Of a stretch of DNA of 64,000 bases, positions 1 through 64,000 are shown piece after piece. A program made the translations under genes and the position numbers. The DNA lies in assembly GCA_023139105.1 (NCBI GenBank), contig JAGLOF010000089.1, positions 1,807 through 65,806 on the forward strand. The letters run 5' to 3'. Every line of letters starts with the position of its first letter. Within the stretch, counting starts at the first letter, position 1. Origin of the DNA: a bacterium (GTDB taxonomy: Bacteria > Zhuqueibacterota > QNDG01 > JAGLOF01). The notes beneath the pieces were generated by a model. It searched no databases and was not told where the DNA came from. It saw only the letters and a program-made list of their open reading frames with translations.

Positions 1-3000
1 TCCTTATTCGTTGGCTCTTCTTCACTCATGACTGGGGTTGTATTTTCTTCCAGAATTCGGAATAATTCCCGAGTATTAATTGGTTTGGAAATGTAATCAT
101 CCATACCTGCCGCAAGACATTTTTCCCTGTCACCCTGCATTGCATGTGCCGTCATGGCAATAACAGGTATATCCTTATAAGTTGATTCTGATTTTCGAAT
201 TTCACGAGTAGCAATCCAGCCGTCCATCAGCGGCATTTGAATATCCATAAGCACAAGATCATATGATTTCACTTCCAACATCTCCAATGCTTTAATTCCG
301 TTTTCTGCAACATCCACAGAATATCCTTCTCCTTCAAGAATTGCCACGGCCAATTCCTGATTCATTTTATTATCCTCAGCCAACAGGATATGAATGCCAT
401 CAGCCATTTTATTTTTTTTAGTCATTTGTTCAGACCTGCCTTCTTCTTTTTGTTTTCCCTCAAAAACACATTGTACTAATTCCATCAATTCAGTCTGGCG
501 TACAGGTTTCTGTAGAAAACCGTATAGTCCCAACTCAATTTGTCGTCTTTCAGATAAAATTTCTGCAGCTGAGGATATCATGATAATACGCGTCTGGCAA
601 AGCTCAGTATCTCCAACAATATGTTTTGCCAGTGTGAAACCATCCATCTCAGGCATCATTACATCCAGAAGTACTATATCAAAACCATAACCTTCACTCG
701 TTGCCGATTTCATAATTTCATGTGCTTCTGTGCCGTTAACGGCTTCAAGGGTTTCAAATCCCCATGCTTCAGTGAGGCCACGAAGAATCTCACGGTTGGT
801 TGCATTGTCATCAACAATCAACAGTCGTTTCCCGTTTATTCTTTCAAATGATATGGGTGTAATATCTGTATCAGCCTGCTTACCTGGCTTGAAACATGCA
901 GTAAAATGGAATTCACTTCCCTTATTCAGTTCGCTGGTGGCCCACATACTTCCATTCATCATATTACAAATCCGAGTACTGATGGAAAGGCCTAAACCAG
1001 TACCACCGTATTTGCGTGTATGCGAACCATCAGCCTGAGTAAAACTCTTAAAGATATTATCAAGTTTATCAGCCGGAATACCAATTCCGGTATCGGTTAC
1101 TATAAAATGGAGTAATATTTCCTTCTTCCGGTTATTATCTGCTCTTGTATTATCAACAATCATATCTTCAGGGAGCGGCTCAACACTCAGTACTATTTCG
1201 CCAATAGTGGAAAATTTAACTGCATTATTAATCAAATTTATAATAATTTGACGAAGCCTGCCGGGATCTCCTTTTACATAGTGCGGTGTAGCCGGATCAA
1301 TGCGACAGAGTAGTTCCAGTTTTTTCTCAGCAGCCATGGTAAAACAGGAATGCATACCCTCCTCCATGACAGTATAAAGGTTGAAGTCAATCTCTTCCAT
1401 CTCCAGCTTACCGGCTTCAATCTTAGAAAAATCCAGGATATCATTTATTAAACCAAGAAGAGAATCTGCCGAAAATTTTACATTTTCTAAATAGCGTCTC
1501 TGCTTTTGATCCAGTTCTGTTTTCAGTGCCAGGCCAGTCATACCAATTATGGCATTCATAGGAGTTCTGATTTCATGACTCATATTGGCAAGAAATTCAC
1601 TCTTAATTTTATTTGCCTCTTCTGCCTTGACAAAGGCCATGTCTAAATCCAGATTCTTCATTTCCAGTTCATGGGCAAAGGTATCAAGCCGTGCGGCGTT
1701 TTTTTCTGCTTGACGCATTGCTTTCTCCAGATTTGCCAATACTTTTTTATTTTCCGAGATATCACGAATTGTCCCTTCAACATGCACGGGCCGGCCATCC
1801 TCATTATATATCATATGAGAGCTGACAGACACAAAAACAATTTGACCGTTCTTCTTCTTCAATTTCTGTTCATAATTTGCCACTTTACCATTTTTCAGGA
1901 GCAATCTAAAAAGCCTTTTTCGTTGTGAAAGATCAACATATACCTCTTTCACGGAATGCCCAATCAGCTCCTCTGGAGAATAACCTGTCATTATTTTCAC
2001 CGACGGGCTTAATACGGTAATAATTCCATTTATATCTGTTTGATAGTAGAGATCCTGGAAAGATTCAAATATGCTTCTGTATTTTTTTTCACTTTCCTTT
2101 ACATGCTGCTCTACCTTCTCCTTCATGAAAACCTGTGATGCCAGATGAGCAATACTGTTCAGAAATTCATTTATTTCCTGAGATATGGGATGCTTGCTGA
2201 ACAAAGCCAGCACGCCGATACACTGTTGAGAATTGTCTTGTAGTTTGTATCCGGCAAATGAGACCAGTCCCAGTGTAGCAGCCCACTCATGATTGTGTAC
2301 TCTGGGATCAGTAGTGACTTCATTGGTTAAAAAACTATTTACACTACCGGAAGCGATAGTCCCTATTTTGTAACAACCAAACGGCACCCGTTTATGAACC
2401 TCCCCATCGATATGTGTATACCGGCCCGAACTGGCTGTCAGATGCAGACACCTATCCCTAAATCGGCAAACATGTACATCATCAGGAGCCTGGTTATGTA
2501 TGCAGTTCTCGCAGCAGTCGCCGGGATAAATAAGCCATATACGGATAAAATCTGCATGAATCATTTCAACAAGCGTATCTGTTATCAGTTTCATCTTTTC
2601 TTTAACTGAAACCGGAGCCAGAAGCTGCTGCTGCAGATTGTTGGTCATGCTGTTGCGCCTTTCCCGCTCTTTACGTTCGGTGATATCTGTATGTACACCG
2701 ATCAGGTTAATAACAGCCCCTTTATTATCCTTAACAGCATTGGCTCTGAGATGAACGGGGAAACGACTGCCATCCCAGGAAAGCATCTCAATCTCCCCAT
2801 CCCAATTACCTCCGGCCATGAGGATCTTAAATACTTTCCCGGCCATCCGGCTATTGGCCCAGACCGCACTGGGTTGAAGGGTCTTAAAGTCTTCAATCTT
2901 ATAACCGAACATCCGGGTGAAGGTCTCGTTCTGATAGATATGCTGTCCATCTGCAGTAGCAATACCGATGGCGTCGCCGGACGCATCTATAGCCGCTTGA

Positions 3001-4640
3001 ATCTGCATCAAATGCTTGTTGGCTTTCATCGTTTCCGCACGGGCCGCTTCGGTGTCTTCCATCATGCTCAGAAGCATAACTTTATTCTGCTCAAGCGCAC
3101 TCAGATTGTTCTCCCGCTCAATCTCAATCTGTTTAATATCAGTAATATCTATAAAGGTTTCCAGAAGACAGGAACGGCCCTGATATTCAAAGAGTTTGAC
3201 TGACTTCAATACGGGACATTTACTGCCGTCAGACCGGAGCAGGACTCGTTCCGCGTTCTCAGACGACATGCCCTGGTCGGTAATGGGGCAATTGCCTTTT
3301 TGGGCAGGGCAGATAAAATTGTGGCATAGTTTTCCGGTCATGGCTTCCGGGCTGGTCTGCACCATAACAGCCGCAGCAGCATTCACGAATACAATTTCGT
3401 GAGTTACCGCATCAATAATGATCACTCCGGTCTGAATGGCCTCAAAAACATCCTTGAGAGTCCGGGCCTGCCGCTCATCGTTCTCCCGTAACTCAATTAT
3501 GTCCGTTTTAACTACAGTGAGGGTTTCGCCCAATTGACTTAACGGATTACCCGGCGAGATTATGTTCTCGCATACTTCAGGTTCTACTCCTTCCCAGAGC
3601 AAATTACCGCAGAGATTGTTTATTTCATTAATATCCTTCTGGCTTACCGTGATCTCCATCTTCGAGAAATCGTCATTTTCAATTGTTGACTGAATATGTC
3701 TGAAGGCATCTTCAACAGAATCGACAAAAATAAAATGCTGCTTCACGAACGCGGCAAACACCCGCAATGAAGATCTCGTTACCAGGTTTGCCCCACAGAT
3801 ATAGGTGATTCGCGGTTGGCTGTTGTACTTTGTGTTCAGCTCATTAATGGTCTTTGCATAGTATTTTCTGGCTGCCAGTGATGATTTTTTAACACCTGTG
3901 TAATCAGCAATTCGGATAGGAGATGTATCTTTCAAACAACCGGTTTCATAGACATATGTGAGTGTTTCTGCCGCTATTTCCGTATCTGTTATATTAATAT
4001 TGCCCTGCAGGGTTGAAAAAAAGAGTTCCCCCGGAATAACGCCGCTTTTATATCCAAATCCTGTCTCCGGGTTATTATATTCCCACTCAGGTTTGAATTG
4101 AATATTTGTAAAACACAACATTTCCTGTAAAGCAATATTTCTTTTTTTCAGTATATCAAGGGCGGTTGAGACAGCCTGTTTGTACTTTCTGTCAAATGCA
4201 AAAATGATGGAGGTGGGGTAGCTTCTTACTGCGGCTTCGGCTATTATCCGCACCCAGAGTGGAGCACTGCAGAAAAGAAATCCGGCATAACTGTCTTCAT
4301 GGGTCAGTAAATAATCCTTTTGGTTTTTAATGCTACGATTCGATGCTTTTCCCATAAGTTTCGAATAGTCCCTGATTTCAACATATGGTTTTTTTACACC
4401 GGCCTCAGAAACAAATTCCTCAAGCAGTTTATAATGCTGCTTTGCATTAAAGTCAGCCATATCACCCTGATTCCGGACAAACAGAATTGAATCATCAATT
4501 TTTTTAATATTAAAGGTGTAGTTTCCGGTGATTTTTACATCACGAAAGTTTTCAAGTTCCAGGACCGGCAAAAATGTAACCGGACAGGTGTACTCTTTTC
4601 TGCCGTTTATAAATCCTTTTTTAATTTTTTCCTTCTTCAT
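1..4640 (-). CDS. Multidomain hybrid sensor histidine kinase, 3' end beyond window start. N-terminal uncharacterised sensor region, PAS, Cys-rich GAF, PAS, HisKA, HATPase_c, two REC domains.
   Basis: Own minus-strand translation; ORF is absent from the track because it runs off the window edge. Start [10 protein letters not shown] at ATG 4638-4640. H-box [13 protein letters not shown]. HATPase motif [18 protein letters not shown]...[12 protein letters not shown] motifs [14 protein letters not shown]...[14 protein letters not shown] and [14 protein letters not shown]...[17 protein letters not shown] region carries a GDCCENC...CRFRDRC cysteine cluster. Confidence 0.9.
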
Positions 4641-4818
4641 TCCACATCCTGTATTTTTCACAGTTGGGATACGGCGTCTTTATACGTTGCTACAATCCAT
4701 AAAGGACTTTCTCCCTGGAACTTTTTTATGATTTTACATTACTCAACACTCCCGTACCTGGCTTCCCGGTCTAGCTCTTCAAGAATTCCGTTCACCTCTT
4801 TTTTTTTATTTCTTTCCA

Positions 4819-6693
4819 TCATGCTTCAACTGCAGAAGCGGCCAGTTTTAACGGGAATTCAATTCTAAATCCGGTACCATCCATTTCAAGAAGATTCAAT
4901 TTCCCTTTAAGTTGCCTCGTCAGGCCGATAATCAACTCCATCCCCAAAGAATCCTGCTTATATATATCAAAATTTACCGGCAGACCAATTCCATTGTCAC
5001 TGAAAGTGAATCTAACAAGCACATTTTCTGATTTTTCATTTAATCTATTTGATTCTCTTTTAAATTCAATATAAATATTATCTTGAGATGATCTGGAATT
5101 TTTAAATGCATATTTCAGACTATTTGTCATTAGTTCGTTGGCTATTAGCCCAAAGGGAAGTGCAGTATCCAGGGTTAAAGGCAAATTATCAAAATCCATT
5201 TCCAGATGGACTTGGTGCCCCTCACTTTGTGCCGCTGATATAAGGCTCATAACAATTGTTGAGATATACTCTTTAGCTGCGACTGTAGCAAGAGAATTAC
5301 TCCTGTACATATATTCATGTACCGTGGCTATTGTGCGTACCCGGCTTAAAGTCTCCTGAAGAGCAAGTTCAACTTCTTTTAATTTGGTTTGATCAGACTG
5401 CATACTTAATAAACTGACAACTATCTGCAGATTATTCTTTACACGGTGATGCACTTCTTTAAGCAATGTCTCTTTTTCTTTCAAATTTACCTTTATTGCC
5501 TCTTCAGCCTCTTTACGCCCGGTAATATCCCGGTCATATATCAACGCACCGTTAAAACAACCGCCTGCCGTTGTTAATGGTAAACCTTTACGCCATACAG
5601 TTACAATGTTGTCAGCACTGGTGACAATCTGAATTTCTTCTTCAATAGATTCTAGCTGCTGAAGCTCTAAAGTTTTTTCCAAAAAAACAGCAATCGAGGA
5701 TGAATGGATTAAATCAATTATGGGTTTCCCAATCAACCCCTCTTTCGGATACCCATAGAGCTGCTCCCCACTTGGATTAACCTCTATTATTATACCTTTA
5801 GTATCAACAACGAATACACTGTCCGGTGCTGACTCGAATAATAGCCGATAACGGTCTTCACTCTCCCGCAGCTGCCGGGTCCTTTCTTCCAGCAGGTCTT
5901 CTACTCTCAGAAGTGCTCGTTCCCGACGAATTTTTGCGCATAGTTCCACAAGAAATTCCGGAACGAAAGGCTTATGAAGATTCGCAGCTGCCCCTTGGCG
6001 CATCCAGGCCAGTGACAATTCCGGATCATGATCTGTGCTCATCATAATGCAGACACAATTGGGTTGATCATTTTGAAAACCTGCCAGCAGTAAATCGCCT
6101 TTGCCGTCAGGTAAATGGTAATCAATTATACATAGGTCAAATGATACTTCACTAAAAATGTCAGCCGCCTCTTGTACAGAAAAAGCTATATTTACATAAT
6201 AAGCCTGAGCTTCAAATGCCTTTTTCAAAATACTTACAAGAGTTTTACTGTCCTCAACAATGAGCACACTAGGCTGGTCTATAGGTTGCTCTCCTTGAAG
6301 TAATGCCTGCACCTTTTCAATATATTTCCCCCCATCCACAGGGGCAGACAAAAAGGCATTGGCCCCAAGATCCGCAGTAATACGTGAAGCTTCATCACCG
6401 GAAAAAGTAGCCGAGACCACCAGAATGGGAACTTGGTTAAATACTTTATATTCAGGCGAACGCAACAGCCGGCAAAAACGCCAGCCGTCAATATCCGGCA
6501 TGTAGAGATCAGTAATGATTAGATGAGGCGGACTGCTCTTGCCCATCTCTAAAAGGGCCTCAGCCGCATTATCGAAGGTGCGGACATCCAACTCTTCATT
6601 GGCAAGCAGTCCGGCCAGAATTCCCAGTTGAACCGGATTATCGTTAACCACAACAACGGTAATTACAGACTGCCCAGTATGATCGACATTCAT
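4819..6693 (-). CDS. Response regulator/histidine kinase hybrid: REC-REC-PAS-HisKA_2 (HWE-like)-HATPase
   Basis: REC motif ITDLYMPDIDG plus a second REC. HisKA_2 H-box EVHHRVKNNLQIVVSLLSMQ. C-terminal GHKL ATPase motifs (DNGIGLP, GMELI). Confidence 0.9.
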   Translation of the reverse strand: MNVDHTGQSVITVVVVNDNPVQLGILAGLLANEELDVRTFDNAAEALLEMGKSSPPHLIITDLYMPDIDGWRFCRLLRSPEYKVFNQVPILVVSATFSGDEASRITADLGANAFLSAPVDGGKYIEKVQALLQGEQPIDQPSVLIVEDSKTLVSILKKAFEAQAYYVNIAFSVQEAADIFSEVSFDLCIIDYHLPDGKGDLLLAGFQNDQPNCVCIMMSTDHDPELSLAWMRQGAAANLHKPFVPEFLVELCAKIRRERALLRVEDLLEERTRQLRESEDRYRLLFESAPDSVFVVDTKGIIIEVNPSGEQLYGYPKEGLIGKPIIDLIHSSSIAVFLEKTLELQQLESIEEEIQIVTSADNIVTVWRKGLPLTTAGGCFNGALIYDRDITGRKEAEEAIKVNLKEKETLLKEVHHRVKNNLQIVVSLLSMQSDQTKLKEVELALQETLSRVRTIATVHEYMYRSNSLATVAAKEYISTIVMSLISAAQSEGHQVHLEMDFDNLPLTLDTALPFGLIANELMTNSLKYAFKNSRSSQDNIYIEFKRESNRLNEKSENVLVRFTFSDNGIGLPVNFDIYKQDSLGMELIIGLTRQLKGKLNLLEMDGTGFRIEFPLKLAASAVEA

Positions 6694-6795
6694 ATCACTC
6701 TACCTTTACAATATCATTATATGCCAGTGGGAATATAGTTGATATCCACAAATAAAATGATTTAACCTAAAAAAAACCTTTGCATTATTCTTTTT

Positions 6796-8925
6796 CTAAA
6801 TCTCAACTTCGTTCCCTAATCTATTCACTTCTGCCCCTATCACCTTCTCCACCAGTCTCTGCACATCCAGAATCAAAGCCACAGTGCCGTCACCAAGAAT
6901 AGTTGCACCGGAAAGTCCATCAACGTTTCTCATCATCTTGCCCAGAGACTTAATGACAACCTGCTGCTCACCAATAACTTCATCCACTACAAATCCATAC
7001 TTCTCACCCTGCTGATCTGTTATCAGTATCTGTTCAATTGCCGGGGATTCGCCAGTGAGAAGCAATTGATCACGAAGCCGGATATATGGCACGGCCTGAT
7101 CGCGTAAATGGATAAGGTGATGACGCCCATTTTCTTCATTTGCAGATCTTCTCAATTCCACACACTCTTCAACCATGGCCAGTGGGAAAACATAGTAATC
7201 ACCGTCAATACGTGTCAGAAGACCTTCAATAATTCCCAGAGTTAATGGTAATCGAATTGTTATGCGTGTGCCTTTTTTATCCTCGCTCTCCAGTTTAACT
7301 GTACCGCGTAAAGCTTCAATACCCCGTCTGACAACGTCCATACCCACGCCACGGCCTGAAAGATTGGTTACCTTGTCTTTGGTTGAAAAACCTGCATTGA
7401 AAATAAATTGATGAATCTCAAAATCAGACAGTTCCTGATCATCAATAATCAAACCCTGCTTGATTGCCTTTTTACGGATTACCTCTGTATTTAATCCACA
7501 ACCGTCATCTTCAATAATAATTTCTACCTGTGCACCGGCATGACCGGCAGATAGTCTAATGGTTCCTTCTTTTGATTTCTGTGCAAAAAGCCTTGTGGCT
7601 GCAGGTTCAATTCCGTGATCAATACAATTGCGTATTATATGAATTAATGGATCATTAAGCTTCTCTATAACATTTTTATCCAACTCTGTCTCACCTCCAA
7701 TAATTTCCAGCCTGATCTCTTTTCCCTGTGCATGAGAGAGATCACGAATCAGACGCTTAAACTTAGAAAATAATGTTCCGATTGGCACAAGACGCATGTC
7801 CATGGCAGTATCCCTGAGATCATTGGTCAACCTTTCCATTTCCTCACCAAGCAGCAACAGTTCTCCATCAGCAAGAACAGAAACTGTCTGCTGCAATCGG
7901 GCCTGAGCAATAACCAGTTCACCAACAAGATCTACCAGCCTGTCCAGTTTTTCTGAAGCAACCCGAATATTGGAAACAAGAACAGCTTTTTTATTATCAG
8001 TATTCTGTACGGAATCCAATTGTGTTGCAATTTCCGCATTTGCAATTACTACATCATCAACATTCATGTTTGCATTGAATTGGTTATCTATTAGGTTAAT
8101 TGTTTTTTTCAGTTCAGCGTCAGGAATACTGCCTTGATCGAGTAGTAATTCTACAACTTTATCCAAATCAGCACTATCAGCTCCATCAGGCAATTTGGCA
8201 AGTTTTTGAATATGAAGTTCACATTCATCTTCCACAAAAATGAAGACATCCTGAATAGAATTTTCATCTTTCTCTGTAGCTAGCAGAATATCCCAGGCCG
8301 TATAACAAATTTCAGGTACAATATCCAGTAATGATGGTATTTTTTCAGCCCTGGCAATTATTTTAACATTGCCCATAGCAGCCAATTCATTTAATAATAG
8401 CAGTGGATTTGTTCCCATCTGAAAAATTGTTTCAACCGGTTCAAAAAAAATATGAAATAACGCCGCATCTGATATTTTTGAAGTCTGCTGTGTATCAATT
8501 AATTCATTTTGTTTTTTAACAACTGCATTTGCAGGAACGGAATCATAAGCAAGAAAAGCCTTTGTTAATTTTTCAACTGTTTCTACTTCTTCTGAATCAG
8601 CAGGTTTTTCACCTCTATTGAGCATTCGTTCAATCTGATCACGGGCAAGCAGGGTTAAATCGATCAAAGACTGATCAACCAATATTTTACCATCTCTTAC
8701 TTTATCAAGAACTGACTCAATCCCATGAGCAAAAGATTCAATATCAAGAAATCCAAACATACCACCAGAGCCTTTTAGAGTATGCATGGCTCTGAATACC
8801 CGTCCGATAAGATCCATATTGCCGGCATCGGTTTCAAGAGCCAGAAGTGACATCTCAAGTTCTTCAAGCAATTCACGGGCTTCAATGATAAAAGCCTCGC
8901 GCCCCATATCAAATGCAGTACTCAT
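6796..8925 (-). CDS. cheA: Chemotaxis histidine kinase CheA (P1 HPt, dimerisation, HATPase, P5 CheW-like)
   Basis: HPt motif RAMHTLKGSGGMFGF. HATPase G-boxes. C-terminal CheW-like segment (GDYYVFPLAMVEECVEL...GFVVDEVIGEQQVVIKSL). Confidence 0.93.
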   Translation of the reverse strand: MSTAFDMGREAFIIEARELLEELEMSLLALETDAGNMDLIGRVFRAMHTLKGSGGMFGFLDIESFAHGIESVLDKVRDGKILVDQSLIDLTLLARDQIERMLNRGEKPADSEEVETVEKLTKAFLAYDSVPANAVVKKQNELIDTQQTSKISDAALFHIFFEPVETIFQMGTNPLLLLNELAAMGNVKIIARAEKIPSLLDIVPEICYTAWDILLATEKDENSIQDVFIFVEDECELHIQKLAKLPDGADSADLDKVVELLLDQGSIPDAELKKTINLIDNQFNANMNVDDVVIANAEIATQLDSVQNTDNKKAVLVSNIRVASEKLDRLVDLVGELVIAQARLQQTVSVLADGELLLLGEEMERLTNDLRDTAMDMRLVPIGTLFSKFKRLIRDLSHAQGKEIRLEIIGGETELDKNVIEKLNDPLIHIIRNCIDHGIEPAATRLFAQKSKEGTIRLSAGHAGAQVEIIIEDDGCGLNTEVIRKKAIKQGLIIDDQELSDFEIHQFIFNAGFSTKDKVTNLSGRGVGMDVVRRGIEALRGTVKLESEDKKGTRITIRLPLTLGIIEGLLTRIDGDYYVFPLAMVEECVELRRSANEENGRHHLIHLRDQAVPYIRLRDQLLLTGESPAIEQILITDQQGEKYGFVVDEVIGEQQVVIKSLGKMMRNVDGLSGATILGDGTVALILDVQRLVEKVIGAEVNRLGNEVEI

Positions 8926-9287
8926 CCTAACACCTTCTTTACGACTGAGATTAATTGTTCAGGCTTGAAAGGTTTTACAATCCATCCCGTTGCACCAGCT
9001 GCTTTACCCTCCTGCTTCCTTGTGACCTGTGATTCGGTAGTCAGCATGATCAATGGAATAAATTTGAACTGTGTTTTTGAACGAATTTCTTTTATTAAAG
9101 TAATTCCATCCATGCGTGGCATATTTAAATCTATCAGGGCCATATGAACGGTTTCACTTTCTATTTTTTCCAATGCATCAACACCATCCGATGCTTCAAT
9201 GACAACATAACCAGCATCAGCTAATGTAAATTTTACCATTTGTCTAATACTGGGAGAATCATCCACAGTCATTATTGTCTTGCTCAT
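8922..9287 (-). CDS. cheY: CheY-like single-domain response regulator
   Basis: MTVDDSPSIRQMV...ALIDLNMPRMDG...KPF is the REC fold. Start chosen at MSKTIM (ATG 9285-9287), which has an AAGGGG SD 7 nt upstream and an ATGA overlap with the upstream STAS stop. The track start 9314 is an alternative. Confidence 0.85.
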   Translation of the reverse strand: MSKTIMTVDDSPSIRQMVKFTLADAGYVVIEASDGVDALEKIESETVHMALIDLNMPRMDGITLIKEIRSKTQFKFIPLIMLTTESQVTRKQEGKAAGATGWIVKPFKPEQLISVVKKVLG

Positions 9288-9631
9288 GAATTGACCCCTT
9301 TTTTCCAAATACAATCAGCCTCATTAATACCGGATCTACATACACCTGGAAAACCTGCACGTTTTGCTGTATCAAAGAATTCATCAGGTATTTTAATTTT
9401 GATATTCAATGGTTCTTCATTCTCTGTTCTCCTGTGGTTTACAGAACAGAGCAGCTGCAATCCTGCAAGATCTATATGCTCAGCTTTAGATAAGTCCAGA
9501 ATAACTTTCTTTTGATCACCTATTATCTTTTTCATAACATCATGAAAATCGGTTGCATTCTCAATAGTTAAATCCCCTTGAACCACATATATAGATTGTC
9601 TGTTTTTATTATCCACATCACATGAAAACAT
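9284..9631 (-). CDS. STAS-domain (anti-sigma-factor-antagonist-like) protein, apparently without the phosphorylatable serine
   Basis: SpoIIAA-like pattern VVQGDLTIENATDFHDVM...VILDLSKAEHIDLAGLQLL. The position of the usual DSSG phospho-serine reads DLAG. Confidence 0.75.
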   Translation of the reverse strand: MFSCDVDNKNRQSIYVVQGDLTIENATDFHDVMKKIIGDQKKVILDLSKAEHIDLAGLQLLCSVNHRRTENEEPLNIKIKIPDEFFDTAKRAGFPGVCRSGINEADCIWKKGVNS

Positions 9632-9645
9632 GACACCTCCTATAT

Positions 9646-11448
9646 CTAAAACAGTTCAATGTTATCGTCCAGACTGTCATCTCCTTCAGCTACTACAGCA
9701 TCCGTTTCAACAGTTTTCCTTTTTCCCTCACTGCCACTTACCAATAAACGTTCATGATTATCTCTTTCCCCTTGCATTGTATACATAGAAGTGATATTTT
9801 CTATATTTTTCTTATTCAACAAGACATCACCATCATCATATTCCGAATCGTTAATACTGATTTTGTCAAATATTTCAATAACCGGGCCCAGAACCTGTGC
9901 ATATGCATGATGCATATTGACATTAATCACAATATCATCTATCAGACTCTGTAGAGATCCTGATTGATCTTCAAGAACTTTTAATTCACCTTGTCCTGAT
10001 TCAAGAATTGATTTCAGGCTTGTGGCTTTTAAATTTAAATCATCAATAATTTCCTGAATTATATCAACTATACTTACATTAGTTTCCTGCTGTGAATCAT
10101 CAACATTGAGTATTAAACTCATTTCCTTCATTTCACCAATATGTATATCAAGTTCATGCATATCCTTATTGGCTCTATGAGACAACTTCACTACTTCCTG
10201 AACTAAAACGCCCAAAGCAGCACCGTCACTGCCAAGATGCGCCGCTTTTATTATACCGTTCTTGGCTAGTAAATCAATTTCATCATCTATATTGGCGATT
10301 TCAGAAATTGCTAGTTGAACAGCATGAAGTTCACCTGCAACAGGGCTTAACATATTACTGAGCTCTTTATGATTTTCATTTAGAGTTAGAAAGGAATCTA
10401 CAACCAATTGAATATTGGATTGAATTACTTCTATATAGGAATCACTTTTGTCTGATGTATAACTTGCAAAACTGGCAACAGCCAAATACATCTTATTTGC
10501 TTGAATAGCAACTTCTGATAAATTTTGTAAAAGTGTTTCTGTAGCATCTGTTATATTTTTCATTGCAGTATTTAATTGAATTGCCTGCAACTTGAGTAGA
10601 TGCGCATTGCCTTTGCTTATTGCTTGTCCACCATTAACAGAATCACATGTTTCATTCTGCTCTGATTTACATATCTCAAGACTAATGCCCTGCAATACTT
10701 CCACTACATGCTCAATTTGCTGCCGCGTTATATCATGAAACTGTATTGCAGTCACAATACCTGAAACTTCAGAAGATATTGATTGGGAGTGGAGTGAAAT
10801 ATCAGATGCTGAATGTGAACAACTCTCTTGCAGCTGTGAAACCATACTAAGGCAACCCTGTAGACCTTCAATAACACTCTGAGACTGTTGAAATTCCTTC
10901 TCCCTGGTACTTCCCAAGAGCAAAAAACATTCATCAATAATACTAATAAGACCCTTTATTTTTTTCAGGACTTCCGTTACTCTGGACTGAGAAGCCTCTG
11001 CCAGGTTATCAATTTCTATTGACAAAGTCTCAAGGAGCTGCCCCCTGTCACCCAGACGGGCCGTTTCAATACGGATGGAAATTGCATACCTTTTAAGATC
11101 CTTGACATGCTTTTTAAATCTTAATATATAAGGATTTATCATTGCAATGGTTTGAGAAAGTTTCCGGAGATTTTCAATGGTTTTTAGAATTTGACGGTTA
11201 TTATAATCCAGATAACGATCTATCCTGCCAAGCAGATCCTGAAAATCTTCTATTGTGCTATTAATTGTGCCTTCTGTAAAAATCTGAATAAAGTCGGAAG
11301 CGGATGTTGATGTTCTGCGGCTAAAGGACTGTATAGTCTGAAGGTTATTCCCCATTCCTAAAACTTCAATCTCAGTAGTTAAAATGAGGTCAGAAAAATC
11401 TTTACATATTTCTTTAATATTAATGCTGGTACTTTGGGGAGATTTCAT
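9646..11448 (-). CDS. Cytoplasmic MCP-like chemoreceptor homologue (degenerate MCP signalling motifs, no TM segments)
   Basis: Two segments resemble the MCP hairpin-tip consensus (NAAIEAARAGE.GRGFAVVA.EVRKLA): YAISIRIETARLGDRGQLLETLSIEIDNLAEAS and IDLLAKNGIIKAAHLGSDGAALGVLVQEVVKLS. No hydrophobic TM helices. C-terminus ends ...DDNIELF. Confidence 0.6.
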   Translation of the reverse strand: MKSPQSTSINIKEICKDFSDLILTTEIEVLGMGNNLQTIQSFSRRTSTSASDFIQIFTEGTINSTIEDFQDLLGRIDRYLDYNNRQILKTIENLRKLSQTIAMINPYILRFKKHVKDLKRYAISIRIETARLGDRGQLLETLSIEIDNLAEASQSRVTEVLKKIKGLISIIDECFLLLGSTREKEFQQSQSVIEGLQGCLSMVSQLQESCSHSASDISLHSQSISSEVSGIVTAIQFHDITRQQIEHVVEVLQGISLEICKSEQNETCDSVNGGQAISKGNAHLLKLQAIQLNTAMKNITDATETLLQNLSEVAIQANKMYLAVASFASYTSDKSDSYIEVIQSNIQLVVDSFLTLNENHKELSNMLSPVAGELHAVQLAISEIANIDDEIDLLAKNGIIKAAHLGSDGAALGVLVQEVVKLSHRANKDMHELDIHIGEMKEMSLILNVDDSQQETNVSIVDIIQEIIDDLNLKATSLKSILESGQGELKVLEDQSGSLQSLIDDIVINVNMHHAYAQVLGPVIEIFDKISINDSEYDDGDVLLNKKNIENITSMYTMQGERDNHERLLVSGSEGKRKTVETDAVVAEGDDSLDDNIELF

Positions 11449-11937
11449 TAGCCGTATCCAAATTAAATGAATGATTTATATTTTTGAATCAAATGTTATG
11501 CCATTCATCTATAGTGCGTATTAACATTTTAAAAAACAAGTAGTTATACAAATAACATATATTTATAAAAATCAACATCACGTTTGTCAATTTGACACAT
11601 AAAAATTTTAATAGTTAATATTGAACACTTTCATGTCTATTAACCTTTAAAAATATTTTTTAAGGTGTGGACGTTACTGCACTCTTTTGGAGTTGTGAAA
11701 AGAGCAGTGCAGCATATCTCCGGGGATTAACATGGAGATTACATGGAGTGCCAAAGAAGGAGCCAGAACAAATTTTCACGGAATAAAATGGAAGGCAGAT
11801 GTTGCGTTTTCTTTGAAGAATCCGTGTATATAATTGAAAAAAATTACTGTCTATGTGGAGGAGAAAAAAAATATTGCCCTTTCAGGTGATCTACTCTGAA
11901 TTCAAAATATTTCTTATCAATGCTAATATGCAGTATT

Positions 11938-13212
11938 TTATATCTTCTTAAAAAGTTCTTCCAGCTCCTGCCGCAATCCGGCTGACAGGTCTTCTTTCAA
12001 AATTGAAACTATAGAATTCTCCAATTTTTTCAATGTCTTTACCCAATTTTTTTTATAGCCTTTATCCATTAAAGAGTCGTGCCATTTATATATATTTTTA
12101 TAAATTTTATATGATTTTTTAATTGTCTTATATGAGAGTTGTTCTTTGAGAATACTCTTGGCAATTTTATTCTCAGGATAGCTTTTCCCATATTTAGTCA
12201 GAGTCTCTAAAATGCAGATTGTTTTCAAAGGAGATAATTTTATCTCCTTCTCTGCCAATTCTAACATTTGCTTCATCCAAAGTTGTACTGCCTCAGATTC
12301 ATCAGGTATATTAAACTGTGATAAGTTCTGATCAATTAAAAGAGGCCTGTCAAGAGCATTTAATCCTATTTCAAACCAATGTGCATCAGGATAAGCATGA
12401 TCCATACCGGGAACTTCTACGTAAGCGGCCCATTTTTTACCTTCTTCTCTGTATGCTTCCCATACCTTTAATGTCTGAAGCTGATTAAAATCATGACTAC
12501 CGGTTAATAGTGTATAGTGATTTGCATGCCCTTTTATATATAACCCTTCGTTATAATAAGGTAAAAATCCGGTAATATAATGGCCTTCGGAATCCAATAG
12601 CAATTCATCTTTATAGTTACACCCAATAATATAGTAACCCCCTGAGAATAATTCAGGGTATACTATAGCTAATCTACTGGCAATTCTTCCACCACCTGAA
12701 AGTCCAGCTACATATATTCGGTGGAGGTCAATATTATATACATTTTTGATATTATGCAAGGCATCCAAAGAAAGTGCCATGCGTTCGGGAATCCCTCTTT
12801 CATTACCAATATTATTGCCGCCAATCCAAATAAATTTTTGTTTGTCAAGTACTGGCAGATATGCATCCGGAGGTCCGCCTCCTTTAAATGCCGAGATCCA
12901 GATAATTAACCCATACGGTTCAGAACCATGATATTCAGCAGGAACATACGCAGAAAAACTTTCATGTTTCAGATTATAAGGCCTGGGAATTATAAATACT
13001 TCATCTTCTGCCATTTTATCCCATCCATTTCTTTCAATCATGGATGCGGCATTACTCAATGGATGTCTGTCATCTGTATCATAAGTCAGTATCATCCTTC
13101 CGGTATTTATGCTATCACCGATACTATCAGGATGTGTATTGACACTATCAAATGCAGAGCTTGATTTAAAAAATATGATTAACATTACAAAATAAATATT
13201 CTTCATTTTCAT
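11938..13212 (-). CDS. Secreted alpha/beta-hydrolase, PHB-depolymerase-family esterase (GxSxG) with Lys-rich C-terminal extension
   Basis: Signal peptide MKMKNIYFVMLIIFFKSSSA. Nucleophile elbow YVAGLSGGGRIAS typical of the Esterase_PHB family. Confidence 0.75.
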   Translation of the reverse strand: MKMKNIYFVMLIIFFKSSSAFDSVNTHPDSIGDSINTGRMILTYDTDDRHPLSNAASMIERNGWDKMAEDEVFIIPRPYNLKHESFSAYVPAEYHGSEPYGLIIWISAFKGGGPPDAYLPVLDKQKFIWIGGNNIGNERGIPERMALSLDALHNIKNVYNIDLHRIYVAGLSGGGRIASRLAIVYPELFSGGYYIIGCNYKDELLLDSEGHYITGFLPYYNEGLYIKGHANHYTLLTGSHDFNQLQTLKVWEAYREEGKKWAAYVEVPGMDHAYPDAHWFEIGLNALDRPLLIDQNLSQFNIPDESEAVQLWMKQMLELAEKEIKLSPLKTICILETLTKYGKSYPENKIAKSILKEQLSYKTIKKSYKIYKNIYKWHDSLMDKGYKKNWVKTLKKLENSIVSILKEDLSAGLRQELEELFKKI

Positions 13213-13402
13213 CCGCCTCTGTATAATATGGAGTGTAATTCTTTAATTTGCATGCATATCTTTAACAATATTAATTTTCCTGAAAATGATATTAAAGGCT
13301 ATTATTACTCCGACGATAAAAATACCTTGCATAAATATTGAAATTTTACGGCGCAGCAGTGTCAATTCATTCTTGCAGGATTAATAATTCCACTGTATAA
13401 GT

Positions 13403-14278
13403 TTAAATTAAGCCTAGATTAGAAACTATTGCCACCAGAGTAAAAGTTACTCCGAGACTCATGGCAGGAGGATCAATATGTGTGTCACCGTGTATAAGAA
13501 AGAGACATGCAAATAGTTCACAGAGATAGGCAGCTAATACACCAACCACAACGCCCCACAACAAAGATCCCGAAGCCAGAACAGCCAATTCAGCAGATAG
13601 AATAATATGCAATGTAACAGGTATACGCGCTCCAAAATGAAAAAAGAAAAGTGTCATTGCCGAAATACCGAACAATAGTCCGGCAGCTTGTGGCATGCGC
13701 ATCACCACTCCACCGGCCAGTATAGACAGAGCAACAGCGGTGACAAGTACTTGAAGAGTATGTGATGGCCACGGCTGCCACTCTTCAGGCCGGGAGAGAC
13801 GCCAGCGAGATCCACCCTCCGGTACTTTGCCAAAGATGCCGGTCTTTCCAAAAAGGAGCCGGGCTGCAAAACCAATAAACACAATAGACAGACCTATGGT
13901 ATTTGTCCATTCGAGACCATCAAAAATTTTTATTTTTGATAAAATTAAATTAATAATGTATCCGGATAGACCAAAGAGGCCGCCAACAATGAGAATGGAT
14001 GGATTGTTTCCACCGTACAGTGATGCCAGCACATTGCGACCGGAACAGAGAAAACCACGTTTTGCAGCATATGCTGCAGCTCCAAGCCCACCGGCAAAAA
14101 CTACATGTGGCCCCAGAAAGGGCCCCCATGTGATAACTTGCTGATATGTCATGTCTCCGGTTGACATATAGATAACAGTTCCCACAAGGGCAGATAGTCC
14201 ACATAAGCCAAATCCATTAAGCCCACCCAGAGCGGCACCTAGAACGCCACCGGAAAAAGCAATGAGAAAATTCACCAT
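13403..14278 (-). CDS. Gly-rich polytopic membrane protein of unknown function
   Basis: About 8 hydrophobic helices. GC-richer than neighbouring genes. Lies directly downstream of the PKS on the same strand. Confidence 0.6.
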   Translation of the reverse strand: MVNFLIAFSGGVLGAALGGLNGFGLCGLSALVGTVIYMSTGDMTYQQVITWGPFLGPHVVFAGGLGAAAYAAKRGFLCSGRNVLASLYGGNNPSILIVGGLFGLSGYIINLILSKIKIFDGLEWTNTIGLSIVFIGFAARLLFGKTGIFGKVPEGGSRWRLSRPEEWQPWPSHTLQVLVTAVALSILAGGVVMRMPQAAGLLFGISAMTLFFFHFGARIPVTLHIILSAELAVLASGSLLWGVVVGVLAAYLCELFACLFLIHGDTHIDPPAMSLGVTFTLVAIVSNLGLI

Positions 14279-14315
14279 AATATAATCCTGTTTACTGATT
14301 GATGATCAATATCAC

Positions 14316-17300
14316 TTAATAACTGTTATCAACTACATCTGCTAATTCTTTCACTGTCGGATTGTCCATCACATCACGAATCGAAACATTTGCATCCACT
14401 ACTTTCTTGAGACGTGAGATTAGTGTTGTAGCCAGGAGAGAGTGACCACCCAGTTCATAGAAGTTGTCATTCTGGCCAATCTCATCAATACCGAAGAGCA
14501 TGCTCCAAATCTCCGCAATCACCTTCTCTGTATCGGTTTCAGGAATCTTGAAAGCGGATGTCAAAGATGGCCGCTGATACCTGGGGCGGGCAGCATTTTC
14601 TTCCAAAATTCTCTCTTTTTCCTTTAGGATTTCACGACGAATCCATAAATCTACACGAATATCAAGATCACGAGTTGAGACTATTATCTGCGGAGCCCCT
14701 CTCCAGGCAATGATACGGCGGAATGCCTCCACACCCTCATTGGACATGATACCGTCGCGGAGTTCTTTCTCCAACCAACTGTGCAGCTCATCAGGCATCT
14801 GAGTAGTAAGTCCCATACCGACTTCGCCCCACATGTCCCAATTCACGGAAATCACAGATCCTCTTCGGCGTGAATGCCATTGAGCTGCAAATGCATCCAG
14901 GAAACAATTAGCCGCGCAGTAATCTCCCAGGCCTATACCGCCCAATACTGATGCAATAGATGAACAGAGCAGAAAAAAGTCAAGATCTCTATCCCCTAAT
15001 ATCCGGTCGAGTATGAGCGTTCCCTTAACCTTGGGAGCAAAAATCTTCTCTGCACTTTCGGGACGTTTGAGTTGGAGTATGCCTTCACCGGTCAGACCGG
15101 CTGCATGAATTACACCGTCAATAGTGCCCCACTTTAGGTCCACATCAGTGATAACGCTTCTCATATCTTCTTCAGAGCACACATCTGCGGCAAAGATCAG
15201 CACCTCTGCACCCGCTTTCTCTATATTCCTGATGGCCCTGATCTTTTTCTTTATTGCCTTATCCGTTTTCCGGCTTCGTAAAAGCCAGGACCATTTTGAC
15301 CGTTCCGGCAGAGGCGAACGGCTGACCAGTGCAAGGCGTGCATGTGAATGTTCTGCAAGATATTCAGCCAGCACAAGTCCCAGGCCGCCCAGACCACCTG
15401 TTATAAGATAGATGCCTTTATCACGAATTGACCACGATTCAGAAGGCGTCTCAAGCTTCACTGGCTCAAAACGCTGTACCCAACGATAACCATTGCGCAG
15501 GGCTGTCATGGGTTCTTCATCACTATTTAAAATTTCTGAGATCAGGACTTCTGTAATACTCTTAAAATCAGTTAAAAGAGGTAAATCTATTGCACGGCAG
15601 AATACATTAGGATACTCTTGAGGGATTACTTTAATAGCACCAAGTACAGTGGCTTTTTCTGGACGTATTACTTCTCCTCCCAGCACATCGTGGAGTCCAT
15701 CCGATATTACTGTTAAAGAAATTTCATCAGTCATATTATTCTGACTCATCACCTGGGCCAGAAAGAGTAAACTGAAAAACCCCAGATACTGGGTATCATC
15801 CAAAGAATCGTCCAGATTGATCGGAGTGGGCATATCAACTGTCCAGCAGTGAATAATACGGACGAGATTCTTTTCCAATGCCATCAAGCGTTCAAACAAG
15901 CTGTCATAGTCGCAGCGGTGTCCAGGGTGTAGAGAGTAGCCATTATCCTTCTCCTCAAAGCCTTTGCCTGGATATATAGGGATCACATCCAGGCCCCGGG
16001 ATCTCAGTGTATCTATTAATAAATCGCAAGATCCATTGGAGGGAGCAAATACCAGACAGCTCCCTTTGATCTCAGTTTTCTCTGATTGAGATTGATTGAC
16101 GTAACGGCTCCATGTGGGAACCGAAAACCATCGATCCATATCCGGCTCTTTGTGAAGCTGCTCCCACCTGGAAGGCGGCCTTACCTGAAAGGGTTGTACC
16201 GGAAAACGCTGATAATCAAATGAATATGTGGGAAGAGAAATACGTTTTCTCTTCTCGTATTGGAAGAATATATTCCAATCAATATTGATACCGCTGGACC
16301 ACAGACTACCCAGTGTATTAAGTACAAATTCAAAAGATTTGTCTGACTCATTAGCTCCGGGCAGCGATGAAAGTACAGGTATTCCTGAAAACTGTTCTCG
16401 ATGCATGCGTGTCAACGAAGCAAGGGTACGACCTGGCCCTACCTCCAAAATTACTTGAGAATCAGTTTTCAATTTTTGGACAGCTTCTGAAAAACGCACA
16501 GGCATACGCACATTATCTACCCAATAACGGGCATTAGTGATCTCTTTTGCCGTCACCAATCTACCTTTAACCGTTGAAATAATTGGTATGGCAGGTGCTT
16601 TGAAGGAGATTTTCTTGATCTCCTTTTGAAATTCTTCCAAAATAGAATCCATCATTCTGGAGTGAAAAGCATGAGATGTATGAAGATATTTAGAGCTCAC
16701 ACCCTCCAATTCTAATTTTTCCTGAAATCCGGCTACAAAATCTTCCTGACCGGAAACAACAGTGAGTGAAGGAGCATTAATAGCTGCCAGGTCGAAGCTG
16801 GTATCCATTCGTGATATCAGTTCTTCTTCAGAAAGAGTTACAGCCAACATGACACCAGTAGGCAGAGACTGCATGAGCTTGCCTCGTTGTGCTACCAGCC
16901 GTACCGCCTCTTCCATAGAAAAAACACCGGCTACACAGGCAGCCACATATTCACCAATGCTATGCCCAAGTAGCACGGCGGGCTTAATTCCCCAATGCAT
17001 CCAGAGTTTGGCCATAGCATAGGAGACTATAAAAATTGCAGGCTGAGCAAAAGTTGTCAGTTTAAGCTTTATAGCGGCAGATTCATCATGTGGGTCAGCA
17101 TTCAACAGGTTACGAATATCTTCATGGATGAGCGGCGTAAGAATATTGGCACAACGGTCTACAATATCCCGGTAAACAGGCTCATGCTCATAAAGATCTT
17201 TACCCATACCCGGGTATTGTGCTCCTTGTCCTGGAAATAGAAAGGCCGTAGTTTTGAAAAGAGCTTGATCAGCACTCTTTCTCTTTCCCGGAGAAGCAAA

Positions 17301-18818
17301 ACTTAGGGTGCCATCTCCGGATGCAATTGCCCAGGTACGATGAGAAAAACTGCGGCGTCCCACAGCAAGAGTATATGCAACATCGGCCAGGTTGACAGAT
17401 TTTTTGCACACAGCCAGACTGAGATTCTTTTCCATCCTCTCAAGAGCTGATTCGCTACGTGCCGACACAGGTAGAAGCTGGGCGGGACGACATGATTTTT
17501 CAGCTGATGCTTGTGGCACTTCCTCAACGATCATATGAGCATTCGTGCCGCCGAAACCAAAGGCACTGACTCCCGCTCTGCGGGGAGATCCGTTCGCCTG
17601 CCAGGAAATTCTCTTCTTATTTATACTGAAGGGAATGTTCTTAAGATCAATTTCAGGATTTGGTTTCTTGAAATTGAGTGTAGGAGGAATCTCTTTCTCT
17701 TTGAGCATATTAACAATCTTGATGAGTGAGGCTACTCCAGCAGCAATATTCACATGGCCAATGTTGGTTTTAACCGATCCCAGAACACAACGATGACCAT
17801 TGACATTTTGAAAAACCCTGGCAAGTGCCTTGACTTCAATAGGATCACCTATGCGTGTTGCTGTACCATGCGCTTCTACATAATCAATGCTGTCTGCGGT
17901 AACCTGAGCCGCCCGGTGCGCTGCAACTATTACGGCCTGCTGCCCATCAATACTAGGCGCAGTAAAACCTGCTTTACGTCCTCCGTCATTATTTATTGCT
18001 GATCCCTTAATAATTGCCACGACAGGATCTCTGTCATCCAGGGCTTTCTGCAGGGGTTTAAGCAGCACAACTCCTGCACCATCTCCGAAAACAGTTCCAT
18101 CAGCAGCTGCATCAAAAGTACGGCATCGTCCGTCTTTGGAGACCATGAGCCCCTCCTGATAGAGATATCCGCTTTTGTTAGGCAGAGTAATTGAAACACC
18201 GCCTGCCAGGGCCATATCGCATTCACCCTGAAGCAGACTCTGACAGGCCAGATGCACGGCAACCAGCGACGTTGAGCAGGCAGAAAGCAAGGTAAAGCTC
18301 GGGCCTCTTAAATTTAATTTATATGCTATTCTGGTTGAGACATAATCGCGGTAATTAACCAGAAAAGTGTCTACTGTTTCAGATGGATTGCCATGCCTGT
18401 GTTCTAAATGACGCAGCCATGTTTGATTCTCATTAGCTCCAAAAAAAGTACCAATGAGTCCTTGATATTCAAATGGATTATATCCTCCATCTTCCAGTGA
18501 CTCCCATGCCACATGATGCAATAGACGGATCTGGGGGTCCATCTTCTCTGCCTCACGGGGTGGATATCCAAAAAAGTCGGCATCAAAAAGAACTATGTTT
18601 TCCACAATGCCCTTGGCTTTAACATAACGTTTATCTCGAATCAGCGTAGCCGGGATTCCCTCAGAAAGCAGTTCATCGTCAGTAAAACGTGAAATAGACT
18701 GAGTGCCATTACGTATATTCTTCCAAAATTCATCAATGGACCCTGCACCTGGGAAACGTCCTGCCATACCGATTATTGCAATCTCGCCCGGGTTCCTGCT
18801 AACATGTTCGTTGGTCAT
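14316..18818 (-). CDS. Single-module type I polyketide synthase: KS-AT-(psiKR)-KR-ACP
   Basis: KS active-site Cys in TLLSACSTSLVAVHLA plus HGTAT/NIGH His motifs. AT motif GHSIGEYVAACVAGV. KR Rossmann motif YLITGGLGGLGL. ACP motif LGGHSLLATTL. No DH, ER or TE domains. Confidence 0.92.
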   Translation of the reverse strand: MTNEHVSRNPGEIAIIGMAGRFPGAGSIDEFWKNIRNGTQSISRFTDDELLSEGIPATLIRDKRYVKAKGIVENIVLFDADFFGYPPREAEKMDPQIRLLHHVAWESLEDGGYNPFEYQGLIGTFFGANENQTWLRHLEHRHGNPSETVDTFLVNYRDYVSTRIAYKLNLRGPSFTLLSACSTSLVAVHLACQSLLQGECDMALAGGVSITLPNKSGYLYQEGLMVSKDGRCRTFDAAADGTVFGDGAGVVLLKPLQKALDDRDPVVAIIKGSAINNDGGRKAGFTAPSIDGQQAVIVAAHRAAQVTADSIDYVEAHGTATRIGDPIEVKALARVFQNVNGHRCVLGSVKTNIGHVNIAAGVASLIKIVNMLKEKEIPPTLNFKKPNPEIDLKNIPFSINKKRISWQANGSPRRAGVSAFGFGGTNAHMIVEEVPQASAEKSCRPAQLLPVSARSESALERMEKNLSLAVCKKSVNLADVAYTLAVGRRSFSHRTWAIASGDGTLSFASPGKRKSADQALFKTTAFLFPGQGAQYPGMGKDLYEHEPVYRDIVDRCANILTPLIHEDIRNLLNADPHDESAAIKLKLTTFAQPAIFIVSYAMAKLWMHWGIKPAVLLGHSIGEYVAACVAGVFSMEEAVRLVAQRGKLMQSLPTGVMLAVTLSEEELISRMDTSFDLAAINAPSLTVVSGQEDFVAGFQEKLELEGVSSKYLHTSHAFHSRMMDSILEEFQKEIKKISFKAPAIPIISTVKGRLVTAKEITNARYWVDNVRMPVRFSEAVQKLKTDSQVILEVGPGRTLASLTRMHREQFSGIPVLSSLPGANESDKSFEFVLNTLGSLWSSGINIDWNIFFQYEKRKRISLPTYSFDYQRFPVQPFQVRPPSRWEQLHKEPDMDRWFSVPTWSRYVNQSQSEKTEIKGSCLVFAPSNGSCDLLIDTLRSRGLDVIPIYPGKGFEEKDNGYSLHPGHRCDYDSLFERLMALEKNLVRIIHCWTVDMPTPINLDDSLDDTQYLGFFSLLFLAQVMSQNNMTDEISLTVISDGLHDVLGGEVIRPEKATVLGAIKVIPQEYPNVFCRAIDLPLLTDFKSITEVLISEILNSDEEPMTALRNGYRWVQRFEPVKLETPSESWSIRDKGIYLITGGLGGLGLVLAEYLAEHSHARLALVSRSPLPERSKWSWLLRSRKTDKAIKKKIRAIRNIEKAGAEVLIFAADVCSEEDMRSVITDVDLKWGTIDGVIHAAGLTGEGILQLKRPESAEKIFAPKVKGTLILDRILGDRDLDFFLLCSSIASVLGGIGLGDYCAANCFLDAFAAQWHSRRRGSVISVNWDMWGEVGMGLTTQMPDELHSWLEKELRDGIMSNEGVEAFRRIIAWRGAPQIIVSTRDLDIRVDLWIRREILKEKERILEENAARPRYQRPSLTSAFKIPETDTEKVIAEIWSMLFGIDEIGQNDNFYELGGHSLLATTLISRLKKVVDANVSIRDVMDNPTVKELADVVDNSY

Positions 18819-18849
18819 ATCATCCTTAAAGTAATTGATTTATAAAAAT

Positions 18850-19620
18850 TTACATTTTTTTTGTTAAACAACTGCCTATGAATGTTTCTGTATCTAAAAT
18901 GATCAGATTTGAGCTTTGCTCTCCCCCTCTGAAACACAGAGCCGTCTTATAGTTCGGATCGATAGGAAAACATTTAAAATGCACTGATGAATCTATCACG
19001 CCATGAGCCAAAAATTGTATTTCATCTTCACTATTATATATCACAGAAAAATCTTTCAGCGAGTCGCCAAGGCCTTTGCCAGTCATTTTTAAATAACTCT
19101 CTTTCAAAGTCCATAAAGTATAGAAGAATGAGATCTGTCTCTCTTCAGGCAGGGCAAAAAGCCGACTGATCTCCGCATCTGAAAAAAAACGCAGTGCAAT
19201 ATCAATGTCTACCGGATCAATACGCTCTATGTCCGTTCCTACAGCTACATCGGCCAGTGCGCAGACAATCCACATACCCGAGTGGGCAATATTAAAATGT
19301 ATATCCTGTGATGTCTCTACAAAAGGTTTTCCTTCTCTACCTGTTTTAAAACGGATTAATCTAGGTGATATATCAAGTTTTTGACTGATGAGGTAACGGG
19401 CGAGCAGATCACCCAGTAAAGACCTGTGTGCATCCCATGCATTACGATAGCTCAGTATTCTCTCCATTTTAGCTGTTTCACATACAGTCAGCAAACGGGA
19501 AAAAGCATCCTCTTTAAAGAGCGGCGGACAATATAAAGCATAAAGATCTATCATTAAAATCCATCTTAAATAGAACAACCCTCTTGTATTGGACGTTTTT
19601 AATACATAGAGGGTTGCCAA
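18850..19620 (-). CDS. Sfp-type 4'-phosphopantetheinyl transferase
   Basis: Motifs FNIAHSG, VGTDIERI and WTLKESYLKMTGKGL. The true start may be the internal Met MIDLYALY (about 19554). Confidence 0.85.
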   Translation of the reverse strand: MATLYVLKTSNTRGLFYLRWILMIDLYALYCPPLFKEDAFSRLLTVCETAKMERILSYRNAWDAHRSLLGDLLARYLISQKLDISPRLIRFKTGREGKPFVETSQDIHFNIAHSGMWIVCALADVAVGTDIERIDPVDIDIALRFFSDAEISRLFALPEERQISFFYTLWTLKESYLKMTGKGLGDSLKDFSVIYNSEDEIQFLAHGVIDSSVHFKCFPIDPNYKTALCFRGGEQSSNLIILDTETFIGSCLTKKM

Positions 19621-19646
19621 ATTTTTTCATTTTTTAATTATAAAAT

Positions 19647-22523
19647 TTATTTCCACATGGGCAATTCGGTCTTGTCTTTCTTTTTATCAGATTTCTTCTC
19701 GGGCGTATAGGGCAGGCCTTTGTCAATCCATTCCGCAGCATCTTTGCCTTTGAGATAATGATCAAAATATTCTTTCAACCGTTTTTGAATATCTAACCTG
19801 TTGGCTTTCTTTCTTAGTCCATGTCCTTCACCTCTATAAGAAAGAAATACAACTGGTTTGTGGAGATAACGGAGGATACTGTAAAATCCGAATGAATGTT
19901 CCCATTTTACCACTTGATCCGTCGTACCGTGAAACAGCAGCAGAGGTGTATTCATATTCTGTGCCTGAAAGACCGCTGACTCAGATATAAACATCTCCGT
20001 ATCACTTACCGGATCAGTCCCAAGTCTTCCCTGGCCTATCATGTAATAGTCCTGCTCATTACTGCCATCCCGTACAATATCAATATTAAAGCCCTGCACC
20101 AGGTTACTGACACCGGCACCTGCAGCAATCGCGGCAAATCTGTTATCCTGGGTTGACATAAACATACCGCAATGGCCGCCGTAGCTAAAGCCCTCATATC
20201 CGATACATTTTTCATCAACATAGCCAAGTTCAATTACCTTCTCAATTGCAGCATCTATACATTCATGCATATCCGAATGCGGAGTTCCCACATTAAAATG
20301 AATGTCAGGACGCAGAACAAGATAACCGTCTGAAACATACATCATTTCGCATATACTCGCGCCTGAAAGGCGTGGTGTTGCATAACTGTACATACCTTGC
20401 GACATCTTCTCATATGAATAAACGAGCATTGGTAATTTCCGGCCCTTTTCATATTCATCAGGAATAGATAGAATTCCCTGCAACGGTACTCCGTCATCAT
20501 TGGTATAATCAATTAAAATGCGGTGTCCCCACTTGTAATTCTTCTGCTGGGGATTAGTATCGGTAATCTTCTTTGATTTTGAGAAACCGGTATCACTTAA
20601 ATAAGCCTCAGGATAATTTTGATAACTACCCATTTTGTATATAATGACATTAGATTTTTTCGCTTTAATCAATCCACTCCGCCATCTTGAAGCGGAATAA
20701 GAATCCGGTCCGTAGATAAGTTTACGTAATTTATAATCTTCCAAACTGAAATAACCGGCATATTTTGTCTTAATGTTAAATGCATATAAAATAATTGAGG
20801 ATGAAAGATCAATATACCTATCCTCTATTTCAGGTTTTCCAGTGAAGCTTAAATCATCAAAACGGAAACGTATTGAGTCCTTTGAAGTAATTGATTGAGT
20901 AAGATTCGTAGGTCTTGAGTTTTTATTCAGGGGCAGCAACCATAGATCAAGTTTATGATTTACTATCACTGCTTGTTGATTTTTTACCCAGCCAACAAAA
21001 CCATAAGACGGCTTATGGCCCCAATGGTCATCTTCTTTATTAATGAAAGATACATTGAGACCGGATGTAAGGTTATAGCTTTTATCATCCTTAAAATTAT
21101 AAGACCAGTAATGACCATCTTTCCACAGTATTAAGAATTCTCCATCCGGAGAGATCTCTGCTACACGGCCGCTGTACTTCTTTTCAATAAGTTTTTTCTT
21201 ACCTGTTGACAGGTCTACCTTGTACAGGTCATTTTTTCTGACATCCCAGTCTGATACATATTCCCTGTCATCCATTCCAACAGCCCATTTATCTGTCCCC
21301 TCAGAGAGCGTCAGACGCTGCATTTCCTTACTGGTCAGCCGGATTATCTTTTTTGATTTACGTAAAAATATGGCATCATAGGTTTCATTTTTCTTTCTCT
21401 TCTCTTCTAACATCTTCTGGGACAGAAGTTTTTTATCCTTCCAGTGCCAAACATTGACTGTAGGCTCTTCTTTATCTTTTTTGCCGTCTTTCAAATCCTT
21501 TTTTTCTTCAGAATCATATTTTTTAATCTTGATATGTAGCCGTTTATCATCATGGCTCCATACAATTTCATTGGAATATCGGGCAAATTTTACAGCAGGG
21601 CCCATATTCTCCGGCATTCCTTCAAAATCTTTTACCTGTAAATCAAATAACTTGGATTTATCCGAATCAACTCCTGATATAACAATAATACTCATATTCT
21701 CAAAATCAATTTTATCCTTAACTTTTTCATACTTATATGCAGCCAAAGCATTTTTATCTCTGTTCCATGAAAGATTTGAAAAAATGAAATTTCCGGTATG
21801 CAGGGCACGGGTTATCCTGTCTGCCGGATGATAGAGGTAGATACCGTTCCCTCTTTTATCTTCTGAAGATATTGTGTAGGCAATGTACTCGGAATCTTTA
21901 TCAATTAAAAACTCTCCGATATTTCCGATATAATGTTCACGTAGATTATCCAGATCGTAAATGAGAAGACTCTTTTCATCGCTGGTGATGAAATAATTGG
22001 CATCTTCAGCAAATTGAAATTCAGCATTGGATTTATACTGCCTTGTTACACCTGTTTTTAAATTTTTCAATTCAATGGTTTTTGTAGCGTCTTTCTTCTT
22101 CTCGGCATCTTTATTCTTCTCTTTATCCGAATCAGATTCTATATTATATGCAATCCAGCCTGATGCAGATGAGAATTTCGGATTCTTTCCATCCGGAATC
22201 TGATATTTCGCTCCATTTTTTGCATGACAGATATAAAGAACATCTGTTTTAAAATCTTCTCCGTATAAATCCGTAGAAGTATTACTGGAATCACTTTTTT
22301 GAGCGGTTGTATCTTTTCCTGCTTCAGGCTTTTCAGTCAAAGAATATAGAACGGTATACCACATACCATCATCAGACAGAGTAATTGAATGATGCCTCCA
22401 CTTTTTCACATCTTCTATAGTAATTGTTTTGGGGGATGATTGAGCATACAGGTAATGTGTTCCTGCAAAAATTAATGGAATTAACATAAAGGTCGATAAG
22501 AAACGGTTCTTAAAGCTTTTCAT
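19647..22523 (-). CDS. Secreted S9-family serine peptidase (beta-propeller + prolyl-oligopeptidase/DPP-like catalytic domain)
   Basis: Signal peptide. Nucleophile motif GFSYGG. C-terminal D/H region (LLFHGTTDQVV...GEGHG). Confidence 0.85.
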   Translation of the reverse strand: MKSFKNRFLSTFMLIPLIFAGTHYLYAQSSPKTITIEDVKKWRHHSITLSDDGMWYTVLYSLTEKPEAGKDTTAQKSDSSNTSTDLYGEDFKTDVLYICHAKNGAKYQIPDGKNPKFSSASGWIAYNIESDSDKEKNKDAEKKKDATKTIELKNLKTGVTRQYKSNAEFQFAEDANYFITSDEKSLLIYDLDNLREHYIGNIGEFLIDKDSEYIAYTISSEDKRGNGIYLYHPADRITRALHTGNFIFSNLSWNRDKNALAAYKYEKVKDKIDFENMSIIVISGVDSDKSKLFDLQVKDFEGMPENMGPAVKFARYSNEIVWSHDDKRLHIKIKKYDSEEKKDLKDGKKDKEEPTVNVWHWKDKKLLSQKMLEEKRKKNETYDAIFLRKSKKIIRLTSKEMQRLTLSEGTDKWAVGMDDREYVSDWDVRKNDLYKVDLSTGKKKLIEKKYSGRVAEISPDGEFLILWKDGHYWSYNFKDDKSYNLTSGLNVSFINKEDDHWGHKPSYGFVGWVKNQQAVIVNHKLDLWLLPLNKNSRPTNLTQSITSKDSIRFRFDDLSFTGKPEIEDRYIDLSSSIILYAFNIKTKYAGYFSLEDYKLRKLIYGPDSYSASRWRSGLIKAKKSNVIIYKMGSYQNYPEAYLSDTGFSKSKKITDTNPQQKNYKWGHRILIDYTNDDGVPLQGILSIPDEYEKGRKLPMLVYSYEKMSQGMYSYATPRLSGASICEMMYVSDGYLVLRPDIHFNVGTPHSDMHECIDAAIEKVIELGYVDEKCIGYEGFSYGGHCGMFMSTQDNRFAAIAAGAGVSNLVQGFNIDIVRDGSNEQDYYMIGQGRLGTDPVSDTEMFISESAVFQAQNMNTPLLLFHGTTDQVVKWEHSFGFYSILRYLHKPVVFLSYRGEGHGLRKKANRLDIQKRLKEYFDHYLKGKDAAEWIDKGLPYTPEKKSDKKKDKTELPMWK

Positions 22524-22546
22524 CTTCAGGGTCCTTTCAGGTTCTT

Positions 22547-23098
22547 TTATTTAAATAAATCAACACCAGGTAGAAAAGTTGCAGTAATATTATACGGTTT
22601 AATTGGACTATTTCCTAAAGAGATCTTTTTGATGAAATCAATAACTTCTTTTGTGTTCACTCCCCCGGACACGAGTTCCTGGAAATTGGCCTTGGATTCA
22701 ATTGCCTTTTTCACTTTACCTGAAATCTCCGTATCACCCAACATTATAGAGCCTACCAGATACCCATCATGGAATGTAAAACTGAAGTATGCATTTTCAT
22801 CCTTATTGGAAATTGTCATAAAACTGCCATCTTCAGCCATAAATTGGCCAATTGAGACCATATCTAATCCCAATACTTTCAAAGTATTTGAACGGGGAAT
22901 ACCGCCAAATTTAACATCTTTTCCAATTGAGTTTAAACCGGCAATAGTACCTTGAAACTGGGCCGCATGCCATGAACCATAGAGATAGCCATTATGTTCG
23001 GCAATATCGCCGGCTGCAAATATCGCTTCATGAGATGTTTGTAGTCTGTCATCAACTACAACTCCTTTATCAACAAGATGATTAGTACAAAAAATCAT
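22547..23098 (-). pseudogene. N-terminally truncated pyridine-nucleotide-disulfide oxidoreductase (rubredoxin/NADH-oxidoreductase-like) remnant
   Basis: Only the C-terminal region (second FAD motif FAAGDIAE + dimerisation domain) is encoded. About 200 aa of the N-terminal FAD/NAD-binding domain are missing; the upstream 88 bp runs straight into the aldehyde dehydrogenase stop. Confidence 0.6.
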
Positions 23099-23185
23099 TC
23101 AAATTTTTTACAATATAAATGGCAGTACGGAACGCAACCATGTTGCATGTAATAATCCTGATGATAAGTTTCCGCTTCATAAAAT

Positions 23186-24550
23186 TCATTTTACAAAAAC
23201 AGTCTTTATATTCACAAACTCTCTTATTCCATAAGAAGATAATTCTCTGCCGTAACCACTCTCCTTGATACCACCGAAAGGCAGGCGTGGATCAGATTTC
23301 ACAAAGGTATTTACAAAACAACTTCCTGCTTCAATTTCATTTGCTGCAATCCTTTCCCCCTTTGCAATATCTTCAGTAAAAACAGCTGCTCCCAAACCAA
23401 AAATGGAATCATTGGCAACCTTGATTGCCTCTGCCTCATCTCTTACGGGAATGATTGATGCAACCGGTCCGAAAAGTTCTTCATTGTAAGCCGGCATGCC
23501 ATCCTGCACATCTGTCAAAACAGTGGCAGGATAAAAGGCTCCAGGCATATCGGGAATTTTGCCGCCCAACAAACAATTAGCGCCCTTATCAATGCTTGAA
23601 CTAACCTGCTGATGCAGTTCATCTCTCAAATCAAAACGAGCCTGCGGACCGATATCTGTTGTTTCATCCATGGGATCACCCATTTTACGGGCACGCATTT
23701 CTTCCGTGAATAACGATTCAAATTTATCTTTGATCGATTCTACGACAATGAATCTCTTTGCAGCAATACAACTCTGCCCTGAATTTATTAATCTACTGGT
23801 CACACAGGCGGCCACAGCGTTTTTCAAATTTGCATCTTCGAGAATGATATAGGGATCACTTCCACCCAATTCCAAAACCGTAGGTTTAAGCATTTCACCT
23901 GCTTTACTCGACACAGCCTTGCCTGCCGGAGTGCTACCGGTAAGAGTGACTGCCTTTATTAAAGGATTTTCAATAACCGAATCCACCTGCTTACTGCCAA
24001 TGAGTAAAGTCCTGAAAATATTTTTAGGAAAACCAGCTTCCCTGAATATCTCTTCAAGAACTAAAGCAGATCCGGGCACATTTGAGGCATGTTTCAATAC
24101 ACCAGCGTTGCCGGCCATTAATGCAGGAGCAGCAAACCGGATAACCTGCCAGAAAGGAAAATTCCATGGCATTACCGCCAGTACTACTCCTAAAGGTTTA
24201 AAAGTGACATAACTTTTGGTAGCATCGGTTTCAATTATTTCAGGTGAAAGAAAGCCTTCTGCCTTCTCAGCATAAAAATCACATAACCAGGCACACTTCT
24301 CTACTTCACTCCTTCCACCTTTTATAGGTTTGCCCATTTCCTCAGCCATCATTACAGCGTACCTTTCGGAATTATCTCGAAGATAAGTGGCAGCATTTTT
24401 CATTAATCCTGCCCGTTGGGGAAATTCGACAGATCGCCATTCTTCAAATGCCTGCTGAGATTGTTCGATTATTTCCATAACTTCTTCCGGAGATGTTTGT
24501 GTATATGTTCTGATCATTTCACCATTTGCAGGATTAATTACTTTTATCAT
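23186..24550 (-). CDS. NAD(P)+ aldehyde dehydrogenase (succinate-semialdehyde dehydrogenase-like)
   Basis: ALDH family motifs LELGGSDP, catalytic Cys SGQSCIAAKRF and EELFGPV. Confidence 0.9.
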   Translation of the reverse strand: MIKVINPANGEMIRTYTQTSPEEVMEIIEQSQQAFEEWRSVEFPQRAGLMKNAATYLRDNSERYAVMMAEEMGKPIKGGRSEVEKCAWLCDFYAEKAEGFLSPEIIETDATKSYVTFKPLGVVLAVMPWNFPFWQVIRFAAPALMAGNAGVLKHASNVPGSALVLEEIFREAGFPKNIFRTLLIGSKQVDSVIENPLIKAVTLTGSTPAGKAVSSKAGEMLKPTVLELGGSDPYIILEDANLKNAVAACVTSRLINSGQSCIAAKRFIVVESIKDKFESLFTEEMRARKMGDPMDETTDIGPQARFDLRDELHQQVSSSIDKGANCLLGGKIPDMPGAFYPATVLTDVQDGMPAYNEELFGPVASIIPVRDEAEAIKVANDSIFGLGAAVFTEDIAKGERIAANEIEAGSCFVNTFVKSDPRLPFGGIKESGYGRELSSYGIREFVNIKTVFVK

Positions 24551-24697
24551 GATTTGTTCTCCGGATATTTACTATTTTTAACTAATTAATCAAAATTCCT
24601 TTAAATTAAAGATAGCGAATTTACAATCTACATTCAACCTTTTTGCCATTTCCAGGTATTCTATGGAGTAATAATCTAGTACCTACATGTTGTATTT

Positions 24698-24723
24698 ATC
24701 TGCGATAATCTGCGTTATCTGCG
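24698..24723. repeat. Three tandem direct repeats of ATCTGCG (24698-24704, 24708-24714, 24717-24723) in the aldh/tetR divergent region
   Basis: Repeat starts are 10 and 9 bp apart (ttATCTGCGataATCTGCGttATCTGCGg). Confidence 0.5.
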
Positions 24724-24775
24724 GATTTATAATTTCATACAATTGCAAGAAGAGCCTATTTTTTCCAAAAAAAGC

Positions 24776-24803
24776 TTGACTTATCCATGTAACTTTTTAT
24801 ATT
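24776..24803 (+). promoter_or_regulatory. Sigma70-like promoter of tetR: -35 TTGACT (24776-24781), 16 bp spacer, -10 TATATT (24798-24803)
   Basis: Read directly from the sequence, about 40 bp upstream of the tetR ATG at 24843. Confidence 0.6.
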
Positions 24804-24824
24804 TACATACGTACTTGTATGTAA
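24803..24824. promoter_or_regulatory. TetR operator O1: inverted repeat TTACATAC-gtactt-GTATGTAA overlapping -10/+1 of the tetR promoter
   Basis: Perfect 8-bp arms with a 6-bp spacer, directly upstream of the TetR-family gene. Confidence 0.65.
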
Positions 24825-24842
24825 GTAAAACAAGGAAAAGCA

Positions 24843-25445
24843 ATGAGACGTACTAAAGATGAAGCTGAAAAAACACGACAACTCCTTCTGGAAACAGCAG
24901 AAAGTGTCTTTGGGAAACAAGGATTTGCTGCTACACGTTTGTCTGATATAGCTCATGCAGCCGGCGTTACACGTGGGGCTATTTATCATCACTTTGGCAA
25001 TAAGATGGAGTTATTTGTAGCTCTTCATAAAGAGCGGGTTGATCCTTATTTCCAATTAGTATCAAAAATATTCGCCATGGAGCTGCCTCCCCGCGTCAAA
25101 CTCAGGAATATGCTGACCGCATTTCTTGAAAGAGCCATATCTGACATTAATTTTGTCCAGCGTCAACGTCTTGGAATTTTTAGAGGTATCGAAGTTGAAC
25201 AATGCGAAGAAGTATATAAATACATGTCAGAACGAGGTGAGAAATTTTACCTTACCCTTGTTGAACTACTAACTGCAGGACAGGAACAGGGAGATATCCG
25301 GAAAGATATTAAACCTGAATTGGCAGCCATTAATGTACTCGCATATATCAAAGGCCTTGTCTCAATTCTCACTATGGAAAAAGATCTGGATATGATTCAT
25401 GATCACAAAGAAGAGATGATCGAAAATTTTCTAAATGGATTTTGA
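24843..25445 (+). CDS. TetR/AcrR-family transcriptional repressor
   Basis: N-terminal HTH TRLSDIAHAAGVTRGAIYHHFGNK. Confidence 0.92.
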   Translation: MRRTKDEAEKTRQLLLETAESVFGKQGFAATRLSDIAHAAGVTRGAIYHHFGNKMELFVALHKERVDPYFQLVSKIFAMELPPRVKLRNMLTAFLERAISDINFVQRQRLGIFRGIEVEQCEEVYKYMSERGEKFYLTLVELLTAGQEQGDIRKDIKPELAAINVLAYIKGLVSILTMEKDLDMIHDHKEEMIENFLNGF

Positions 25446-25511
25446 TCTTTCTCTGTAAGCATACATAAAAATCATGAAAACTCAAAACAACATAATATAT
25501 ATTTTATCATT

Positions 25512-25533
25512 TTACATACATTTAAGTATGTTT
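25512..25533. promoter_or_regulatory. TetR operator O2 upstream of the efflux operon: TTACATAC-atttaa-GTATGTtt
   Basis: Same half-site as O1, with 2 mismatches at the 3' end of the right arm. Lies 35 bp upstream of the MFP start (SD GGAGGG at 25556-25561). Confidence 0.55.
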
Positions 25534-25567
25534 GTAAAAAAGATCGTTTTCAAATAGGAGGGTAACA

Positions 25568-26611
25568 ATGCAGCACAAATCAATTCTCAAATTAATAGGT
25601 CTGATACCATTAGTACTTTTCATACAAAGCTGCAGCCGCAGTGATGCCGAATCAAAGAGCATGGAACAGATACATAAAGCTGAAGGAGTTCCTGTGCGCA
25701 TTGAACAGGTTCAGGAGTCCAGCTTCTCCTCTGTGCATTCAGCTTATTCGGTTCTTACGGGAATTCAGGAATCTACTGCATATGCCTCTCTGGCTGATAA
25801 GATTGATTCCATCACGCAAGTCGTTGGAGATAAAGTCACAAAGGACCAGACTGTAATTACATTTCCGGCTGACAATCCTGCCGCTCAGTACATGCAGGCC
25901 AAAATTGCATATGAACATGCAGAGACAACGTTGAACAGGATGACTACACTGTATGAATCCGGCGGTATCTCGAAACAGGAATTGGACAATATCAATACAC
26001 AATTTAAAGTAACAGAGGCCAATTGGGACGCAGTTCAACAAATGATCCTTGTTCGTGCACCTATTAGCGGAACTATTACAAGAATTGCTGTTCAGGAATC
26101 AGATAATGTAAATCCCGGCGATGCTTTATTCACAGTTGCTCAAACAGAACGACTTAAAACACAACTCTGGATCACTGAGAATCAGATAAATGAGATAAAA
26201 AAAGGTGATATTGCTCAGGCTATCTGGCGTCATGTGACCCTGACAGGTCGTGTTACTCAAGTGGATCTCTCTCTTAATAGTGAGATGCAGGCTTTCGGTG
26301 TGCAGGTTGAATTTGCCAACAAGACACATAAGCTTCGTTCCGGCATTAATGCAGAAATTAGAATCCTGTCCGGTAATAATCAAAATAAATCGATAATAAT
26401 TGCAAGAAAAGACATCATTACTCAGGGCGGACATCAGTATGTCTTTATTGATAAGCAGGGTACAGCTCAAAAGGTTCAAGTTCAAACCGGTCGAGGAAAA
26501 GGACTGGATATTGAAATTACAAAAGGCCTTAAAATTGGCGACCGGCTGATAACTGAAGGAGTAATGCTTCTTAAAGATGGCGTCAAAATTCGCATTACCG
26601 ATGCTCAATAA
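25568..26611 (+). CDS. RND efflux periplasmic adaptor (membrane fusion protein, HlyD/AcrA family), lipoprotein
   Basis: Lipobox LVLFIQSC. Biotinyl-lipoyl, beta-barrel and MP-domain pattern. Strong SD. Confidence 0.88.
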   Translation: MQHKSILKLIGLIPLVLFIQSCSRSDAESKSMEQIHKAEGVPVRIEQVQESSFSSVHSAYSVLTGIQESTAYASLADKIDSITQVVGDKVTKDQTVITFPADNPAAQYMQAKIAYEHAETTLNRMTTLYESGGISKQELDNINTQFKVTEANWDAVQQMILVRAPISGTITRIAVQESDNVNPGDALFTVAQTERLKTQLWITENQINEIKKGDIAQAIWRHVTLTGRVTQVDLSLNSEMQAFGVQVEFANKTHKLRSGINAEIRILSGNNQNKSIIIARKDIITQGGHQYVFIDKQGTAQKVQVQTGRGKGLDIEITKGLKIGDRLITEGVMLLKDGVKIRITDAQ

Positions 26612-26642
26612 TAATAGATAGTAGTTTGACTGAGGAATTATA

Positions 26643-29600
26643 ATGTTTTTATCTGATTTATCTATAAAAAGACCCGTCATGATCTCCATGGTGCTTCTGG
26701 TCTTTGTACTCTTTGGAGGCCTGGCATACATTGGCCTCAATCTTGAGCTTATGCCAGAGATCAAGCTCCCAATGGTAACTGTGCAGACCATCTACCCGGG
26801 TGCTTCACCTAAAGAAATTGAGACACAGATCACAAAAAAACTGGAAGATGCAGTCTCCCCCATTGCTAAAATCGATAAAGTAAATTCATTTTCCATGGAA
26901 AGTGTTTCTTTTGTCTTTATTAGTTTTGATCTGGACAAGGATGTATACACGGCTCTGCAGGAGGTGAAAGATAAAGTTGACGGTGTGCTCAATTCGATGC
27001 CTGATGATGCAGAACGCCCATTGGTTCAACGTTTTGATATCACTGAAGAGTCTGTAGTTGACATTGTATTATCCGGTAATCAATCAGTGACGGAGTTGTA
27101 TGAATTAGCTGACAAAGTCCTTTCTGACCGGTTGGCCCAGATTGATGGAGTTGCCAATGTGACACTGTCAGGCGGTCAGGAGCGTGAAATACACATTGAA
27201 TTGAATAATCGAACAGTCTTCCAGAATAAAATCTCCATAGCCCAATTGGCCGGTATTTTAAAAGCCCAGAACATGAACATGCCCGGCGGCCATTTTCAAC
27301 GCCGTTCTCAGGAATTCTCAGTCCGGCTTGATGGTGAATTTGAAGATATAAATAGTATAAAAAAACTGCAAATCCCCACTGCATATGGGTTAAAAAACCT
27401 GGGCGATATTGCCAATATCACCGATACAGGTGCTGAAGTCCGTGAACGTACCAGTTTTTTCAACAACGTGACAGACGATCGTAAAGATGGTGTTATTGTG
27501 TTGAGTTTGATGAAAACATCTGATGGCAATGCCGTCCATATTGCAAGAGAACTGGCTAAAGCATTACCTGAAATCAGTGCATCACTCCCTCAGGGCGTCA
27601 CACTTGAAGTTGTAAGAGACAATTCCACATTTATTGAAGCCACTGTAAAAGATACGTTGAGTAATATCTTGATGGGCATTTTGTTGACAGCCGGAGTTTT
27701 ACTGTTTTTCCTGCATGATTATAAATCAACATTGATAGCCGGTTTGTCTATGCCTCTGTCCATTCTTGGCACATTCTTTTTTATCAAACTTTCAGGTTAT
27801 ACTCTCAATATAATGACCCTTATGGGACTTTCAACAGCTGTTGGTGTGCTGGTAACCAATTCCGTTGTGGTTCTTGAGAATATCTTTCGTCATAAAGAGA
27901 TGGGGCACTCAAATCGTGAAGCTGCCTCTAAAGGCACATCAGAAATTGTTGTTGCAGTGATTGCCTCGGGCATGACTAATATTGCAGTATTTTTACCAAT
28001 CGCAAATATGTCCAGTATTATCGGGCAGTTCTTTGAACAATTTGCAATGACTGTAGTATTTGCCACAATATTCTCATTAGTGATGTCATTCACACTGACG
28101 CCCATGATGGCTTCCCGTATCCTGCCAGAACATGATAAGAAAAAACATCCCATCGGCACAAAACTGGAAGCTATGTTCCGTATGTGGGAAAAGACCTACA
28201 AACGCTGGCTTACATTAATCCTTAAAACCAAGTTGCGTGGTGTAGGCGTAATACTGGCCGCACTAATATTGCTTGGCCTAAGTTTCATCCCGGCATTGCA
28301 AGTAGGGTTTGACTTTATACCCAAAACCGATGAAGGAGATATCAAACTGCAGGTGGAGCTGCCTGTTGGTTACAGGCTGGAAGAGACTGCCATCTTGGTT
28401 TCAACTATTGAATCACGGATTCGTGAACATGCTGAAGTCAAACATATGCTTACATCGCTTGGTAAATTTGATGAAACCACCAAGGGTACTGAATTGGCTT
28501 TCATGCAGATCAAACTGGTGGATGCATCAAACAGAACACTGTCCACTGATGAAATGGTATCCCGTATAATAAAAGATTGCAGCGATATTCCCAATGCTAT
28601 GATTCGTGTATCCGCAACGTCCAATAGCGGCGGTGGACAAGATCCTATTGAACTCTCAATTCTTGGGCAAGACATGGATGTTTTGGAGGATGTACAACAT
28701 CTGATTATGGATAGAATCAGTGATGTCCCCGGTTTAATCAATCTAAATACAACATTCCGCTCCGGAAAACCTGAACTCACCATCAAGCCTGACAGGGATA
28801 AGCTGGCCAAAGCAGGTCTCACTATGGCGGATGTAGCGTTCGCCCTTCGCGGTGCCATGGAAGGTCTGGTCAATACCCGTTATCGGGATCAAGGCGAGGA
28901 GTATGACATACGCGTTGCCATGACTGATGAGACTGTAGACAGTCCTGATAAAGTAGGTTTAATTCCTGTAGTGGGATTCGATGAGACTTACCAGATCAGG
29001 CAGCTTGGACAAGTAGTTTTTACCAAGGGTACAAGTAGAATTCTTCATAAGAATAAAATGAAGGAAATCAAATTTACGGGCGGCGTTGCTCCAGGTCATG
29101 TACTGGGTAATATTCAAACTGCCATTGATGCCAGAATAGCTGAAATTGACTTGCCGCAGGATGTGACTATAGAATGGGGTGGTAATGTTGAAATGATGCA
29201 GGATGCCAACCGTGATATGGGCCAAACCTTTCTGTTGGCAATCCTTCTCACCTATATGCTGCTGGCCGCTATTTTAGAAAGTCTAACCCAGCCTTTACTA
29301 ATTCTTGGAACCGTCCCGTTGGCTTTGATTGGCGTCTTTGTTGGCCTTTTTGCCACAGGTCTTTCTATGAACATCATCTCTATGATGGCAATCATCATGC
29401 TGGTTGGTATTGTTGTAAATAATGCTATATTGATGCTTGATTATACAAACTCATTAGTACGTGATAAGGGTTATAAGATCTCCGATGCCCTGATTGAAGC
29501 CTGTCCGACAAAGTTGAAACCCATATTAATGTCCTCTATTGCCATTATGCTCAGTATGATGCCAATGGCCATGGGTATGGGAGCAGCCGGACGTGAAATC

Positions 29601-29723
29601 CGTCAACCTATGGGTGTTGTTGCAATTGGCGGTCTGGTGACCTCCACTATACTTACACTTTTCGTAATTCCTGCATTGGTTACTGTAACCACACGCACCC
29701 GGAAAGTTAAAAATACTAAATAA
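26643..29723 (+). CDS. RND efflux permease (AcrB/HAE1 family), 1026 aa
   Basis: 12-TM topology with two large periplasmic loops; conserved AcrB-like segments. Confidence 0.92.
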   Translation: MFLSDLSIKRPVMISMVLLVFVLFGGLAYIGLNLELMPEIKLPMVTVQTIYPGASPKEIETQITKKLEDAVSPIAKIDKVNSFSMESVSFVFISFDLDKDVYTALQEVKDKVDGVLNSMPDDAERPLVQRFDITEESVVDIVLSGNQSVTELYELADKVLSDRLAQIDGVANVTLSGGQEREIHIELNNRTVFQNKISIAQLAGILKAQNMNMPGGHFQRRSQEFSVRLDGEFEDINSIKKLQIPTAYGLKNLGDIANITDTGAEVRERTSFFNNVTDDRKDGVIVLSLMKTSDGNAVHIARELAKALPEISASLPQGVTLEVVRDNSTFIEATVKDTLSNILMGILLTAGVLLFFLHDYKSTLIAGLSMPLSILGTFFFIKLSGYTLNIMTLMGLSTAVGVLVTNSVVVLENIFRHKEMGHSNREAASKGTSEIVVAVIASGMTNIAVFLPIANMSSIIGQFFEQFAMTVVFATIFSLVMSFTLTPMMASRILPEHDKKKHPIGTKLEAMFRMWEKTYKRWLTLILKTKLRGVGVILAALILLGLSFIPALQVGFDFIPKTDEGDIKLQVELPVGYRLEETAILVSTIESRIREHAEVKHMLTSLGKFDETTKGTELAFMQIKLVDASNRTLSTDEMVSRIIKDCSDIPNAMIRVSATSNSGGGQDPIELSILGQDMDVLEDVQHLIMDRISDVPGLINLNTTFRSGKPELTIKPDRDKLAKAGLTMADVAFALRGAMEGLVNTRYRDQGEEYDIRVAMTDETVDSPDKVGLIPVVGFDETYQIRQLGQVVFTKGTSRILHKNKMKEIKFTGGVAPGHVLGNIQTAIDARIAEIDLPQDVTIEWGGNVEMMQDANRDMGQTFLLAILLTYMLLAAILESLTQPLLILGTVPLALIGVFVGLFATGLSMNIISMMAIIMLVGIVVNNAILMLDYTNSLVRDKGYKISDALIEACPTKLKPILMSSIAIMLSMMPMAMGMGAAGREIRQPMGVVAIGGLVTSTILTLFVIPALVTVTTRTRKVKNTK

Positions 29724-29773
29724 GATAATTGCCCGTAGAAAAAAATTATACCTGGGCAATCAGGAGCTTATCA

Positions 29774-31084
29774 ATGAAAATATTGAAATCCATCATCATA
29801 CCCCTATTCATTATGGCAACTACACTTATGGGCCAGTCCTTGACGCTGGAAGCATTCCAGAACAAAGTGCTTAATCATTCCAAAATTCTGCAACTGGCTC
29901 AGAAAGATAAAGATATCGCCTCTTATCAAAAACGGGAAGCAGTCTCAACCGCTCTACCCAAAATTATAGGCCAGGCAAACTATACACGCAACCTTACCGA
30001 ATACTATATGTACGCAGATATGTCGGCCCTGACTGGTGGTGAGGGTGGAATAGTTAAATTTAAAGTGAAGCAGGATAATGAATTCTCTGCCAATATTGTA
30101 CTGCAGCAAACACTGTTCAGCCCCAGTGTAGGTAGTGCAATTAAAGCAGCACAACAATTCGCCAATCTTACTGATTTTATATATGAAGCTAATCGCCAGG
30201 TAATCCTGACGGAAGCATCCAAACTATTCTATCAGGGGCTGCTGCTGGAAAAAGTATGGGAAGTGGCCAGGGCAACTGAAATAAATGCCAAAGAAAATTT
30301 TGAACAGGTCAATTTAAAATTTGAACATGGACAGGTTTCTGAGTTCCAATTGGTGCAGTCTGAAATGCGCTGGAAAAATGCTATCCCTGGTACAGCCTTG
30401 GCACAGCGCAATCACGATCTTCTCATCAATACACTCAAGCAATGGGCCGGTTTGTCCACAAATAATCAGCTCAAACTTATAGGTAATCTTGAGAGTACTC
30501 CAGACATCCCCATAATTGTTTCATTTGATGATGCTGCCAAAAAACGACCGGACATTAATGCCCTTACATGGGAAAAAGCCTTACGTGCTACTGATGTTAG
30601 TAATAAAAAAGGTGCGTATCTCCCTACACTGACAGGCTCGCTTATTTATGCTTATACAGCACAGTCTGACAGGTTCAAGCTGGAGCAGGATAATGGCCTG
30701 GCCATGGCTGGTCTATCTCTCACACTTCCTATATATTTGGGTGGATATCGAAAAACACAGATAGACAAAGCAAAAGTTGAAATGGCCAAAACGCAAATAC
30801 GAATTGATCAGGCCAGGGAAAGCCTGTATAATGAACTCGCCAACGTTAAACTCCGTCTGAAGGAAGCACATCAACGTATTGCCTCAGCCGACGCCACATT
30901 GAAAACAGCAAATAAAGCATTCAATATTGCACAGGTAACCACAAAAAATGGCCTATCTACACAATTAGAACTAAAAGATGCCCGTATGGGTTTTGACCAG
31001 GCACAACTTGGCTACTATGTGGCAGTATATGATTATATGGCCGCCTACTTTGATTGGCAAAAAGCAACCGGACATGTTGAATAA
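29774..31084 (+). CDS. TolC-like outer-membrane efflux protein
   Basis: Signal peptide MKILKSIIIPLFIMATTLMG after an AGGAG SD. Two OEP repeats. The track start at 29729 is a less likely upstream Met. Confidence 0.85.
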   Translation: MKILKSIIIPLFIMATTLMGQSLTLEAFQNKVLNHSKILQLAQKDKDIASYQKREAVSTALPKIIGQANYTRNLTEYYMYADMSALTGGEGGIVKFKVKQDNEFSANIVLQQTLFSPSVGSAIKAAQQFANLTDFIYEANRQVILTEASKLFYQGLLLEKVWEVARATEINAKENFEQVNLKFEHGQVSEFQLVQSEMRWKNAIPGTALAQRNHDLLINTLKQWAGLSTNNQLKLIGNLESTPDIPIIVSFDDAAKKRPDINALTWEKALRATDVSNKKGAYLPTLTGSLIYAYTAQSDRFKLEQDNGLAMAGLSLTLPIYLGGYRKTQIDKAKVEMAKTQIRIDQARESLYNELANVKLRLKEAHQRIASADATLKTANKAFNIAQVTTKNGLSTQLELKDARMGFDQAQLGYYVAVYDYMAAYFDWQKATGHVE

Positions 31085-31528
31085 AATTAACCCGTTACCA
31101 AGATTCTGCTCTGTGGGCAATTCTTTTCAAGCTCTTCTGGCAACTATGTGGAATTATAAATCCGCAGATAACGCAGATGAATACAGCATGTTGGCGTTAG
31201 GTTACTAATCCATAAAATACCCGGAAGCGTCAAAAAAAGAGCAAGACAGGATCACAGAATTAACAGGATGATTATGTGTATCATGTTCACTCAGTGCAGA
31301 GTTCTTAAAATCCTGTAGATCCTGTCAAAAAAAGAATTCTTGCGGATGATGTGCTGTACATCCTTTCCTCCCATGTCGAAGTAAAAACTCCTTCGAAATT
31401 CTACATTCGGTGTTCTGCTGTTGGATATTCGTCTATTAAATTTCAATAACAGTTACCTCGAAGAACCCCATATCTATCGGGCAGGGCGGGAGCGTATCAG
31501 TGAACAAGGCTCTGACAGAAACAAACTA

Positions 31529-32662
31529 CTATTCAGGGATGACATCTTCAAGCAAGTGTGGATAGTGCAACTGTAGGAATAACCTTGTATCTTTTAAAAA
31601 TTTTTGATTAGCCTCTAACTGAAATTTTGGAAGTTCAGTACTACTCATAGACTCCAAGGTGACTTTCAGACATTGGCCCAATTGCTTTTGAGCATTTTCA
31701 ATATACGTGTTCTCAGAATATTGACGAATATATTCATGAAAAATTAAAAAACCCAGCCTGTGAGTTGGAGCATATTGCTTCCATTCATTAATCAACCTTG
31801 CAGACAACAACATATTTACATGACTATTTATCCTTAAAACCGGCCATCGTTCTTCTTGATTAACAAATTCAGAAATATATTCAAGAAGTTTTTCAAGATA
31901 CATATCTCTATCTATCAGGTCAACATTTGCTAATTTCTGTCTCATCTCACGAATATGTCTTACACATTCTTCAAGAACATGATAATCACTTATTAACCTA
32001 TAAACTATATCATAATTAATCCAAATCTCAACCGGTTTATCACCCTGCTTTGCAGGTTTAAACTGCATATTATAAGCAAATACGTGCGCCGCCTTATCAA
32101 GATCATCATTGCCGGAAGAGTGTACTAATTCCACAGAATTCACCTTCCCCAGTCGGCCAATTAACAAATTTACATTTGCGGTACCTTCCTGATGTTTATT
32201 TTTTAGATGATCAGGGTATTGAGGGGCATCCGAACTTAATAATTCAGGAGGAACAAGAGTTATTGGTTTAAAGGGCTCTGGTGTTTTTTCAATAGTTTTA
32301 ATATTTCGTTCCGGAGGTTCGGCTATTTTATAAAGTACAATTGCATCCGGAGGAAATGTTTTTGTAGCCAGATTAGTTCTAAGTAACAGGCGTCGCATAA
32401 CCTGCTGTAAAGGTTCTGCCGTGGCCGGCAACATCATCTCTATGTCATCGATCAACGAATCATCAAAAATAAAAAAAATCCCTGCCTGTTCCTCTACATC
32501 TTTGAGAATAGTTCTGAAGGGTAAGTTTTTACGAGGCAGTGTTATCAAGATATTCCAGTTAATCTGATCATCCTGAATATAAGATTCAGCCGAAATAATA
32601 GATGAGCAAAATAAGAAAAAAAGACCAACGATCAGCCATGCATTTTGGTTGGTTCGTTTCAT
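31529..32662 (-). CDS. Membrane-anchored periplasmic protein with STN (secretin/TonB N-terminal signalling) domain + TonB_C-like domain + unknown C-terminal domain
   Basis: N-terminal TM/signal segment. STN-like segment NWNILITLPRKNLPFRTILKDVEEQAGIFFIFDD...TFPPDAIVLY. TonB_C-like segment PQYPDHLKNKHQEGTANVNLLIGRLGKVNSVELVHSSGNDDLDKAAHVFAYNMQFKP. Confidence 0.65.
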   Translation of the reverse strand: MKRTNQNAWLIVGLFFLFCSSIISAESYIQDDQINWNILITLPRKNLPFRTILKDVEEQAGIFFIFDDSLIDDIEMMLPATAEPLQQVMRRLLLRTNLATKTFPPDAIVLYKIAEPPERNIKTIEKTPEPFKPITLVPPELLSSDAPQYPDHLKNKHQEGTANVNLLIGRLGKVNSVELVHSSGNDDLDKAAHVFAYNMQFKPAKQGDKPVEIWINYDIVYRLISDYHVLEECVRHIREMRQKLANVDLIDRDMYLEKLLEYISEFVNQEERWPVLRINSHVNMLLSARLINEWKQYAPTHRLGFLIFHEYIRQYSENTYIENAQKQLGQCLKVTLESMSSTELPKFQLEANQKFLKDTRLFLQLHYPHLLEDVIPE

Positions 32663-33663
32663 TGCGTAATTATATAAGTATCACCTTCCTTATGAAAATT
32701 CGCATCTAATGTCAAACAAATTGAAGAAAGTACAACCTCAATAGGTGCGTCATGAAAGGCACCGGTTATTGTAGATGTTTCAATTTTTTGTCCTTGCCAC
32801 TCAATCTTCACATCAAAATATCGTTCCAACTGCATTATAACATCAGCCACCGGTGTTCTTTCAAAATGGACACGTCCCTCCAGCCAGCCAGTAACAACAT
32901 CCATATCAATCAATTCAGGTAGAGAAGGTCTGGCGTTTAACAATACTTCACTCATCTGACCGTCACTCAGTATCACATCATCATTTTCATGTGCTGATTC
33001 TACGCGAACTCTTCCCTCTTCAACCATTACGCGTGTTTTATTCTGTCGTGATTGTACAATAAACCGTGTACCCAAAACAGTTGTTTTTGCATGCTCTGTA
33101 ATAACAATAAATGGACGTTCTTCACTTTTAATTTCGAAAAAGCCTTCTCCATTCAGATGAACTTCTCTGGTTTGCGCTGTAAAATTTTTTGGATAACGAA
33201 GTACACTTCCACTATTCAAGGTAACCAGGGAACCATCTGCAAGATTAATTTGGGTTCTTTGACGATTTTGTGTAACTACTGTTAAAAACTCGGTCTCTGT
33301 TGGTTTTTCAGTTAAACTAAACCATGTAATTAATGTGGTGGCGGCAACAACGGCGATTCCAAGAACCGGTCTAAAATGTACATTAATCCATTTGGAAAAA
33401 ATTTTACTAAATGACGTATCACTATGAACATCTTTATCGGAAAACCCCAAACGATGTTCGAGAATACACCATGAGTCTTCAGCTTTAGTTTCAGGAATAA
33501 AAGGTAGAGGTTCAGTGTCATGCCAAATGGTCTGCATCTCATCATATATATGTCTAAAATCTTCTGATGTACAGAGGAAGTGATCAAACCTACGGCGCTG
33601 CCGTAATGTAAGTTCTCCACCTAAAGCTCTTACACACCAATTTTCTATTTGTTCTACTTTCAC
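32659..33663 (-). CDS. FecR-family anti-sigma factor (cytoplasmic N-domain, one TM, periplasmic FecR domain)
   Basis: TM GIAVVAATTLITWF. FecR motif DGSLVTLNSGSVLRY...HLNGEGFFEI. Start overlaps the upstream gene by 4 bp. Confidence 0.85.
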   Translation of the reverse strand: MKVEQIENWCVRALGGELTLRQRRRFDHFLCTSEDFRHIYDEMQTIWHDTEPLPFIPETKAEDSWCILEHRLGFSDKDVHSDTSFSKIFSKWINVHFRPVLGIAVVAATTLITWFSLTEKPTETEFLTVVTQNRQRTQINLADGSLVTLNSGSVLRYPKNFTAQTREVHLNGEGFFEIKSEERPFIVITEHAKTTVLGTRFIVQSRQNKTRVMVEEGRVRVESAHENDDVILSDGQMSEVLLNARPSLPELIDMDVVTGWLEGRVHFERTPVADVIMQLERYFDVKIEWQGQKIETSTITGAFHDAPIEVVLSSICLTLDANFHKEGDTYIITQ

Positions 33664-33763
33664 TTACACTTTCTCCAAACTCTGGTTATTTCACCAAATC
33701 ATACGCATTATAGTCAAAAACCCCTATGTTTCTGTAAATAATTTAGACTATTCAGGGTTTGCT

Positions 33764-34303
33764 TTAATTTACAAATGAAGCAGCCAACTCTTTTCTTAAT
33801 AATTTAAATGCCTGGGTCATTCTACTTTCTACAGTTTTTATTGAAATCTGGCATATATCTGCTATTTCTTTATATTTCAAACCATCATATCTACTCATTT
33901 TAAAAACAAGACGCACATTTTCAGGAAGGTCATTTATTGCTTCTTTTAAAGTCATCCTATCATCCATTGTAGATTCTGGGGATGAATTGCTAAGTGTTAT
34001 ATATTCTCTGAATATTTTGTCAGAACCTCGCTTACGAAGGTGATCAATTACTAAATTATATGAGACACGATACAAATATGCTTTTATTGATTTTTTAGGA
34101 TCCAAGTCGTGTCTATGCTGCCATAATCTGGTAAATACTTCCTGTACAAAATCTTGTGTATCTTCTCCTGAGTAAAGTCTATGAGCAATATATCTGTATA
34201 TAGCATCAAAATAACGCAAATATAGTGCCTTAAAAGCTCTTTGACTCGATTTACGAATCTCTATGGTCAGCTGTCTATCTGACCATTCTGAGAAATCTTG
34301 CAT
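33764..34303 (-). CDS. ECF (sigma-70 family group 4) RNA polymerase sigma factor
   Basis: Region 2 (FKALYLRYFDAIYRYIAHRL...DTQDFVQEVFTRLW) and region 4 HTH (LKYKEIADICQISIKTVESRM). Confidence 0.9.
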   Translation of the reverse strand: MQDFSEWSDRQLTIEIRKSSQRAFKALYLRYFDAIYRYIAHRLYSGEDTQDFVQEVFTRLWQHRHDLDPKKSIKAYLYRVSYNLVIDHLRKRGSDKIFREYITLSNSSPESTMDDRMTLKEAINDLPENVRLVFKMSRYDGLKYKEIADICQISIKTVESRMTQAFKLLRKELAASFVN

Positions 34304-34387
34304 CTATATTGATCCTATACACTAATAATTATTGTAGTTTAAATATAACATGAAAAAGATAAAAACCCAAAAAAAAACTGGTTTTTT

Positions 34388-34451
34388 CCTAAAAAAATCC
34401 ACAACAACCGCAAGGAAATGTTTTTTTATCTTCCTTGCGAGCATTGTGGAT
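34388..34451 (-). terminator. Rho-independent terminator after the FtsX permease gene (minus strand): 21-nt imperfect stem + 13-nt loop + U7
   Basis: Arms at 34397-34417 and 34431-34451 (8+9 bp paired, 4-nt internal mismatch). The plus-strand A7 at 34390-34396 gives UUUUUUU on the minus transcript. Confidence 0.7.
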
Positions 34452-34510
34452 AATGTAAAAATATTACATTCTGACTAAATCGTTAAATAAAATTAATCAC
34501 TTTTATAAAT

Positions 34511-37141
34511 TTATTCATAATGAAGCGTCTCCACCGGCCTTTTGTTGGCCGCTTTCACAGCCACTTGGATAATTGACACTAATGCTACAGATAATGTAAT
34601 GAATCCGGCAAATAAAAATAAATGATATGGCATGGCAATTCTATACGCAAAGCCATTAAGCCAATTTTGCATTAAATAAAATGATATTGGCCAGGCAATT
34701 ATATTTGCAACAACTACCCATATTAAAATTTCTTTAGTCATTAATGTTAAAATCCTGGCTACTGATGCACCCATAACTTTTCTGATACCAATCTCTTTTG
34801 TGCGCATTTGTGTAGTAAGCATTACAAGGCCGAACAAACCAAGACAAGCCACAGACAGAGCCAGAATAGTAAAACTAATAATAAGCTGCCCCATCTTTAG
34901 TTCCGTACGATAAAGAATATCAAACTGATCATCAAAGAAAAGATAGTCCATGGGTTGTCCAGGAACAACATTGCTCCAATATTCTGAGATCCTGTCAATT
35001 GTACCGACGATTTGCTCTGGTTTCAAACGAATAGACATAAAATTTATATCAGCTGTATTCATTATTGTTGTGACCATTGGGAACATCTCTTCCTGAAGAG
35101 GGCGTAAATGATAGTCTTTGTAGACACCTATTGCAGTCAATGGCGTTTCCGGAGTGCCCGCAAATATCATCTTGCTTCCCAAGGGTTGATCCAAAGCTAA
35201 TAATTCCACAGCAGTCTCATTCAGAATTATCGCTGAAGAATCGGTTAATCTTTTTTGTGTAAATGAACGGCCATCTATTAAAGAAAGTCTGTAGGTATCA
35301 TAAAAATTATAATCAACATCCAGACGGATTACCGTATAATTATGAGGATCATCACTACCAAGTTTTTGCAATATCGTTGCTGAGAGCCCAAGCAGTGGTA
35401 GTCCGTTTGAATAAGTTGCATTGATAACACCATCATCTTTAAGAATTATATTTTTGAACACTTCAGCATGTGAACCTATAGCTGACGCATTTTGAATTAC
35501 CAGTACTTGTTCCTTATCAAATCCCAAAGATTTATTTCTTAAATATTTAATTTGCTGCTGGATTACCAGTGCTGAAATAAGAAGGGAAATTGATGCGGCA
35601 AATTGAAAAACAACTAATCCGTTTCTAAATTTACGCCCTTTCAAGCCTTTATGTAACTTCCCTTGCAAAACAACGATTGGCTGATAAGAAGCCATGACCA
35701 ACGCCGGATAACTGCCTGCTACAATTCCAATCAAGACAACGCCGATAAGTAATCCGGGAATAAAATACCATGTTGTAAGTATATTCAAAGGAATAGGCTG
35801 GCCGATAATATTCTCAAAATGAGGATGAGCCAGGGCAGTGAGCAAAATTGCCAGAATAAAAGCCAGTATACATTGAAGAATCGATTCCATTAAAAATTGT
35901 TTGATAAGCTGACTGCGATAGGAGCCCATTACCTTGCGAATACCAACTTCATTGGCTCGTTTCATAGACTGAGCCGTAGCAAGATTAATAAAATTGATTG
36001 ATGCAACAAGGAGAATAATTAAAGCAATGGCACTCAGTATATAGATGTTGCTCATACTGCCATTGATACCTAAGTCCTGGCCAAGGTCTGAACGTAAATG
36101 AATATCCAGTAGTGGTTGGATAAAGAAACCAAAACGGCTACCTGATTCTAAAAACTCATCATAGGACATACCCATTGCCAATTCAACTATTGCACCTACA
36201 TGTTCTCTCTCAAGATCCGGAATTTTTGCAGCAAAATCCTCTATATTTGCTTCTTTGTGCAACGTAAAATAAGTACAGAGATCATTTGCCAACCAGATAT
36301 TCCGTCTACTTATATTATGAGAAGTTATTGCCGCAAGAAAGTCAAATTGGAAGTGGTTGGTTTCAGGTAATTTTTCAGTGATTCCGGTAACTATGTACTC
36401 TGTCCCATCTTGAAGAGTCAAGATTTCACCCATTGCATCTTTTTCTCCAAAATACTTCTGTGCTGTTTCTGGTGTCAGTACAATTCCAGATGGTAATGTG
36501 AGTGCAGTTTCAGGATCTCCAACGGCCAGTGGAATAGTAAAAACATCAAAGACTGTGGAATCAGCATATAGGAATGCATCTTCTTTGTATTGAACATCAC
36601 CATATTTCACATAAACACCGTTCATAAATAATCTGACAACATGCTCAACTTCCGGAAAAGTATTCTTCAGTGTAAATGCCATTGGAGATGGAGTCCTGGC
36701 ATCTCTTATTGTTTCACCACTCAGACTGGCATCCAGAGCCATTCTGTATATACGTTCCGCTTTCTCATGATGACGGTCATAACGGAGTTCATTAGCAACA
36801 AACATAAAAATCAGGATGCAGCTTGCAAGCCCTACACCAAAACCAACGAGGTTTATCAGTGCAAAATTAGCATGCCTTTTAATATTGCGAATAGCTATTT
36901 TTATAGCACTTTGAATCATCATATACTGCCCCTTCATTTGCATTCCAACATATAGTGTCAACGATTTTATTGTATGAAGCCAATACCATTTTGAAGCTTT
37001 GAAATTGCCTTCTTCCTCAAGAATATCCATAAAAACCGCCTCCATATCTCCCTCAAGATCATATAGACATTGATATAGAAATAATTGACGGAGAATTCTT
37101 ATTGCCAGAGCAGGCGGTCTCTCTCTCTTAGAAACTCTCAT
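34511..37141 (-). CDS. FtsX-family ABC permease (two FtsX/MacB-like modules) with N-terminal 'permease prefix' domain
   Basis: N-terminal prefix (PPALAIRILRQLF...DLEGDMEAVFMDILEEEG...WYWLHTIKS) followed by FtsX-like TM bundles. Start 4 bp after the PadR stop. Confidence 0.85.
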   Translation of the reverse strand: MRVSKRERPPALAIRILRQLFLYQCLYDLEGDMEAVFMDILEEEGNFKASKWYWLHTIKSLTLYVGMQMKGQYMMIQSAIKIAIRNIKRHANFALINLVGFGVGLASCILIFMFVANELRYDRHHEKAERIYRMALDASLSGETIRDARTPSPMAFTLKNTFPEVEHVVRLFMNGVYVKYGDVQYKEDAFLYADSTVFDVFTIPLAVGDPETALTLPSGIVLTPETAQKYFGEKDAMGEILTLQDGTEYIVTGITEKLPETNHFQFDFLAAITSHNISRRNIWLANDLCTYFTLHKEANIEDFAAKIPDLEREHVGAIVELAMGMSYDEFLESGSRFGFFIQPLLDIHLRSDLGQDLGINGSMSNIYILSAIALIILLVASINFINLATAQSMKRANEVGIRKVMGSYRSQLIKQFLMESILQCILAFILAILLTALAHPHFENIIGQPIPLNILTTWYFIPGLLIGVVLIGIVAGSYPALVMASYQPIVVLQGKLHKGLKGRKFRNGLVVFQFAASISLLISALVIQQQIKYLRNKSLGFDKEQVLVIQNASAIGSHAEVFKNIILKDDGVINATYSNGLPLLGLSATILQKLGSDDPHNYTVIRLDVDYNFYDTYRLSLIDGRSFTQKRLTDSSAIILNETAVELLALDQPLGSKMIFAGTPETPLTAIGVYKDYHLRPLQEEMFPMVTTIMNTADINFMSIRLKPEQIVGTIDRISEYWSNVVPGQPMDYLFFDDQFDILYRTELKMGQLIISFTILALSVACLGLFGLVMLTTQMRTKEIGIRKVMGASVARILTLMTKEILIWVVVANIIAWPISFYLMQNWLNGFAYRIAMPYHLFLFAGFITLSVALVSIIQVAVKAANKRPVETLHYE

Positions 37142-37144
37142 ACT

Positions 37145-37471
37145 TTATAATTCTCTGTTAAAAATGCCTCTGGGAAGACCGGCCCATAATTTCTCCTTAA
37201 AATCCTGGGCTTGCTGTAACGCTGTTCTGCCTTCATCAGTTAACTTATAATATATTTTAGGCCTACCTCCACGTCCCGATTCAACAGAACCTTTTTTTGA
37301 AGAGGCGTAGCCTTTTCTGATTAGCTGATCCATATTATTATAAATTGTACCAAAAGCTACATCACGCCCCGTAATTTCATTAAAATGTTTACGTATTGCA
37401 TAACTTGTAGCTTCATCGGTGAGATGCCAAATGGCAAGCAACAGAATCTGCTCAGTCATTGTCAGCTTCAT
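37145..37471 (-). CDS. PadR-family transcriptional regulator
   Basis: Winged-HTH pattern LLLAIWHL...YAIRK...GTIYNNMDQLIRKGYA...GRPKIYYKLTDEG. Confidence 0.9.
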   Translation of the reverse strand: MKLTMTEQILLLAIWHLTDEATSYAIRKHFNEITGRDVAFGTIYNNMDQLIRKGYASSKKGSVESGRGGRPKIYYKLTDEGRTALQQAQDFKEKLWAGLPRGIFNREL

Positions 37472-37493
37472 TGTGCCCTCTATTTTAGTAATT

Positions 37494-37530
37494 CGAGTAA
37501 CTCGTAATTGGTTTAACGAGAAACTCGTAA
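37494..37530. promoter_or_regulatory. Tandem palindromic PadR-promoter sites: CGAGTAACTCGTAA (37494-37507) and CGAGAAACTCGTAA (37517-37530)
   Basis: Two near-identical 14-mers, each an internal CGAG/CTCG inverted repeat. Starts are 23 bp apart, 23-60 bp upstream of the PadR ATG (37469-37471). Confidence 0.5.
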
Positions 37531-37628
37531 AAATGTTTCATAAAAACTGGTTCTATGTCGAATAGTGTGGGTAGATATCCAGAAAATAAGTAAGCCACAG
37601 ATAAACACAGATGAAACACTGAAAAAGA

Positions 37629-37745
37629 ATGAGTTTAATATATGAAGAACTAACGGAGGCCATAATAGACTCTGCAGTTGAAGTCTATAATACACTTGAG
37701 TATGGTTTTTTAGAAAAAGGTTATCAGCGAGCCTTGCAAGGTTGA
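37629..37745 (+). pseudogene. Remnant (38 codons) of a GxxExxY-family protein gene
   Basis: MSLIYEELTEAIIDSAVEVYNTLEYGFLEKGYQRALQG* matches the N-terminus of GxxExxY proteins, then stops after about a third of full length. Confidence 0.55.
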
Positions 37746-37826
37746 GTTGTTCCGCGGCCTATTAATGTTAAGTAAAGTATTTTTGTTTTAAAATTATATT
37801 TTTAGTTGTTCGTCTTGTTCGTTTTG

Positions 37827-38000
37827 TTAGTTGCTAAATTTATTCTTTTCTTTACAAGAATCACATTGATCTTTATTCATCGGTGCCCGCCAACTTTGCT
37901 TCCATCCTTTTTCCGGGAATTTGTTAAGAGGGCATGCTGGATTCCAATGATACACATCATTAGCTTCATTGTAAAAATATGGTGGATAGGGGAGATTCAT
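37827..38000 (-). CDS. Unannotated 57-aa ORF (His/Cys-containing small protein), below the track length cutoff
   Basis: MNLPYPPYFYNEANDVYHWNPACPLNKFPEKGWKQSWRAPMNKDQCDSCKEKNKFSN. AAGGT about 10 nt upstream of the ATG. The overlapping plus-strand ORF 37806..38114 looks like low-complexity junk. Confidence 0.3.
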   Translation of the reverse strand: MNLPYPPYFYNEANDVYHWNPACPLNKFPEKGWKQSWRAPMNKDQCDSCKEKNKFSN

Positions 38001-38207
38001 ATTAGCTTACCTTTTTTAAATCGGCAAAACGCCGGGAGAACGAATCTAAACAAAAATCAGCATACAAGCGTTGCTACAATTCAAATTTATATCATTCTGA
38101 TCTCATCTAATTAATTATAAGAAAAATTATAGATCAATGCAATCAGGACAATCCATTAGATTGGTCAATTATTACCCCTATAAAACAAAAAAATAGTGCT
38201 ATTTAAT

Positions 38208-38873
38208 CTATTGCGGAAGCGGATCTTCCAAATGTATCAACCCTGTGGTGATAGCATAACGTGTAAGCTCAGCAATTGAGTGCATTTTAAGCTTATTCAT
38301 AATATTGCCACGATGTGATTCAACGGTTTTTATACTGATGTTTAATATATTACTTATTATTTTTGTTGATTTTCCTTCTGCTATCAATTGCAAAATTTCA
38401 CGCTCACGCTCTGTGAGTTGTTTAACATTTTTTACTGTCTTTGAAGAACGTTGCTGTGCCAAAAAAGATGTAACAAAGGCTTCTGAAATAGAAGGACTTA
38501 TATAATACTGCCCCTTCATTACAGCATGTATGGCAGAAACCAAATTTTTTAAAGCAGTCTTTTTTATTAAATATCCCATGGCACCATTTTCAAAAGCTCT
38601 GAATATATACTCTTCGGCTTCATGTTGTGTTAACATAATAATATGAACAGAAGGATTGGCCTGTTTAATTCTAAGAGTTGCATCAAGCCCGTTCAGGTTT
38701 TGCATGCCAATATCCATTATTACCAGATCAGGTTCAAGATCATGCACAAGGCCAAGGGCCTCTCTGCCATCTGTTGCCTGCCCTACAACCTCCATACCTT
38801 CTTCTCTGTCCAGCATTTGTGCAAGTCCCTCTCTGAGAATCACGTGATCCTCAGCCAGAAGTATTCTAATCAT
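38208..38873 (-). CDS. NarL/LuxR-family response regulator (REC + LuxR HTH)
   Basis: MIRILLAEDH...DLVIMDIGMQNLNG; C-terminal LTEREREILQLIAEGKSTKIISNILNISIKTVESH. Start placed at Met10 (ATG 38871-38873), which has a GGAGA SD and sits 1 nt after the HK stop. Confidence 0.88.
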   Translation of the reverse strand: MIRILLAEDHVILREGLAQMLDREEGMEVVGQATDGREALGLVHDLEPDLVIMDIGMQNLNGLDATLRIKQANPSVHIIMLTQHEAEEYIFRAFENGAMGYLIKKTALKNLVSAIHAVMKGQYYISPSISEAFVTSFLAQQRSSKTVKNVKQLTEREREILQLIAEGKSTKIISNILNISIKTVESHRGNIMNKLKMHSIAELTRYAITTGLIHLEDPLPQ

Positions 38874-38874
38874 T

Positions 38875-40134
38875 TCATTCATCTCCAATGGGTATATCAA
38901 TTTTTAGACAAGTTCCCTGTTCCGGTTCTGTATGTAATTCAAATTTTCCATGAAATGATACTGTTTTTTCACGAATACCTATGACTCCCATTTTTTGAGT
39001 ATTCATATTCATATTAAATACGGTATCTGCATCAAAACCGATACCATCATCCTTTATTTCCAGGTGTATTGTTTTATCAATTATCAATGAAATATCAACA
39101 CGAGTGGCATTGGCATACTTTGCTACATTATGCAAAGCCTCCTGAGTTATTCTGTAGAGCGTAGTGGAGATATCCGGAATAATCCTTTTATGATCACCTG
39201 TAATCTCCAGATGAATAGGTATCTGCAACCTCTCTTCATACCTTTTCACAAACCATGATAATGTTGGTCCGAGTCCAAGGTCATCAAGCATCATAGGTCT
39301 AAGGTCAAGAGACAGCTCATGTATACTATCAATTATTTTTGATATAATCTCTGCAGCATCTTCAAGCAGGCGTTTTGCTTGCGGAAGATCATGCCCCTTT
39401 AGCTCATTTTCAAGTAAATCCAGATCCAGTTTTGTTGCATTGAGTAATTGTCCTGCTTCATCATGCAGTACGTGGGCAATATGTTTACGTTCATCTTCCT
39501 GTATCCTTACCTGCTGGTCTGTCAACAGCTTCAATTGAGTTTCACGCTTCTGTAAGGTCTGGTTGACATCTTCAAGCTGCCTTGTTCGTTGACTAACAAG
39601 TCCCTCAAGCCTCTCCTTATAGGCCTCCAGCTCAGCCTCTAAGGCCATACGCTGTGTTACGTCCCTGAATATACCTTCATATATTTGTATATCATCTTCC
39701 ATCTGCCTATGAAGAGAAATCTCAATATATTTTACGTCCTTATCAGCACAATGAATATGGATAATTCTATGATTTACACTACCCTTGCTGCGCATACGGT
39801 GTGTTATAGATTCCAGTTCACTCTGATCTGCGACAAAAGATTTAATATTTGAGGTCTGTTCCAGCAGCTGAGCTTCATCATCAAAACCAAGAATCTTTGC
39901 CCCTGATTTATTGATAAGCATCACTTCCCCGGTATGTGAACAGCGGAAAACACCCTCGGTTGTAGTCTCAAAGAGTTTCTGGTATTTTTCCGCTTTCTTC
40001 CTCAAAAAATCCAGACGTTGTGATAAAATTTTCTGCCTGTATGCATATATAACCACGACAGTCAGGGCCATGGCCAGGAAGAGGAAATTTATTGCTAATA
40101 ATGAATCGAGACTAATCAGCATTTTATTCTGCAT
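38875..40134 (-). CDS. Sensor histidine kinase, HisKA_3 (NarX/DegS) type, with N-terminal TM + PAS
   Basis: H-box HVLHDEAGQLLNATKLDLDL. HATPase_c (DDGIGFD, GIGIREK). Confidence 0.88.
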   Translation of the reverse strand: MQNKMLISLDSLLAINFLFLAMALTVVVIYAYRQKILSQRLDFLRKKAEKYQKLFETTTEGVFRCSHTGEVMLINKSGAKILGFDDEAQLLEQTSNIKSFVADQSELESITHRMRSKGSVNHRIIHIHCADKDVKYIEISLHRQMEDDIQIYEGIFRDVTQRMALEAELEAYKERLEGLVSQRTRQLEDVNQTLQKRETQLKLLTDQQVRIQEDERKHIAHVLHDEAGQLLNATKLDLDLLENELKGHDLPQAKRLLEDAAEIISKIIDSIHELSLDLRPMMLDDLGLGPTLSWFVKRYEERLQIPIHLEITGDHKRIIPDISTTLYRITQEALHNVAKYANATRVDISLIIDKTIHLEIKDDGIGFDADTVFNMNMNTQKMGVIGIREKTVSFHGKFELHTEPEQGTCLKIDIPIGDE

Positions 40135-40687
40135 TAGTAAACTCTCTAATTAAATCAACAAGTACCATTAACCAGCCAAACAGTACAATAAAGTCAAGTA
40201 TACCGTAAAAACGATACACCATCAAGGTAATTTTAAAAAACATATGATAAAGATGAAGAAGAAGCCCTGATATTGATGAAAACAATAACCACCGGCGAAA
40301 TGGTCTGCATTTAATTATATAAATAATCTGTACACAAAAAAACAGAATAAGTATGGTTTTACGTATAAAATTATAAGTAGGATGACCAGAAAAATTATAA
40401 AATATCTGAATGAAAGTATAGGTTGAATCAAATAATCTATCCATACAAGTTATTATTATCGGCATGCTAAACAGAACAATCAGCCTTTTATATCCTATAT
40501 CCGTAATTGAAGGAAGAATATACTTATACAAGTAAAGAACTACAGTAAATCCCGTACCTATGAGAAAAAAGTTTACAGGCAATTGGCCAAAAGATATAAA
40601 ACCGGTTATGATCAGCATATCGAGAGCAATAAAACCTAAATAGGACAGGATAAAGATCATTATTTTCTCATAAAAGTTAATATGCAA
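40124..40687 (-). CDS. Hydrophobic multi-TM protein of unknown function, first gene of the TCS operon (overlaps the HK start by 11 bp)
   Basis: Several predicted TM helices. Very AT-rich codon usage. Confidence 0.55.
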   Translation of the reverse strand: MHINFYEKIMIFILSYLGFIALDMLIITGFISFGQLPVNFFLIGTGFTVVLYLYKYILPSITDIGYKRLIVLFSMPIIITCMDRLFDSTYTFIQIFYNFSGHPTYNFIRKTILILFFCVQIIYIIKCRPFRRWLLFSSISGLLLHLYHMFFKITLMVYRFYGILDFIVLFGWLMVLVDLIREFTNAE

Positions 40688-40831
40688 TATATGTTCATTT
40701 TGAGATCATCCATACAATGTATAAAGAAAAACAAATAAATTATTCTGAATTAATATCATCACACTCTGTGGATGATTATTTTAACAGTATTTTTTGCTTC
40801 TACTGCATTGTTATCTATATGAATTATGATT

Positions 40832-40850
40832 ATTGATTCCAGGAATCAAT
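40832..40850. repeat. Perfect 19-bp palindrome ATTGATTCC-A-GGAATCAAT about 145 bp upstream of the membrane-protein/HK/RR operon
   Basis: Read directly from the sequence. Confidence 0.5.
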
Positions 40851-40981
40851 CTTACTAACAAAAATAAAAGCATGGGACACCTGTAATTTTATAAGACTCT
40901 GAATACCTTATAAAACACAAGTGTCTCCCATGTTTTTTGAATATCTAGTTAAAATCCATTATAAGGGGCCAGACAATCTAA

Positions 40982-41149
40982 TCAACATTTAGTACGATGA
41001 GGACATGTATAACACCATGCATATGGTGCGCCATCACCAAAACAGCCCGGAGGATCTCCTTTAACAGTCTTTAAATCAGTTTCTGAAAATTCTTCAAAAG
41101 TTTTGTGTGTCAGCTCATCCCACTTCTTTGCCAGTTCTTTGATATCCAT
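40982..41149 (-). CDS. Unannotated 55-aa Cys-rich small protein (C-x9-C-x2-C-x5-C at the C-terminus)
   Basis: MDIKELAKKWDELTHKTFEEFSETDLKTVKGDPPGCFGDGAPYAWCYTCPHRTKC. Canonical SD GGAGGA (41154-41159) 4-5 nt before the ATG (41147-41149). Confidence 0.5.
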   Translation of the reverse strand: MDIKELAKKWDELTHKTFEEFSETDLKTVKGDPPGCFGDGAPYAWCYTCPHRTKC

Positions 41150-41266
41150 ATCTTCCTCCTATAATACATAGATAGTGAAAGATCAGGCTGTTCCGCCTGT
41201 AATCAAAGTAAACTAAGGGTTTCTCTCATATAAATCAATAGGGGAAAACCCTTAGCTTATCATAAA

Positions 41267-42517
41267 TTACGAATATTTTTCAACCCATATTTGTACAAGA
41301 TTGACCAAAGTCTCTACTGTTTTTTCCATATCCTGTATTGATATCCACTCTTGCTTGCTGTGAAAACTATGCCCGCCTGTGAATATATTGGGTGTAAGCA
41401 GACCGCGATAACTCAACCTGGCACCGTCAGTTCCGCCACGAATAATATTTAGCACAGGTTCAATACCCGCACGGCGTACAGCCTCAAGAGCATAATCTAC
41501 AACTTCAGGTTTTTCTTGAAGTTTCAAACGCATATTTCTGTAAGATTCCTGTACTTCCAATGAAATATCAGCCTTGGGATATTTGGCCGCAATTCTATCG
41601 CGAATCCGCCTAAGATAATGGCTCTTTTGTTTGATACCTTCCAATTCAAAATCACGAAGCAAGAGCTTTATTTTCATTTCGGAAGCACTGCCATTCAGCA
41701 CATATGGATGGATGTATCCTTCACGGCCCTCTGTAGTCTCAGGTGCGGGATATTCTTCCAGAGCCATGACAATGTCGGCTGCAATTCTTACAGCATTGAC
41801 CAGCCTGTTCTTTGCATAACCGGGATGTACAACAATGCCTTTAATTGTAAATGTAGCAGCAGAGGCGTTAAATGTCTCATTTTCAATGCCGCCTACTTGT
41901 TCACCATCTACCGTGTAAGCATAATCGGCACCAAATTTATCCACATCAAAAAACTTGGTACCTGTGCCTACTTCTTCATCAGGAGTAAAAGCAATTTTTA
42001 TATTAGCATGACGAATCTCAGGGTGATCCTGCAAATAAGCAATCATTGTCATAATTTCAGCAATACCGGCTTTATTGTCTGCACCCAACAGAGTAGTTCC
42101 GTCAGATGTAATAATATCTTTACCAATCTGTGTTGTCAGATCAGGATTCTCATTTTCCCGGATAATCTGAGAAGTATCACCTGGCAGGACAATATCTCCT
42201 CCCTGGTAATTAGCGTGTATTACGGGTTTCACATCTAAACCGGAGACATCGGGTGATGTATCAACATGTGCCAGAAATCCAATGGTTGGCACCTTAGCTG
42301 TGTCTTCAGATGAAAGATTAGATGCAAGCGTAGCCATTACATAGCCATATTCATCCATTGAAGCACTATCAAGGCCAAGGACCTTTAACTCTTTAACAAG
42401 TAACTTTGATAGTTCTTTCTGCTTTTCAGTACTGGGATATTTCTCCCCGGAATCATCTCTTGACTGAGTATCCATTTTAACATATCTGAAAAGCCGATCT
42501 ATAATTGCCTTGCTCAT
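41267..42517 (-). CDS. pepT: Peptidase T (tripeptide aminopeptidase, M20B)
   Basis: MSKAIIDRLFRYVKMDTQS...GFLAHVDTSPD and M20 metal-binding motifs. Confidence 0.9.
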   Translation of the reverse strand: MSKAIIDRLFRYVKMDTQSRDDSGEKYPSTEKQKELSKLLVKELKVLGLDSASMDEYGYVMATLASNLSSEDTAKVPTIGFLAHVDTSPDVSGLDVKPVIHANYQGGDIVLPGDTSQIIRENENPDLTTQIGKDIITSDGTTLLGADNKAGIAEIMTMIAYLQDHPEIRHANIKIAFTPDEEVGTGTKFFDVDKFGADYAYTVDGEQVGGIENETFNASAATFTIKGIVVHPGYAKNRLVNAVRIAADIVMALEEYPAPETTEGREGYIHPYVLNGSASEMKIKLLLRDFELEGIKQKSHYLRRIRDRIAAKYPKADISLEVQESYRNMRLKLQEKPEVVDYALEAVRRAGIEPVLNIIRGGTDGARLSYRGLLTPNIFTGGHSFHSKQEWISIQDMEKTVETLVNLVQIWVEKYS

Positions 42518-42527
42518 AATATCCCCT

Positions 42528-42923
42528 CTATTCAGGTCTTACTTTCTTTGTGATTATTTCCAAATTTTTATCCATACTTGATAATCTTTTGGCCATATCA
42601 TTCATGCGCCATTCCAATGATGACAACATCCAGAACTGAAAATGGATAACTTTAGCCTCATTACGTAAAAATATAAATATCTTTATTGAAAGTAATACCA
42701 AGCCCAATTCAACTGCCGGCAGCTCCAGGTGATGAGGTAAAAATGGAGCGGCTATCAATGTAGCCAGAACAAGTGTGATCATTACTATTTCAAAAATTTT
42801 TCCCAGGGTTGTAGGTTTACCGCCAATCTGGCCGACAATCTTGCGAATCTGTTCTTTCTCTTTAATAAATTGTTCCAATTCTGCACGGCTGAATTCATCA
42901 AAATCTTTCTCCTTGTCAAGCAT
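42528..42923 (-). CDS. Small membrane protein of unknown function (two TM helices)
   Basis: Hydrophobic core IVMITLVLATLIAAPFLP...LGLVLLSIKIFIFL. Confidence 0.55.
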   Translation of the reverse strand: MLDKEKDFDEFSRAELEQFIKEKEQIRKIVGQIGGKPTTLGKIFEIVMITLVLATLIAAPFLPHHLELPAVELGLVLLSIKIFIFLRNEAKVIHFQFWMLSSLEWRMNDMAKRLSSMDKNLEIITKKVRPE

Positions 42924-42940
42924 AGAAAATACCTCATATA

Positions 42941-43495
42941 TTATTTAAAGGCCTTTAAATGTTTCTTTTGAATCACACGATATGCAGGCCTGTTAGCTTG
43001 TACATACTCTTTTGAATGTGAAATAGCCGGATATTGTGACTCCCGCATCCTTGACCAGAGGTCATTAATATCAGCTCTATTGACAGTAATATTCTCTTTT
43101 TCTAGGAATTCTTCCAAATATTCCCCATATAGGTTCATTCTATCATGATCTCCTTTAGCATCGGTCCAGGAATCAATAAACATATCTGCAAGACCTGAAA
43201 CACTCTCTCCGTTTTTCTCCCATATCCTTATATTTACACGAAGAACTTCACCACGTGGATCAATGAGCTCCAACATGCGCTCAGCATTTGCAGGTCGCTC
43301 ACCCTTGCCCCATTCTGATATTATCCCCTCCTCTATTCTCTCTCTATTCATGACAGCATGACTACCTCCGAAACAGATCTGATGACACATCTTATATAGA
43401 TCTTCTACTCCAAACATTCTGTGCATCTTAAATTGTTCGGAAATAATACTTTGGAAATACCCCTTTTCATCAAGGTAGGAAAATATATTAGTCAT
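42941..43495 (-). CDS. Hypothetical protein (184 aa), no family recognised
   Basis: Clean ORF, 8-nt overlap with the upstream gene. Confidence 0.5.
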   Translation of the reverse strand: MTNIFSYLDEKGYFQSIISEQFKMHRMFGVEDLYKMCHQICFGGSHAVMNRERIEEGIISEWGKGERPANAERMLELIDPRGEVLRVNIRIWEKNGESVSGLADMFIDSWTDAKGDHDRMNLYGEYLEEFLEKENITVNRADINDLWSRMRESQYPAISHSKEYVQANRPAYRVIQKKHLKAFK

Positions 43496-44132
43496 CCTGG
43501 CATCCTTTTTTAAGGCCGAAAATAGCGGTAACGGATTTACGCGGTGACATCAGCAGACTGTCATTAAGATTAATTCCAATTTCATCTGCGCCAATCTGTG
43601 TAAGAAGATCGGTCTGTGCTGAGAGTGGCCAATCACCATAACCGGGACTGAAACGTGCTGTTTCTTTGAAATCATTCATAGATTCATTCAGATTTTTCCA
43701 GGCTTGATGATGCACCCAATCTGCAACAGAATCTGCAGATTCAGAGCCAATGGCATCAAGGATGAAAGCCTCGGTTGCACTGCCCTTTTCCATATAAATA
43801 ACTATATCTTTTTCCAACTCGCTACCAATAGTTGCAGCTAATACTGCAATGTAGTGACACCCTTTCAGCAATGTTGATATATGCCGACTTTTAATCTGCC
43901 AGGAAGTATCATGCAGGTTGACATTCTCTTCTTCAATATAATCAATTGCAAATAAATGTAAAATAGCCTTAAATTTCATTGTCAGGCTGGCTTCTACCTG
44001 CATTACATGTAGTATTTCACCAATAGGTCCAATCGGCACGCCATCTCCCGCAGGATAGCCGATACGACGAATAATAGCTTTCTCCGGTATTGGCAGTTCA
44101 GGCACATTTAATATATGGTGTTCAGTAATCAT
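43488..44132 (-). CDS. Stand-alone vitamin-B12-dependent methionine synthase activation-domain-like protein (Met_synt_B12 family)
   Basis: Motif RFSPGYGDWPLSAQTDLLTQIGADEIGINLNDSLLMSPRKSVTAIFGL resembles the MetH reactivation domain. Confidence 0.6.
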   Translation of the reverse strand: MITEHHILNVPELPIPEKAIIRRIGYPAGDGVPIGPIGEILHVMQVEASLTMKFKAILHLFAIDYIEEENVNLHDTSWQIKSRHISTLLKGCHYIAVLAATIGSELEKDIVIYMEKGSATEAFILDAIGSESADSVADWVHHQAWKNLNESMNDFKETARFSPGYGDWPLSAQTDLLTQIGADEIGINLNDSLLMSPRKSVTAIFGLKKGCQDD

Positions 44133-44137
44133 GATTC

Positions 44138-46222
44138 CTATAACTCCAGGAATGTAAAGTCCTTGCCTAATGGAGCACCTGTGGTCTTAAACAACTCTTT
44201 TATATGATCATCCATTGTAAAATAGATTATTTGCCACCCCTGCTCAGTCAACTTCAGCATCTGCTCAACAAGCAGTTTACGTCTTGACCAATCCGAATAT
44301 TGAAAAGCATCATCCAGAATGATGAATGCGGCATCATCTCCCAGCAGGTGTGCGCCAAAACCTATGCGCAAAGCTAAAAGCACTTGCTCACGGGCACCGC
44401 TACTTAAATCTGTCAATGTATAAGAAGACAATCCGTCAGAGACCATTAATCCGTCTGCTTCCAATTCAAATGAATTGTAACGACCAGTCATTGCAAATAG
44501 CGGTGCCTGCACAGCACTATGAGATAATGCATCAGCCAGTTTTTCATCTTCATCCTGTTCAAGTTCCTGTATTACACGATAAACAAGTTTTTTTCCTATA
44601 ATCTGCGCAGTCTTTAGAGCATATTCAGCCGCAGTCTCATCTCTCTTGATTCTCAATGATTCCAGTAGATCAGACCAGTTACGCGCATTCTTATCCCTTA
44701 TCTCCTGAAAGATGGAACGTTTAAGATCATCAAGCTGTTGCTCTGCGGAAAGGATTTGTTGATCAATATTATTTTTACGTATTTCCAATTTTTCAATGAC
44801 AAGACGATCATAGACGACATCTGATGTTTCAGCAATATATTCAACAGGTTCTACATCCAGTTGAGCCAATTGAATACGATAGGTCTGCAGGCTGTTTTCA
44901 AAGGTTTCCAAAGTGTGTGCAGTCTCCAGTAAAACACTTTCCCATGTGTCAGGGCCATGTTTTTGTCCGGTCAACCGGAAGATCAATTGCTCAAGTCTTA
45001 CTTCGTATTGATCAATAAGTCTTCTATCCGAAGCAAGTTGATCATCCAATAATTTTGCTTTTGCATAATCCTCCTGACAAAGTAATATCTGTTCTCTCAG
45101 CTGTGGCAGACCTGTCAGTTCCTCATTAAATCGAATCTTATATTGTTCTTTCAAACGGTCGACTTCATCTGATTGCCCACGTCTTTTAACAAGATTATGC
45201 AAGCGCTTGACAATAATCATTACTGTTGCTGCCATGATAAATAAACCTGCCAAAGCACCCTGCCAAATGCCTGTAACCGTTGTAATTCCAGCTGCAATGG
45301 CGGATAATATAGCCAGGACAGGCAGGAGATAACCTACACTTACAGATTCTTCCATCATCAATGCTTCATATAACCTGGTTGCATTCTGAAGCCATTCATG
45401 ATGACGGCTTTTTTCACGGGCAAGATCAAGTTCATTCTTACGGGATACTGTTTCCCGTTGCTTTTGCCTTAAAAGATTTAGTTCATCACGTGCTTTTTGT
45501 AATGTGTCACGGGATATCTGGCGTTTCTGCTCTTCCAGTGAATCTACCTGATGTTGAATCCGGCCAGCCAGAATTTTCCGTGCCTTGTTCTGAGCTTCAA
45601 GTTCTGTTGCTACCTTGGCTCTCTCTTTTTCAAGTACTTGCCGCTGGCCACCAGAAAAACGTTTATTCACATTTTGAATTAACTGATTCAAAACTGTCAG
45701 ACGTTCTTGAAGTATTTCACGATCTTTAATTTCTCCACGTCTTGAACCGGTGATCCGTGTTGATTCAATTGATGATTCCTGAACAGTTTTGGGAATACGT
45801 TTTTCAATACGCTCCAGAGCCTGCTGACCTGAAATAAAATGTTTTATTGTAGAACGATCAATACCTCCATCTGCATCTACAACAATCTCTGTCTCTGCGC
45901 CCTTTACAACCAATAAGCGCGAAAAATCTTCCGGTAGTCCACGATCATTCTCCCACACATCATCCAGGCGACCTGTAGTTCGTGGAGAAAACCCCATGGG
46001 ACCGCCGGGCAAGCCATGTATCATTACACGTCCTGAAGCACTGGTATTACGTAAAGACCAATGTCTGGAAGATTTGAATAGTGATCGTATAAAAAATTCA
46101 ACCAGATGTGTCTTGCCGCGTTCATTTTTTCCATAAATCAGATTAAATTTACTGAATTTCCAATCGATAGAAGATATAGGACCAAGTCCTTTAGCTTTAA
46201 TTGAATCTATGTAGATGGGCAT
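44138..46222 (-). CDS. SbcC/Rad50-like ABC ATPase with long coiled coil and a predicted internal double-TM hairpin (YhaN/SbcE-like)
   Basis: Walker A YGKNERGKTHL. Signature SSGAREQV. Walker B/D-loop FIILDDAFQYSD. Hydrophobic stretch VGYLLPVLAILSAIAAGITTVTGIWQGALAGLFIMAATVMIIV in the middle of the coiled coil. Confidence 0.75.
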   Translation of the reverse strand: MPIYIDSIKAKGLGPISSIDWKFSKFNLIYGKNERGKTHLVEFFIRSLFKSSRHWSLRNTSASGRVMIHGLPGGPMGFSPRTTGRLDDVWENDRGLPEDFSRLLVVKGAETEIVVDADGGIDRSTIKHFISGQQALERIEKRIPKTVQESSIESTRITGSRRGEIKDREILQERLTVLNQLIQNVNKRFSGGQRQVLEKERAKVATELEAQNKARKILAGRIQHQVDSLEEQKRQISRDTLQKARDELNLLRQKQRETVSRKNELDLAREKSRHHEWLQNATRLYEALMMEESVSVGYLLPVLAILSAIAAGITTVTGIWQGALAGLFIMAATVMIIVKRLHNLVKRRGQSDEVDRLKEQYKIRFNEELTGLPQLREQILLCQEDYAKAKLLDDQLASDRRLIDQYEVRLEQLIFRLTGQKHGPDTWESVLLETAHTLETFENSLQTYRIQLAQLDVEPVEYIAETSDVVYDRLVIEKLEIRKNNIDQQILSAEQQLDDLKRSIFQEIRDKNARNWSDLLESLRIKRDETAAEYALKTAQIIGKKLVYRVIQELEQDEDEKLADALSHSAVQAPLFAMTGRYNSFELEADGLMVSDGLSSYTLTDLSSGAREQVLLALRIGFGAHLLGDDAAFIILDDAFQYSDWSRRKLLVEQMLKLTEQGWQIIYFTMDDHIKELFKTTGAPLGKDFTFLEL

Positions 46223-46225
46223 AAT

Positions 46226-47290
46226 TTACTCTTCATATATTACTTTAAGAGCTTGAATAAGGATAAGATCCGTGTCAGGTTCATCCTGATTTTCAGGCCA
46301 ATCCAAAGTTTCTATTTCTCTATAAACACGTCTTGCTATTTCAGCAAGATCTTTATTCTCATTGAACTTCAAGCCAGTAAGATCCAGTCCATTTTCATCA
46401 TCCCATGAAAATTCTTCAAAGCCCTGCCTTATCCAATCTGAAATAGCAGATCGATCTGATGTATAACCGACAACCTTGATTCTCAATTGAGTAACAACCC
46501 TCTCGGCAGCAGTTAGATTCCACCGGGCAAGGTATGAATGTATCTGTTCATCTACAAAATGCCGTTCATTTTTCATTGGTAAAACAGATATTTCGGCATG
46601 AAAATAAAGCCTTTCAGCCAGGATAGGCTCTTCTGTACAATGCCCGGTCTCTGTATTGAGAAGTAAATAATGTCTACGACCAGTCTCATTAATATGCAAC
46701 GGAGAGGGTGATCCCGGATAGATTACACGATCCGATATTTGTGATTTATGAATATGACCAAGAACAACACGTTGTGGATGAAATTGGTCAATATCAGAAC
46801 GTGTTAACGGCATGTATACACCAGGCTCATAGGGATTAGGCTCCCGCATTCCTTCTACCCAATCACCATGCCCGATAAGAATCCATCTTTGGGTCGGCAA
46901 TTCATCAATATAGCGACCAATCCATTCTCCCATATTGGTATTCTCACGATATGGAAGAAATAGACAGGGCATACTCATCAGATCAAAATTTTTTATGACA
47001 GGTTCACTATAAATTGCAACATTGGAAGCTGTAATTGCCTGAGCTTTCAGTTGCATATCATGATTACCAGGAAGAAGATGAATTGTAATATGACGGTATT
47101 CTTTCCGTGTAACCAGATTTTCAAAATCCGATAGATCACTGACATTTTCATCAAAACAGTCTCCGGCAACCAGTAGATGTTCAACCTTATTTTTAATAAG
47201 GCTGTCGAGAATGCGCTCTAAAGCAACATAACGCCGGGGATGCTGATGCAGGCTGGTCAAGTGACAATCGGCAGTCACCGCAATAATCAC
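46226..47290 (-). CDS. SbcD/Mre11-like calcineurin-fold metallophosphoesterase (YhaO/SbcF-like)
   Basis: Motifs IAVTADCHL, VAGDCFDE, GNHD, GHGDW, GHIH. Confidence 0.8.
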   Translation of the reverse strand: MIIAVTADCHLTSLHQHPRRYVALERILDSLIKNKVEHLLVAGDCFDENVSDLSDFENLVTRKEYRHITIHLLPGNHDMQLKAQAITASNVAIYSEPVIKNFDLMSMPCLFLPYRENTNMGEWIGRYIDELPTQRWILIGHGDWVEGMREPNPYEPGVYMPLTRSDIDQFHPQRVVLGHIHKSQISDRVIYPGSPSPLHINETGRRHYLLLNTETGHCTEEPILAERLYFHAEISVLPMKNERHFVDEQIHSYLARWNLTAAERVVTQLRIKVVGYTSDRSAISDWIRQGFEEFSWDDENGLDLTGLKFNENKDLAEIARRVYREIETLDWPENQDEPDTDLILIQALKVIYEE

Positions 47291-47395
47291 GGGCAGCTCC
47301 TGCTATTTAGTTGTACAAGTAAATTGATTAATATTTAAATACTTGGGATAATTTACATTGATTTTCCTATAAACTCAAGAAGAATAAACAACGAA

Positions 47396-47893
47396 TTATT
47401 CATCCTGGGTGGCGTGTGTAAACATAGTCAATAAATCATTCACATCATTTTTATCTATGACAGGTTTTTCATCAGCACCCGGATCATTTGTTGTATCTGC
47501 CTGTGTTGCATGTAATTGACCAAAAAATATATTAGATGATATGATTTTACAGCCATATTGACGAACATATCGCACAATCTCATTATCTGATGTGACAACT
47601 GTGCATAACCGTGGTTGATCTAAACGGTCAACCAGACGTTTTATAAGAGGATCAGCCTTCTCCCCGTTTCTGGAAAAAATAATTTTCATGCCGGATGCAG
47701 GAGTGGTTGGATGGCCAATTCCTCCAACTCCATCAAATACCAAAGTAAGTTTGATTCGACGCTTGCCTACAAATGATGAAAGCATATTGATAAGCAGTTC
47801 TCTGGATCTTTGAAGGTCTGAATCCATCATCTTTTTTATAGATGGCATTTGATGCATTAAATTATAGGCATCAACAATATATAGCCTTCCCAT
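47396..47893 (-). CDS. NYN-domain (YacP/Rae1-like) putative RNase
   Basis: LYIVDAYNLMH...LTLVFDG. Confidence 0.7.
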   Translation of the reverse strand: MGRLYIVDAYNLMHQMPSIKKMMDSDLQRSRELLINMLSSFVGKRRIKLTLVFDGVGGIGHPTTPASGMKIIFSRNGEKADPLIKRLVDRLDQPRLCTVVTSDNEIVRYVRQYGCKIISSNIFFGQLHATQADTTNDPGADEKPVIDKNDVNDLLTMFTHATQDE

Positions 47894-48709
47894 TTATATA
47901 GTCTCAGCCAGGATTGCAGCATCTATTATACCTCTGTATACTATGACAGCAGGTCCGATTAATGTTATATTCTCCCATTGAGGATCAAATGAAACCTGCA
48001 ATTCACCACCACGAGTAGAAATGTCAACTGGTGATACTATCTCTAAACCATACGAAGCAAGCAAGGCGGCTGCTACGCATCCTGTACCACAGGCAAGAGT
48101 CTCAGCTTCTACTCCACGTTCAAAAGTCCTTATTTCGAGACCCTTATCTACTTTAGAAACAAAATTAACATTAACACCTTGAGGGAAAGATTTATGGTGT
48201 CTGTAATATGGCGCTATCCTGCTTACATCTATGTCATTTACATCCGGTACAAATATCACATAGTGCGGGACACCGGTATTTATAGAGCCGCCCTCTTTCC
48301 AGCTCGTGTCCGTTAAAATCCCAGGTTTCGGAACGAACATATACGGCGGCAACATAGTAAGGGCAACTTTCTTCATATCAATCTTTACCGAATGCATGCC
48401 CTCATCAGATTCAAGTTCAAAGGCAGCAGAAGATACCCAGCCATTTAAAAAAGCATATTGTGCTGTGCAACGTGCACCATTACCGCACATTGAAGCCTGA
48501 TTGCCATCTGCATTAAAATAACGCATTTTAACCGGTGTAGTCAAACCATGTTCTACTAAAATCAGACCATCTGCTCCAATACCCTTTCGTCTCTCACATA
48601 ATCTGGCAAATAAGTAATTTTCATTGCCTGAAAATATATTGTCCCGGTTATCAAACAGAATAAAATCATTACCTGCACCTGTCATCTTTGTAAAATGTAT
48701 AGATTTCAT
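47894..48709 (-). CDS. dapF: Diaminopimelate epimerase
   Basis: MTGAGNDFILFDN...MCGNGARC...CGTG. Confidence 0.9.
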   Translation of the reverse strand: MKSIHFTKMTGAGNDFILFDNRDNIFSGNENYLFARLCERRKGIGADGLILVEHGLTTPVKMRYFNADGNQASMCGNGARCTAQYAFLNGWVSSAAFELESDEGMHSVKIDMKKVALTMLPPYMFVPKPGILTDTSWKEGGSINTGVPHYVIFVPDVNDIDVSRIAPYYRHHKSFPQGVNVNFVSKVDKGLEIRTFERGVEAETLACGTGCVAAALLASYGLEIVSPVDISTRGGELQVSFDPQWENITLIGPAVIVYRGIIDAAILAETI

Positions 48710-49650
48710 TCTATTTCCATCTCAATATTATTCAGATTTAACTTAACGACAACATCGGCAATCTCAAATAAAATTGTTTCAATCCGTTTCTCCGTTGGCC
48801 TTGACCAGCGTATCAATGTTTCGCTATTCTGACTTATAACTGTCACAGGAAGACCGTAATGTTCCGTTGTAGCCGTTAGTGTCCATGTTGTATTTGGCAG
48901 ATAAGCGGCCCGATGAATCTGCAATAAAGGAGGAATTCGTTGCTGCGCAATGCTGTCTTCCGGACTAAAATAGATATCTATCTGCAATTCCGGATTAAGA
49001 GCTTCCAGCCTGGAAAGAGTGACAGCATTAGGTAGATACAGATCACGCCTTTCTGCATAAATCGGATAAATTTTAAATAATTCTTTTAATTGAATCGGGC
49101 CACGTAATCTTGATTCAGTTTTCTTTACAGGAACAGTCTTCCTGATGGGCTGTGATCTTATTACAGGTTTTAAGATACCCGTCATGGCCGGATGTGTTGT
49201 ATCAAAATTAGCAACTGCAAATGCAGTATCAGGATACCAAATGGAGGTTTCAGGGATTTCTTGATTCTTAAAGAGCGAAACTCCTTTAAATATATATAAA
49301 AGAATTACAGAAATAATTATAATTGATAAAAATATGCTCATGGCAATGGCTGGACGATTCTTCTCAGAACGAATAGTATTATCTGCGTCGGAATTGCTTA
49401 TATCATTATTGATATCTGTATCCGGCCACTTGAAAATTGACGTATCACACTTAAGTTCTGCTGCAAGTGTCCTAACAAAACCACGAAAATGCACATCTGC
49501 CAATTTGCCAATCTCTCCAGCTTCAATTGACTCGATAATACCTGTCTCTATACGGGTAATTTGATGTAGTTGAGCGAGTGTCAGTCCAGCCTTCTCTCTG
49601 GCTGAACACAGCTGCATTCCTATCTTCTTGTATGATGTATCATGATCCAT
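48706..49650 (-). CDS. rodZ: RodZ-like cytoskeleton protein (XRE HTH + TM + C-terminal domain)
   Basis: HTH GLTLAQLHQITRIETGIIESIEAG; a single TM helix. Confidence 0.7.
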   Translation of the reverse strand: MDHDTSYKKIGMQLCSAREKAGLTLAQLHQITRIETGIIESIEAGEIGKLADVHFRGFVRTLAAELKCDTSIFKWPDTDINNDISNSDADNTIRSEKNRPAIAMSIFLSIIIISVILLYIFKGVSLFKNQEIPETSIWYPDTAFAVANFDTTHPAMTGILKPVIRSQPIRKTVPVKKTESRLRGPIQLKELFKIYPIYAERRDLYLPNAVTLSRLEALNPELQIDIYFSPEDSIAQQRIPPLLQIHRAAYLPNTTWTLTATTEHYGLPVTVISQNSETLIRWSRPTEKRIETILFEIADVVVKLNLNNIEMEIE

Positions 49651-50233
49651 TTAGTACAGACCTCACTACATCATCACCACACAGCTCTCTCCACATGTAA
49701 TAAAACAGTGTTAATGGAAAGCCAACAACATTATTATAATCACCTACAATATCTGATATCATTAATCCGCCACGATCTTGAATGCCATATGCTCCGGCTT
49801 TATCCAGAGGCGATCCTGAAGATACATAGGCATCAATCTCCCAATCTTCAAGATGTAAGAAATTAACAACTGTCATTTCAACGTCACTTAGTTCACCATG
49901 ATTTACATGTATCAATGAGATTCCGGTATAAACCTTGTGCGAATGATCAGACAGTTGATGCAAAATCTTTCTGGCTTCATCCTCATCCTTTGGTTTTCCT
50001 AATATTTTATCGTCGTGTACAACAATAGTATCAGCAGCTATTATTAATCCTTCTGACGTTTGGTGAAGAGCAGCCTTTGCCTTGGCTTTTGACAATATGT
50101 GAACATGCTCAACAGGATTATCTACTGGTGCATCAGATTCATCAACATTACAACTAATCTGATTGAACTCAAGGCCAATCTGCTTAAGCAGCATGGCTCT
50201 ACGAGGGGATTGTGATGCCAATGTAATTTTCAT
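49640..50233 (-). CDS. maf: Maf-like nucleoside-triphosphate pyrophosphatase
   Basis: MKITLASQSPRRAMLLKQIGLEF. Confidence 0.88.
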   Translation of the reverse strand: MKITLASQSPRRAMLLKQIGLEFNQISCNVDESDAPVDNPVEHVHILSKAKAKAALHQTSEGLIIAADTIVVHDDKILGKPKDEDEARKILHQLSDHSHKVYTGISLIHVNHGELSDVEMTVVNFLHLEDWEIDAYVSSGSPLDKAGAYGIQDRGGLMISDIVGDYNNVVGFPLTLFYYMWRELCGDDVVRSVLNGS

Positions 50234-50679
50234 CGTGACTCCTCTGAATCAATTATTAGGGTAACAGGTCCATCATTGTCAATAGAAACTAGCATATGTG
50301 CCGCAAAACGACCGATCTCAGAATGAATATTCAAATTTTTCATGTGCCTGATAAAAAATTGATATAAAAGATCTGCTTTGTCTGGTTTTGCCGCTTGTGT
50401 AAAACTTGGACGTCGCCCTTTACGGGAATTACCCATAAGAGTAAACTGAGATATTATCAAAGCCTCGCCCTCAATGTCAAGAAGAGAGTAATGGAATTTC
50501 CCTTCATTATTATCGAATATGCGAAGATTTGCACATTTTTCAGCCAACCAAACAGCATCTGCCTCTGAGTCATCTTCGGCGACACCTAATAGTATGACCA
50601 TGCCTGTACCAATGCTGCCAATAATCTCTCCATCAACTGCAACCTGTGCTCGTACGACTCTTTGTATAAGCGCCCTCAT
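50230..50679 (-). CDS. dtd: D-aminoacyl-tRNA deacylase
   Basis: MRALIQRVVRAQV...ISQFTL...SGPVT pattern. Confidence 0.9.
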   Translation of the reverse strand: MRALIQRVVRAQVAVDGEIIGSIGTGMVILLGVAEDDSEADAVWLAEKCANLRIFDNNEGKFHYSLLDIEGEALIISQFTLMGNSRKGRRPSFTQAAKPDKADLLYQFFIRHMKNLNIHSEIGRFAAHMLVSIDNDGPVTLIIDSEESR

Positions 50680-51518
50680 TATATTCGTCCAAAAAATACA
50701 GCCATGAGTCCTACTAACATATCAACTTTCATCAATACGGCCAGCATGTGAAATCTGCTCCTCTCAGGTCTCTTCCACATAGCCCAGGTAACACCAATGA
50801 GGAAACAATCTACGCCAGGAATAACAATAAAATAATATATAGGAGTAAAACAATCTGTAAACAGCGGCAGTAATGTGGCGACTATTACCGCCGCCATTGT
50901 AATAGTAGCTATTATCATTGCCGATTTGAATCCATATTTTATCGGAAGTGTTTGGGCTCCTGCAAGCCCATCACCTTCTACATCTTCCAGATCTTTTATT
51001 ATTTCTCTGGCAATATGAAAAAGGCAGGCAAATACGCCAACTATAAGGGCAACTTTAATACGCCCTACTGCTATACCACCATAGATAAAGGCCAAACCAG
51101 ATACAAAACCTACAGTAAGGTTGCCCCATAATGCCGTTGGTTTCAGCCATGCGGAATAGGCAAATAATAGAACAGTAGTAAGTATGGCGACAAAGAAGGC
51201 CTGCCAATTAATACAACACCCAAGTAGGCAACCGACAATGAATAAGACTCCACTGTACAGACGTGCAGCATTAATCGATAACCGGTTTGACGGCAAGGGT
51301 CTTTCAGGTTTGTTAATTCTATCAATTTCAAGATCAAAAACGTCATTGATGGTATTGGCGGCACCGGTAATCAACATGCCTGAAATTACCGCCAGTACTA
51401 AATTTACTATTGGCAAGCTAAAGCCGGAGAGAACTCCACCAAGAAAAATTGACAGGCCCGCAATTAGAACATTAACGGGTCTTAAGAGACGAAAATATCC
51501 ATTGATAGTTTGCTTCAT
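50679..51518 (-). CDS. UbiA-family prenyltransferase
   Basis: NTINDVFDLEIDRINKPERPLPS and a second Asp-rich motif; 8-9 TM helices. Confidence 0.8.
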   Translation of the reverse strand: MKQTINGYFRLLRPVNVLIAGLSIFLGGVLSGFSLPIVNLVLAVISGMLITGAANTINDVFDLEIDRINKPERPLPSNRLSINAARLYSGVLFIVGCLLGCCINWQAFFVAILTTVLLFAYSAWLKPTALWGNLTVGFVSGLAFIYGGIAVGRIKVALIVGVFACLFHIAREIIKDLEDVEGDGLAGAQTLPIKYGFKSAMIIATITMAAVIVATLLPLFTDCFTPIYYFIVIPGVDCFLIGVTWAMWKRPERSRFHMLAVLMKVDMLVGLMAVFFGRI

Positions 51519-51681
51519 AACATAAAGTAACAGAATCTCCCCTTAAAAAGCAACTTGCAAATATTTTGTTAATATATTATTTAAAGCTTACGCCGTAACT
51601 AACCTTTTTGAGATCTCTCAGGGAAGAGCTCTTCGAGATGACAAACAGTGGAGAAAAGGCATATTTTAATCTATTCAGCAT

Positions 51682-52212
51682 TTATACACACGGGTCTGTC
51701 ATTGGAGTATTAACCTGGAACACAGTACGTCTATTTATCAATTCAACTATCAGTCCGATAAAAATTCCCGATATTAATGCACTCAGCAAAAACATTGGCA
51801 GCAGTCCCCAAATGGCTGAGTGACGTGTAAATATCAATCCGGCAACGGCTAATTGTACGCCGTTCTTCACAATAGCCCCTAATACACTTATACCTATTAT
51901 TGAAAAAAATCTTCCTGTAAATGATGTTAGTAGTGCCATAACAATTACGGCTGCAAAACCGCCTGCCAGAGACAGAAAAAAGACAGGCTGCATGAAACGC
52001 CCTGTTATCAGGGCTCCAATAAAGACCCTCAATAACAATACAACGACACCCTCTCGCCATCCCCACCACAATAGTGCCAGCATGCTCAATGTATTGGCCA
52101 GTCCCAGTCGGACAAAAGGAATGGGATTTGGGATAATACACTCTATGGCAAACAGTGCTGAAGCTAATGCTGTCAATACTGCCAACATTGTCATTTTTTT
52201 AATATTCATCAT
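51682..52212 (-). CDS. Gx transporter family membrane protein (heptaprenyl diphosphate synthase component-I-like)
   Basis: Small hydrophobic protein in the characteristic pairing with a NusG_II protein. Confidence 0.65.
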   Translation of the reverse strand: MMNIKKMTMLAVLTALASALFAIECIIPNPIPFVRLGLANTLSMLALLWWGWREGVVVLLLRVFIGALITGRFMQPVFFLSLAGGFAAVIVMALLTSFTGRFFSIIGISVLGAIVKNGVQLAVAGLIFTRHSAIWGLLPMFLLSALISGIFIGLIVELINRRTVFQVNTPMTDPCV

Positions 52213-52217
52213 CGTGT

Positions 52218-52622
52218 CTACATTGTTATTGCATCAATCCCGGATTCAGAATGGCCGACTACTTCTATTACAATACGATTTGGAATACAAAAAACAGCCT
52301 CTCCGGGGTGTTCAATTCTGCCAAAGTGAATGCAATGCTTTTGTGGACAACTGGCGTGTGTAATCCACAATTCTCCATCTTTAATATTGTAATGCAATTC
52401 TCCAATACGTCCATTTATCACACCTTCAGTGTCATGTTTAAGGCTGATAAATTCTGGCATCTTACCATCAACATAGACGCATACAGTATCACCTGATGCA
52501 CCCCTTGGCCGAAATAGCCACAGACTGCCAAAAAACAGTATGGCCCATACCAAGGCTATTATGATATCACCTGGTTTTAAATATTGACGTATTTGCTTGA
52601 ATGTGTTCAATACATTTTTCAT
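52218..52622 (-). CDS. NusG domain II-containing membrane-anchored protein
   Basis: TM anchor + NusG_II-like beta domain (VCVYVDGK...GELHYNIKDGELWI). Confidence 0.65.
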   Translation of the reverse strand: MKNVLNTFKQIRQYLKPGDIIIALVWAILFFGSLWLFRPRGASGDTVCVYVDGKMPEFISLKHDTEGVINGRIGELHYNIKDGELWITHASCPQKHCIHFGRIEHPGEAVFCIPNRIVIEVVGHSESGIDAITM

Positions 52623-52652
52623 TACTTATACCAGAAAAATCTATTTGTACAA

Positions 52653-53561
52653 TTACTCTGCAGTGACCGCAGCAAGTGCCAGAGAATTCAATTTTGTCTT
52701 TGCATCATCAGAACGTGAAAGTAAGATAATTGAGACACGTGCACCAATAATAAGTCCACCGATCTGGGCAGAAGCAAGATGCCACAGACCTTTGGCAAAA
52801 ATATTACCACTGGAGATATCGGGCATCAATAAAATATCGGGTGTCCCGGCAATTCTGCTGTCTATCCCCTTCTTTTCTGCTGCTTCGCGAGAAAAAGCCA
52901 CATCAATAGCCATGGGGCCTTCAACTTCACATGAACCGAGTTCACCGTGAAGAGCCATCTCCTCCAGTTGCCTTGCATCCTCTGTCTCCGGCATATCAGG
53001 AGTGATCTTTTCAATAGCTGCTAAAGCAGCAATCTTGGGCCGGGCCACATCAAGTTTATGCATTATCTGAACACCATTACGGATAATGTCAGCTTTCTGT
53101 TCCAGTGTAGGCCTTATTACCATTCCGCCATCGGTAATCATTACCAATTTATGGTAAACAGGTATCTCCAGTACGGCAGCATGAGATAGTAATCTTCCGG
53201 TACGTAGATTATAGTCCTTATTTAAAACCTGTTTCAACAAGGTTGGTGTGGGGATATTCCCTTTCATTAACGCATCTGCAGCACCATCGTGTACAAGACG
53301 AACGGCTCGTTGGGCAATTTCGGTCTCGTCAGTTACATTATGAATTTCAATGCCGCTTAAGTCCATATTCAGATCCTGTGCCGTAGATTCTATTTTTGCT
53401 GCATCACCAACAAGAACCGGTATGGCAATATTTTCTTTCATTGCACTTTTAAGTGCCTCCAGCACAGAGCGTCCTTCGGCACCTGCAACTGCAATTTTTC
53501 TTGACTCCTGTTGACTGGCATTATTGATAATTTGCAAATAACTTTTCACTATTTCCTCCAA
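52653..53561 (-). CDS. ptb: Phosphate butyryltransferase/phosphotransacylase (PTA_PTB family), copy 2
   Basis: PTA_PTB family motifs; 302 aa. Confidence 0.85.
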   Translation of the reverse strand: MEEIVKSYLQIINNASQQESRKIAVAGAEGRSVLEALKSAMKENIAIPVLVGDAAKIESTAQDLNMDLSGIEIHNVTDETEIAQRAVRLVHDGAADALMKGNIPTPTLLKQVLNKDYNLRTGRLLSHAAVLEIPVYHKLVMITDGGMVIRPTLEQKADIIRNGVQIMHKLDVARPKIAALAAIEKITPDMPETEDARQLEEMALHGELGSCEVEGPMAIDVAFSREAAEKKGIDSRIAGTPDILLMPDISSGNIFAKGLWHLASAQIGGLIIGARVSIILLSRSDDAKTKLNSLALAAVTAE

Positions 53562-53582
53562 ATAACAAAATATTGTCTTGTA

Positions 53583-53620
53583 TAAAAAAACCGCATCAAA
53601 ATATACAATCGATGCGGCTT
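53583..53620 (-). terminator. Rho-independent terminator between the two ptb paralogues (minus strand): CCGCATC/GATGCGG stem + U8
   Basis: 7-bp GC-rich stem (53591-53597 / 53611-53617) with a 13-nt loop. Plus-strand A7 (53584-53590) gives a U-tract on the minus transcript. Confidence 0.6.
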
Positions 53621-53643
53621 AAAAAAAAGGATTTTATCAGGAA

Positions 53644-54552
53644 TTAATGATTGATAGAGAGAGCTGCAGCCATAACAATAGAATAAAATTTAGCGTCTTC
53701 ATCATCAGAACGAGAGGTTAAGATGACAGGAACTGAAGTACCCATCACAACAGCAGCCGTTATGCCTCCTGCCAGTAATGAAACACTCTTGTAAAATGTA
53801 TTGGCTGCTTCAATATTCGGAAATACAACAATATCAGCATCGCCTCCCACAGGGCTGGTGACACCCTTTATCTCACATTTACGTGGAGATAAGGCTACAT
53901 CCAGTGCCAGCGGACCATCTACAATACCTCCGGTAATCTGTTTACGCAAATTCATACCGGTTAAAATAGCAGCATCCATCGATGATGGAATTTTTGAACT
54001 GATGGTCTCTGTTGCGGAGATAATAGCCGCCTTGGGATTCTCAATTCCCAGTGCATGTGCCACCTGGAATGTGTATCCAATCATCTTGGCTTTCTGGTCA
54101 AGATCCGGAAGTGGCAGAATTGCAGCATCCGTTGCAATTAATAGCTTGGGATAGCTTTCAATCTCACAGAGAGTTACATGAGAAAGCAAGCCGCCTTTAG
54201 GCAATAATCCGGCTTCTTTGTTTAAGATAGCACGCATATAATCAGGAGTCTTTACAAGACCCTTCATCACCATCTGCGCCTTGCCATCTTTCACAAGCAT
54301 AACCGCCTTGAGTGCGGCCTTCTTTGAATCCGGTTCATTGACAATATCAAATATAGAAACATCAATATTTGCATTTTTACAGACATCTTTTATCTTATCT
54401 TCATCACCAACTAATATCGCTTTTACTACACCCTGAGTCACTGCACGGGTGATTGCGGTAATAGTATCAGGATCTTGACCTGCTGCCACGGCTACAGTTT
54501 GAGTCTCAGACCCTTTAACCATTTCAACCAGATCAGATAACTTCTTTACCAT
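53644..54552 (-). CDS. ptb: Phosphate butyryltransferase/phosphotransacylase (PTA_PTB family), copy 1
   Basis: Paralogous to copy 2; 302 aa. Confidence 0.85.
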   Translation of the reverse strand: MVKKLSDLVEMVKGSETQTVAVAAGQDPDTITAITRAVTQGVVKAILVGDEDKIKDVCKNANIDVSIFDIVNEPDSKKAALKAVMLVKDGKAQMVMKGLVKTPDYMRAILNKEAGLLPKGGLLSHVTLCEIESYPKLLIATDAAILPLPDLDQKAKMIGYTFQVAHALGIENPKAAIISATETISSKIPSSMDAAILTGMNLRKQITGGIVDGPLALDVALSPRKCEIKGVTSPVGGDADIVVFPNIEAANTFYKSVSLLAGGITAAVVMGTSVPVILTSRSDDEDAKFYSIVMAAALSINH

Positions 54553-54582
54553 TGGTACTGCTCCTTGCTTATCTATATATAT

Positions 54583-55659
54583 TTAATAAACTTGTGCTTT
54601 TTCCTGGCCTGAGAGGACACGATATCCACCCATAGCCAGACTACGCATCTCTTCTTCACCCGGATAAACTACAACTTCAGCAATCCAGTCAACACGTTCT
54701 TTAATATATGCCATCAAATCAGGGTTATAGGCAATGCCGCCAGTAATAATTATAGCATCAACCTTACCTTTTAACACTGTTGCACATTTACCAATCTCTT
54801 TGGAGACCTGATACCCCATTGCATTCTGGATTTCGATTGATTTGGCATCACCCGCTTTGGCATTATCTTCTATGCCTCTCATATCATTGGTACCCATATA
54901 TGCCATAACGCCGCCATTACCCATAAGCATTTTTTTCATTTCTGTTTTAGTATATTTACCGGAGAAACAGAGCTCTGCCAATTGAAAGGCGGGAAGTCCA
55001 CCTGTACGTTCAGGAGAAAATGGGCCTTCACCGGAGAGGGCATCATTTACATCAATAATACGGCCTTTCATATGTGCACCAACAGAGATACCGCCGCCCA
55101 GATGTACTACAATTAAATTGAGATCAGTATATTCCTTGCCTGTCTCATCTGCATAATGCCGTGCCATTGCTCTTTGATTTAGTGCATGAAAAATAGAACG
55201 CCTCTCAATTTCAGGATGGCCTGAAATACGGGCAACCGGTTCAAGTTCGTCAACAACAACAGGATCTACTATGAAGGCAGGACAATCAAGGCTTTTCCCC
55301 AATGCAAAAGCAATCAATCCCCCGAGATTGGAGGCGTGTTCACCATATTTGGCCGTCTCCAATTCTTCAACCATTACTTCGCTTACACGGTAGGTGCCAC
55401 CGGGAATGGGTCTAAACAAACCGCCACGGCCAACAATACCGTTCAGCTCATTAATATCAAAATTCTTTTCTTTTAACACTTTCTCAATAACATCTTTTCT
55501 GAATCCATATTGATCTGTAATACTGTCAAACGGTTTCAATTCTTCAGCAGTGTGGCGAATAGTCTCTTCAAATATTTGAGTATCATTTTCATATACTGCC
55601 ACTTTTGTTGATGTCGATCCGGGATTAATCGCCAGAATTTTGGTGTTCATGAAAATCAC
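54583..55659 (-). CDS. buk: Butyrate (short/branched-chain fatty acid) kinase, copy 2
   Basis: ILAINPGSTSTKVAVYEND...; acetate/butyrate kinase fold. Confidence 0.88.
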   Translation of the reverse strand: MIFMNTKILAINPGSTSTKVAVYENDTQIFEETIRHTAEELKPFDSITDQYGFRKDVIEKVLKEKNFDINELNGIVGRGGLFRPIPGGTYRVSEVMVEELETAKYGEHASNLGGLIAFALGKSLDCPAFIVDPVVVDELEPVARISGHPEIERRSIFHALNQRAMARHYADETGKEYTDLNLIVVHLGGGISVGAHMKGRIIDVNDALSGEGPFSPERTGGLPAFQLAELCFSGKYTKTEMKKMLMGNGGVMAYMGTNDMRGIEDNAKAGDAKSIEIQNAMGYQVSKEIGKCATVLKGKVDAIIITGGIAYNPDLMAYIKERVDWIAEVVVYPGEEEMRSLAMGGYRVLSGQEKAQVY

Positions 55660-55667
55660 TCCTCGAT

Positions 55668-56732
55668 CTATTTATAAGTTTTGGGCTCCTCTTCGCCCTT
55701 GAGCACTCTCAGTGCGCCCAGAGCAAGAGCCTCTAGTTCGTTTTCTCCCGGATAATAAAAAATTGGTGCCAGAAATGAAATTCTCTCAGACACCCACCCC
55801 ATAAGCATGTCATTATGAGCCATTCCACCTGTCAGTACAATAGCATCAATATTGCCCTTTAGCACTGTGCCCATCGCTCCAATCTCTTTTGCAATTTGAT
55901 ATGCAAGTGCTTCAAAAACTTCTTTTGCTTTTTTATCTCCGGCTTCAATCATCTCTCTAACTTTCCGGCCATCATTAACTCCCAAATATGCAACAAGGCC
56001 GCCGTTTCCAACTACTTTTTTCTTCAATTCAGCCAATGTATATCTACCTGAAAAACAAAGTTTCATCAAACCTGTTACAGGAAGACTGCCGGCACGTTCC
56101 GGACTGAAAGGACCACTGTCATTGGCATTATTTACATCAACAATACGTCCTTTCTCAAGCGGACAAATTGATATTCCGCCTCCCAGATGAGCTACAACCA
56201 TATTTAATTCATCCAATGGCTTACCAATTTTATCTGCAGCTTTACGCGCTGTGGCCTTTACATTCAATGCATGTACTAAACTTCGACGCGGCAACTCAGG
56301 TAGTCCGGAATAGTGTGCAAGAGGTCCGAACTCATCAACAGATACCGGATCTACAAAATATGCTGGCGCATCTGCTTTCAGCGCAAAATCACTGGCAAGT
56401 AAAGACCCGATATTTGATATATGTTCTGCCTGTACACGGCCTTCGACAATATCACTAATTATTACATCATTAACAATATATGTCCCGCCTGTTAATGCTT
56501 TAAAGGGCCCGCCACGACCTACAACAGCATCCAGAGAACTGACTGAAGTATTTCGCTGGATTAAAATTTTCTCAATATCCCTGCGGCGCAGCTCAAGCTG
56601 ATCTAAAACAGTATCAAAGCCTTCCAACTCCTCACGTGAATAATCTATAGAATCATTCCATTGCATCTGATCATTATTATATAAAGCAACTTTTGTTGAT
56701 GTTGAACCGGGATTAATTGCTAAAATCTTCAT
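55668..56732 (-). CDS. buk: Butyrate (short/branched-chain fatty acid) kinase, copy 1
   Basis: MKILAINPGSTSTKVALYNND... Confidence 0.88.
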   Translation of the reverse strand: MKILAINPGSTSTKVALYNNDQMQWNDSIDYSREELEGFDTVLDQLELRRRDIEKILIQRNTSVSSLDAVVGRGGPFKALTGGTYIVNDVIISDIVEGRVQAEHISNIGSLLASDFALKADAPAYFVDPVSVDEFGPLAHYSGLPELPRRSLVHALNVKATARKAADKIGKPLDELNMVVAHLGGGISICPLEKGRIVDVNNANDSGPFSPERAGSLPVTGLMKLCFSGRYTLAELKKKVVGNGGLVAYLGVNDGRKVREMIEAGDKKAKEVFEALAYQIAKEIGAMGTVLKGNIDAIVLTGGMAHNDMLMGWVSERISFLAPIFYYPGENELEALALGALRVLKGEEEPKTYK

Positions 56733-56773
56733 TTATACCCTCATCCACTCCTACTATATAATCCGTATACTAA

Positions 56774-56800
56774 CAAAAAGGAGGCAGATAATCTGCCCCC
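56774..56800 (-). terminator. Candidate intrinsic terminator/attenuator between iorB and buk (minus strand)
   Basis: Stem GGGGCAG/CTGCCTC (one mismatch) with an AUUAU loop, followed by UUUUUGUU on the minus transcript. Confidence 0.45.
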
Positions 56801-56813
56801 TTTAAATTTACTA

Positions 56814-57392
56814 TTACCTATATGCTCTTCCAGCAAGAAAAGCTTTGACATTCAGCTCTTCCGTTCCCTTTGGAACACGTTCTCTGATTACCCTGGTCCA
56901 GATATCTTCGGAAATTTCAAGTGATGTTGATAATACACCCAATAGAATTGTATTAACAAGACGGGGATTACCAAGATCCTTTGCAATCTGAACTGCATCA
57001 ATCAAGGTTACATTTTTAGTTCTTTTACGAACGACGGCTATGGGATCTTCCGGATAATTAAAACCTTTCATTGAAGCAATGGGCGGCACTAATTTGTATT
57101 TATTAATGGCAATTGTACCATTATCTTTTAAATAATGAATCCAGCGCTGAGCCTCAGCCTGTTCAAAAGCCAGAATCACATCTGCTTCCCCGTCAGGTAT
57201 GAGTGGAGAAAAGACATTATCTCCAAAACGAACATGACTGGATACCACGCCACCACGTTGAGCCATACCATGTACTTCACTCTTTTTTACATCATATCCG
57301 GCTTCCATTGTAACTGTACTCAAAAGTTCAGTTGCCAACAGCACACCCTGGCCGCCGACACCGACAATTAATACATTTTTAGTTTCATTCAT
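56814..57392 (-). CDS. iorB: Indolepyruvate:ferredoxin oxidoreductase beta subunit
   Basis: LIVGVGGQGVLLA...; POR-gamma-like domain, 192 aa, directly after iorA. Confidence 0.8.
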   Translation of the reverse strand: MNETKNVLIVGVGGQGVLLATELLSTVTMEAGYDVKKSEVHGMAQRGGVVSSHVRFGDNVFSPLIPDGEADVILAFEQAEAQRWIHYLKDNGTIAINKYKLVPPIASMKGFNYPEDPIAVVRKRTKNVTLIDAVQIAKDLGNPRLVNTILLGVLSTSLEISEDIWTRVIRERVPKGTEELNVKAFLAGRAYR

Positions 57393-57404
57393 TGGTATCG
57401 TCTC

Positions 57405-59180
57405 CTATTTGATGCGCTCAATTGCGTTCACGGGGCAGACCTGGGCACAGACAGAACATCCTGTACATAGAGCGGAATCTATTTGTGATTTAGTCAGGCC
57501 TTTGGCGGTTTTTTGATCCGATTCACTGATAGCGGGACAACTTACCTTGAAACAGGCATGGCATCCGATACATTTGTCATGATCAACAGCGAATGGTGTT
57601 TCTTGTACTAATTTACGATTTTCCGCCGGATAAAGTGCACAGGGACGATTGGTAATAATTACTGAAAGTTCATCTGATTCCATTGCCTCTTTCAGTGTAG
57701 ATCTTGTCTGTTCCAGATTATATGGGTCAATAACCTTAATATTGTCGGCACCAACTGCCTGACATATCTTGGCCAGATTTACTTTATAACCTTGGGCACC
57801 TGTAAGTGTTTCGCCTGAACCGGGATGTTGCTGGCCGCCTGTCATAGCTGTAATACTATTATCTGCAATTACCACAGTAATACCGGCTTTGTCATTAACG
57901 GCATTCAGCAAACCTGTAATACCGGAATGCAGGAATGTTGAGTCACCAATTGTTGCAACAATACCTTTACCGCTTTTACGAGCCTTGGCCATACCAACGC
58001 CGACACCGATAGAAGCACCCATCTCAACACATGTATCGCCTGCACCCAGAGGTTCCAGACAACCCAGTGTGTAACAACCTATATCAGTAGTAACAACAGC
58101 CTTATTCTTACGAAGTGAGTGATATAATCCACGATGCGGGCACCCCGGACAGAAAATTGGTGGCCGCGGAATTACAGACTCTTTTTCTTTAGGATTATAA
58201 GGAGATTTAAATACACCCGCTTTTTCAAGACCTGCCGCTACTATCTCAGGAGTAAGTTCACCCAGGTTGGACCAGAATTTCATGCCCTCACATTCAATTC
58301 CCTCAATTTTAAGGAGATTTTCGATGAAGGGTTCCAGTTCCTCAATGACGAATAATTTATCAACTGATTTTGCAAAATCTTTTATCATGTTTATTGGCAA
58401 GGGATAAGTCATTCCCAATTTTAATACAGAAGCATCGGGCATAACTTCTTTAACAAAATTATATGTTGCACCATGCGTAATAATACCAATACCGTTACTG
58501 CCTTTTTCAATTCGATTTAAAGGCGTTGTCTCGGCCCACTCTTTAATCCTGGCAATTCGAGCCATAACTTTCGGATGCATCTCTCTTCCATGAGAGGGTA
58601 GAACAACAAATTTCTTGGGATTAGGTTTAAATCCGGTGATCGGATATTGAGTACGCTCACCAAGCTCAACAATAGATTTTCCATGGCATACACGAGTTGT
58701 CAATCTATACATTACCGGCGTATCAAATTCGATAGAGAGATCAAGACCAAGTCCAACAAAATCTTTAGCCTCTTGGCTGTCTGACGGTTCGATACAGGGG
58801 TACTCGGCAAATTTAGCATAGTATCTGTTATCCTGCTCATTCTGTGAAGAATGCATGCCGGGATCATCTGCAGTTACAACTAAAAAACCACCGGGTGCGC
58901 CAATAAATGACATTGACATGAATGCATCGGCGGCCACATTGAGGCCTACATGTTTCATGGCTACCAATGTACGTGCACCTTCAAATGTAGCACCCATGGC
59001 TACTTCAAAAGCTACTTTTTCGTTGGGAGACCATTCACTGTATATCTCAGGATATTTGGAGACATTCTCAAGTATTTCTGTACTCGGTGTCCCCGGATAG
59101 GCTGTTGCTATATGCAGACCATGTTCATAACAACCACGGGCAACAGCTTCATTACCGGAAAAAATCATTTTTTTCTTCAT
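57405..59180 (-). CDS. iorA: Indolepyruvate:ferredoxin oxidoreductase alpha subunit (TPP + two [4Fe-4S] motifs)
   Basis: N-terminal MIFSGNEAVARGCYEHG...YPGTPSTE; C-terminal CIGCHACFKVSCP and CTGCSVCAQVCP. Confidence 0.85.
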   Translation of the reverse strand: MKKKMIFSGNEAVARGCYEHGLHIATAYPGTPSTEILENVSKYPEIYSEWSPNEKVAFEVAMGATFEGARTLVAMKHVGLNVAADAFMSMSFIGAPGGFLVVTADDPGMHSSQNEQDNRYYAKFAEYPCIEPSDSQEAKDFVGLGLDLSIEFDTPVMYRLTTRVCHGKSIVELGERTQYPITGFKPNPKKFVVLPSHGREMHPKVMARIARIKEWAETTPLNRIEKGSNGIGIITHGATYNFVKEVMPDASVLKLGMTYPLPINMIKDFAKSVDKLFVIEELEPFIENLLKIEGIECEGMKFWSNLGELTPEIVAAGLEKAGVFKSPYNPKEKESVIPRPPIFCPGCPHRGLYHSLRKNKAVVTTDIGCYTLGCLEPLGAGDTCVEMGASIGVGVGMAKARKSGKGIVATIGDSTFLHSGITGLLNAVNDKAGITVVIADNSITAMTGGQQHPGSGETLTGAQGYKVNLAKICQAVGADNIKVIDPYNLEQTRSTLKEAMESDELSVIITNRPCALYPAENRKLVQETPFAVDHDKCIGCHACFKVSCPAISESDQKTAKGLTKSQIDSALCTGCSVCAQVCPVNAIERIK

Positions 59181-59193
59181 ATATTCTCCATCA

Positions 59194-60282
59194 CTAGTTA
59201 CCTGAAAGACGTTTTAACGCTTTTTTGGCGACTTTATTGTCTTTGTTAATCGATAATGCCAGTTGAAATGCCTGTCTGGCTTCATCGACGCGTTTCGATT
59301 GCTCAAGAATCTGGCCCCTGCGAACTTGAGACCATGTGCGATATGTAGTATTCAGATCATCAATACGATACAATTTGTCCAGTGCGCAAAGACCATCTTC
59401 CCCATATTCAGAAGATATCGCCGCCACCTTACCGATTTGGTAGAGTGCTGTCACATTATCCGGCTCATAGTTCAAAGCAGTTTTAAATGCGACTATAGAA
59501 TCGTCATATTTTTCCTGAATGATTGTCAAATGACCCATTTGAATCCATGCATCTACAATTGTTGAGTCAATTGCAAGCATATCTCTCAGAATCATTGTAG
59601 CATCATTATGACGATCTTGTCCGGACAACCAGTTCTGATACCAAAAATAATGCTGTATCGAATCAGGCATCTCGGAAATAGAAATTCTATATTCATTTTC
59701 AGCATCTTCGTGACACTGATCCTTCATATAACACATTGCCAAAACATGATGTCCACGCATGCGATTTCGTTCCATGATGGCCTGAGCCTGTTGATAGGCC
59801 TCAGCTTTATCTCCTCCCATTATCCCAGGTGCGAACAGATGAAACTGCATTAACACCTGCCGGGCGGCGATATGGTCGGGATTCAACTGAATGGCCCTTT
59901 CCACAGCAGCCTTCATCTTTTTGGCGTATCCCGCTTTCTTAAGCAATCCGGCTTGTTGAGCACGCAGACCATAGGCAAGAGCAGCCGTATATTGATATTC
60001 GGCATTGTCTTCATCATTTGCCACCAACTTTTCAACAATTTTAACGGCATCTTTATCCTCTTCCAAATTAATATAGCAAAGAGTCAGATACCGTAATGCC
60101 TCAACATCTGTTGGATGGGAGTCGATGTGATTTTTTAATTCAGCTGCGGCTTCTCTGTATTTACCGGTCTCGTAGAGACTGATTCCGGAACGACTATTTG
60201 AATCGTCAACATCTCCGGAAAGGGGGTAAATCATAACAAAAAAGAAGACTACCAGCGTTAATTTGTTCATCAACCTGAACAT
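59194..60282 (-). CDS. Secreted TPR-repeat protein
   Basis: Signal peptide followed by multiple TPR-like helical repeats. Confidence 0.7.
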   Translation of the reverse strand: MFRLMNKLTLVVFFFVMIYPLSGDVDDSNSRSGISLYETGKYREAAAELKNHIDSHPTDVEALRYLTLCYINLEEDKDAVKIVEKLVANDEDNAEYQYTAALAYGLRAQQAGLLKKAGYAKKMKAAVERAIQLNPDHIAARQVLMQFHLFAPGIMGGDKAEAYQQAQAIMERNRMRGHHVLAMCYMKDQCHEDAENEYRISISEMPDSIQHYFWYQNWLSGQDRHNDATMILRDMLAIDSTIVDAWIQMGHLTIIQEKYDDSIVAFKTALNYEPDNVTALYQIGKVAAISSEYGEDGLCALDKLYRIDDLNTTYRTWSQVRRGQILEQSKRVDEARQAFQLALSINKDNKVAKKALKRLSGN

Positions 60283-60334
60283 TGGGCGTGCCTCAATTTA
60301 TTAACAAGACAGTGATGATTTATAACCACGAAGG

Positions 60335-60364
60335 ACACGGAGCGTAAATTCTGGCTCCGTGTCA
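60335..60364. other. Perfect 10-bp GC-rich stem-loop GACACGGAGC-(10 nt)-GCTCCGTGTC downstream of porB, no U-tract on either strand
   Basis: Read directly from the sequence. Confidence 0.5.
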
Positions 60365-60400
60365 CTAAGTAGATATTCTATTTATGTTAGTTGATTCTTC

Positions 60401-61312
60401 TTAAGCACTTTCGCCAAAAGCGGCTTCAAGCTTTTCCAGCCGTTTATAGCTTTTGTTTACCATGCTCTGAATATACTCCAGCTCATCTTCAGGCAGGTGA
60501 CGGAAACGTCCCTGAGCACGTAGATATTCGGCGACCGGTTTTACATTCTTAATTTTCTTGTTGATTTTGTACACACCGTTCTCAACTTCATAAATCGGGA
60601 AGGTGTTGGTTTCAGTGGCCAGTCTTGCAATTTTTACCGTTTTATCCGGTCCATGCTTCCAACCTGTAGGACATGGTGCAAAAAGATGAATAAATTTTGC
60701 ACCTTTTATAGACTTGGCCTTCTGCAGTTTTTTGATAAAATCTTCAGGATAAGCAATATTAGCCGTTGCACAATATGGAATGTGATGCGCTACAATAATT
60801 TCCATAATGTTCTTCTTCTGACCCTTACGGTAATGTTTAACAGGTGTAGTTGTTGTCCATGCACCGTGTGGTGTAGAAGATGAACGCTGAATACCCGTAT
60901 TCATATAGGCTTCATTATCATATACTACATATATCATATTTTCATTGCGCTCTACGGCACCGGAGAGTGCCTGCAAACCAATATCAAAAGTACCACCGTC
61001 ACCGGCCCATGCCAGTGTAGTTATATCATCCTTACCCAAGCTCTTCAATGCATTGGTAATGCCACTTGCTGTAGCAGCGGCAGCCTCAAATGCCGACTGC
61101 TGAAGCGGCACGCCAACAGCACTATATGGGAAAGGACCGTCAATAACCGCCCAGCAGCATGCGGGAACGGATAAAATTGTTTTCCTGCCCAATGCTTTCA
61201 GGGCATATCTCATCGCCATAGACGCACCGCATCCCTGGCAGGCTAAATGCCCGGGTGACATCACTTCATTCTCAGGCAGCGTCAAGCGGACTTTTTTAGT
61301 CTCTGCACTCAT
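60401..61312 (-). CDS. porB: 2-oxoacid:ferredoxin oxidoreductase beta subunit (TPP-binding)
   Basis: CQGCG...; GDG TPP motif (AWAGDGGTFDIG). Confidence 0.88.
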   Translation of the reverse strand: MSAETKKVRLTLPENEVMSPGHLACQGCGASMAMRYALKALGRKTILSVPACCWAVIDGPFPYSAVGVPLQQSAFEAAAATASGITNALKSLGKDDITTLAWAGDGGTFDIGLQALSGAVERNENMIYVVYDNEAYMNTGIQRSSSTPHGAWTTTTPVKHYRKGQKKNIMEIIVAHHIPYCATANIAYPEDFIKKLQKAKSIKGAKFIHLFAPCPTGWKHGPDKTVKIARLATETNTFPIYEVENGVYKINKKIKNVKPVAEYLRAQGRFRHLPEDELEYIQSMVNKSYKRLEKLEAAFGESA

Positions 61313-62457
61313 TCTTTAACTCCTATCCAAATGAGATTTGATGGATCTTCCGCCTGCATTTTATCAACCATAGACTCAATATCTTTGATAGATACATCAC
61401 GCCCGCCTAAACCTGCAATAAAACCATAAAGGGGAACTGTTTCACCATACATGGCAGCCTTGGTTTCAGTAAAGAATGCACCCTCGTGACCAAAGGAGAT
61501 CATCCTGTCAATCACGCCTACTTTAATGGCGTTCTTAAGAATGGAGCGAACTTCTTCAGATGGAAATGGACGGAAATATCTTATTTTCAATGCACCGGCT
61601 TTTATACCTTTGTCACGCATGCGATCAACTGCATCCATGGTAGTTCCTGCGATAGTACCATAGGTTACTAATAGATATTCTGCATCATCACAGCGATATG
61701 ATTCTGTCATGCCGTATTCACGACCAAACTCTTTGGCAAACTGAGCATGCACTTCAGGAATAATCTGTTTAGCAGCTTCATGCGCCTTATGCATCTTATA
61801 TGAGAACTCATAATAATGATCAGGCGAGGTCAATGATCCGAAAGAACGAGGATTATCAATATCCAGCTTGTATTCCGGTGCATAAGTCGGCAAAAACGCA
61901 TCAACTCGATCCTGGTCAATCATGTCTACAACCTGAGATGTATGAGAAAGAAAAAATGCATCCAGGTTGACCAGTGTCGGAAGTAAAATATCTGCATGTT
62001 CGCTGATTTTATATGCCATCAAGGTTGTGTCATATACTTCCTGGTTATTCTCACAGTATACCTGCATCCAACCGGTATCGCGCTGAGAGACAGAATCTGT
62101 TGCATCGGCCCATATTGACCATCCGGGGCCCAGAGCACGGTTTACATTGGTCATAACAATAGGCAGCCTTGCACGGGCTGTCCAGTGAATCAACTCATGC
62201 ATCAACGCAAGACCTTGAGAAGATGTAGCCGTATAAGTACGTGCACCTGCAGATTGAGCACCAATACAAGCTGCTAATGCTGAATGTTCGGATTCAACTT
62301 TAATGAATTCCGCATTAAGTTCACCGTTTGCCACTATTTCAGAGAGAATCTCTACAATAGTAGTCTGCGGTGTAATGGGATAAGCTGCAACCACGTTGAC
62401 CTTTGCGGCCGTGGCACCATAGGCAGCAGCGTAATTACCTGTTAAAACTCTCTTCAT
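61309..62457 (-). CDS. porA: 2-oxoacid:ferredoxin oxidoreductase alpha subunit
   Basis: POR_N + transketolase-C-like domains; 382 aa. Confidence 0.88.
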   Translation of the reverse strand: MKRVLTGNYAAAYGATAAKVNVVAAYPITPQTTIVEILSEIVANGELNAEFIKVESEHSALAACIGAQSAGARTYTATSSQGLALMHELIHWTARARLPIVMTNVNRALGPGWSIWADATDSVSQRDTGWMQVYCENNQEVYDTTLMAYKISEHADILLPTLVNLDAFFLSHTSQVVDMIDQDRVDAFLPTYAPEYKLDIDNPRSFGSLTSPDHYYEFSYKMHKAHEAAKQIIPEVHAQFAKEFGREYGMTESYRCDDAEYLLVTYGTIAGTTMDAVDRMRDKGIKAGALKIRYFRPFPSEEVRSILKNAIKVGVIDRMISFGHEGAFFTETKAAMYGETVPLYGFIAGLGGRDVSIKDIESMVDKMQAEDPSNLIWIGVKE

Positions 62458-62466
62458 GCCGCCCCC

Positions 62467-62769
62467 CTACTTACCTTCTTTTTCACTTGTGATAGCGTCA
62501 AATGGACACTCTTCTATGCAAATGCCACAACCCTTGCAATAATCATAATTTATCGTGGGTGGACTTGTTGGAAATATGGCCGGTTCCGGACAGAATTTCC
62601 AGCAGATCATACAGCTTTTACATTTTTCTTCATGAATAATAGGGCGAATAGAACGCCATGATGCCGTTTTATTGACACTCATACTACCCTGTGAGGCAGA
62701 CATTGGCGGCATATCTGAAGCACCTTCAAACACGATGGGTTTTTGATCATCTTTTTTAGTCATATGCAT
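62467..62769 (-). CDS. porD: 2-oxoacid:ferredoxin oxidoreductase delta subunit (2x[4Fe-4S] ferredoxin)
   Basis: CKSCMICWKFCP and CKGCGICIEECP. Confidence 0.88.
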   Translation of the reverse strand: MHMTKKDDQKPIVFEGASDMPPMSASQGSMSVNKTASWRSIRPIIHEEKCKSCMICWKFCPEPAIFPTSPPTINYDYCKGCGICIEECPFDAITSEKEGK

Positions 62770-62774
62770 CCCCC

Positions 62775-63329
62775 CTAACCCATCAGCTGCGCAAATGACT
62801 CTCGGGCAGCTTCAGCATTTTTTTCCTGTTTGACAGGAATCTTTTCCATAATCGATTCGGCTATAGAATCGATACCAACCAGTCCGGTAGCTTTAGCTAC
62901 AGCCCCGAGAATTGCAGTATTAACAATTGGTGCAGCCTCGCTGCCCAATCCGTGTTTTAATGCAATACTGGAACAATCCACTGTATAAACACTCGGATTC
63001 TCTGTACCCGAAAAATCAAACTCTTCGGGTTTTCGTTGAGTGTTTATGATAATCTTTCCATTGGGTTGCAAACCATCTGTCAACGGTACTGCACCAATCA
63101 ACGTAGGATCTAAAATAACAAGCACATCAGGATCATAAATATAACAATGAATCCTTATCTGATCATCACTGATGCGTGTAAATGCGGTCACAGGAGCACC
63201 GCGTCTTTCAACACCAAAGAAAGGGAAAGATTGAACCTGTTTTCCCTCTAAAAATGCGGCCATCGCCAAAACATCCGATGCTTTTACTGCTCCTTGTCCG
63301 CCTCTTCCATGAAACCTGATTTCTACCAT
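62775..63329 (-). CDS. porG: 2-oxoacid:ferredoxin oxidoreductase gamma subunit
   Basis: FHGRGGQGAVKASDVLA... Confidence 0.88.
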   Translation of the reverse strand: MVEIRFHGRGGQGAVKASDVLAMAAFLEGKQVQSFPFFGVERRGAPVTAFTRISDDQIRIHCYIYDPDVLVILDPTLIGAVPLTDGLQPNGKIIINTQRKPEEFDFSGTENPSVYTVDCSSIALKHGLGSEAAPIVNTAILGAVAKATGLVGIDSIAESIMEKIPVKQEKNAEAARESFAQLMG

Positions 63330-63453
63330 TTATTTCCTCCACTAACATGGATAATGAAAAATTGAAAGAAGCCTTACAAGTTATAGAAAATCAAAAGGAA
63401 ATTCAAGGAATATATTGGTAATAATTTTACAGAAATGCTAATGAATAACACGC

Positions 63454-63477
63454 TATTTTTCGTTATGACGAAAAATA
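63454..63477. repeat. Perfect inverted repeat TATTTTTCGT-tatg-ACGAAAAATA directly after the nadC stop, in the porG promoter region
   Basis: 10-bp arms, 4-nt spacer. Confidence 0.5.
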
Positions 63478-63478
63478 A

Positions 63479-64000
63479 TTATACAGTATGAATTTTCAGA
63501 GATAAATCAAGTGCTTTAACCGAATGAGTAAGTGCGCCAACAGAGATAAAATTAACACCTGTTTCTGCAATCTTGCGGATAGTTTCCAGATTCACATTAC
63601 CCGAAGCTTCAACTTCAGCTCTTCCTGCAATAAGGGCTACAGCTTGCGTCATCATATCAATAGACATATTGTCGAGCATAATTCGATCAGCTCCGGCATT
63701 AAGTGCATAATGTACTTCAGATATATTCCGTGTCTCAACCTCAATGGGCACGGAAATATTACGTTCTAAAAGCATTCTTCTTACACCATCAACTGCTGCT
63801 TGAATGCCGCCGGCTGCATCAATATGATTATCTTTTATCATAATCATATCATACAATCCCATACGATGGTTTGATGCACCGCCCAGACGTACGGCGTATT
63901 TTTCCAGAGCCCGAAATCCGGGAGTAGTTTTACGGGTATCGAGCACAATGGCTTCTGTCCCCTTAATCGCCTCTTTATAAATTGATGAGATAGTCGCAAT
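63479..64000 (-). CDS. nadC: Nicotinate-nucleotide pyrophosphorylase (carboxylating), 5' end beyond window
   Basis: C-terminal QPRTase TIM barrel (IMIKDNHIDAAGGI...GADRIMLDNMS). The reading frame continues in-frame to position 64000. Confidence 0.85.
   Translation of the reverse strand: MATISSIYKEAIKGTEAIVLDTRKTTPGFRALEKYAVRLGGASNHRMGLYDMIMIKDNHIDAAGGIQAAVDGVRRMLLERNISVPIEVETRNISEVHYALNAGADRIMLDNMSIDMMTQAVALIAGRAEVEASGNVNLETIRKIAETGVNFISVGALTHSVKALDLSLKIHTV

What the first reader, a model, noticed from the sequence alone, without database searches (positions are those of the whole stretch)
1..11448. Atypical chemosensory-like operon: cytoplasmic MCP-like protein, non-phosphorylatable STAS, CheY, CheA and two multi-REC kinases, with no CheW/CheR/CheB in the window
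Six consecutive minus-strand genes form one signalling cassette. The first is a 600-aa protein with no TM segments that carries two degenerate copies of the MCP hairpin-tip motif (positions 10.9-11.1 kb and 10.2-10.4 kb), a QFHDITRQQIEH segment between them, and a C-terminal ...NIELF tail that resembles the NWETF methyltransferase-docking pentapeptide. It is followed by a 115-aa STAS protein in which the usual phospho-serine position reads DLAG. Next comes CheY, whose start overlaps the STAS stop as ATGA, then a full CheA with its own P5 CheW-like domain. Then come a REC-REC-PAS-HisKA_2 kinase and a giant PAS/Cys-rich-GAF/PAS hybrid kinase with two REC domains. No CheW, CheR, CheB or GHKL anti-sigma kinase is present, so the STAS protein and the downstream kinases are the likely outputs of a CheA-based, non-motility phosphorelay. 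Chemotaxis clusters with STAS partner-switch proteins exist in some bacteria, but I do not recognise this combination with an MCP-like protein bearing a duplicated signalling motif and two hybrid kinases.
Basis: partly seen in the sequence, partly recalled or inferred. Interest (0 to 1): 0.72.

Follow-up and report, generated by a model that had tools for sequence, protein, structure and literature searches.

The report
Single-chain twin-hairpin chemoreceptor gene cluster
The six genes are the front end of a complete chemotaxis-type signalling cluster: the "missing" CheW, CheR, CheB and CheD lie just past the window edge. Its first gene encodes a widespread soluble receptor-like protein, not described in the literature I could search, that packs two receptor hairpins into one chain and carries an invariant motif resembling the active site of the CheY phosphatase CheZ.

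Summary
The central inference, a CheA relay without CheW/CheR/CheB, is a window-edge artefact. On the source contig the same strand continues with a porin-like gene, a dCache MCP, CheW, CheR, CheB, a small kinase, CheD and more hybrid kinases.

The conserved unit is a four-gene module: MCP-like protein, STAS, CheY, CheA. It occurs in at least 57 of 67 informative related loci from Geobacter relatives, Syntrophobacteraceae, Syntrophorhabdus, Ignavibacteria, Synergistia and others, usually with CheR/CheD/CheB and an MCP plus CheW nearby.

By gene position the STAS protein parallels CheS of alpha-proteobacteria. It is therefore more likely a CheA/CheY accessory than an output.

Phosphatase activity of the motif is inferred, not shown. 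Verdict: a new variant of a known kind, of moderate interest.

The parts
9646..11448 (-). MCP-like protein (MCPL), 600 aa. Soluble and sensor-less. A tandem duplication of a whole MCP signalling hairpin, predicted to fold as a single-chain four-helix bundle.
10999..11106 (-). First hairpin-tip motif (aa 115-150, ...ISIRIETARLGDRGQ...). The family consensus is ISTKIESARLGE...GF..LA.DVEKLS.
   Evidence: E128 and F139 are about 99-100% conserved in the family.
10708..10743 (-). QFHDITRQQIEH motif (aa 236-247). The family core is Q-x-H-D-x-x-R-Q-Q-x-E-H. D239 and Q243 align with the catalytic D143 and Q147 of E. coli CheZ, and H-D-x-x-x-Q equals the HisKA_3 H-box pattern.
   Evidence: The role of DxxxQ is described in PMC3510030.
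10174..10287 (-). Second hairpin-tip motif (aa 388-425, ...LLAKNGIIKAAHLGSDGAALGVLVQEVVKLS...).
   Evidence: The DSSP break at residue 405 marks the turn.
9754..9783 (-). YTMQGERDNH (aa 556-565). This is the family motif Y-T-M-x-S-E-R-x-x-H, of unknown role.
   Evidence: Y556, M558, E561 and R562 are invariant and H565 is 98% conserved.
9649..9663 (-). C-terminal NIELF peptide after a low-confidence linker. The family pattern is N-[VIF]-[ED]-L-F at the extreme C-terminus.
   Evidence: About 98% of 259 family members end this way. pLDDT is below 50 for residues 573-589, followed by a short helix at 593-599.
9284..9631 (-). STAS-only protein, 115 aa. Its position is the same as that of CheS. The canonical phospho-Ser position is Ala, and there are three conserved Cys.
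   Evidence: Pfam STAS and STAS_2. Family alignment of 71 sequences. Conserved gene order.
8922..9287 (-). Single-domain response regulator (CheY-like), 121 aa, translationally coupled to STAS and CheA through ATGA overlaps.
6796..8925 (-). CheA, 709 aa (Hpt, dimerisation, HATPase, P5/CheW-like domains).
   Evidence: NCBIfam CheA model aligned over residues 11-691.
4819..6693 (-). REC-REC-PAS-HisKA_2-HATPase kinase, 624 aa.
1..4640 (-). Hybrid kinase, 1667 aa in full, cut by the window edge. It has an unassigned N-terminal region of about 380 aa, three PAS domains, HisKA, HATPase and two REC domains.
11449..11937 (-). AT-rich 489-nt upstream intergenic region, the likely promoter region of the cluster. 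It contains a weak sigma-54-like TGGCAT-N5-TTGA at 11503-11489.
   Evidence: No Rfam match. The promoter assignment is inferred.

Best explanation
The region is the 5' part of one large, complete chemosensory (Che-type) gene cluster. Its conserved core is a four-gene module: MCPL, STAS, CheY, CheA.

MCPL is a soluble, sensor-less protein. Two homologous MCP signalling hairpins are fused in one chain and pack side by side into one long four-helix bundle, so a single chain mimics a receptor homodimer with two non-identical tips.

Inferred steps:
1. MCPL joins the receptor/CheW/CheA array built by the cluster's transmembrane dCache MCP and acts as a scaffold rather than as a sensor that adapts by methylation.
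2. Its flexible C-terminal NIELF peptide tethers a partner, either CheR/CheB or CheY.
3. Its invariant H-D-x-x-R-Q face works like the DxxxQ site of CheZ and HisKA_3 kinases to speed hydrolysis of CheY~P at the array.
4. The STAS protein acts like CheS, binding CheA and tuning CheY phosphotransfer and dephosphorylation.
5. The REC domains of the neighbouring kinases may draw phosphoryl groups from CheA as additional outputs.
For: Complete cluster. The source contig continues on the same strand with BBP2, dCache-HAMP-MCP, CheW, CheR, CheB, a HisKA-HATPase kinase, CheD and further hybrid kinases.

Conserved module. MCPL-STAS-REC-CheA is found in at least 57 of 67 GTDB loci that have enough downstream DNA. 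Of 43 core loci with at least 7 kb downstream, 38 carry CheR, 27 CheB, 28 CheW, 31 an MCP and 26 CheD.

MCP homology and duplication.

Side-by-side packing:
- The AF2 model has pLDDT 85 and pTM 0.63.
- After bias correction, the top-ranked covariation offsets out of about 200 fall at 267 (expected 270), 541 (expected 544) and 543 (expected 542).

Scaffold rather than adapting receptor: no conserved methylation consensus in MCPL.

Motif:
- 94% of 345 family sequences carry HDxxRQ.
- hhalign places D239 and Q243 on CheZ D143 and Q147, with F, I/L, T and I also matching.
- 15 of 30 members hit Pfam CheZ (best E=1.3e-6). The next non-MCP family is hit by 8 of 30.
- DxxxQ is the phosphatase motif of CheZ and of HisKA_3 kinases, where it sits next to the His (PMC3510030).
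- The HisKA_3 kinase in this same window reads LHDEAGQ.
- Geobacter genomes, which carry this module, lack cheZ (PMC2577667).

Tail: conserved in about 98% of members after a disordered linker. The cluster's own MCPs end in xEFE[KT][FY].

CheS analogy: PMC12654446, PMC4214558.
Against: - Homology to CheZ is not established. Pfam gives 17.1 bits against a 30.7 cut-off, hhalign probability is 0.85% (E=0.065), and the profile search of PDB sequences finds no CheZ.
- The heptad register around the motif is ambiguous. H238 could be buried in the core.
- The covariation signal is weak. Neff is 71-163, one shuffle reached 3.2 against the observed 3.5, and the highest single DCA pairs were gap artefacts.
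- An AF2 monomer prediction cannot exclude a domain-swapped antiparallel dimer, which would be an extended rod.
- Position 2 of the tail is V or I, not the aromatic residue of canonical CheR-binding pentapeptides.
- No binding or activity was measured for any step.
Confidence: 0.55

Rival explanations
1. This is a self-contained, non-motility CheA phosphorelay that works without CheW, CheR and CheB, with the STAS protein and the two multi-REC kinases as its outputs.
For: No CheW, CheR, CheB or CheD lies inside the window. Two multi-REC kinases sit directly downstream of cheA. A few related loci show only the four core genes: L036, L041, L050 and L062.
Against: MCP, CheW, CheR, CheB and CheD follow on the same strand within about 8 kb of the window edge. 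Most related loci carry them too. No anti-sigma kinase or PP2C partner for STAS was found in about 36 kb of the contig. The kinases between cheA and the MCP gene are not conserved across loci.
Confidence: 0.1
2. MCPL is a true cytoplasmic sensor. The invariant polar residues (E26, H238, D239, E246, H247, H513, E561, H565) form a metal- or cofactor-binding site inside the four-helix bundle, about 100-110 residues from the tips. Occupancy of that site controls CheA.
Confidence: 0.2
3. MCPL is a purely structural DosM-type scaffold of a double-layered cytoplasmic array (F9-like). The conserved motifs are docking sites for STAS or CheA, with no catalysis.
For: It has two tandem signalling domains and no sensor, like DosM (PMC7534058, PMC9321776). 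Two hairpins of about 125 residues placed end to end would span roughly 37 nm, close to the 35-nm F9 array. Covariation cannot tell intra-chain from inter-chain hairpin pairing.
Confidence: 0.15
4. The Q243-Q244 pair is a CheD/CheB deamidation and CheR methylation site. MCPL would then be an adapting receptor with one unusual modification site.
For: Q243-Q244 is the only conserved [EQ][EQ] pair in the family. CheD, CheR and CheB are frequent neighbours, and in Geomonas-type loci no other MCP gene was detected in the locus.
Against: The flanking residues (D-I-T-R / I-E-H-V) do not fit the [ASTG][ASTG]xx[EQ][EQ]xx[ASTG][ASTG] consensus. Q244 is R or K in 21% of members.
Confidence: 0.07

Closest known systems
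DosM (VC1403), the double-signalling-domain receptor of F9 chemosensory systems
   Same: A soluble protein made of two MCP signalling domains in tandem, with no sensor domain, encoded in a che cluster and thought to act as an array scaffold (PMC7534058, PMC9321776).
   Different: DosM genes sit next to a triple-CheW gene in the order DosM-W3-B-.-R-Y-A, and none of the 72 listed species is a Geobacter relative. Here the order is MCPL-STAS-CheY-CheA and there is no CheW3. [quoted passage not shown] The sequence relationship to DosM could not be tested because no DosM sequence was available.
CheZ, the CheY~P phosphatase
   Same: A long helical-hairpin four-helix bundle carrying F-x-D-[LI]-T-x-Q-x-I with the catalytic Asp and Gln, followed by a disordered linker and a short acidic C-terminal peptide ending in Phe (CheZ architecture from the literature, for example PMC7750401 and PMC3510030). 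Half of the family members give sub-threshold Pfam CheZ hits.
   Different: There is no significant global homology. The His before the Asp and the Arg before the Gln are invariant here but not in CheZ. The bundle here is MCP-derived and three times larger. Activity is untested.
The icpA-cheS-cheY1-cheA operon head of Sinorhizobium and Agrobacterium
   Same: The same gene order: cytoplasmic receptor gene, small STAS-only gene, cheY, cheA. CheS binds CheA, raises CheY1 binding about 100-fold and speeds signal termination (PMC12654446, PMC4214558).
   Different: The Agrobacterium counterpart of IcpA, MCP514 (Atu0514), is a protoglobin-HAMP-36H receptor with one signalling domain (PMC8466855) and is not of the MCPL family. 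The STAS proteins here carry a C-terminal Cys-x8-9-Cys-I-W-x-G-G extension. Sequence relatedness to CheS was not tested.
Geobacter 'E. coli-like Type 2' and 'alpha-group' che clusters (Tran et al. 2008), probably class F8
   Same: These are clusters with CheD, MCPs that end in NWETF-like pentapeptides, no cheZ, and several ORFs of unknown function. The alpha-group has cheA/R/B plus an HD-type protein and 'no mcp' (PMC2577667). Geomonas loci here read MCPL-STAS-CheY-CheA-CheR-CheD-CheB-EAL/HDOD. Class F8 is listed with auxiliary CheD and 34H receptors.
   Different: That paper did not recognise the MCPL and STAS genes. Equating its clusters with these loci is my inference from gene content. The heptad class and CheA phylogeny could not be tested. 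The window's version has two multi-REC kinases and a porin-like gene inserted between cheA and the MCP gene.
HisKA_3 DHp domains (NarX, DesK)
   Same: An H-D-x-x-x-Q motif on a helix of a four-helix bundle, where D and Q are needed for phosphatase activity towards the cognate response regulator (PMC3510030). The HisKA_3 kinase in this window reads LHDEAGQ.
   Different: No Pfam HisKA_3 match at E<=0.1 in any of the 30 members scanned, and no ATPase domain in MCPL.
NWETF-type C-terminal pentapeptide of high-abundance MCPs
   Same: Located at the extreme C-terminus after a flexible linker, with Asn/acidic-x-Glu-x-Phe spacing. The canonical MCP of the same cluster ends in DNEFETF.
   Different: Position 2 is Val or Ile rather than Trp or Phe, so canonical CheR/CheB binding is doubtful. 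The partner is unknown.

Membership tests
MCP signalling domain (Pfam PF00015) | Profile score at or above the curated cut-off | tested here: met
   36.9 bits against a 34.6 cut-off for the window protein. 30 of 30 family members match, best E=5e-19. The family profile matches 2CH7 at E=2e-21.
MCP signalling domain (Pfam PF00015) | Hairpin-tip consensus (..LALNAAIEAARAGE.GRGFAVVA.EVR.LA..) | tested here: met
   Two copies. Tip 1 keeps IE-AR-G-E...GF, and tip 2 keeps LIALNA-IKAA..G..GA.LGVLAEAI..LS.
MCP signalling domain (Pfam PF00015) | Conserved methylation consensus [ASTG][ASTG]xx[EQ][EQ]xx[ASTG][ASTG] | tested here: not met
   No column holds the consensus in more than 9 of 288 sequences.
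DosM / F9 chemosensory class | Two MCP signalling domains in tandem, no sensor domain | tested here: met
   hhalign of N-half against C-half gives 97.4% probability. No other Pfam domain was found.
DosM / F9 chemosensory class | Adjacent triple-CheW (CheW3) gene and gene order DosM-W3-B..R-Y-A | tested here: not met
   The window genome has a single-domain CheW of 191 aa. In 80 related loci none of the CheW-labelled ORFs exceeded 313 aa, and the one checked by Pfam (L047, 313 aa) is CheW-REC, that is CheV. F9 gene orders are listed.
DosM / F9 chemosensory class | Extended rod bridging two CheA/CheW baseplates | not testable with these tools
CheZ (Pfam PF04344 / NCBIfam NF041271) | Profile score at or above the curated cut-off | tested here: not met
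   17.1 bits against 30.7, and 18.3 bits against 350. hhalign probability is 0.85%. 15 of 30 members give sub-threshold hits.
CheZ (Pfam PF04344 / NCBIfam NF041271) | Catalytic D-x-x-x-Q on a bundle helix | tested here: met
   D239 and Q243 align with CheZ D143 and Q147. Both are invariant in the unfiltered 101-sequence alignment, and 94% of 345 collected family sequences carry HDxxRQ.
CheZ (Pfam PF04344 / NCBIfam NF041271) | CheY~P phosphatase activity and a C-terminal CheY-binding peptide | not testable with these tools
   A conserved C-terminal peptide is present, but its partner is unknown.
CheS-type STAS accessory protein | Small STAS-only protein encoded between a receptor gene and cheY-cheA | tested here: met
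   Pfam STAS. The order is conserved in at least 57 of 67 loci. The CheS description is in PMC12654446.
CheS-type STAS accessory protein | Binds CheA and enhances CheY binding and dephosphorylation; sequence relationship to S. meliloti CheS | not tested
   No CheS sequence or binding assay was available. The Dogra et al. 2012 paper is not held.
SpoIIAA-type anti-sigma-factor antagonist (partner switch) | Phosphorylatable Ser/Thr in the D-x-S-G motif | tested here: not met
   Ala in the window. Across the family the position is T in 32, S in 20 and A in 13 sequences, so phosphorylation cannot be a general requirement.
SpoIIAA-type anti-sigma-factor antagonist (partner switch) | Neighbouring GHKL anti-sigma kinase or PP2C phosphatase | tested here: not met
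   None among the called genes over about 36 kb of the contig.
F8 class / Geobacter Type 2 che cluster | CheD present and cluster MCPs carrying pentapeptide tails | tested here: met
   CheD is at L087 13469-13948. The dCache MCP ends in DNEFETF. Class features are listed and in PMC2577667.
F8 class / Geobacter Type 2 che cluster | 34H receptor class and CheA phylogenetic placement | not testable with these tools
   No heptad-class models or classified reference CheA sequences were available.
HisKA_3 DHp domain | H-D-x-x-x-Q H-box together with a Pfam PF07730 match | tested here: inconclusive
   The pattern is present, but no PF07730 hit at E<=0.1 in the 30 members scanned.
NWETF-type CheR/CheB docking pentapeptide | Aromatic residues at positions 2 and 5 at the extreme C-terminus after a flexible linker | tested here: not met
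   Position 5 is Phe in 99% of sequences. Position 2 is V in 86%, I in 10% and F in only 3%.

The most novel reading that the evidence does not exclude
MCPL is a new kind of array component. It would be a single-chain mimic of a chemoreceptor dimer that is itself the CheY~P phosphatase, using a CheZ/HisKA_3-type DxxxQ site built into the receptor bundle and fed by a C-terminal tether peptide. That would explain signal termination in Geobacter relatives, which lack cheZ, and possibly in the other anaerobic lineages that carry this module (their cheZ content was not examined).
Probability: 0.25. Interest if true: 0.75.

Novelty: new variant of a known kind. Interest (0 to 1): 0.48.

Why it matters
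Chemosensory arrays are normally built from receptor homodimers, and CheY~P phosphatases are separate proteins. A family of about 2,400 protein clusters may fuse two receptor hairpins into one asymmetric pseudo-dimer and may carry a phosphatase-type motif. If so, signal termination could be built into the receptor lattice itself. It would also assign a role to the unknown ORFs seen in Geobacter-type che clusters since 2008.

The finding is directly testable: a phosphatase assay with D239A and Q243A mutants, peptide-binding assays and tomography would settle it.

For genome annotation, the practical lesson is that the operon's apparent lack of CheW/CheR/CheB came from where the window was cut.

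Tried and rejected
1. F9/DosM membership was rejected on gene order and the absence of CheW3.
2. IcpA/MCP514 as a homologue of MCPL was rejected, because MCP514 is a protoglobin-HAMP-36H receptor.
3. True CheZ homology is not supported by hhalign or by the profile search of PDB sequences.
5. Full 21-state DCA timed out. Reduced-alphabet DCA gave top pairs that were gap-block artefacts, including an apparent contact between the C-terminal helix and H3, which I discard.
6. tblastn against plasmids found no family member with an annotated context.
7. A literature search for the motif string found nothing. Wuichet & Zhulin 2010, Briegel 2016 and Dogra 2012 are not held.
8. The afdb50 fold library was unavailable. 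Foldseek against PDB was uninformative.
9. No Rfam element lies in or around the cassette. Promoter and terminator scans were not above shuffles.
10. A conserved canonical methylation site in MCPL was searched for and not found.

Full report
OBSERVATION

- The MCP-like protein (MCPL, 9646-11448) passes the Pfam MCPsignal cut-off narrowly, at 36.9 bits against 34.6, with two matched stretches. It also gives weak CheZ hits (Pfam E=0.005, NCBIfam E=0.0013).
- STAS (9284-9631), a 121-aa CheY (8922-9287) and CheA (6796-8925) are translationally coupled through two ATGA overlaps.
- A REC-REC-PAS-HisKA_2 kinase (4819-6693) and a hybrid kinase starting at 4640 follow, after gaps of 102 and 178 nt.
- No terminator-like site lies between the genes, and promoter-like matches are not above the shuffles.
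- No Rfam element is present.

No CheW, CheR, CheB or CheD homologue is detectable anywhere in the 64-kb window.

CONTEXT BEYOND THE WINDOW

The window comes from NCBI MAG GCA_030635125.1, contig DAOVZL010000011.1. Walking along the contig shows that the same strand continues past window position 1 with, in order:

- the last 121 aa of the hybrid kinase
- a BBP2 porin-like gene
- a dCache-HAMP MCP of 706 aa
- CheW (191 aa), CheR (298 aa) and CheB (356 aa)
- a sensorless HisKA-HATPase kinase (291 aa)
- CheD (159 aa)
- a REC...Hpt hybrid kinase, a single REC protein and two more REC kinases

THE MODULE IS WIDESPREAD

MCPL has only distant relatives, at most 28% identical. They form a coherent family of proteins about 600 aa long.

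- A profile of 30 members finds 2,422 cluster representatives (50% identity) at E<=1e-30.
They come from Geobacter, Geomonas, Trichlorobacter and Geotalea, from Syntrophobacteraceae and Syntrophorhabdus, and from Ignavibacteria, Melioribacteraceae, Synergistia, Nitrospirota and Vulcanimicrobiota.
- Of 67 loci with enough downstream DNA, at least 57 show MCPL-STAS-REC-CheA in that order. Of 43 such loci with at least 7 kb downstream, 38 hold CheR, 27 CheB, 28 CheW, 31 a canonical MCP and 26 CheD (spot-checked with Pfam).
- The small kinase next to cheD, directly after cheB or one gene further on, also recurs in Geobacter loci.

The two multi-REC kinases placed between cheA and the MCP gene are specific to this genome.

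These loci fit what Tran et al. 2008 called Geobacter 'Type 2 E. coli-like' clusters: CheD, pentapeptide-bearing 34H MCPs, no cheZ, and many ORFs of unknown function. They also fit their 'alpha-group', which has cheA/R/B plus an HD-type protein and 'no mcp'. For comparison, Geomonas L012 reads MCPL-STAS-CheY-CheA-CheR-CheD-CheB-EAL/HDOD. Class F8 is listed with auxiliary CheD and 34H receptors. Equating these is my inference. The class could not be assigned with the tools available.

WHAT MCPL IS

The family profile matches the T. maritima receptor 2CH7 over its whole cytoplasmic domain (E=2e-21), using profile positions 311-566. The N-terminal half aligns end to end with the C-terminal half (hhalign probability 97.4%, E=1.2e-11). 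The protein is therefore a tandem duplication of a complete signalling hairpin with arms of about 125 residues. It has no sensor, HAMP or transmembrane segment.

Fold:
- AlphaFold2 with 101 sequences gives pLDDT 85 and pTM 0.63, all helical.
- The DSSP string breaks at the second tip (residue 405) but not at the first (about 133-137).
- The DSSP break at residues 59-60 is the homologue of a low-confidence spot at 331-340 in the second repeat. I read it as a kink, not a turn.

Covariation:
- Covariation is weak (Neff 71-163) but points the same way.
- After correction with shuffles, the best of about 200 offsets is 267 for helix 1 against helix 2 (expected 270), 541 for helix 2 against helix 3 (expected 544) and 543 for helix 1 against helix 4 (expected 542).
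- Three of the seven helix-pair tests put their top-ranked offset within 4 residues of the prediction. I estimate the chance of that at roughly 0.003.
- One shuffle came close for helix 1 against helix 2.
- The highest individual DCA pairs were gap artefacts, and I discard them.

I conclude that the two hairpins pair with each other, tips at the same end, so one chain mimics a receptor dimer. A domain-swapped antiparallel dimer, which would be an extended rod, cannot be excluded.

CONSERVED SITES IN MCPL

- The motif Q-x-H-D-x-x-R-Q-Q-x-E-H. HDxxRQ occurs in 94% of 345 collected sequences, and Q236, H238, D239, Q243 and H247 are invariant in unfiltered alignments.
- E26 in an N-terminal TExEFL motif, Y-T-M-x-S-E-R-x-x-H near the C-terminus, and N-[VIF]-[ED]-L-F as the last five residues in about 98% of members.
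- The two tips keep complementary subsets of the canonical tip residues. Tip 1 keeps E128, R131 and F139. Tip 2 keeps N397.
- No canonical methylation consensus is conserved.

THE MOTIF

hhalign against E. coli CheZ (sequence entered from memory) aligns only 34 columns and is not significant (E=0.065). It does, however, place D239 and Q243 on the catalytic D143 and Q147, and it matches F, L/I, T and I around them. Half of 30 members hit Pfam CheZ below threshold (best E=1.3e-6). The next non-MCP family is hit by 8 members.

DxxxQ is the phosphatase motif of CheZ, and of HisKA_3 kinases, where it directly follows the phospho-accepting His (PMC3510030). The HisKA_3 kinase in this window reads LHDEAGQ.

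The overall architecture also parallels CheZ: a helical bundle with DxxxQ, then a disordered linker (pLDDT below 50 at 573-589), then a short acidic C-terminal helix ending in Phe.

Against this reading:
- The heptad register shifts at the motif, so H238 might be buried.
- Several invariant His, Asp and Glu residues lie at one level of the bundle, which would also suit a metal or cofactor site.
- The Q243-Q244 pair could in principle be a CheD/CheB/CheR target, although its flanks do not fit the consensus.

THE TAIL

The cluster's canonical MCPs carry their own pentapeptides, xEFE[KT][FY]. The window genome's dCache MCP ends in DNEFETF. MCPL's NIELF shares the x-hydrophobic-E-x-F spacing but lacks the aromatic residue at position 2.

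The tail is kept in loci without CheR or CheB nearby and in orphan MCPL genes. It is even duplicated in one Vulcanimicrobiota protein. Its partner is open: CheR/CheB, CheY or something else.

THE STAS PROTEIN

The canonical phospho-Ser position is Ala in the window and T, S or A across the family. No GHKL anti-sigma kinase or PP2C gene is nearby.

The gene order receptor-STAS-cheY-cheA is that of icpA-cheS-cheY1-cheA in Sinorhizobium and Agrobacterium. There CheS is a STAS-only protein that binds CheA, raises CheY1 binding about 100-fold and speeds signal termination (PMC12654446, PMC4214558). Agrobacterium MCP514, the counterpart of IcpA in that operon, is an ordinary protoglobin-HAMP-36H receptor and not an MCPL relative (PMC8466855).

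The STAS proteins of this module carry three conserved Cys and a C-I-W-x-G-G end, which remains unexplained.

COMPARISON WITH KNOWN SYSTEMS

The closest architectural precedent is DosM of F9 systems, which has two tandem signalling domains, no sensor and a scaffold role. F9 is defined by an adjacent triple-CheW gene and the order DosM-W3-B..R-Y-A, and it is not listed in Geobacter relatives. Neither hallmark is present here. DosM is modelled as an extended rod rather than a side-by-side bundle.

In the papers I could search, I found no description of the MCPL family, its motif or its tail. Key subscription papers were not available.

VERDICT

The interpretation as a CheW/R/B-less relay with STAS and kinase outputs is not supported.

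What remains is a complete chemosensory cluster of a widespread, poorly characterised type. Its signature protein is a single-chain twin-hairpin receptor mimic with a candidate built-in DxxxQ phosphatase site.

- Shown: cluster completeness, conservation of the module, the internal duplication and the conservation of the motifs.
- Supported by prediction: the side-by-side fold.
- Inferred only: array membership, phosphatase activity, the tail's partner, a CheS-like role for STAS, and phosphotransfer to the neighbouring kinases.

Noticed in passing
window 9284-9631 (minus strand); 71 related loci: The STAS proteins of this module share three conserved cysteines (C62, C98, C107) and a C-terminal C-[IL]-W-x-G-G motif. 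This may be a metal or redox site.
   Followed up: partly
window 3500-4640 (minus strand): The first 380 or so residues of the 1667-aa hybrid kinase match no Pfam or NCBIfam family.
   Followed up: partly
L087 12592-13467; also L047, L049, L069, L074, L080: A sensorless HisKA-HATPase kinase of about 291-299 aa lies next to cheD, directly after cheB or one gene further on (cheB-kinase-cheD in this genome). It occurs both here and in Geobacter-type loci, so it is probably a conserved but unexplained part of this cluster type.
   Followed up: partly
L004 17354-17959 and many other loci (L006, L009, L013, L042, L046, L081, L085): Short CheR-like proteins of 201-205 aa, with the SAM-binding domain only and no CheR_N domain, lie a short distance downstream of cheA in one sub-group of loci, in several cases as the next che-related gene.
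   Followed up: no
L062 (Vulcanimicrobiota MAG), MCPL C-terminus: The conserved tail occurs twice in tandem (...GDNVELFEENKKDKEEDLGDNVELF).
   Followed up: no
L087 7808-9928 and the cluster MCPs of about 30 loci: The canonical MCPs of these clusters end in a conserved xEFE[KT][FY] pentapeptide. The dCache MCP of this genome ends in DNEFETF.
   Followed up: yes
window 11489-11503 (minus strand): A weak sigma-54-like element, TGGCAT-N5-TTGA, lies about 41 nt upstream of the MCPL start codon in the 489-nt AT-rich intergenic region.
   Followed up: no
window 9646-11448: The window's MCPL is an outlier. No protein in the 5.8-billion-sequence database exceeds 28% identity to it, while the CheW of the same cluster has relatives at 73-74%. 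Its first tip is also more degenerate than the family consensus, for example F139 is replaced by L.
   Followed up: partly
window 11938-22523 and 23186-62457: The neighbouring genes are unrelated to signalling. They include an esterase-like secreted protein, DUF7973, a 1500-aa PKS with a phosphopantetheinyl transferase, an S9 peptidase, an aldehyde dehydrogenase, an RND efflux pump, a MacB-type permease, a HisKA_3 kinase and 2-oxoacid:ferredoxin oxidoreductases. Among the ORFs examined by Pfam no flagellar gene was found, but most ORFs beyond 23 kb were not scanned.
   Followed up: partly
L003 15659-21872 (Geotalea uraniireducens AP027151.1): In this isolate a Mu-like prophage (Mu transposase, Gp27, CI-like repressor) is inserted just downstream of cheA. 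It truncates the PAS/HisKA_3 kinase gene that is intact in related metagenome contigs (L004, L005).
   Followed up: no

Follow-up and report, generated by a model that had tools for sequence, protein, structure and literature searches.

How a lone single-module type I PKS with no release domain of its own might work, and with which of its neighbours, is the question raised by five minus-strand open reading frames (958, 256, 1500, 291 and 424 aa) at positions 11938-22523 of a 64-kb window, by which we mean the whole stretch of DNA analysed. The five genes were confirmed as a preliminary description had given them (Table 1), including their common strand and short gaps, but its proposal that they act as one unit did not survive comparative genomics. 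Judging from gene order in related loci, the functional unit is made of three genes, PPTase, PKS and DUF7973, and not of five.

Table 1. Genes of the locus and domains of the PKS (window coordinates)
Feature	Position	Strand	Basis
S9-family serine peptidase, 958 aa	19647..22523	-	Pfam Peptidase_S9, PF00326
Sfp-type PPTase, 234 aa from ATG	18850..19554	-	Pfam ACPS + AASDHPPT_N
Type I PKS, single module, 1500 aa	14316..18818	-	Pfam KS, AT, KR, PP-binding
PKS: KS + KS-AT linker, aa 12-498	17325..18785	-	PF00109 247 bits, PF02801 135 bits, PF16197, PF22621
PKS: AT, aa 526-826	16341..17243	-	PF00698 195 bits
PKS: KR structural subdomain aa 921-1094 + catalytic KR aa 1135-1331	14826..16058	-	PF21394 46.5 bits, PF08659 164.7 bits
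PKS: carrier domain, C-terminal, aa 1433-1495	14334..14522	-	PF00550 49.9 bits
DUF7973 polytopic membrane protein, 291 aa	13403..14278	-	PF25928, precomputed Pfam
Alpha/beta-hydrolase esterase, secreted, 424 aa	11938..13212	-	AF2 model, signal peptide

Recurrence of a three-gene cassette

The comparison is based on at least 17 related loci. All look-ups that started from PKS homologues (7/7) returned PPTase, PKS and DUF7973 with order and strand unchanged, and the three genes were found in 11 further loci reached via DUF7973, three of which fall short of a full cassette (L008 is cut by the end of its contig, L010 has no adjacent PPTase and L021 carries a split PKS). The PPTase is the first gene of the cassette, followed by the PKS and, as the third, DUF7973. 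The PPTase stands ahead of the PKS in L003, L004, L005, L007, L011, L013, L021, L022, L051, L089, L090 and L091, in agreement with the earlier view of a dedicated Sfp-type enzyme serving a functional-looking carrier, while DUF7973 always comes immediately after the PKS, and several loci show a stop-start overlap between the two; at the gene junctions of the cassette, stop and start codons overlap or stand 4-37 nt apart. The hosts include Aminicenantes, Gemmatimonadota, Cyclobacteriaceae, Roseivirga and Splendidivirga, and the cassette recurs in several bacterial phyla. Its flanks differ completely between loci and consist mostly of housekeeping genes. The three proteins have co-diversified, as seen from their pairwise identities across 10 loci (r 0.62-0.77, Mantel p <= 0.0025). 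It had been considered that the block might be a piece of a larger known cluster; wherever it was found, the cassette is self-contained, and it appears to be undescribed so far.

At the 5' end of the cassette, the PPTase matches ACPS (64.9 bits) and AASDHPPT_N (50 bits) above both Pfam cut-offs. Its true start is probably the ATG at 19554, rather than the in-frame TTG upstream at 19620 that gives 256 aa (18850-19620), since the public record has 234 aa and the homologues mostly measure 230-257 aa. Counted from this ATG, the gap to the peptidase gene is 92 bp and not the 26 bp originally given from the TTG start.

Peptidase and esterase genes beside the cassette

The preliminary description had also thought of a neighbouring GxSxG hydrolase for release; on this view, the secreted esterase with its GxSxG motif or the S9 peptidase would help to release or process the polyketide. 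The short gaps on one strand in this genome would agree with a five-gene operon, as would the lack of predicted terminator-like sites between the five genes on this strand; the 92-bp gap, on the other hand, holds a promoter-like hexamer pair, although such matches are not above chance frequency. The S9 peptidase scores 80.4 bits against PF00326 at aa 758-926, and the motifs GFSYGG, TTDQVV and GEGHG can be read from its sequence, as can an N-terminal signal sequence, which points to a secreted or periplasmic enzyme lying outside the conserved cassette. Its sole homologue near other cassettes (1/16 cassette loci) is found in a Cyclobacteriaceae MAG, L011, where it shares 61% identity and sits 1.8 kb downstream of the cassette; while this recurrence favours the five-gene operon, an rRNA-methyltransferase-like gene separates the two. 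No esterase homologue was found in other cassette loci, and homologues elsewhere sit without a PKS. The esterase, too, carries an N-terminal signal peptide; the two secreted hydrolases would therefore be unlikely to reach a thioester bound to a cytoplasmic carrier. Taken together, a part for either enzyme in polyketide release is very improbable, and both are, on this evidence, presumed bystanders that are only local neighbours.

As regards the esterase itself, its assignment to the PHB-depolymerase family had to be abandoned: it scores below every PHB-depolymerase cut-off, both in NCBIfam (42.6 and 33.6 bits against 150 and 107.85) and in Pfam (Esterase_PHB, 14.6 against 23). The AF2 model (pLDDT 86) displays an alpha/beta hydrolase with a C-terminal helical domain whose closest matches are feruloyl/cinnamoyl esterases; S172 and D241 are invariant and H272 nearly so. 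The model thus suggests a generic alpha/beta hydrolase.

The PKS and its closest relatives

Pfam matched KS, AT, KR with its structural subdomain, and PP-binding in the 1500-aa PKS, all well above gathering scores, and matched no DH, ER or TE domain in it, as had been described. The identical sequence is present on four contigs, each independently read. The motifs listed earlier (CSTS, GHSIG, GGLGGLG and GGHS, the last in the carrier) are all in place and are accompanied by others: the KS has its active-site Cys in ACSTS and its histidines in HGTAT and NIGH, the AT its nucleophile in GHSIG together with HAFH, and the KR the Lys/Ser/Tyr/Asn residues besides GGLGGLG. Every catalytic motif of KS, AT, KR and carrier is kept among 32 homologues of 1480-1540 aa and 48-55% identity, those of the KS in 32/32 and those of the AT as GHS[ILV]G and HA[FY]H. 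HAFH is typical of malonyl-CoA specificity, and this check of the AT substrate residues, advised in the preliminary description, suggests a typical malonyl-type domain. At the LDD position of B-type KRs the enzyme reads HAAGLTGEG and the A-type Trp is missing, neither stereochemical type being assignable by motif. The carrier motif FYELGGHSLLATT is PCP-like and identical in 26/32 family members, and the NCBIfam matches of this stretch are NRPS carrier regions. Such a motif resembles those of carriers that hand over to downstream NRPS-PKS modules, which would speak against autonomy.

To judge from these domains and motifs, the protein is an intact stand-alone KS-AT-KR-carrier module without an in-cis release domain, and a beta-hydroxyacyl species would be its expected product, as was anticipated under the name of a 3-hydroxy-acyl-type metabolite. 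Alternatively, the module may be one part of a split assembly line, its NRPS-type carrier passing the beta-hydroxyacyl chain on to a protein with a C-domain, KS or TE whose gene lies at another place in the genome. Outside the family, the closest relatives are indeed modules of NRPS-PKS lines, in a B. pumilus locus and in an Aminicenantes NRPS-PKS. The B. pumilus locus, which also encodes an APH-family kinase and an alkaline phosphatase, presumably resembles the amicoumacin (ami) cluster. The hybrid cis-AT modules in the bimodular PKSs of this amicoumacin-like locus and of Paenibacillus share 38-44% identity with our PKS over its whole length, the order KS-AT-(structural KR)-KR-carrier and an NRPS-like carrier motif; modular PKS KS-AT didomains are its best solved-structure matches, and the KS-AT linker is like that of CurL (PDB 4mz0). 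Unlike the hybrid modules, however, it has no upstream or downstream module, docking partner, TE, C or R domain, and it belongs to a clade of its own in which the DUF7973 gene is always next. The three-gene form is kept at every locus, no NRPS or PKS gene was found within 8-10 kb of the cassettes elsewhere, and a Pfam scan of ORFs of the 64-kb window gave no match to other PKS, NRPS, TE or acyl-activating domains. As the dedicated PPTase and the fixed membrane partner also suggest autonomy, we give little credence to a split assembly line.

Other known systems share the chemistry but not the setting. MbtC/MbtD (mycobactin) and the NbtC PKS, which supply a beta-hydroxybutyrate unit, make a short 3-hydroxyacyl thioester from malonyl by the same KS plus AT-KR-ACP chemistry; our PKS matches the corresponding NCBIfam model only partially (243 bits, far below the equivalog cut-off of 1150 bits), and the mycobactin unit is taken over by an NRPS pathway of a kind that is not found near our PKS. 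Olefin synthase (Ols) and the CurM terminal module (KS-AT-KR-ACP-ST-TE) have the same KS-AT-KR-ACP core, which acts once on a fatty acyl primer to yield a 3-hydroxyacyl intermediate, whereas the FAAL-ACP loading region and the release sulfotransferase or TE are lacking here. Finally, the iterative type I PKSs (6-MSAS/ChlB1/AviM and the enediyne PKSE) are likewise single multidomain enzymes without further modules, PKSE even carrying its own PPTase function, but they possess DH/TH or other release-competent domains and form aromatic or polyene products, while our PKS has a KR only and its iteration is hypothetical.

DUF7973, a putative polyol conduit

The gene conserved after the PKS encodes a member of a small family, DUF7973, two members of which are named 'permease' by NCBI. 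The gene is GC-richer (0.46), as had been noticed, but the mosaic origin suggested for it does not hold: third codon positions are ordinary (GC3 0.35; mean of the window 0.33, SD 0.05), and the excess lies at codon positions 1 and 2, reflecting Gly/Ala content and not foreign origin. With 291 aa, the protein lacks the extra C-terminal helix of its closest homologues (320-327 aa); 11 helical segments are modelled by AF2 (mean pLDDT 88.5), and R140, P220, H224, D265, H267, D269 and P270 are invariant.

The company that this family keeps elsewhere is that of polyol metabolism. The gene lies immediately upstream of GlpK in L050, L043 and L085, with GlpD next in L050 and L043, a position normally held by GlpF; the three GlpK proteins all score above the NCBIfam subfamily cut-off and 2/3 also above the stricter equivalog cut-off. 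It adjoins genes for a xylulokinase-like FGGY kinase, DeoC and Fe-ADH in five loci, the kinase and DeoC only in three more, and pentulose-type kinases with RpiB-like isomerases in Actinomyces; kinase genes of the tetritol type are also among its neighbours. In enterobacterial microcompartment loci its neighbour is a glycyl radical enzyme that has the B12-independent glycerol dehydratase among its closest solved relatives. There the family would serve the uptake of glycerol, other small polyols or diols. The PKS-linked proteins form a clade that is sister to the kinase-linked ones and differs from them by few specific residues (D42, T50, W51, L275); the invariant core is common to both, which argues for the same molecular activity.

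The best reading of these analogies is that DUF7973 acts as a channel- or permease-like conduit for small polyols, the 'channel' label coming from gene neighbourhood and a weak internal repeat, with no solved structural relative. In this repeat (hhalign probability only 25%), WTN aligns with the HGDTHIDPP loop, which would fit the two-half design of the GlpF/MIP facilitators. In contrast with these functional analogues, DUF7973 has no MIP Pfam match, a different helix count, a His/Asp-rich signature motif and, by fold, no significant match among solved proteins, aquaporins included, the best PDB hit being a urea transporter (TM 0.37, not significant). Two observations run against a conduit: a small neutral product might diffuse unaided, biosynthetic cassettes rarely needing a facilitator, and the H224, D265, H267 and D269 cluster could be catalytic and not pore-lining.

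Were this cluster catalytic, DUF7973 could be a membrane-embedded His/Asp enzyme that off-loads the 3-hydroxyacyl group from the carrier to water, to glycerol or another polyol, or to a membrane lipid, and the product of the cassette would be a membrane lipid or polyol ester instead of a soluble metabolite. In favour of this, the PKS lacks a TE, DUF7973 is apart from the PPTase the one gene conserved with it and is tightly coupled to it, the HGDTHIDPP loop may face the cytoplasm (positive-inside rule, topology read by eye from sequence and model), and the polyol link of the family could supply the acceptor. Yet homologues from catabolic operons that have no carrier protein keep these residues just as strictly, which speaks rather for a common role in transport; searches found no resemblance to known acyltransferase or hydrolase folds, and the PKS-clade-specific residues are not near the His/Asp cluster in sequence. 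We consider this enzyme unlikely. It is rather more doubtful that DUF7973 imports a small polyol or diol for the PKS pathway, as primer precursor or release nucleophile, in the same uptake role as in catabolic operons. The link of the sister clade to kinases for imported polyols and the unchanged core speak for it, but the cassette encodes no activating enzyme (kinase, FkbH-like loader or CoA ligase) to place a polyol on the PKS, whose AT looks malonyl-type, and importers are, to our knowledge, unusual in minimal biosynthetic cassettes.

Proposed mechanism

It is tempting to propose that the PPTase would turn the PCP-like carrier domain into its holo form, upon which malonyl units would be loaded by the AT. 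The KS, with its Cys-His-His set intact, would then join malonyl-carrier with an acyl primer from primary metabolism, possibly acetyl arising by malonyl decarboxylation, or an acyl-CoA or acyl-ACP, and the KR would reduce the beta-keto group to give the 3-hydroxyacyl thioester. Should the module iterate, a short poly-beta-hydroxy or keto chain would result. As the PKS has no TE, the chain would most simply leave by itself through lactonisation or be split off through solvolysis by water or a polyol. Of the neighbours once proposed as helpers, the membrane protein has turned out to be a genuine partner, and the secreted hydrolases have not. The co-translated DUF7973 would most likely serve the export of a small, neutral, hydroxylated product or, less likely, bring a polyol co-substrate in. 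We would put at roughly 40% the probability of this scheme as a whole, in which the PKS builds a beta-hydroxyacyl thioester, a polyol-channel-like DUF7973 moves the small neutral product or a precursor, and the hydrolases stand by.

Results

A single PKS module and its PPTase

Judged by its residues, the 1500-aa PKS is a bona fide cis-AT type I module (domain limits in the table below). All motifs claimed for it in the preliminary description (CSTS, GHSIG, GGLGGLG and GGHS) were found again together with the remaining catalytic residues, and no mutation of the KS or AT active sites was seen. The KS (PF00109, 247 bits; PF02801, 135 bits) carries a complete Cys-His-His triad (ACSTS, HGTAT, NIGH) that is kept in 32 of 32 family members; the AT shows the GHSIG nucleophile and, at its specificity residues, HAFH, which is the malonyl-type signature; and the KR contains GGLGGLG as well as its Lys, Ser, Tyr and Asn, and throughout the family HAAG(L/V)PGEG stands where LDD is expected and the A-type Trp is absent, so that the KR is assigned to no stereochemical type. 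The carrier Ser lies in a GGHSL motif that is near-invariant across the family, the surrounding motif (FYELGGHSLLATT) being of the NRPS (PCP) type and not of the usual PKS type. Every catalytic motif is retained in all 32 members. The window lies within contig DAOVZL010000011.1 of an unclassified MAG (GCA_030635125.1), and an assembly artefact is excluded for the PKS, whose sequence is read identically on four independently obtained contigs. Pfam detected no DH, ER, TE, C or R domain in the 1500 residues, and neither the PKS nor the rest of the cassette nor the Pfam-scanned ORFs of the 64-kb window supplied a means of releasing the chain, be it a TE, R or C domain or a known trans partner.

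Coordinates of the genes discussed (nucleotides of the window) and of the PKS domains (residues)
Feature	Position	Strand	Source
S9 peptidase ORF	19647-22523	-	
PPTase ORF, as first described	18850-19620	-	
PKS ORF	14316-18818	-	
DUF7973 ORF	13403-14278	-	
Esterase ORF	11938-13212	-	
PKS KS	aa 12-383, C-terminal extension and CurL-like linker to aa 500	-	Pfam
PKS AT	aa 526-826	-	Pfam PF00698, 195 bits
PKS KR structural subdomain	aa 921-1094	-	Pfam
PKS KR	aa 1135-1331	-	Pfam
PKS carrier domain	aa 1433-1495	-	Pfam PF00550, 49.9 bits
Short ORF past the DUF7973 stop	13245-13335	-	
183-aa oxidoreductase-like ORF	22547-23098	-	
Chemosensory-type cluster	4819-11448	-	
Efflux operon	24843-31084	+	
Acetate/butyrate-kinase region	52653-59180	-	

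The 31 homologues of this PKS, nearly all from metagenomes or metagenome-assembled genomes (MAGs), measure 1480-1540 aa and share 48-55% identity; the next-best matches form a separate group of longer, mostly bimodular PKSs (38-44% identity). The PKS falls short of the curated cut-off of every named NCBIfam family, those of PKS_plus_SDR, PfaA and MbtD included: the equivalog domain PKS_plus_SDR (NF045894) scores 1034.9 bits against a cut-off of 1740, its best stretch covering model positions 3-880, and the PfaA/HglE-type model TIGR02813 scores 361.9 bits against 1010. Whereas the PfaA/HglE synthases of polyunsaturated fatty acids and heterocyst glycolipids have tandem ACPs and Pfa/Hgl partners, we find a single carrier and no such partners nearby. 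The best matches among solved structures are modular KS-AT didomains, CurL among them, and in comparison with Ols/CurM and MbtC/MbtD the window PKS resembles their KS-AT-KR-ACP core without their loading and release parts. Its nearest relatives beyond its own family are modules within NRPS-PKS lines, found in a B. pumilus locus and in Aminicenantes. The former also encodes an APH-family kinase and an alkaline phosphatase, and we take it to resemble the amicoumacin cluster. Besides a bimodular relative, the same locus holds a 1501-aa KS-AT-KR-carrier protein (L092:4477-8982) of equal architecture and about equal length which, unlike the window PKS, is embedded in an assembly line; it would be a useful comparator for what sets the stand-alone clade apart. 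A split assembly line with partners elsewhere in the genome would suit this kinship and the PCP-type carrier; set beside the lack of any further PKS or NRPS gene among the Pfam-scanned ORFs of the window and the constant gene content described in the next section, we consider it quite improbable.

The gene upstream of the PKS encodes, judging by its two ACPS-superfamily domains (PF22624, aa 38-121; PF01648, aa 126-229; both above the Pfam cut-offs), an Sfp-type PPTase, its scores for the named NCBIfam equivalogs AusB, HetI and AcpT all lying below the cut-offs. Because the start in the public record is ATG 19554, which gives 234 aa, and homologues mostly measure 230-257 aa, the gap between the peptidase and PPTase genes is probably 92 bp and not 26 bp. 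A scan for promoters and terminators was uninformative, since its counts did not exceed those in shuffled sequence, and Rfam gave no RNA family match anywhere in the window.

Conservation of a three-gene cassette

The five minus-strand genes had been described as one operon; all of them exist as described, yet the set conserved in other genomes is reduced to PPTase, PKS and DUF7973. In the genomic context of the window and of six PKS homologues, these three genes stand in one order and on one strand in seven of seven loci, amid flanks that are mutually unrelated (TolB/Pal and Trk genes, LepA and EF-G, PadR/MacB paralogues, a glycoside hydrolase). A scan with a DUF7973 alignment, keeping one genome per species, added cassette loci from a Cyclobacteriaceae MAG, a Roseivirga MAG, Splendidivirga corallicola BMA10, a Gemmatimonadota MAG and several unclassified MAGs; S. 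corallicola BMA10 is a cultured carrier, in whose locus (L010) no adjacent PPTase was detected. When all ORFs of 12 cassette loci were clustered, the PPTase, PKS and DUF7973 families were the only ones common to more than three loci. In several loci the ends of the PKS and DUF7973 genes share 4-14 nt; elsewhere 4-37 nt separate them. Pairwise identities computed for PPTase, PKS and DUF7973 correlate with one another across 10 loci (r 0.62-0.77, Mantel p <= 0.0025), and thus the cassette proteins diverged together. We hold it very probable that the three genes are the real unit. In one comparison locus (L021:3461-8460), the cassette PKS is split into ORFs of 743 and 904 aa, reflecting a frameshift or pseudogene, or else a sequencing error.

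The common strand of the five genes is in keeping with a five-gene operon, a reading that we nevertheless regard as very improbable in view of what the two outer genes encode and of their distribution. The label of PHB-depolymerase family given to the esterase has to be abandoned: its scores miss the cut-offs in three libraries (TIGR01840, 33.6 against 107.85; PF10503, 14.6 against 23; NF050058, 42.6 against 150), the match is limited to the nucleophile-elbow region (aa 151-201), and the predicted fold is that of a generic esterase. The AF2 model (pLDDT 86) displays an alpha/beta-hydrolase core and a C-terminal helical domain, for which Foldseek returned feruloyl and cinnamoyl esterases, its closest relatives in fold, and LC-Est1 at E ~1e-9; with S172 and D241 invariant and H272 nearly invariant, the 424-aa protein is predicted to be an alpha/beta-hydrolase fold esterase with a Ser-Asp-His triad. 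Its family is tiny (19 matches among 5.8 billion sequences), no homologue occurs in any other cassette locus, and two relatives whose loci were inspected have an HTH protein and an M29 peptidase as neighbours and no PKS in the vicinity.

The S9 peptidase, a protein of 958 aa, has a C-terminal PF00326 domain (80.4 bits against a cut-off of 22.6) with the motifs GFSYGG, TTDQVV and GEGHG, and reaches no S9 subfamily assignment (Atxe2 model, 69 against 400). A homologue with 61% identity lies 1.8 kb downstream of the cassette of the Cyclobacteriaceae MAG (L011:12693-15536), on the opposite side of the cassette as compared with the window and beyond an intervening rRNA-methyltransferase-like gene; as the sole recurrence among 16 other cassette loci (1/16, not significant), it is probably a coincidence. 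As read from the sequence, esterase and peptidase both start with typical signal peptides and so would not meet a cytoplasmic carrier-bound thioester. The two outer genes are bystanders.

The membrane gene had been suggested to be of mosaic origin on account of its GC content, which is indeed higher (46% overall) with an ordinary third position: GC3 amounts to 0.35 for DUF7973 and 0.40 for the PKS, against a mean of 0.33 (SD 0.05) over 45 window ORFs. The excess sits in codon positions 1 and 2 and stems from the abundance of Gly and Ala in the protein, not from foreign DNA. A search of the flanks for direct or inverted repeats found none that would suggest a mobile element, and a horizontal or mosaic origin inferred from GC is rejected. 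Overall, the preliminary description was largely correct as an observation; its interpretation is trimmed to the three-gene cassette, and its GC and esterase arguments are dropped.

Other genes of the window

The ORF of 183 aa beside the S9 peptidase gene aligns with Rubredoxin_C and, of Pyr_redox_2, with no more than the final ~40 positions. It represents the last third of an NAD(FAD)-dependent oxidoreductase that has lost some 250 residues at the N-terminus; it looks like a truncated gene and may mark an old rearrangement. A chemosensory-type cluster contains a 600-aa protein that has only a weak match to the MCP signalling domain and no obvious membrane segments, followed by a STAS-domain protein, a response regulator, a CheA-like kinase and a hybrid PAS/HisKA_2 response-regulator kinase. 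Divergent from an aldehyde dehydrogenase gene are genes for a TetR regulator, an RND membrane-fusion protein, an RND pump and an outer-membrane factor, an ordinary efflux operon that is not conserved beside other cassettes. Finally, one protein each of the phosphate acetyl/butyryl-transferase and acetate/butyrate-kinase families, encoded with a 2-oxoacid:ferredoxin oxidoreductase-like protein, suggest that the host MAG is anaerobic and fermentative.

DUF7973 and its neighbourhoods outside the cassette

Precomputed annotation assigns PF25928 to the window protein and to all its homologues; our local Pfam scan gave no match, the model being possibly absent from the copy used. The family is small: searched against 1.84 billion representatives, a 26-member profile retrieved 657 clusters (50% identity), the best 150 of which are all stand-alone proteins of ~170-380 aa. 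NCBI names two members "permease". The AlphaFold model is confident (pLDDT 88.5, pTM 0.86) and contains 11 helical segments, and a fold search of solved structures gave no significant match, the nearest being a urea transporter (TM 0.37). DUF7973 is not a MIP protein: PF00230 did not match it at E <= 1, and the fold search returned no aquaporin. R140, P220, H224 and the signature D265-x-H267-x-D269-P270 (HGDTHIDPP in most members) are invariant. An internal repeat gave a weak signal (hhalign probability 25%) and was not retained as an established feature. At 291 aa, the window protein is shorter than its closest homologues (320-327 aa), which carry an additional C-terminal TM helix and a basic tail that it lacks. 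In the 190-bp gap past its stop, a short ORF encodes a hydrophobic helix followed by basic residues (MQGIFIVGVIIAFNIIFRKINIV...), which might be a remnant of the lost helix or a chance reading frame; relatedness between the two was looked for and could not be shown.

Most DUF7973 genes are not adjacent to a PKS, and their neighbours fall into four groups. In the glycerol group, GlpK directly follows DUF7973 in three comparison loci (L050:10001-14316, L043:10001-12519 and L085:10001-12400); all three GlpK proteins pass the NCBIfam subfamily cut-off, those of L050 and L085 also the stricter equivalog cut-off, and glycerol-3-phosphate dehydrogenase (GlpD) follows in L050 and L043. The place held here by DUF7973 before GlpK is that of GlpF in classical glp operons, a likeness in gene position only. 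In five loci, from Sedimentisphaerales, Phycisphaerae, Prolixibacteraceae, Coraliomargarita and Anaerolineales MAGs, DUF7973 occurs with a xylulokinase-like FGGY kinase, a DeoC aldolase and an iron alcohol dehydrogenase, and in three more with the kinase and DeoC. The Actinomyces loci comprise pentulose-type kinases and RpiB-like isomerases, a gene set that presumably resembles tetritol catabolism. In the microcompartment group (Enterobacteria, Alphaproteobacteria), DUF7973 adjoins a glycyl radical enzyme. Among solved structures this enzyme is matched best by 9rco (1668 bits), a glycyl radical protein without a name, and its best named relatives are B12-independent glycerol dehydratase (1056 bits) and diol dehydratase; in Enterobacteria the glycerol-dehydratase-like enzyme is accompanied by its activase and by microcompartment shell genes. 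Non-PKS DUF7973 loci were also noted, at about position 10001, in L025, L026, L032, L033, L038, L044 and L045.

The theme that these neighbourhoods share is the uptake of small neutral C3-C5 polyols or diols, and DUF7973 may be an unrecognised non-MIP family of glycerol/polyol facilitators. Neighbour-joining groups the PKS-linked proteins in one clade, nearly monophyletic and sister to the clade linked to kinase, aldolase and dehydrogenase; they keep the invariant core of the family, with just four clade-specific positions (D42, T50, W51 and L275).

Discussion

The cassette combines an ordinary PKS module with a membrane protein in an unusual, conserved and undescribed partnership. Our tentative reading, to which we give a probability of about 0.4, is that the PKS makes a 3-hydroxyacyl thioester and that DUF7973 serves as a conduit. 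The PPTase would prime the carrier domain, and the module would convert a primer from primary metabolism and malonyl-CoA into the 3-hydroxyacyl thioester, possibly iterating; since there is no TE, lactonisation or solvolysis would be the simplest release chemistry, and DUF7973, if it retains the conduit activity of its relatives, would pass the small, neutral, hydroxylated product outward. The sequences themselves show that the module is intact, that its AT is of the malonyl type and its KR looks active, that a dedicated PPTase and a fixed, co-translated membrane partner go with it, and that the cassette has neither a release domain nor further conserved genes.

Alternatively, a polyol could travel inward. 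That DUF7973 is a polyol importer would accord with its place beside GlpK and the FGGY kinases; we find this unlikely. The main rival has the His/Asp cluster of DUF7973 as a catalytic site that off-loads the chain, perhaps onto a polyol or lipid. The invariance of these residues and the missing release domain point to it, and the same core is shared with family members found in polyol loci, so that we consider it rather unlikely. It is tempting to go further and to imagine that the TE-less module docks on DUF7973, a protein of a new polyol-channel family, which itself releases the chain, for example by forming, at the membrane, an ester of the 3-hydroxyacyl group with glycerol or some other small polyol. 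Such an unrecognised polyketide termination is, in our opinion, doubtful; if true, at least three bacterial phyla (Bacteroidota, Gemmatimonadota and Acidobacteriota/Aminicenantes) would contain an undescribed class of hydroxyacyl-polyol lipids or signals, and as a by-product DUF7973 would become a new non-MIP family of glycerol/polyol facilitators.

We found no paper mentioning DUF7973 or the PPTase-PKS-DUF7973 cassette, and the literature on stand-alone KS-AT-KR-ACP systems and on PKSs of the host phyla yielded nothing on the cassette; the passages searched in a microcompartment genomics paper do not mention the DUF7973 permease.

TE-less single-module PKSs are usually dismissed as fragments or orphans. 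The present one is part of a compact set of three genes that have stayed side by side in several phyla while their proteins diverged deeply, to ~50% identity. That the unit lies amid housekeeping genes, and not in secondary-metabolite islands, speaks for a physiological product that is conserved and has so far gone unsought, be it a lipid or a small signal. DUF7973 thereby gains its first functional handle, a two-sided one, in polyol uptake operons and beside a PKS. The cassette is small enough for heterologous expression and a cultured carrier exists, which makes the question directly testable.

Follow-up and report, generated by a model that had tools for sequence, protein, structure and literature searches.

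In cell-surface signaling, by definition, a transporter also serves as the sensor. In Bacteroidetes, pairs of ECF sigma and anti-sigma factors are linked to SusC-like transporters that have an N-terminal STN extension. These transporters are composed of the STN domain, followed by CarboxypepD_reg, the plug, and the barrel, all within a single protein.

STN signaling domains bind and stabilize the C-terminal domain of FecR, PupR, and FoxR; once these signaling domains are removed, proteolysis sets in (PMC7186176, PMC11637429, PMC12036975). The control of FecR by the STN domain and the contribution of the TonB pull are still being worked out (PMC11637429, PMC12036975). In E. coli FecR, the self-cleavage site is G181/T182 (PMC12036975).

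Here, we describe a sigma–FecR–STN/TonB_C cassette from a 64-kb window, the whole stretch of DNA that was analyzed. The cassette is conserved and undescribed and is a new variant of cell-surface signaling. In the literature, which was covered incompletely, no account of a protein combining STN and TonB_C turned up, and this counts as absence of evidence only. The cassette suggests that the input to the classic cell-surface signaling switch can come from a free periplasmic adaptor. Its features are as follows, in window coordinates.

33764..34303, minus strand: ECF sigma factor, FecI-like/Bacteroidetes-type, 179 aa (Sigma70_r2, r4_2, and Sigma70_ECF; TIGR02985)
32659..33663, minus strand: FecR-type anti-sigma factor, 334 aa (PF04773, PF16344)
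31529..32662, minus strand: STN–TonB_C–helical protein, 377 aa, MCK5147669.1 (open reading frame, full-length homologues, and AlphaFold model)
32585..32662, minus strand: predicted Sec signal peptide, residues 1-26 of the 377-aa protein (sequence inspection)
32324..32557, minus strand: STN-fold domain, residues 36-113 of the 377-aa protein (profile, Foldseek, and Pfam matches of homologues)
32249..32323, minus strand: Pro-containing flexible linker, residues 114-138 of the 377-aa protein (pLDDT and conservation)
31994..32248, minus strand: TonB C-terminal-type domain, residues 139-223 of the 377-aa protein (PF03544 and Foldseek)
31532..31993, minus strand: predicted all-helical domain, residues 224-377 of the 377-aa protein (helices of the AlphaFold model)
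34397..34451, minus strand: hairpin and then a T-run, separating the sigma gene from an upstream MacB-type permease gene (inverted repeat and fold energy)

The gene order given in the preliminary description holds. All three genes lie on the minus strand, with sigma first, then FecR, and then the 377-aa gene, which overlaps the FecR open reading frame by 4 bp (32659-32662). Upstream of the cassette are PadR–MacB genes. The hairpin that separates them from the sigma gene is an inverted repeat with 21-nt arms and a fold energy of -30.3 kcal/mol (z -8.3), and it is likely a terminator that gives the sigma, FecR, and 377-aa genes their own transcription unit. MacB/HlyD/OEP genes are upstream of the cassette in only two relatives (L013 and L020). 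Because the association is limited to these two lineages and a strong terminator-like hairpin intervenes in the window, a link to an efflux pump was rejected. No Rfam family was matched within the window, and the spacers that flank the cassette contain only trivial repeats. A TonB-dependent receptor gene immediately beyond the region would have made the protein a mere receptor fragment, but what follows the 377-aa gene is a 444 bp spacer and a convergent TolC-like gene.

The sigma factor matches Sigma70_r2, Sigma70 r4_2, and Sigma70_ECF and scores 133.1 bits against TIGR02985 (cut-off 126.4), placing it with the FecI-like/Bacteroidetes-type factors. It is ~50% identical to the sigma factor of every related cassette. 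A search for ECF-dependent promoter motifs near the cassette had been suggested. GAAC-N15-17-CGT gave 12 matches versus 8.2±2.5 expected, with none upstream of the cassette, and enumerating two-block motifs in the upstream regions of 14 sigma genes gave nothing above shuffled sequences, leaving no motif to be derived from these regions.

The anti-sigma factor is a canonical FecR, matching PF04773 (E 5e-18) and PF16344 (FecR_C; E 3e-14). It is composed of an N-terminal anti-sigma region, a single hydrophobic transmembrane helix (residues 99-118), and a periplasmic portion with the FecR domain (128-220) and an STN-like FecR_C domain (265-332). The GT motif is retained, and the surrounding VLGT[RKE]F (here G198/T199) is kept in 14/14 cassette FecRs. 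G198/T199 appears to correspond to G181/T182 of E. coli FecR, judging by the motif alone and not by an alignment to the E. coli protein.

The 377-aa protein begins with MKRTNQN-AWLIVGLFFLFC-SSIISA/ES, where the slash marks a putative cleavage site that was located by eye (IISA/ES). Possessing a K/R n-region and a short h-region, residues 1-26 look like a cleavable Sec signal peptide. Across the family, the N-termini share 19% identity and have short apolar runs, mostly ending in A/Q, with no His and no TonB-type SxxxH helix. The anchor of TonB-family proteins is uncleaved and carries a Ser/His motif that couples to ExbB/ExbD; the segment found here is unconserved, lacks His, and has a predicted AxA-like site. 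Because the N-terminus resembles a cleavable Sec signal peptide, the inner-membrane anchor that was originally proposed for this protein is unlikely.

Support for the STN assignment of the preliminary description is indirect and comes from homologues and from the fold. PF07660 does not match the window protein even at E<=10, but it matches 13 of 20 aligned full-length homologues (E<=0.1; best E 1.2e-9), and a relative of the split type described below (L010) reaches 35.1 bits (gathering score 28.4). Compared with solved structures, the family profile of the N-terminal domain matches PilQ (1e-5), the PupA signaling domain (1e-4), the Bacteroidetes FecR_C 4m0h (3e-3), and also HasR. Modeled with AlphaFold from the alignment, the protein reached a pLDDT of 87.8; a single-sequence model reached only 37 and was set aside. 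In the alignment-based model, residues 36-113 are predicted to form two beta-alpha-beta units, the fold of transducer signaling domains and of secretin N0 domains. Foldseek matched this domain to the signaling domains of PupB, FpvA, and FecA, and the matches to 6ovm_B, 9cuv, 2o5p, 1zzv, and 4jtm have a probability of 1.0 and a TM-score of about 0.7. Secretin N0 domains score slightly above transducer signaling domains in the profile search, and therefore the partner of the STN domain need not be FecR.

The TonB_C domain is canonical. PF03544 matches residues 146-223 (E 2.1e-14), TIGR01352 also matches, and the domain carries the PQYP, EG, SSG, LD, and PA motifs. The top-ranked Foldseek matches are TonB C-terminal domains, including 6i97_D, the TonB domain bound to FoxA (TM 0.84, rmsd 1.7 Å). 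Mean pairwise identity is 40% in TonB_C, 30% in STN, 24% in the helical domain, and 12% in the linker, which also has the lowest pLDDT in the model. The roughly 150-aa unknown domain noticed earlier is 154 residues long, is predicted to be all-helical, and has no relative in Pfam or the PDB. Its conserved features are N279, W294, and a PLxFLVFHDF-like motif (here LGFLIFHEY). FlbT, BamD/YfiO, CpoB, and FKBP52-TPR were considered as relatives and rejected as chance-level, TPR-like matches. Domain searches and the model thus agree with the proposed order of STN, TonB_C, and unknown domain, with no barrel or plug.

The family was revealed by an exhaustive HMMER search. Word-indexed searches returned no relatives with the single protein and only 4 with the family alignment. 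Of the locus searches with family alignments, one gave 3 genome and 7 metagenome loci, and another gave no genome matches. Full-length homologues are 21-41% identical to the 377-aa protein, and all family members are from uncultured bacteria, with Zhuqueibacterota/KSB1 as the only named source. Sigma and FecR genes directly precede the STN–TonB_C gene in 14/14 distinct related loci with enough upstream sequence (11 of a fused type and 3 of a split type), while the other neighbors differ. The recurrence of the three-gene cassette, raised as a question by the preliminary description, therefore makes a sigma/anti-sigma pathway whose input comes from an STN protein without a barrel the natural reading. 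In most relatives, the FecR and STN–TonB_C genes overlap or are separated by a gap of ~10-15 bp, reaching up to ~120 bp in two. The STN–TonB_C core is present in every variant; the helical domain and lipoproteins come and go.

It is about an even call, in our judgment, that the cassette represents FecI/FecR-type trans-envelope signaling in a barrel-less form, acting through a secreted STN–TonB_C adaptor. The 377-aa protein would be secreted into the periplasm and act there as a soluble adaptor. Its STN domain would dock on the periplasmic FecR and FecR_C domains of the co-translated FecR, much like the N-terminal signaling domain of a TonB-dependent transducer, and protect the anti-sigma factor. 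Through strand addition, the TonB_C domain would take hold of a TonB-box-like segment, a short beta-strand belonging to an envelope partner, and the variable helical domain may add further contact or specificity. Upon a change in the state of the partner, the adaptor would be pulled or titrated off FecR, and regulated proteolysis would then destroy FecR and free the ECF sigma factor. We infer the STN–FecR contact by analogy with FecA/FecR, PupB/PupR, and FoxA/FoxR. That TonB_C captures a strand, which way the switch runs, and which protein is the partner are inferences as well. The partner is encoded neither in the window cassette nor within the 64 kb; candidates in relatives are a co-encoded lipoprotein and an STN-less TonB-dependent transporter.

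One rival is a specific version of this explanation that names the partner. Here, the 377-aa protein would be a detached signaling domain acting in trans, with TonB_C binding the TonB box of a ligand-loaded, STN-less TonB-dependent transporter, so that one sigma/FecR pair reads occupancy. The TonB_C domain is canonical and modeled in a TonB-box-binding shape. NF038079 (the NCBIfam model of the MxcH receptor) matches it at the N-terminal model positions 1-89 of 792, which shows that receptors can carry TonB_C domains as extensions. In one Candidatus Zhuqueibacterota relative (L008), the cassette is followed immediately by a 947-aa TonB-dependent transporter whose first domains are CarboxypepD_reg and Plug, with no STN before them. 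In view of this locus, the claim that the STN protein "replaces" the receptor is at most a possibility; most relatives carry a co-conserved lipoprotein instead. However, a transporter is nearby in only 1 of about 14 lineages, and no Plug or barrel was found in the 377-aa protein or in any open reading frame of >=150 aa in the 64-kb window. Moreover, the adaptor would face competition from genuine TonB for this box, and the recurrent extra genes encode lipoproteins, not transporters. We regard this rival as unlikely. Equally doubtful is a broader form, a free "signaling domain on a leash", in which TonB_C binds the TonB boxes of such transporters, or an equivalent strand of an outer-membrane lipoprotein, and strips the STN domain from FecR. 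If true, cell-surface signaling would no longer be tied to one particular transporter and could run independently of TonB energy.

A second rival, also improbable, makes the adaptor an envelope tether that joins the inner-membrane FecR to a lipid-anchored partner. By analogy with lipoprotein-based stress sensors, it might report the state of the lipoprotein, a bound ligand such as Ca2+, or the integrity of the envelope. The candidate partners are two lipoproteins of relatives. One, of ~208 aa with a conserved LxGC, is encoded 3' of the cassette in 9 distinct loci and has EF-hand-like loops (DKDQDGxxD, ADGxLN). The other is found in the split relatives, where the helical domain sits with a TonB_C domain on separate lipoproteins. 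Against this, the EF-hand matches are sub-threshold and not significant (E 0.01-0.1), and the cassettes of the window, its closest relative (L003), L008, and L024 have no ~208-aa lipoprotein; tblastn found none anywhere in the window.

Less probable still, the 377-aa protein could be the output rather than the input: a member of the sigma regulon that resides in the periplasm and happens to have STN and TonB_C folds, such as a structural or scaffold protein. ECF operons often contain their own targets, co-transcription alone would also be expected of a merely regulated product, and the STN-like profile matches secretin N0 domains too. However, the gene always directly follows FecR, every variant strictly retains the STN domain, and STN and FecR_C are a known cognate pair (PMC7186176).

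It is very unlikely that the protein is a genuine TonB-type energy transducer, perhaps dedicated to signaling like HasB. The family, including MCK5147669.1, is named "energy transducer TonB" by NCBI, the TonB_C domain is canonical, and the linker contains Pro. The N-terminus, however, is signal-peptide-like and poorly conserved, with no SxxxH-type anchor; where TonB-family proteins have a proline-rich spacer, a folded STN domain and a 25-residue linker are found; and TonB_C is internal, with 154 residues after it. No ExbB/ExbD or second TonB_C was found among window open reading frames of >=150 aa, a cut-off that ExbD-sized frames may fall below, and no exbB/exbD is among the called genes of related loci. 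In addition, the proteins of the split relatives are either lipoproteins or secreted and short. The earlier suggestion of a TonB paralogue that reports its own engagement loses its footing on the same N-terminus, mid-protein TonB_C, and absence of nearby ExbB/ExbD. The name is probably wrong, a systematic mis-annotation that affects at least 63 protein clusters (50% identity).

Finally, a truncated or mis-assembled transducer fragment, suggested by a signal peptide and STN domain that resemble a transducer start, can be dismissed because full-length homologues in at least 20 clusters have the same architecture and C-terminal end, the identical gene is present in independent assemblies, and the convergent TolC gene follows.

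As a secreted STN–TonB_C adaptor, the 377-aa protein shares with TonB, HasB, and FusB the fold and motifs of TonB_C, and its top structural matches are TonB C-terminal domains. It differs from them in having no TonB-type anchor, long Pro-rich spacer, or ExbBD neighborhood, and its TonB_C domain is internal; it is predicted to be unable to transduce energy as TonB does. MxcH-type receptors (NF038079) likewise use TonB_C as an accessory periplasmic module and not as the end of an energy transducer, but MxcH is a full barrel receptor, whereas the 377-aa protein has no barrel and an added STN domain.

With the SusC-linked systems of Bacteroidetes, the cassette shares a TIGR02985 sigma factor, an anti-sigma factor with FecR and FecR_C domains, and hosts of the FCB group. 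In contrast to those systems, the transporter of L008 starts at CarboxypepD_reg, and a separate adaptor carries the STN domain.

The cassette would offer a minimal, barrel-free model for STN–FecR control. It would also allow asking whether TonB-box capture alone signals, and how widely FecR-type switches serve beyond nutrient receptors. Like the cassette, FecIRA, PupIRB, and FoxIRA of Proteobacteria have an ECF sigma factor and a single-pass FecR-type anti-sigma factor that ends in an STN-like subdomain and has a conserved GT motif; next to these two genes lies that of a partner whose N-terminal domain is STN. In those systems, the partner is a co-encoded outer-membrane TonB-dependent transducer in which STN is joined to a TonB box, plug, and 22-strand barrel, and signal transfer draws on TonB–ExbBD energy. 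Here, a secreted protein without a barrel bears the STN domain, the cassette has no transporter, and STN precedes TonB_C, the element that normally binds the transducer.

Three genes fill positions 31529-34303 of the minus strand.

33764-34303, minus strand: ECF sigma factor, 179 aa
32659-33663, minus strand: FecR-type anti-sigma factor, 334 aa
31529-32662, minus strand: 377-aa ORF, with a 4-bp overlap with the FecR gene

The sigma factor and FecR are ordinary members of their kinds. The sigma factor passes TIGR02985, the Bacteroidetes-type ECF model. FecR has one hydrophobic helix (residues 99-118) and matches PF04773 and the STN-like C-terminal domain PF16344. The E. coli FecR self-cleavage site is G181/T182 (PMC12036975). 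A VLGT[RKE]F motif (G198/T199), kept in all 14 aligned cassette FecRs, appears to correspond to this site, as judged from the motif rather than from alignment to E. coli FecR. No promoter motif for the cassette sigma could be extracted; the preliminary description had proposed looking for ECF-dependent ones nearby.

The cassette is preceded by genes for a MacB/FtsX permease of 876 aa and a PadR regulator (window 34511-37471). The hairpin that lies between sigma and the MacB-type gene (34397-34451) has 21-bp arms followed by a T-run, with a fold energy of -30.3 kcal/mol and a z of -8.3; it is passed over by a simple terminator scan because its loop is 13 nt. On the 3' side, the 377-aa gene is followed by a 444 bp spacer and a convergent TolC-like gene, the last gene of a TetR–HlyD–AcrB–OEP efflux operon, rather than by a TonB-dependent receptor. 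The protein is not a receptor fragment, as its full-length homologues have the same ends. A Pfam scan that took in every window ORF of 150 aa or more across the 64 kb found no Plug, TonB-dependent barrel, ExbB/ExbD or second TonB_C. An orthologous RND/OEP operon lies nearby in both the window and the related locus L003. In two other related loci (L013:161-6211 and L020:3-5072), an HlyD–HlyD–MacB–OEP efflux operon is directly upstream of sigma on the same strand, with a gap of 36 bp in L020. Efflux genes near the cassette may be a matter of lineage synteny and not of shared function.

Elsewhere, the window encodes the following.

4819-11448: chemotaxis cluster with a CheA-like kinase, an MCP-signal protein and a hybrid response-regulator/PAS/HisKA_2 kinase
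11938-13212: 424-aa ORF without a family, adjoining the chemotaxis cluster
14316-19620: 1500-aa single-module type I polyketide synthase (KS-AT-KR-ACP) and an adjoining phosphopantetheinyl transferase
52653-56732: phosphate acyltransferase (PTA_PTB) genes paired with acetate/butyrate-kinase-like genes, two pairs in tandem
56814-63329: 2-oxoacid:ferredoxin oxidoreductase subunit genes, adjoining the PTA_PTB/kinase pairs

The TonB_C domain of the 377-aa protein is unambiguous. PF03544 matches residues 146-223 (E 2e-14), TIGR01352 also matches, and phmmer finds direct matches to solved TonB C-terminal domains. The Pfam STN model, PF07660, is silent on the window protein. An exhaustive HMMER search recovered full-length homologues, 20 of which align end to end with each other; PF07660 matches 13 of these (best E 1.2e-9) and FecR_C matches 10. 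Run against solved STN/N0 domains, a profile of the N-domain alone gives 1e-5 for PilQ, 1e-4 for the PupA signalling domain, 3e-3 for 4m0h, a Bacteroidetes anti-sigma structure, and 0.07 for HasR. In the AlphaFold model made with the alignment (pLDDT 87.8), residues 2-31 form a helix, 39-112 a two-fold beta-alpha-beta domain and 136-221 a TonB_C fold, with a linker of low confidence between these two domains; eight helices follow in 225-374. In a Foldseek search of this model, TonB C-terminal domains rank first (FoxA-bound 6i97_D, TM 0.84), and the PupB, FpvA and FecA signalling domains and secretin N0 are also matched. Neither Pfam nor the PDB yields a relative of the C-terminal helical domain. 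Within the fused protein, TonB_C is the most conserved part (40% mean pairwise identity), followed by STN (30%), the helical domain (24%) and the linker (12%).

The N-terminus reads as a Sec signal peptide with a predicted site at IISA|ES. Homologue N-termini have mostly A|Q ends and short, unconserved apolar runs without His. The protein is therefore most likely soluble in the periplasm rather than anchored as TonB is. The preliminary description had reported sigma and FecR with an STN/TonB_C protein and no barrel, and this observation is confirmed. Its reading is supported as far as a barrel-less STN input goes; its ideas of a TonB paralogue and a membrane anchor find no support.

The GenBank MAG GCA_030635125.1 carries an identical gene, whose product MCK5147669.1 is named 'energy transducer TonB [bacterium]'. 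Among the homologues, one comes from Candidatus Zhuqueibacterota (KSB1, FCB group) and all others from metagenomes or MAGs. The best 150 cluster representatives, sorted with local HMMs, include these architectures.

STN–TonB_C–helical (the window architecture): 20 clusters
STN–TonB_C, about 220 aa: 24 clusters
TonB_C–helical, about 280 aa: 19 clusters, a lipobox in at least 10
Tandem TonB_C repeats: 86 clusters, unrelated to the cassette

The tandem proteins (P0003-P0005, P0009, P0016, P0022 and others) carry 2 to 7 copies; P0004 has 7 copies in 1080 aa.

Genomic context was sampled in 11 distinct loci with the fused protein and three of a split type, all with upstream sequence. Sigma and FecR are immediately 5' of the STN/TonB_C gene in 14 of 14, and other neighbours vary. 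The variants, including one incomplete locus (L018), are as follows.

L010 (pair at 2226-3762) and L016 (pair at 7159-8672): sigma–FecR–[TonB_C–helical lipoprotein]–[STN–TonB_C]
L018 (166-1691): the same pair, in a locus cut off upstream
L026: sigma–FecR–[STN–TonB_C]–[lipoprotein of about 208 aa]
L008 (9361-12204 and 13246-17143): GWxTD proteins/transporter region 3' of the cassette
L024 (2424-3833 and 8073-10478): GWxTD proteins 3' of the cassette
Window and its closest relative, L003: bare three-gene form

In the two-protein version seen in L010, L016 and L018, the STN–TonB_C protein is secreted and preceded by the TonB_C–helical lipoprotein, and the two TonB_C domains may pair with each other. 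Besides L026, eight loci have the fused protein followed by the same lipoprotein of about 208 aa. This conserved protein has an LxGC lipobox and lies 3' of the cassette in nine related loci (L005:4398-5033, L006:6854-7477, L007:6347-6973, L013:9140-9793, L014:3814-4440, L015:6456-7079, L020:8180-8797, L023:837-1487 and L026:2545-3216). It matches no Pfam family, has two EF-hand-like loops (DKDQDGxxD and ADGxLN; EF-hand matches sub-threshold, E 0.01-0.1) and is absent from the entire window. In L026, the source's gene finder left sigma uncalled at 150-730 and called a 100-aa opposite-strand ORF instead; the plus-strand translation reads as a normal ECF sigma. L024 and L008, with the fused protein and then several GWxTD-domain proteins, belong to a subclade that includes Candidatus Zhuqueibacterota. 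L008 also has a downstream STN-less TonB-dependent transporter that starts at CarboxypepD_reg (CarboxypepD_reg, Plug and barrel). Because STN–TonB_C follows sigma and FecR in every variant, these three form the invariant core.

According to published work, the STN domain of a transducer docks on the C-terminal domain of its FecR/PupR/FoxR partner, stabilises it and shields it from proteolysis (PMC7186176, PMC11637429). TonB action on the transducer's TonB box lifts that protection, and the cleavage cascade begins (PMC12036975). By analogy, we infer that FecR takes its periplasmic input from the secreted 377-aa protein. Its STN domain would hold FecR, and its TonB_C would capture a strand on an envelope partner. 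Engagement or loss of that partner would withdraw STN, leading to FecR degradation and release of sigma. The analysis shows how the module is built, that this architecture is conserved and that each component is canonical; the contacts, and which way the switch works, are inferred. One candidate partner is a lipoprotein, to which most relatives point, though not the window. Another is an STN-less transporter acting in trans, to which L008 alone points. That a free adaptor reads TonB-box exposure in trans is unlikely.

In cell-surface signalling of the FecIRA kind, STN is carried by a transducer with a TonB box, whereas in the window protein it is tethered to TonB_C. The cassette shares two of three structural features with such systems (sigma and FecR) and lacks the barrel transducer. 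Compared with TonB, the 377-aa protein has TonB_C but lacks the anchor, the spacer and, among the window ORFs of 150 aa or more, any accompanying ExbBD gene, and the database name 'energy transducer TonB' is therefore misleading. The ECF re-classification paper mentions FecR-clade groups, some with TonB-dependent receptors and others without, and does not mention an STN–TonB_C partner; no description of an STN–TonB_C protein was found in the literature searched, whose coverage was incomplete, and a FecR-type variant with this partner is apparently undescribed so far. The cassette should not be classed as a FecIRA system. It is a real, conserved FecR-type signalling variant from uncultured FCB-group bacteria that probably works like FecIRA on the FecR side.
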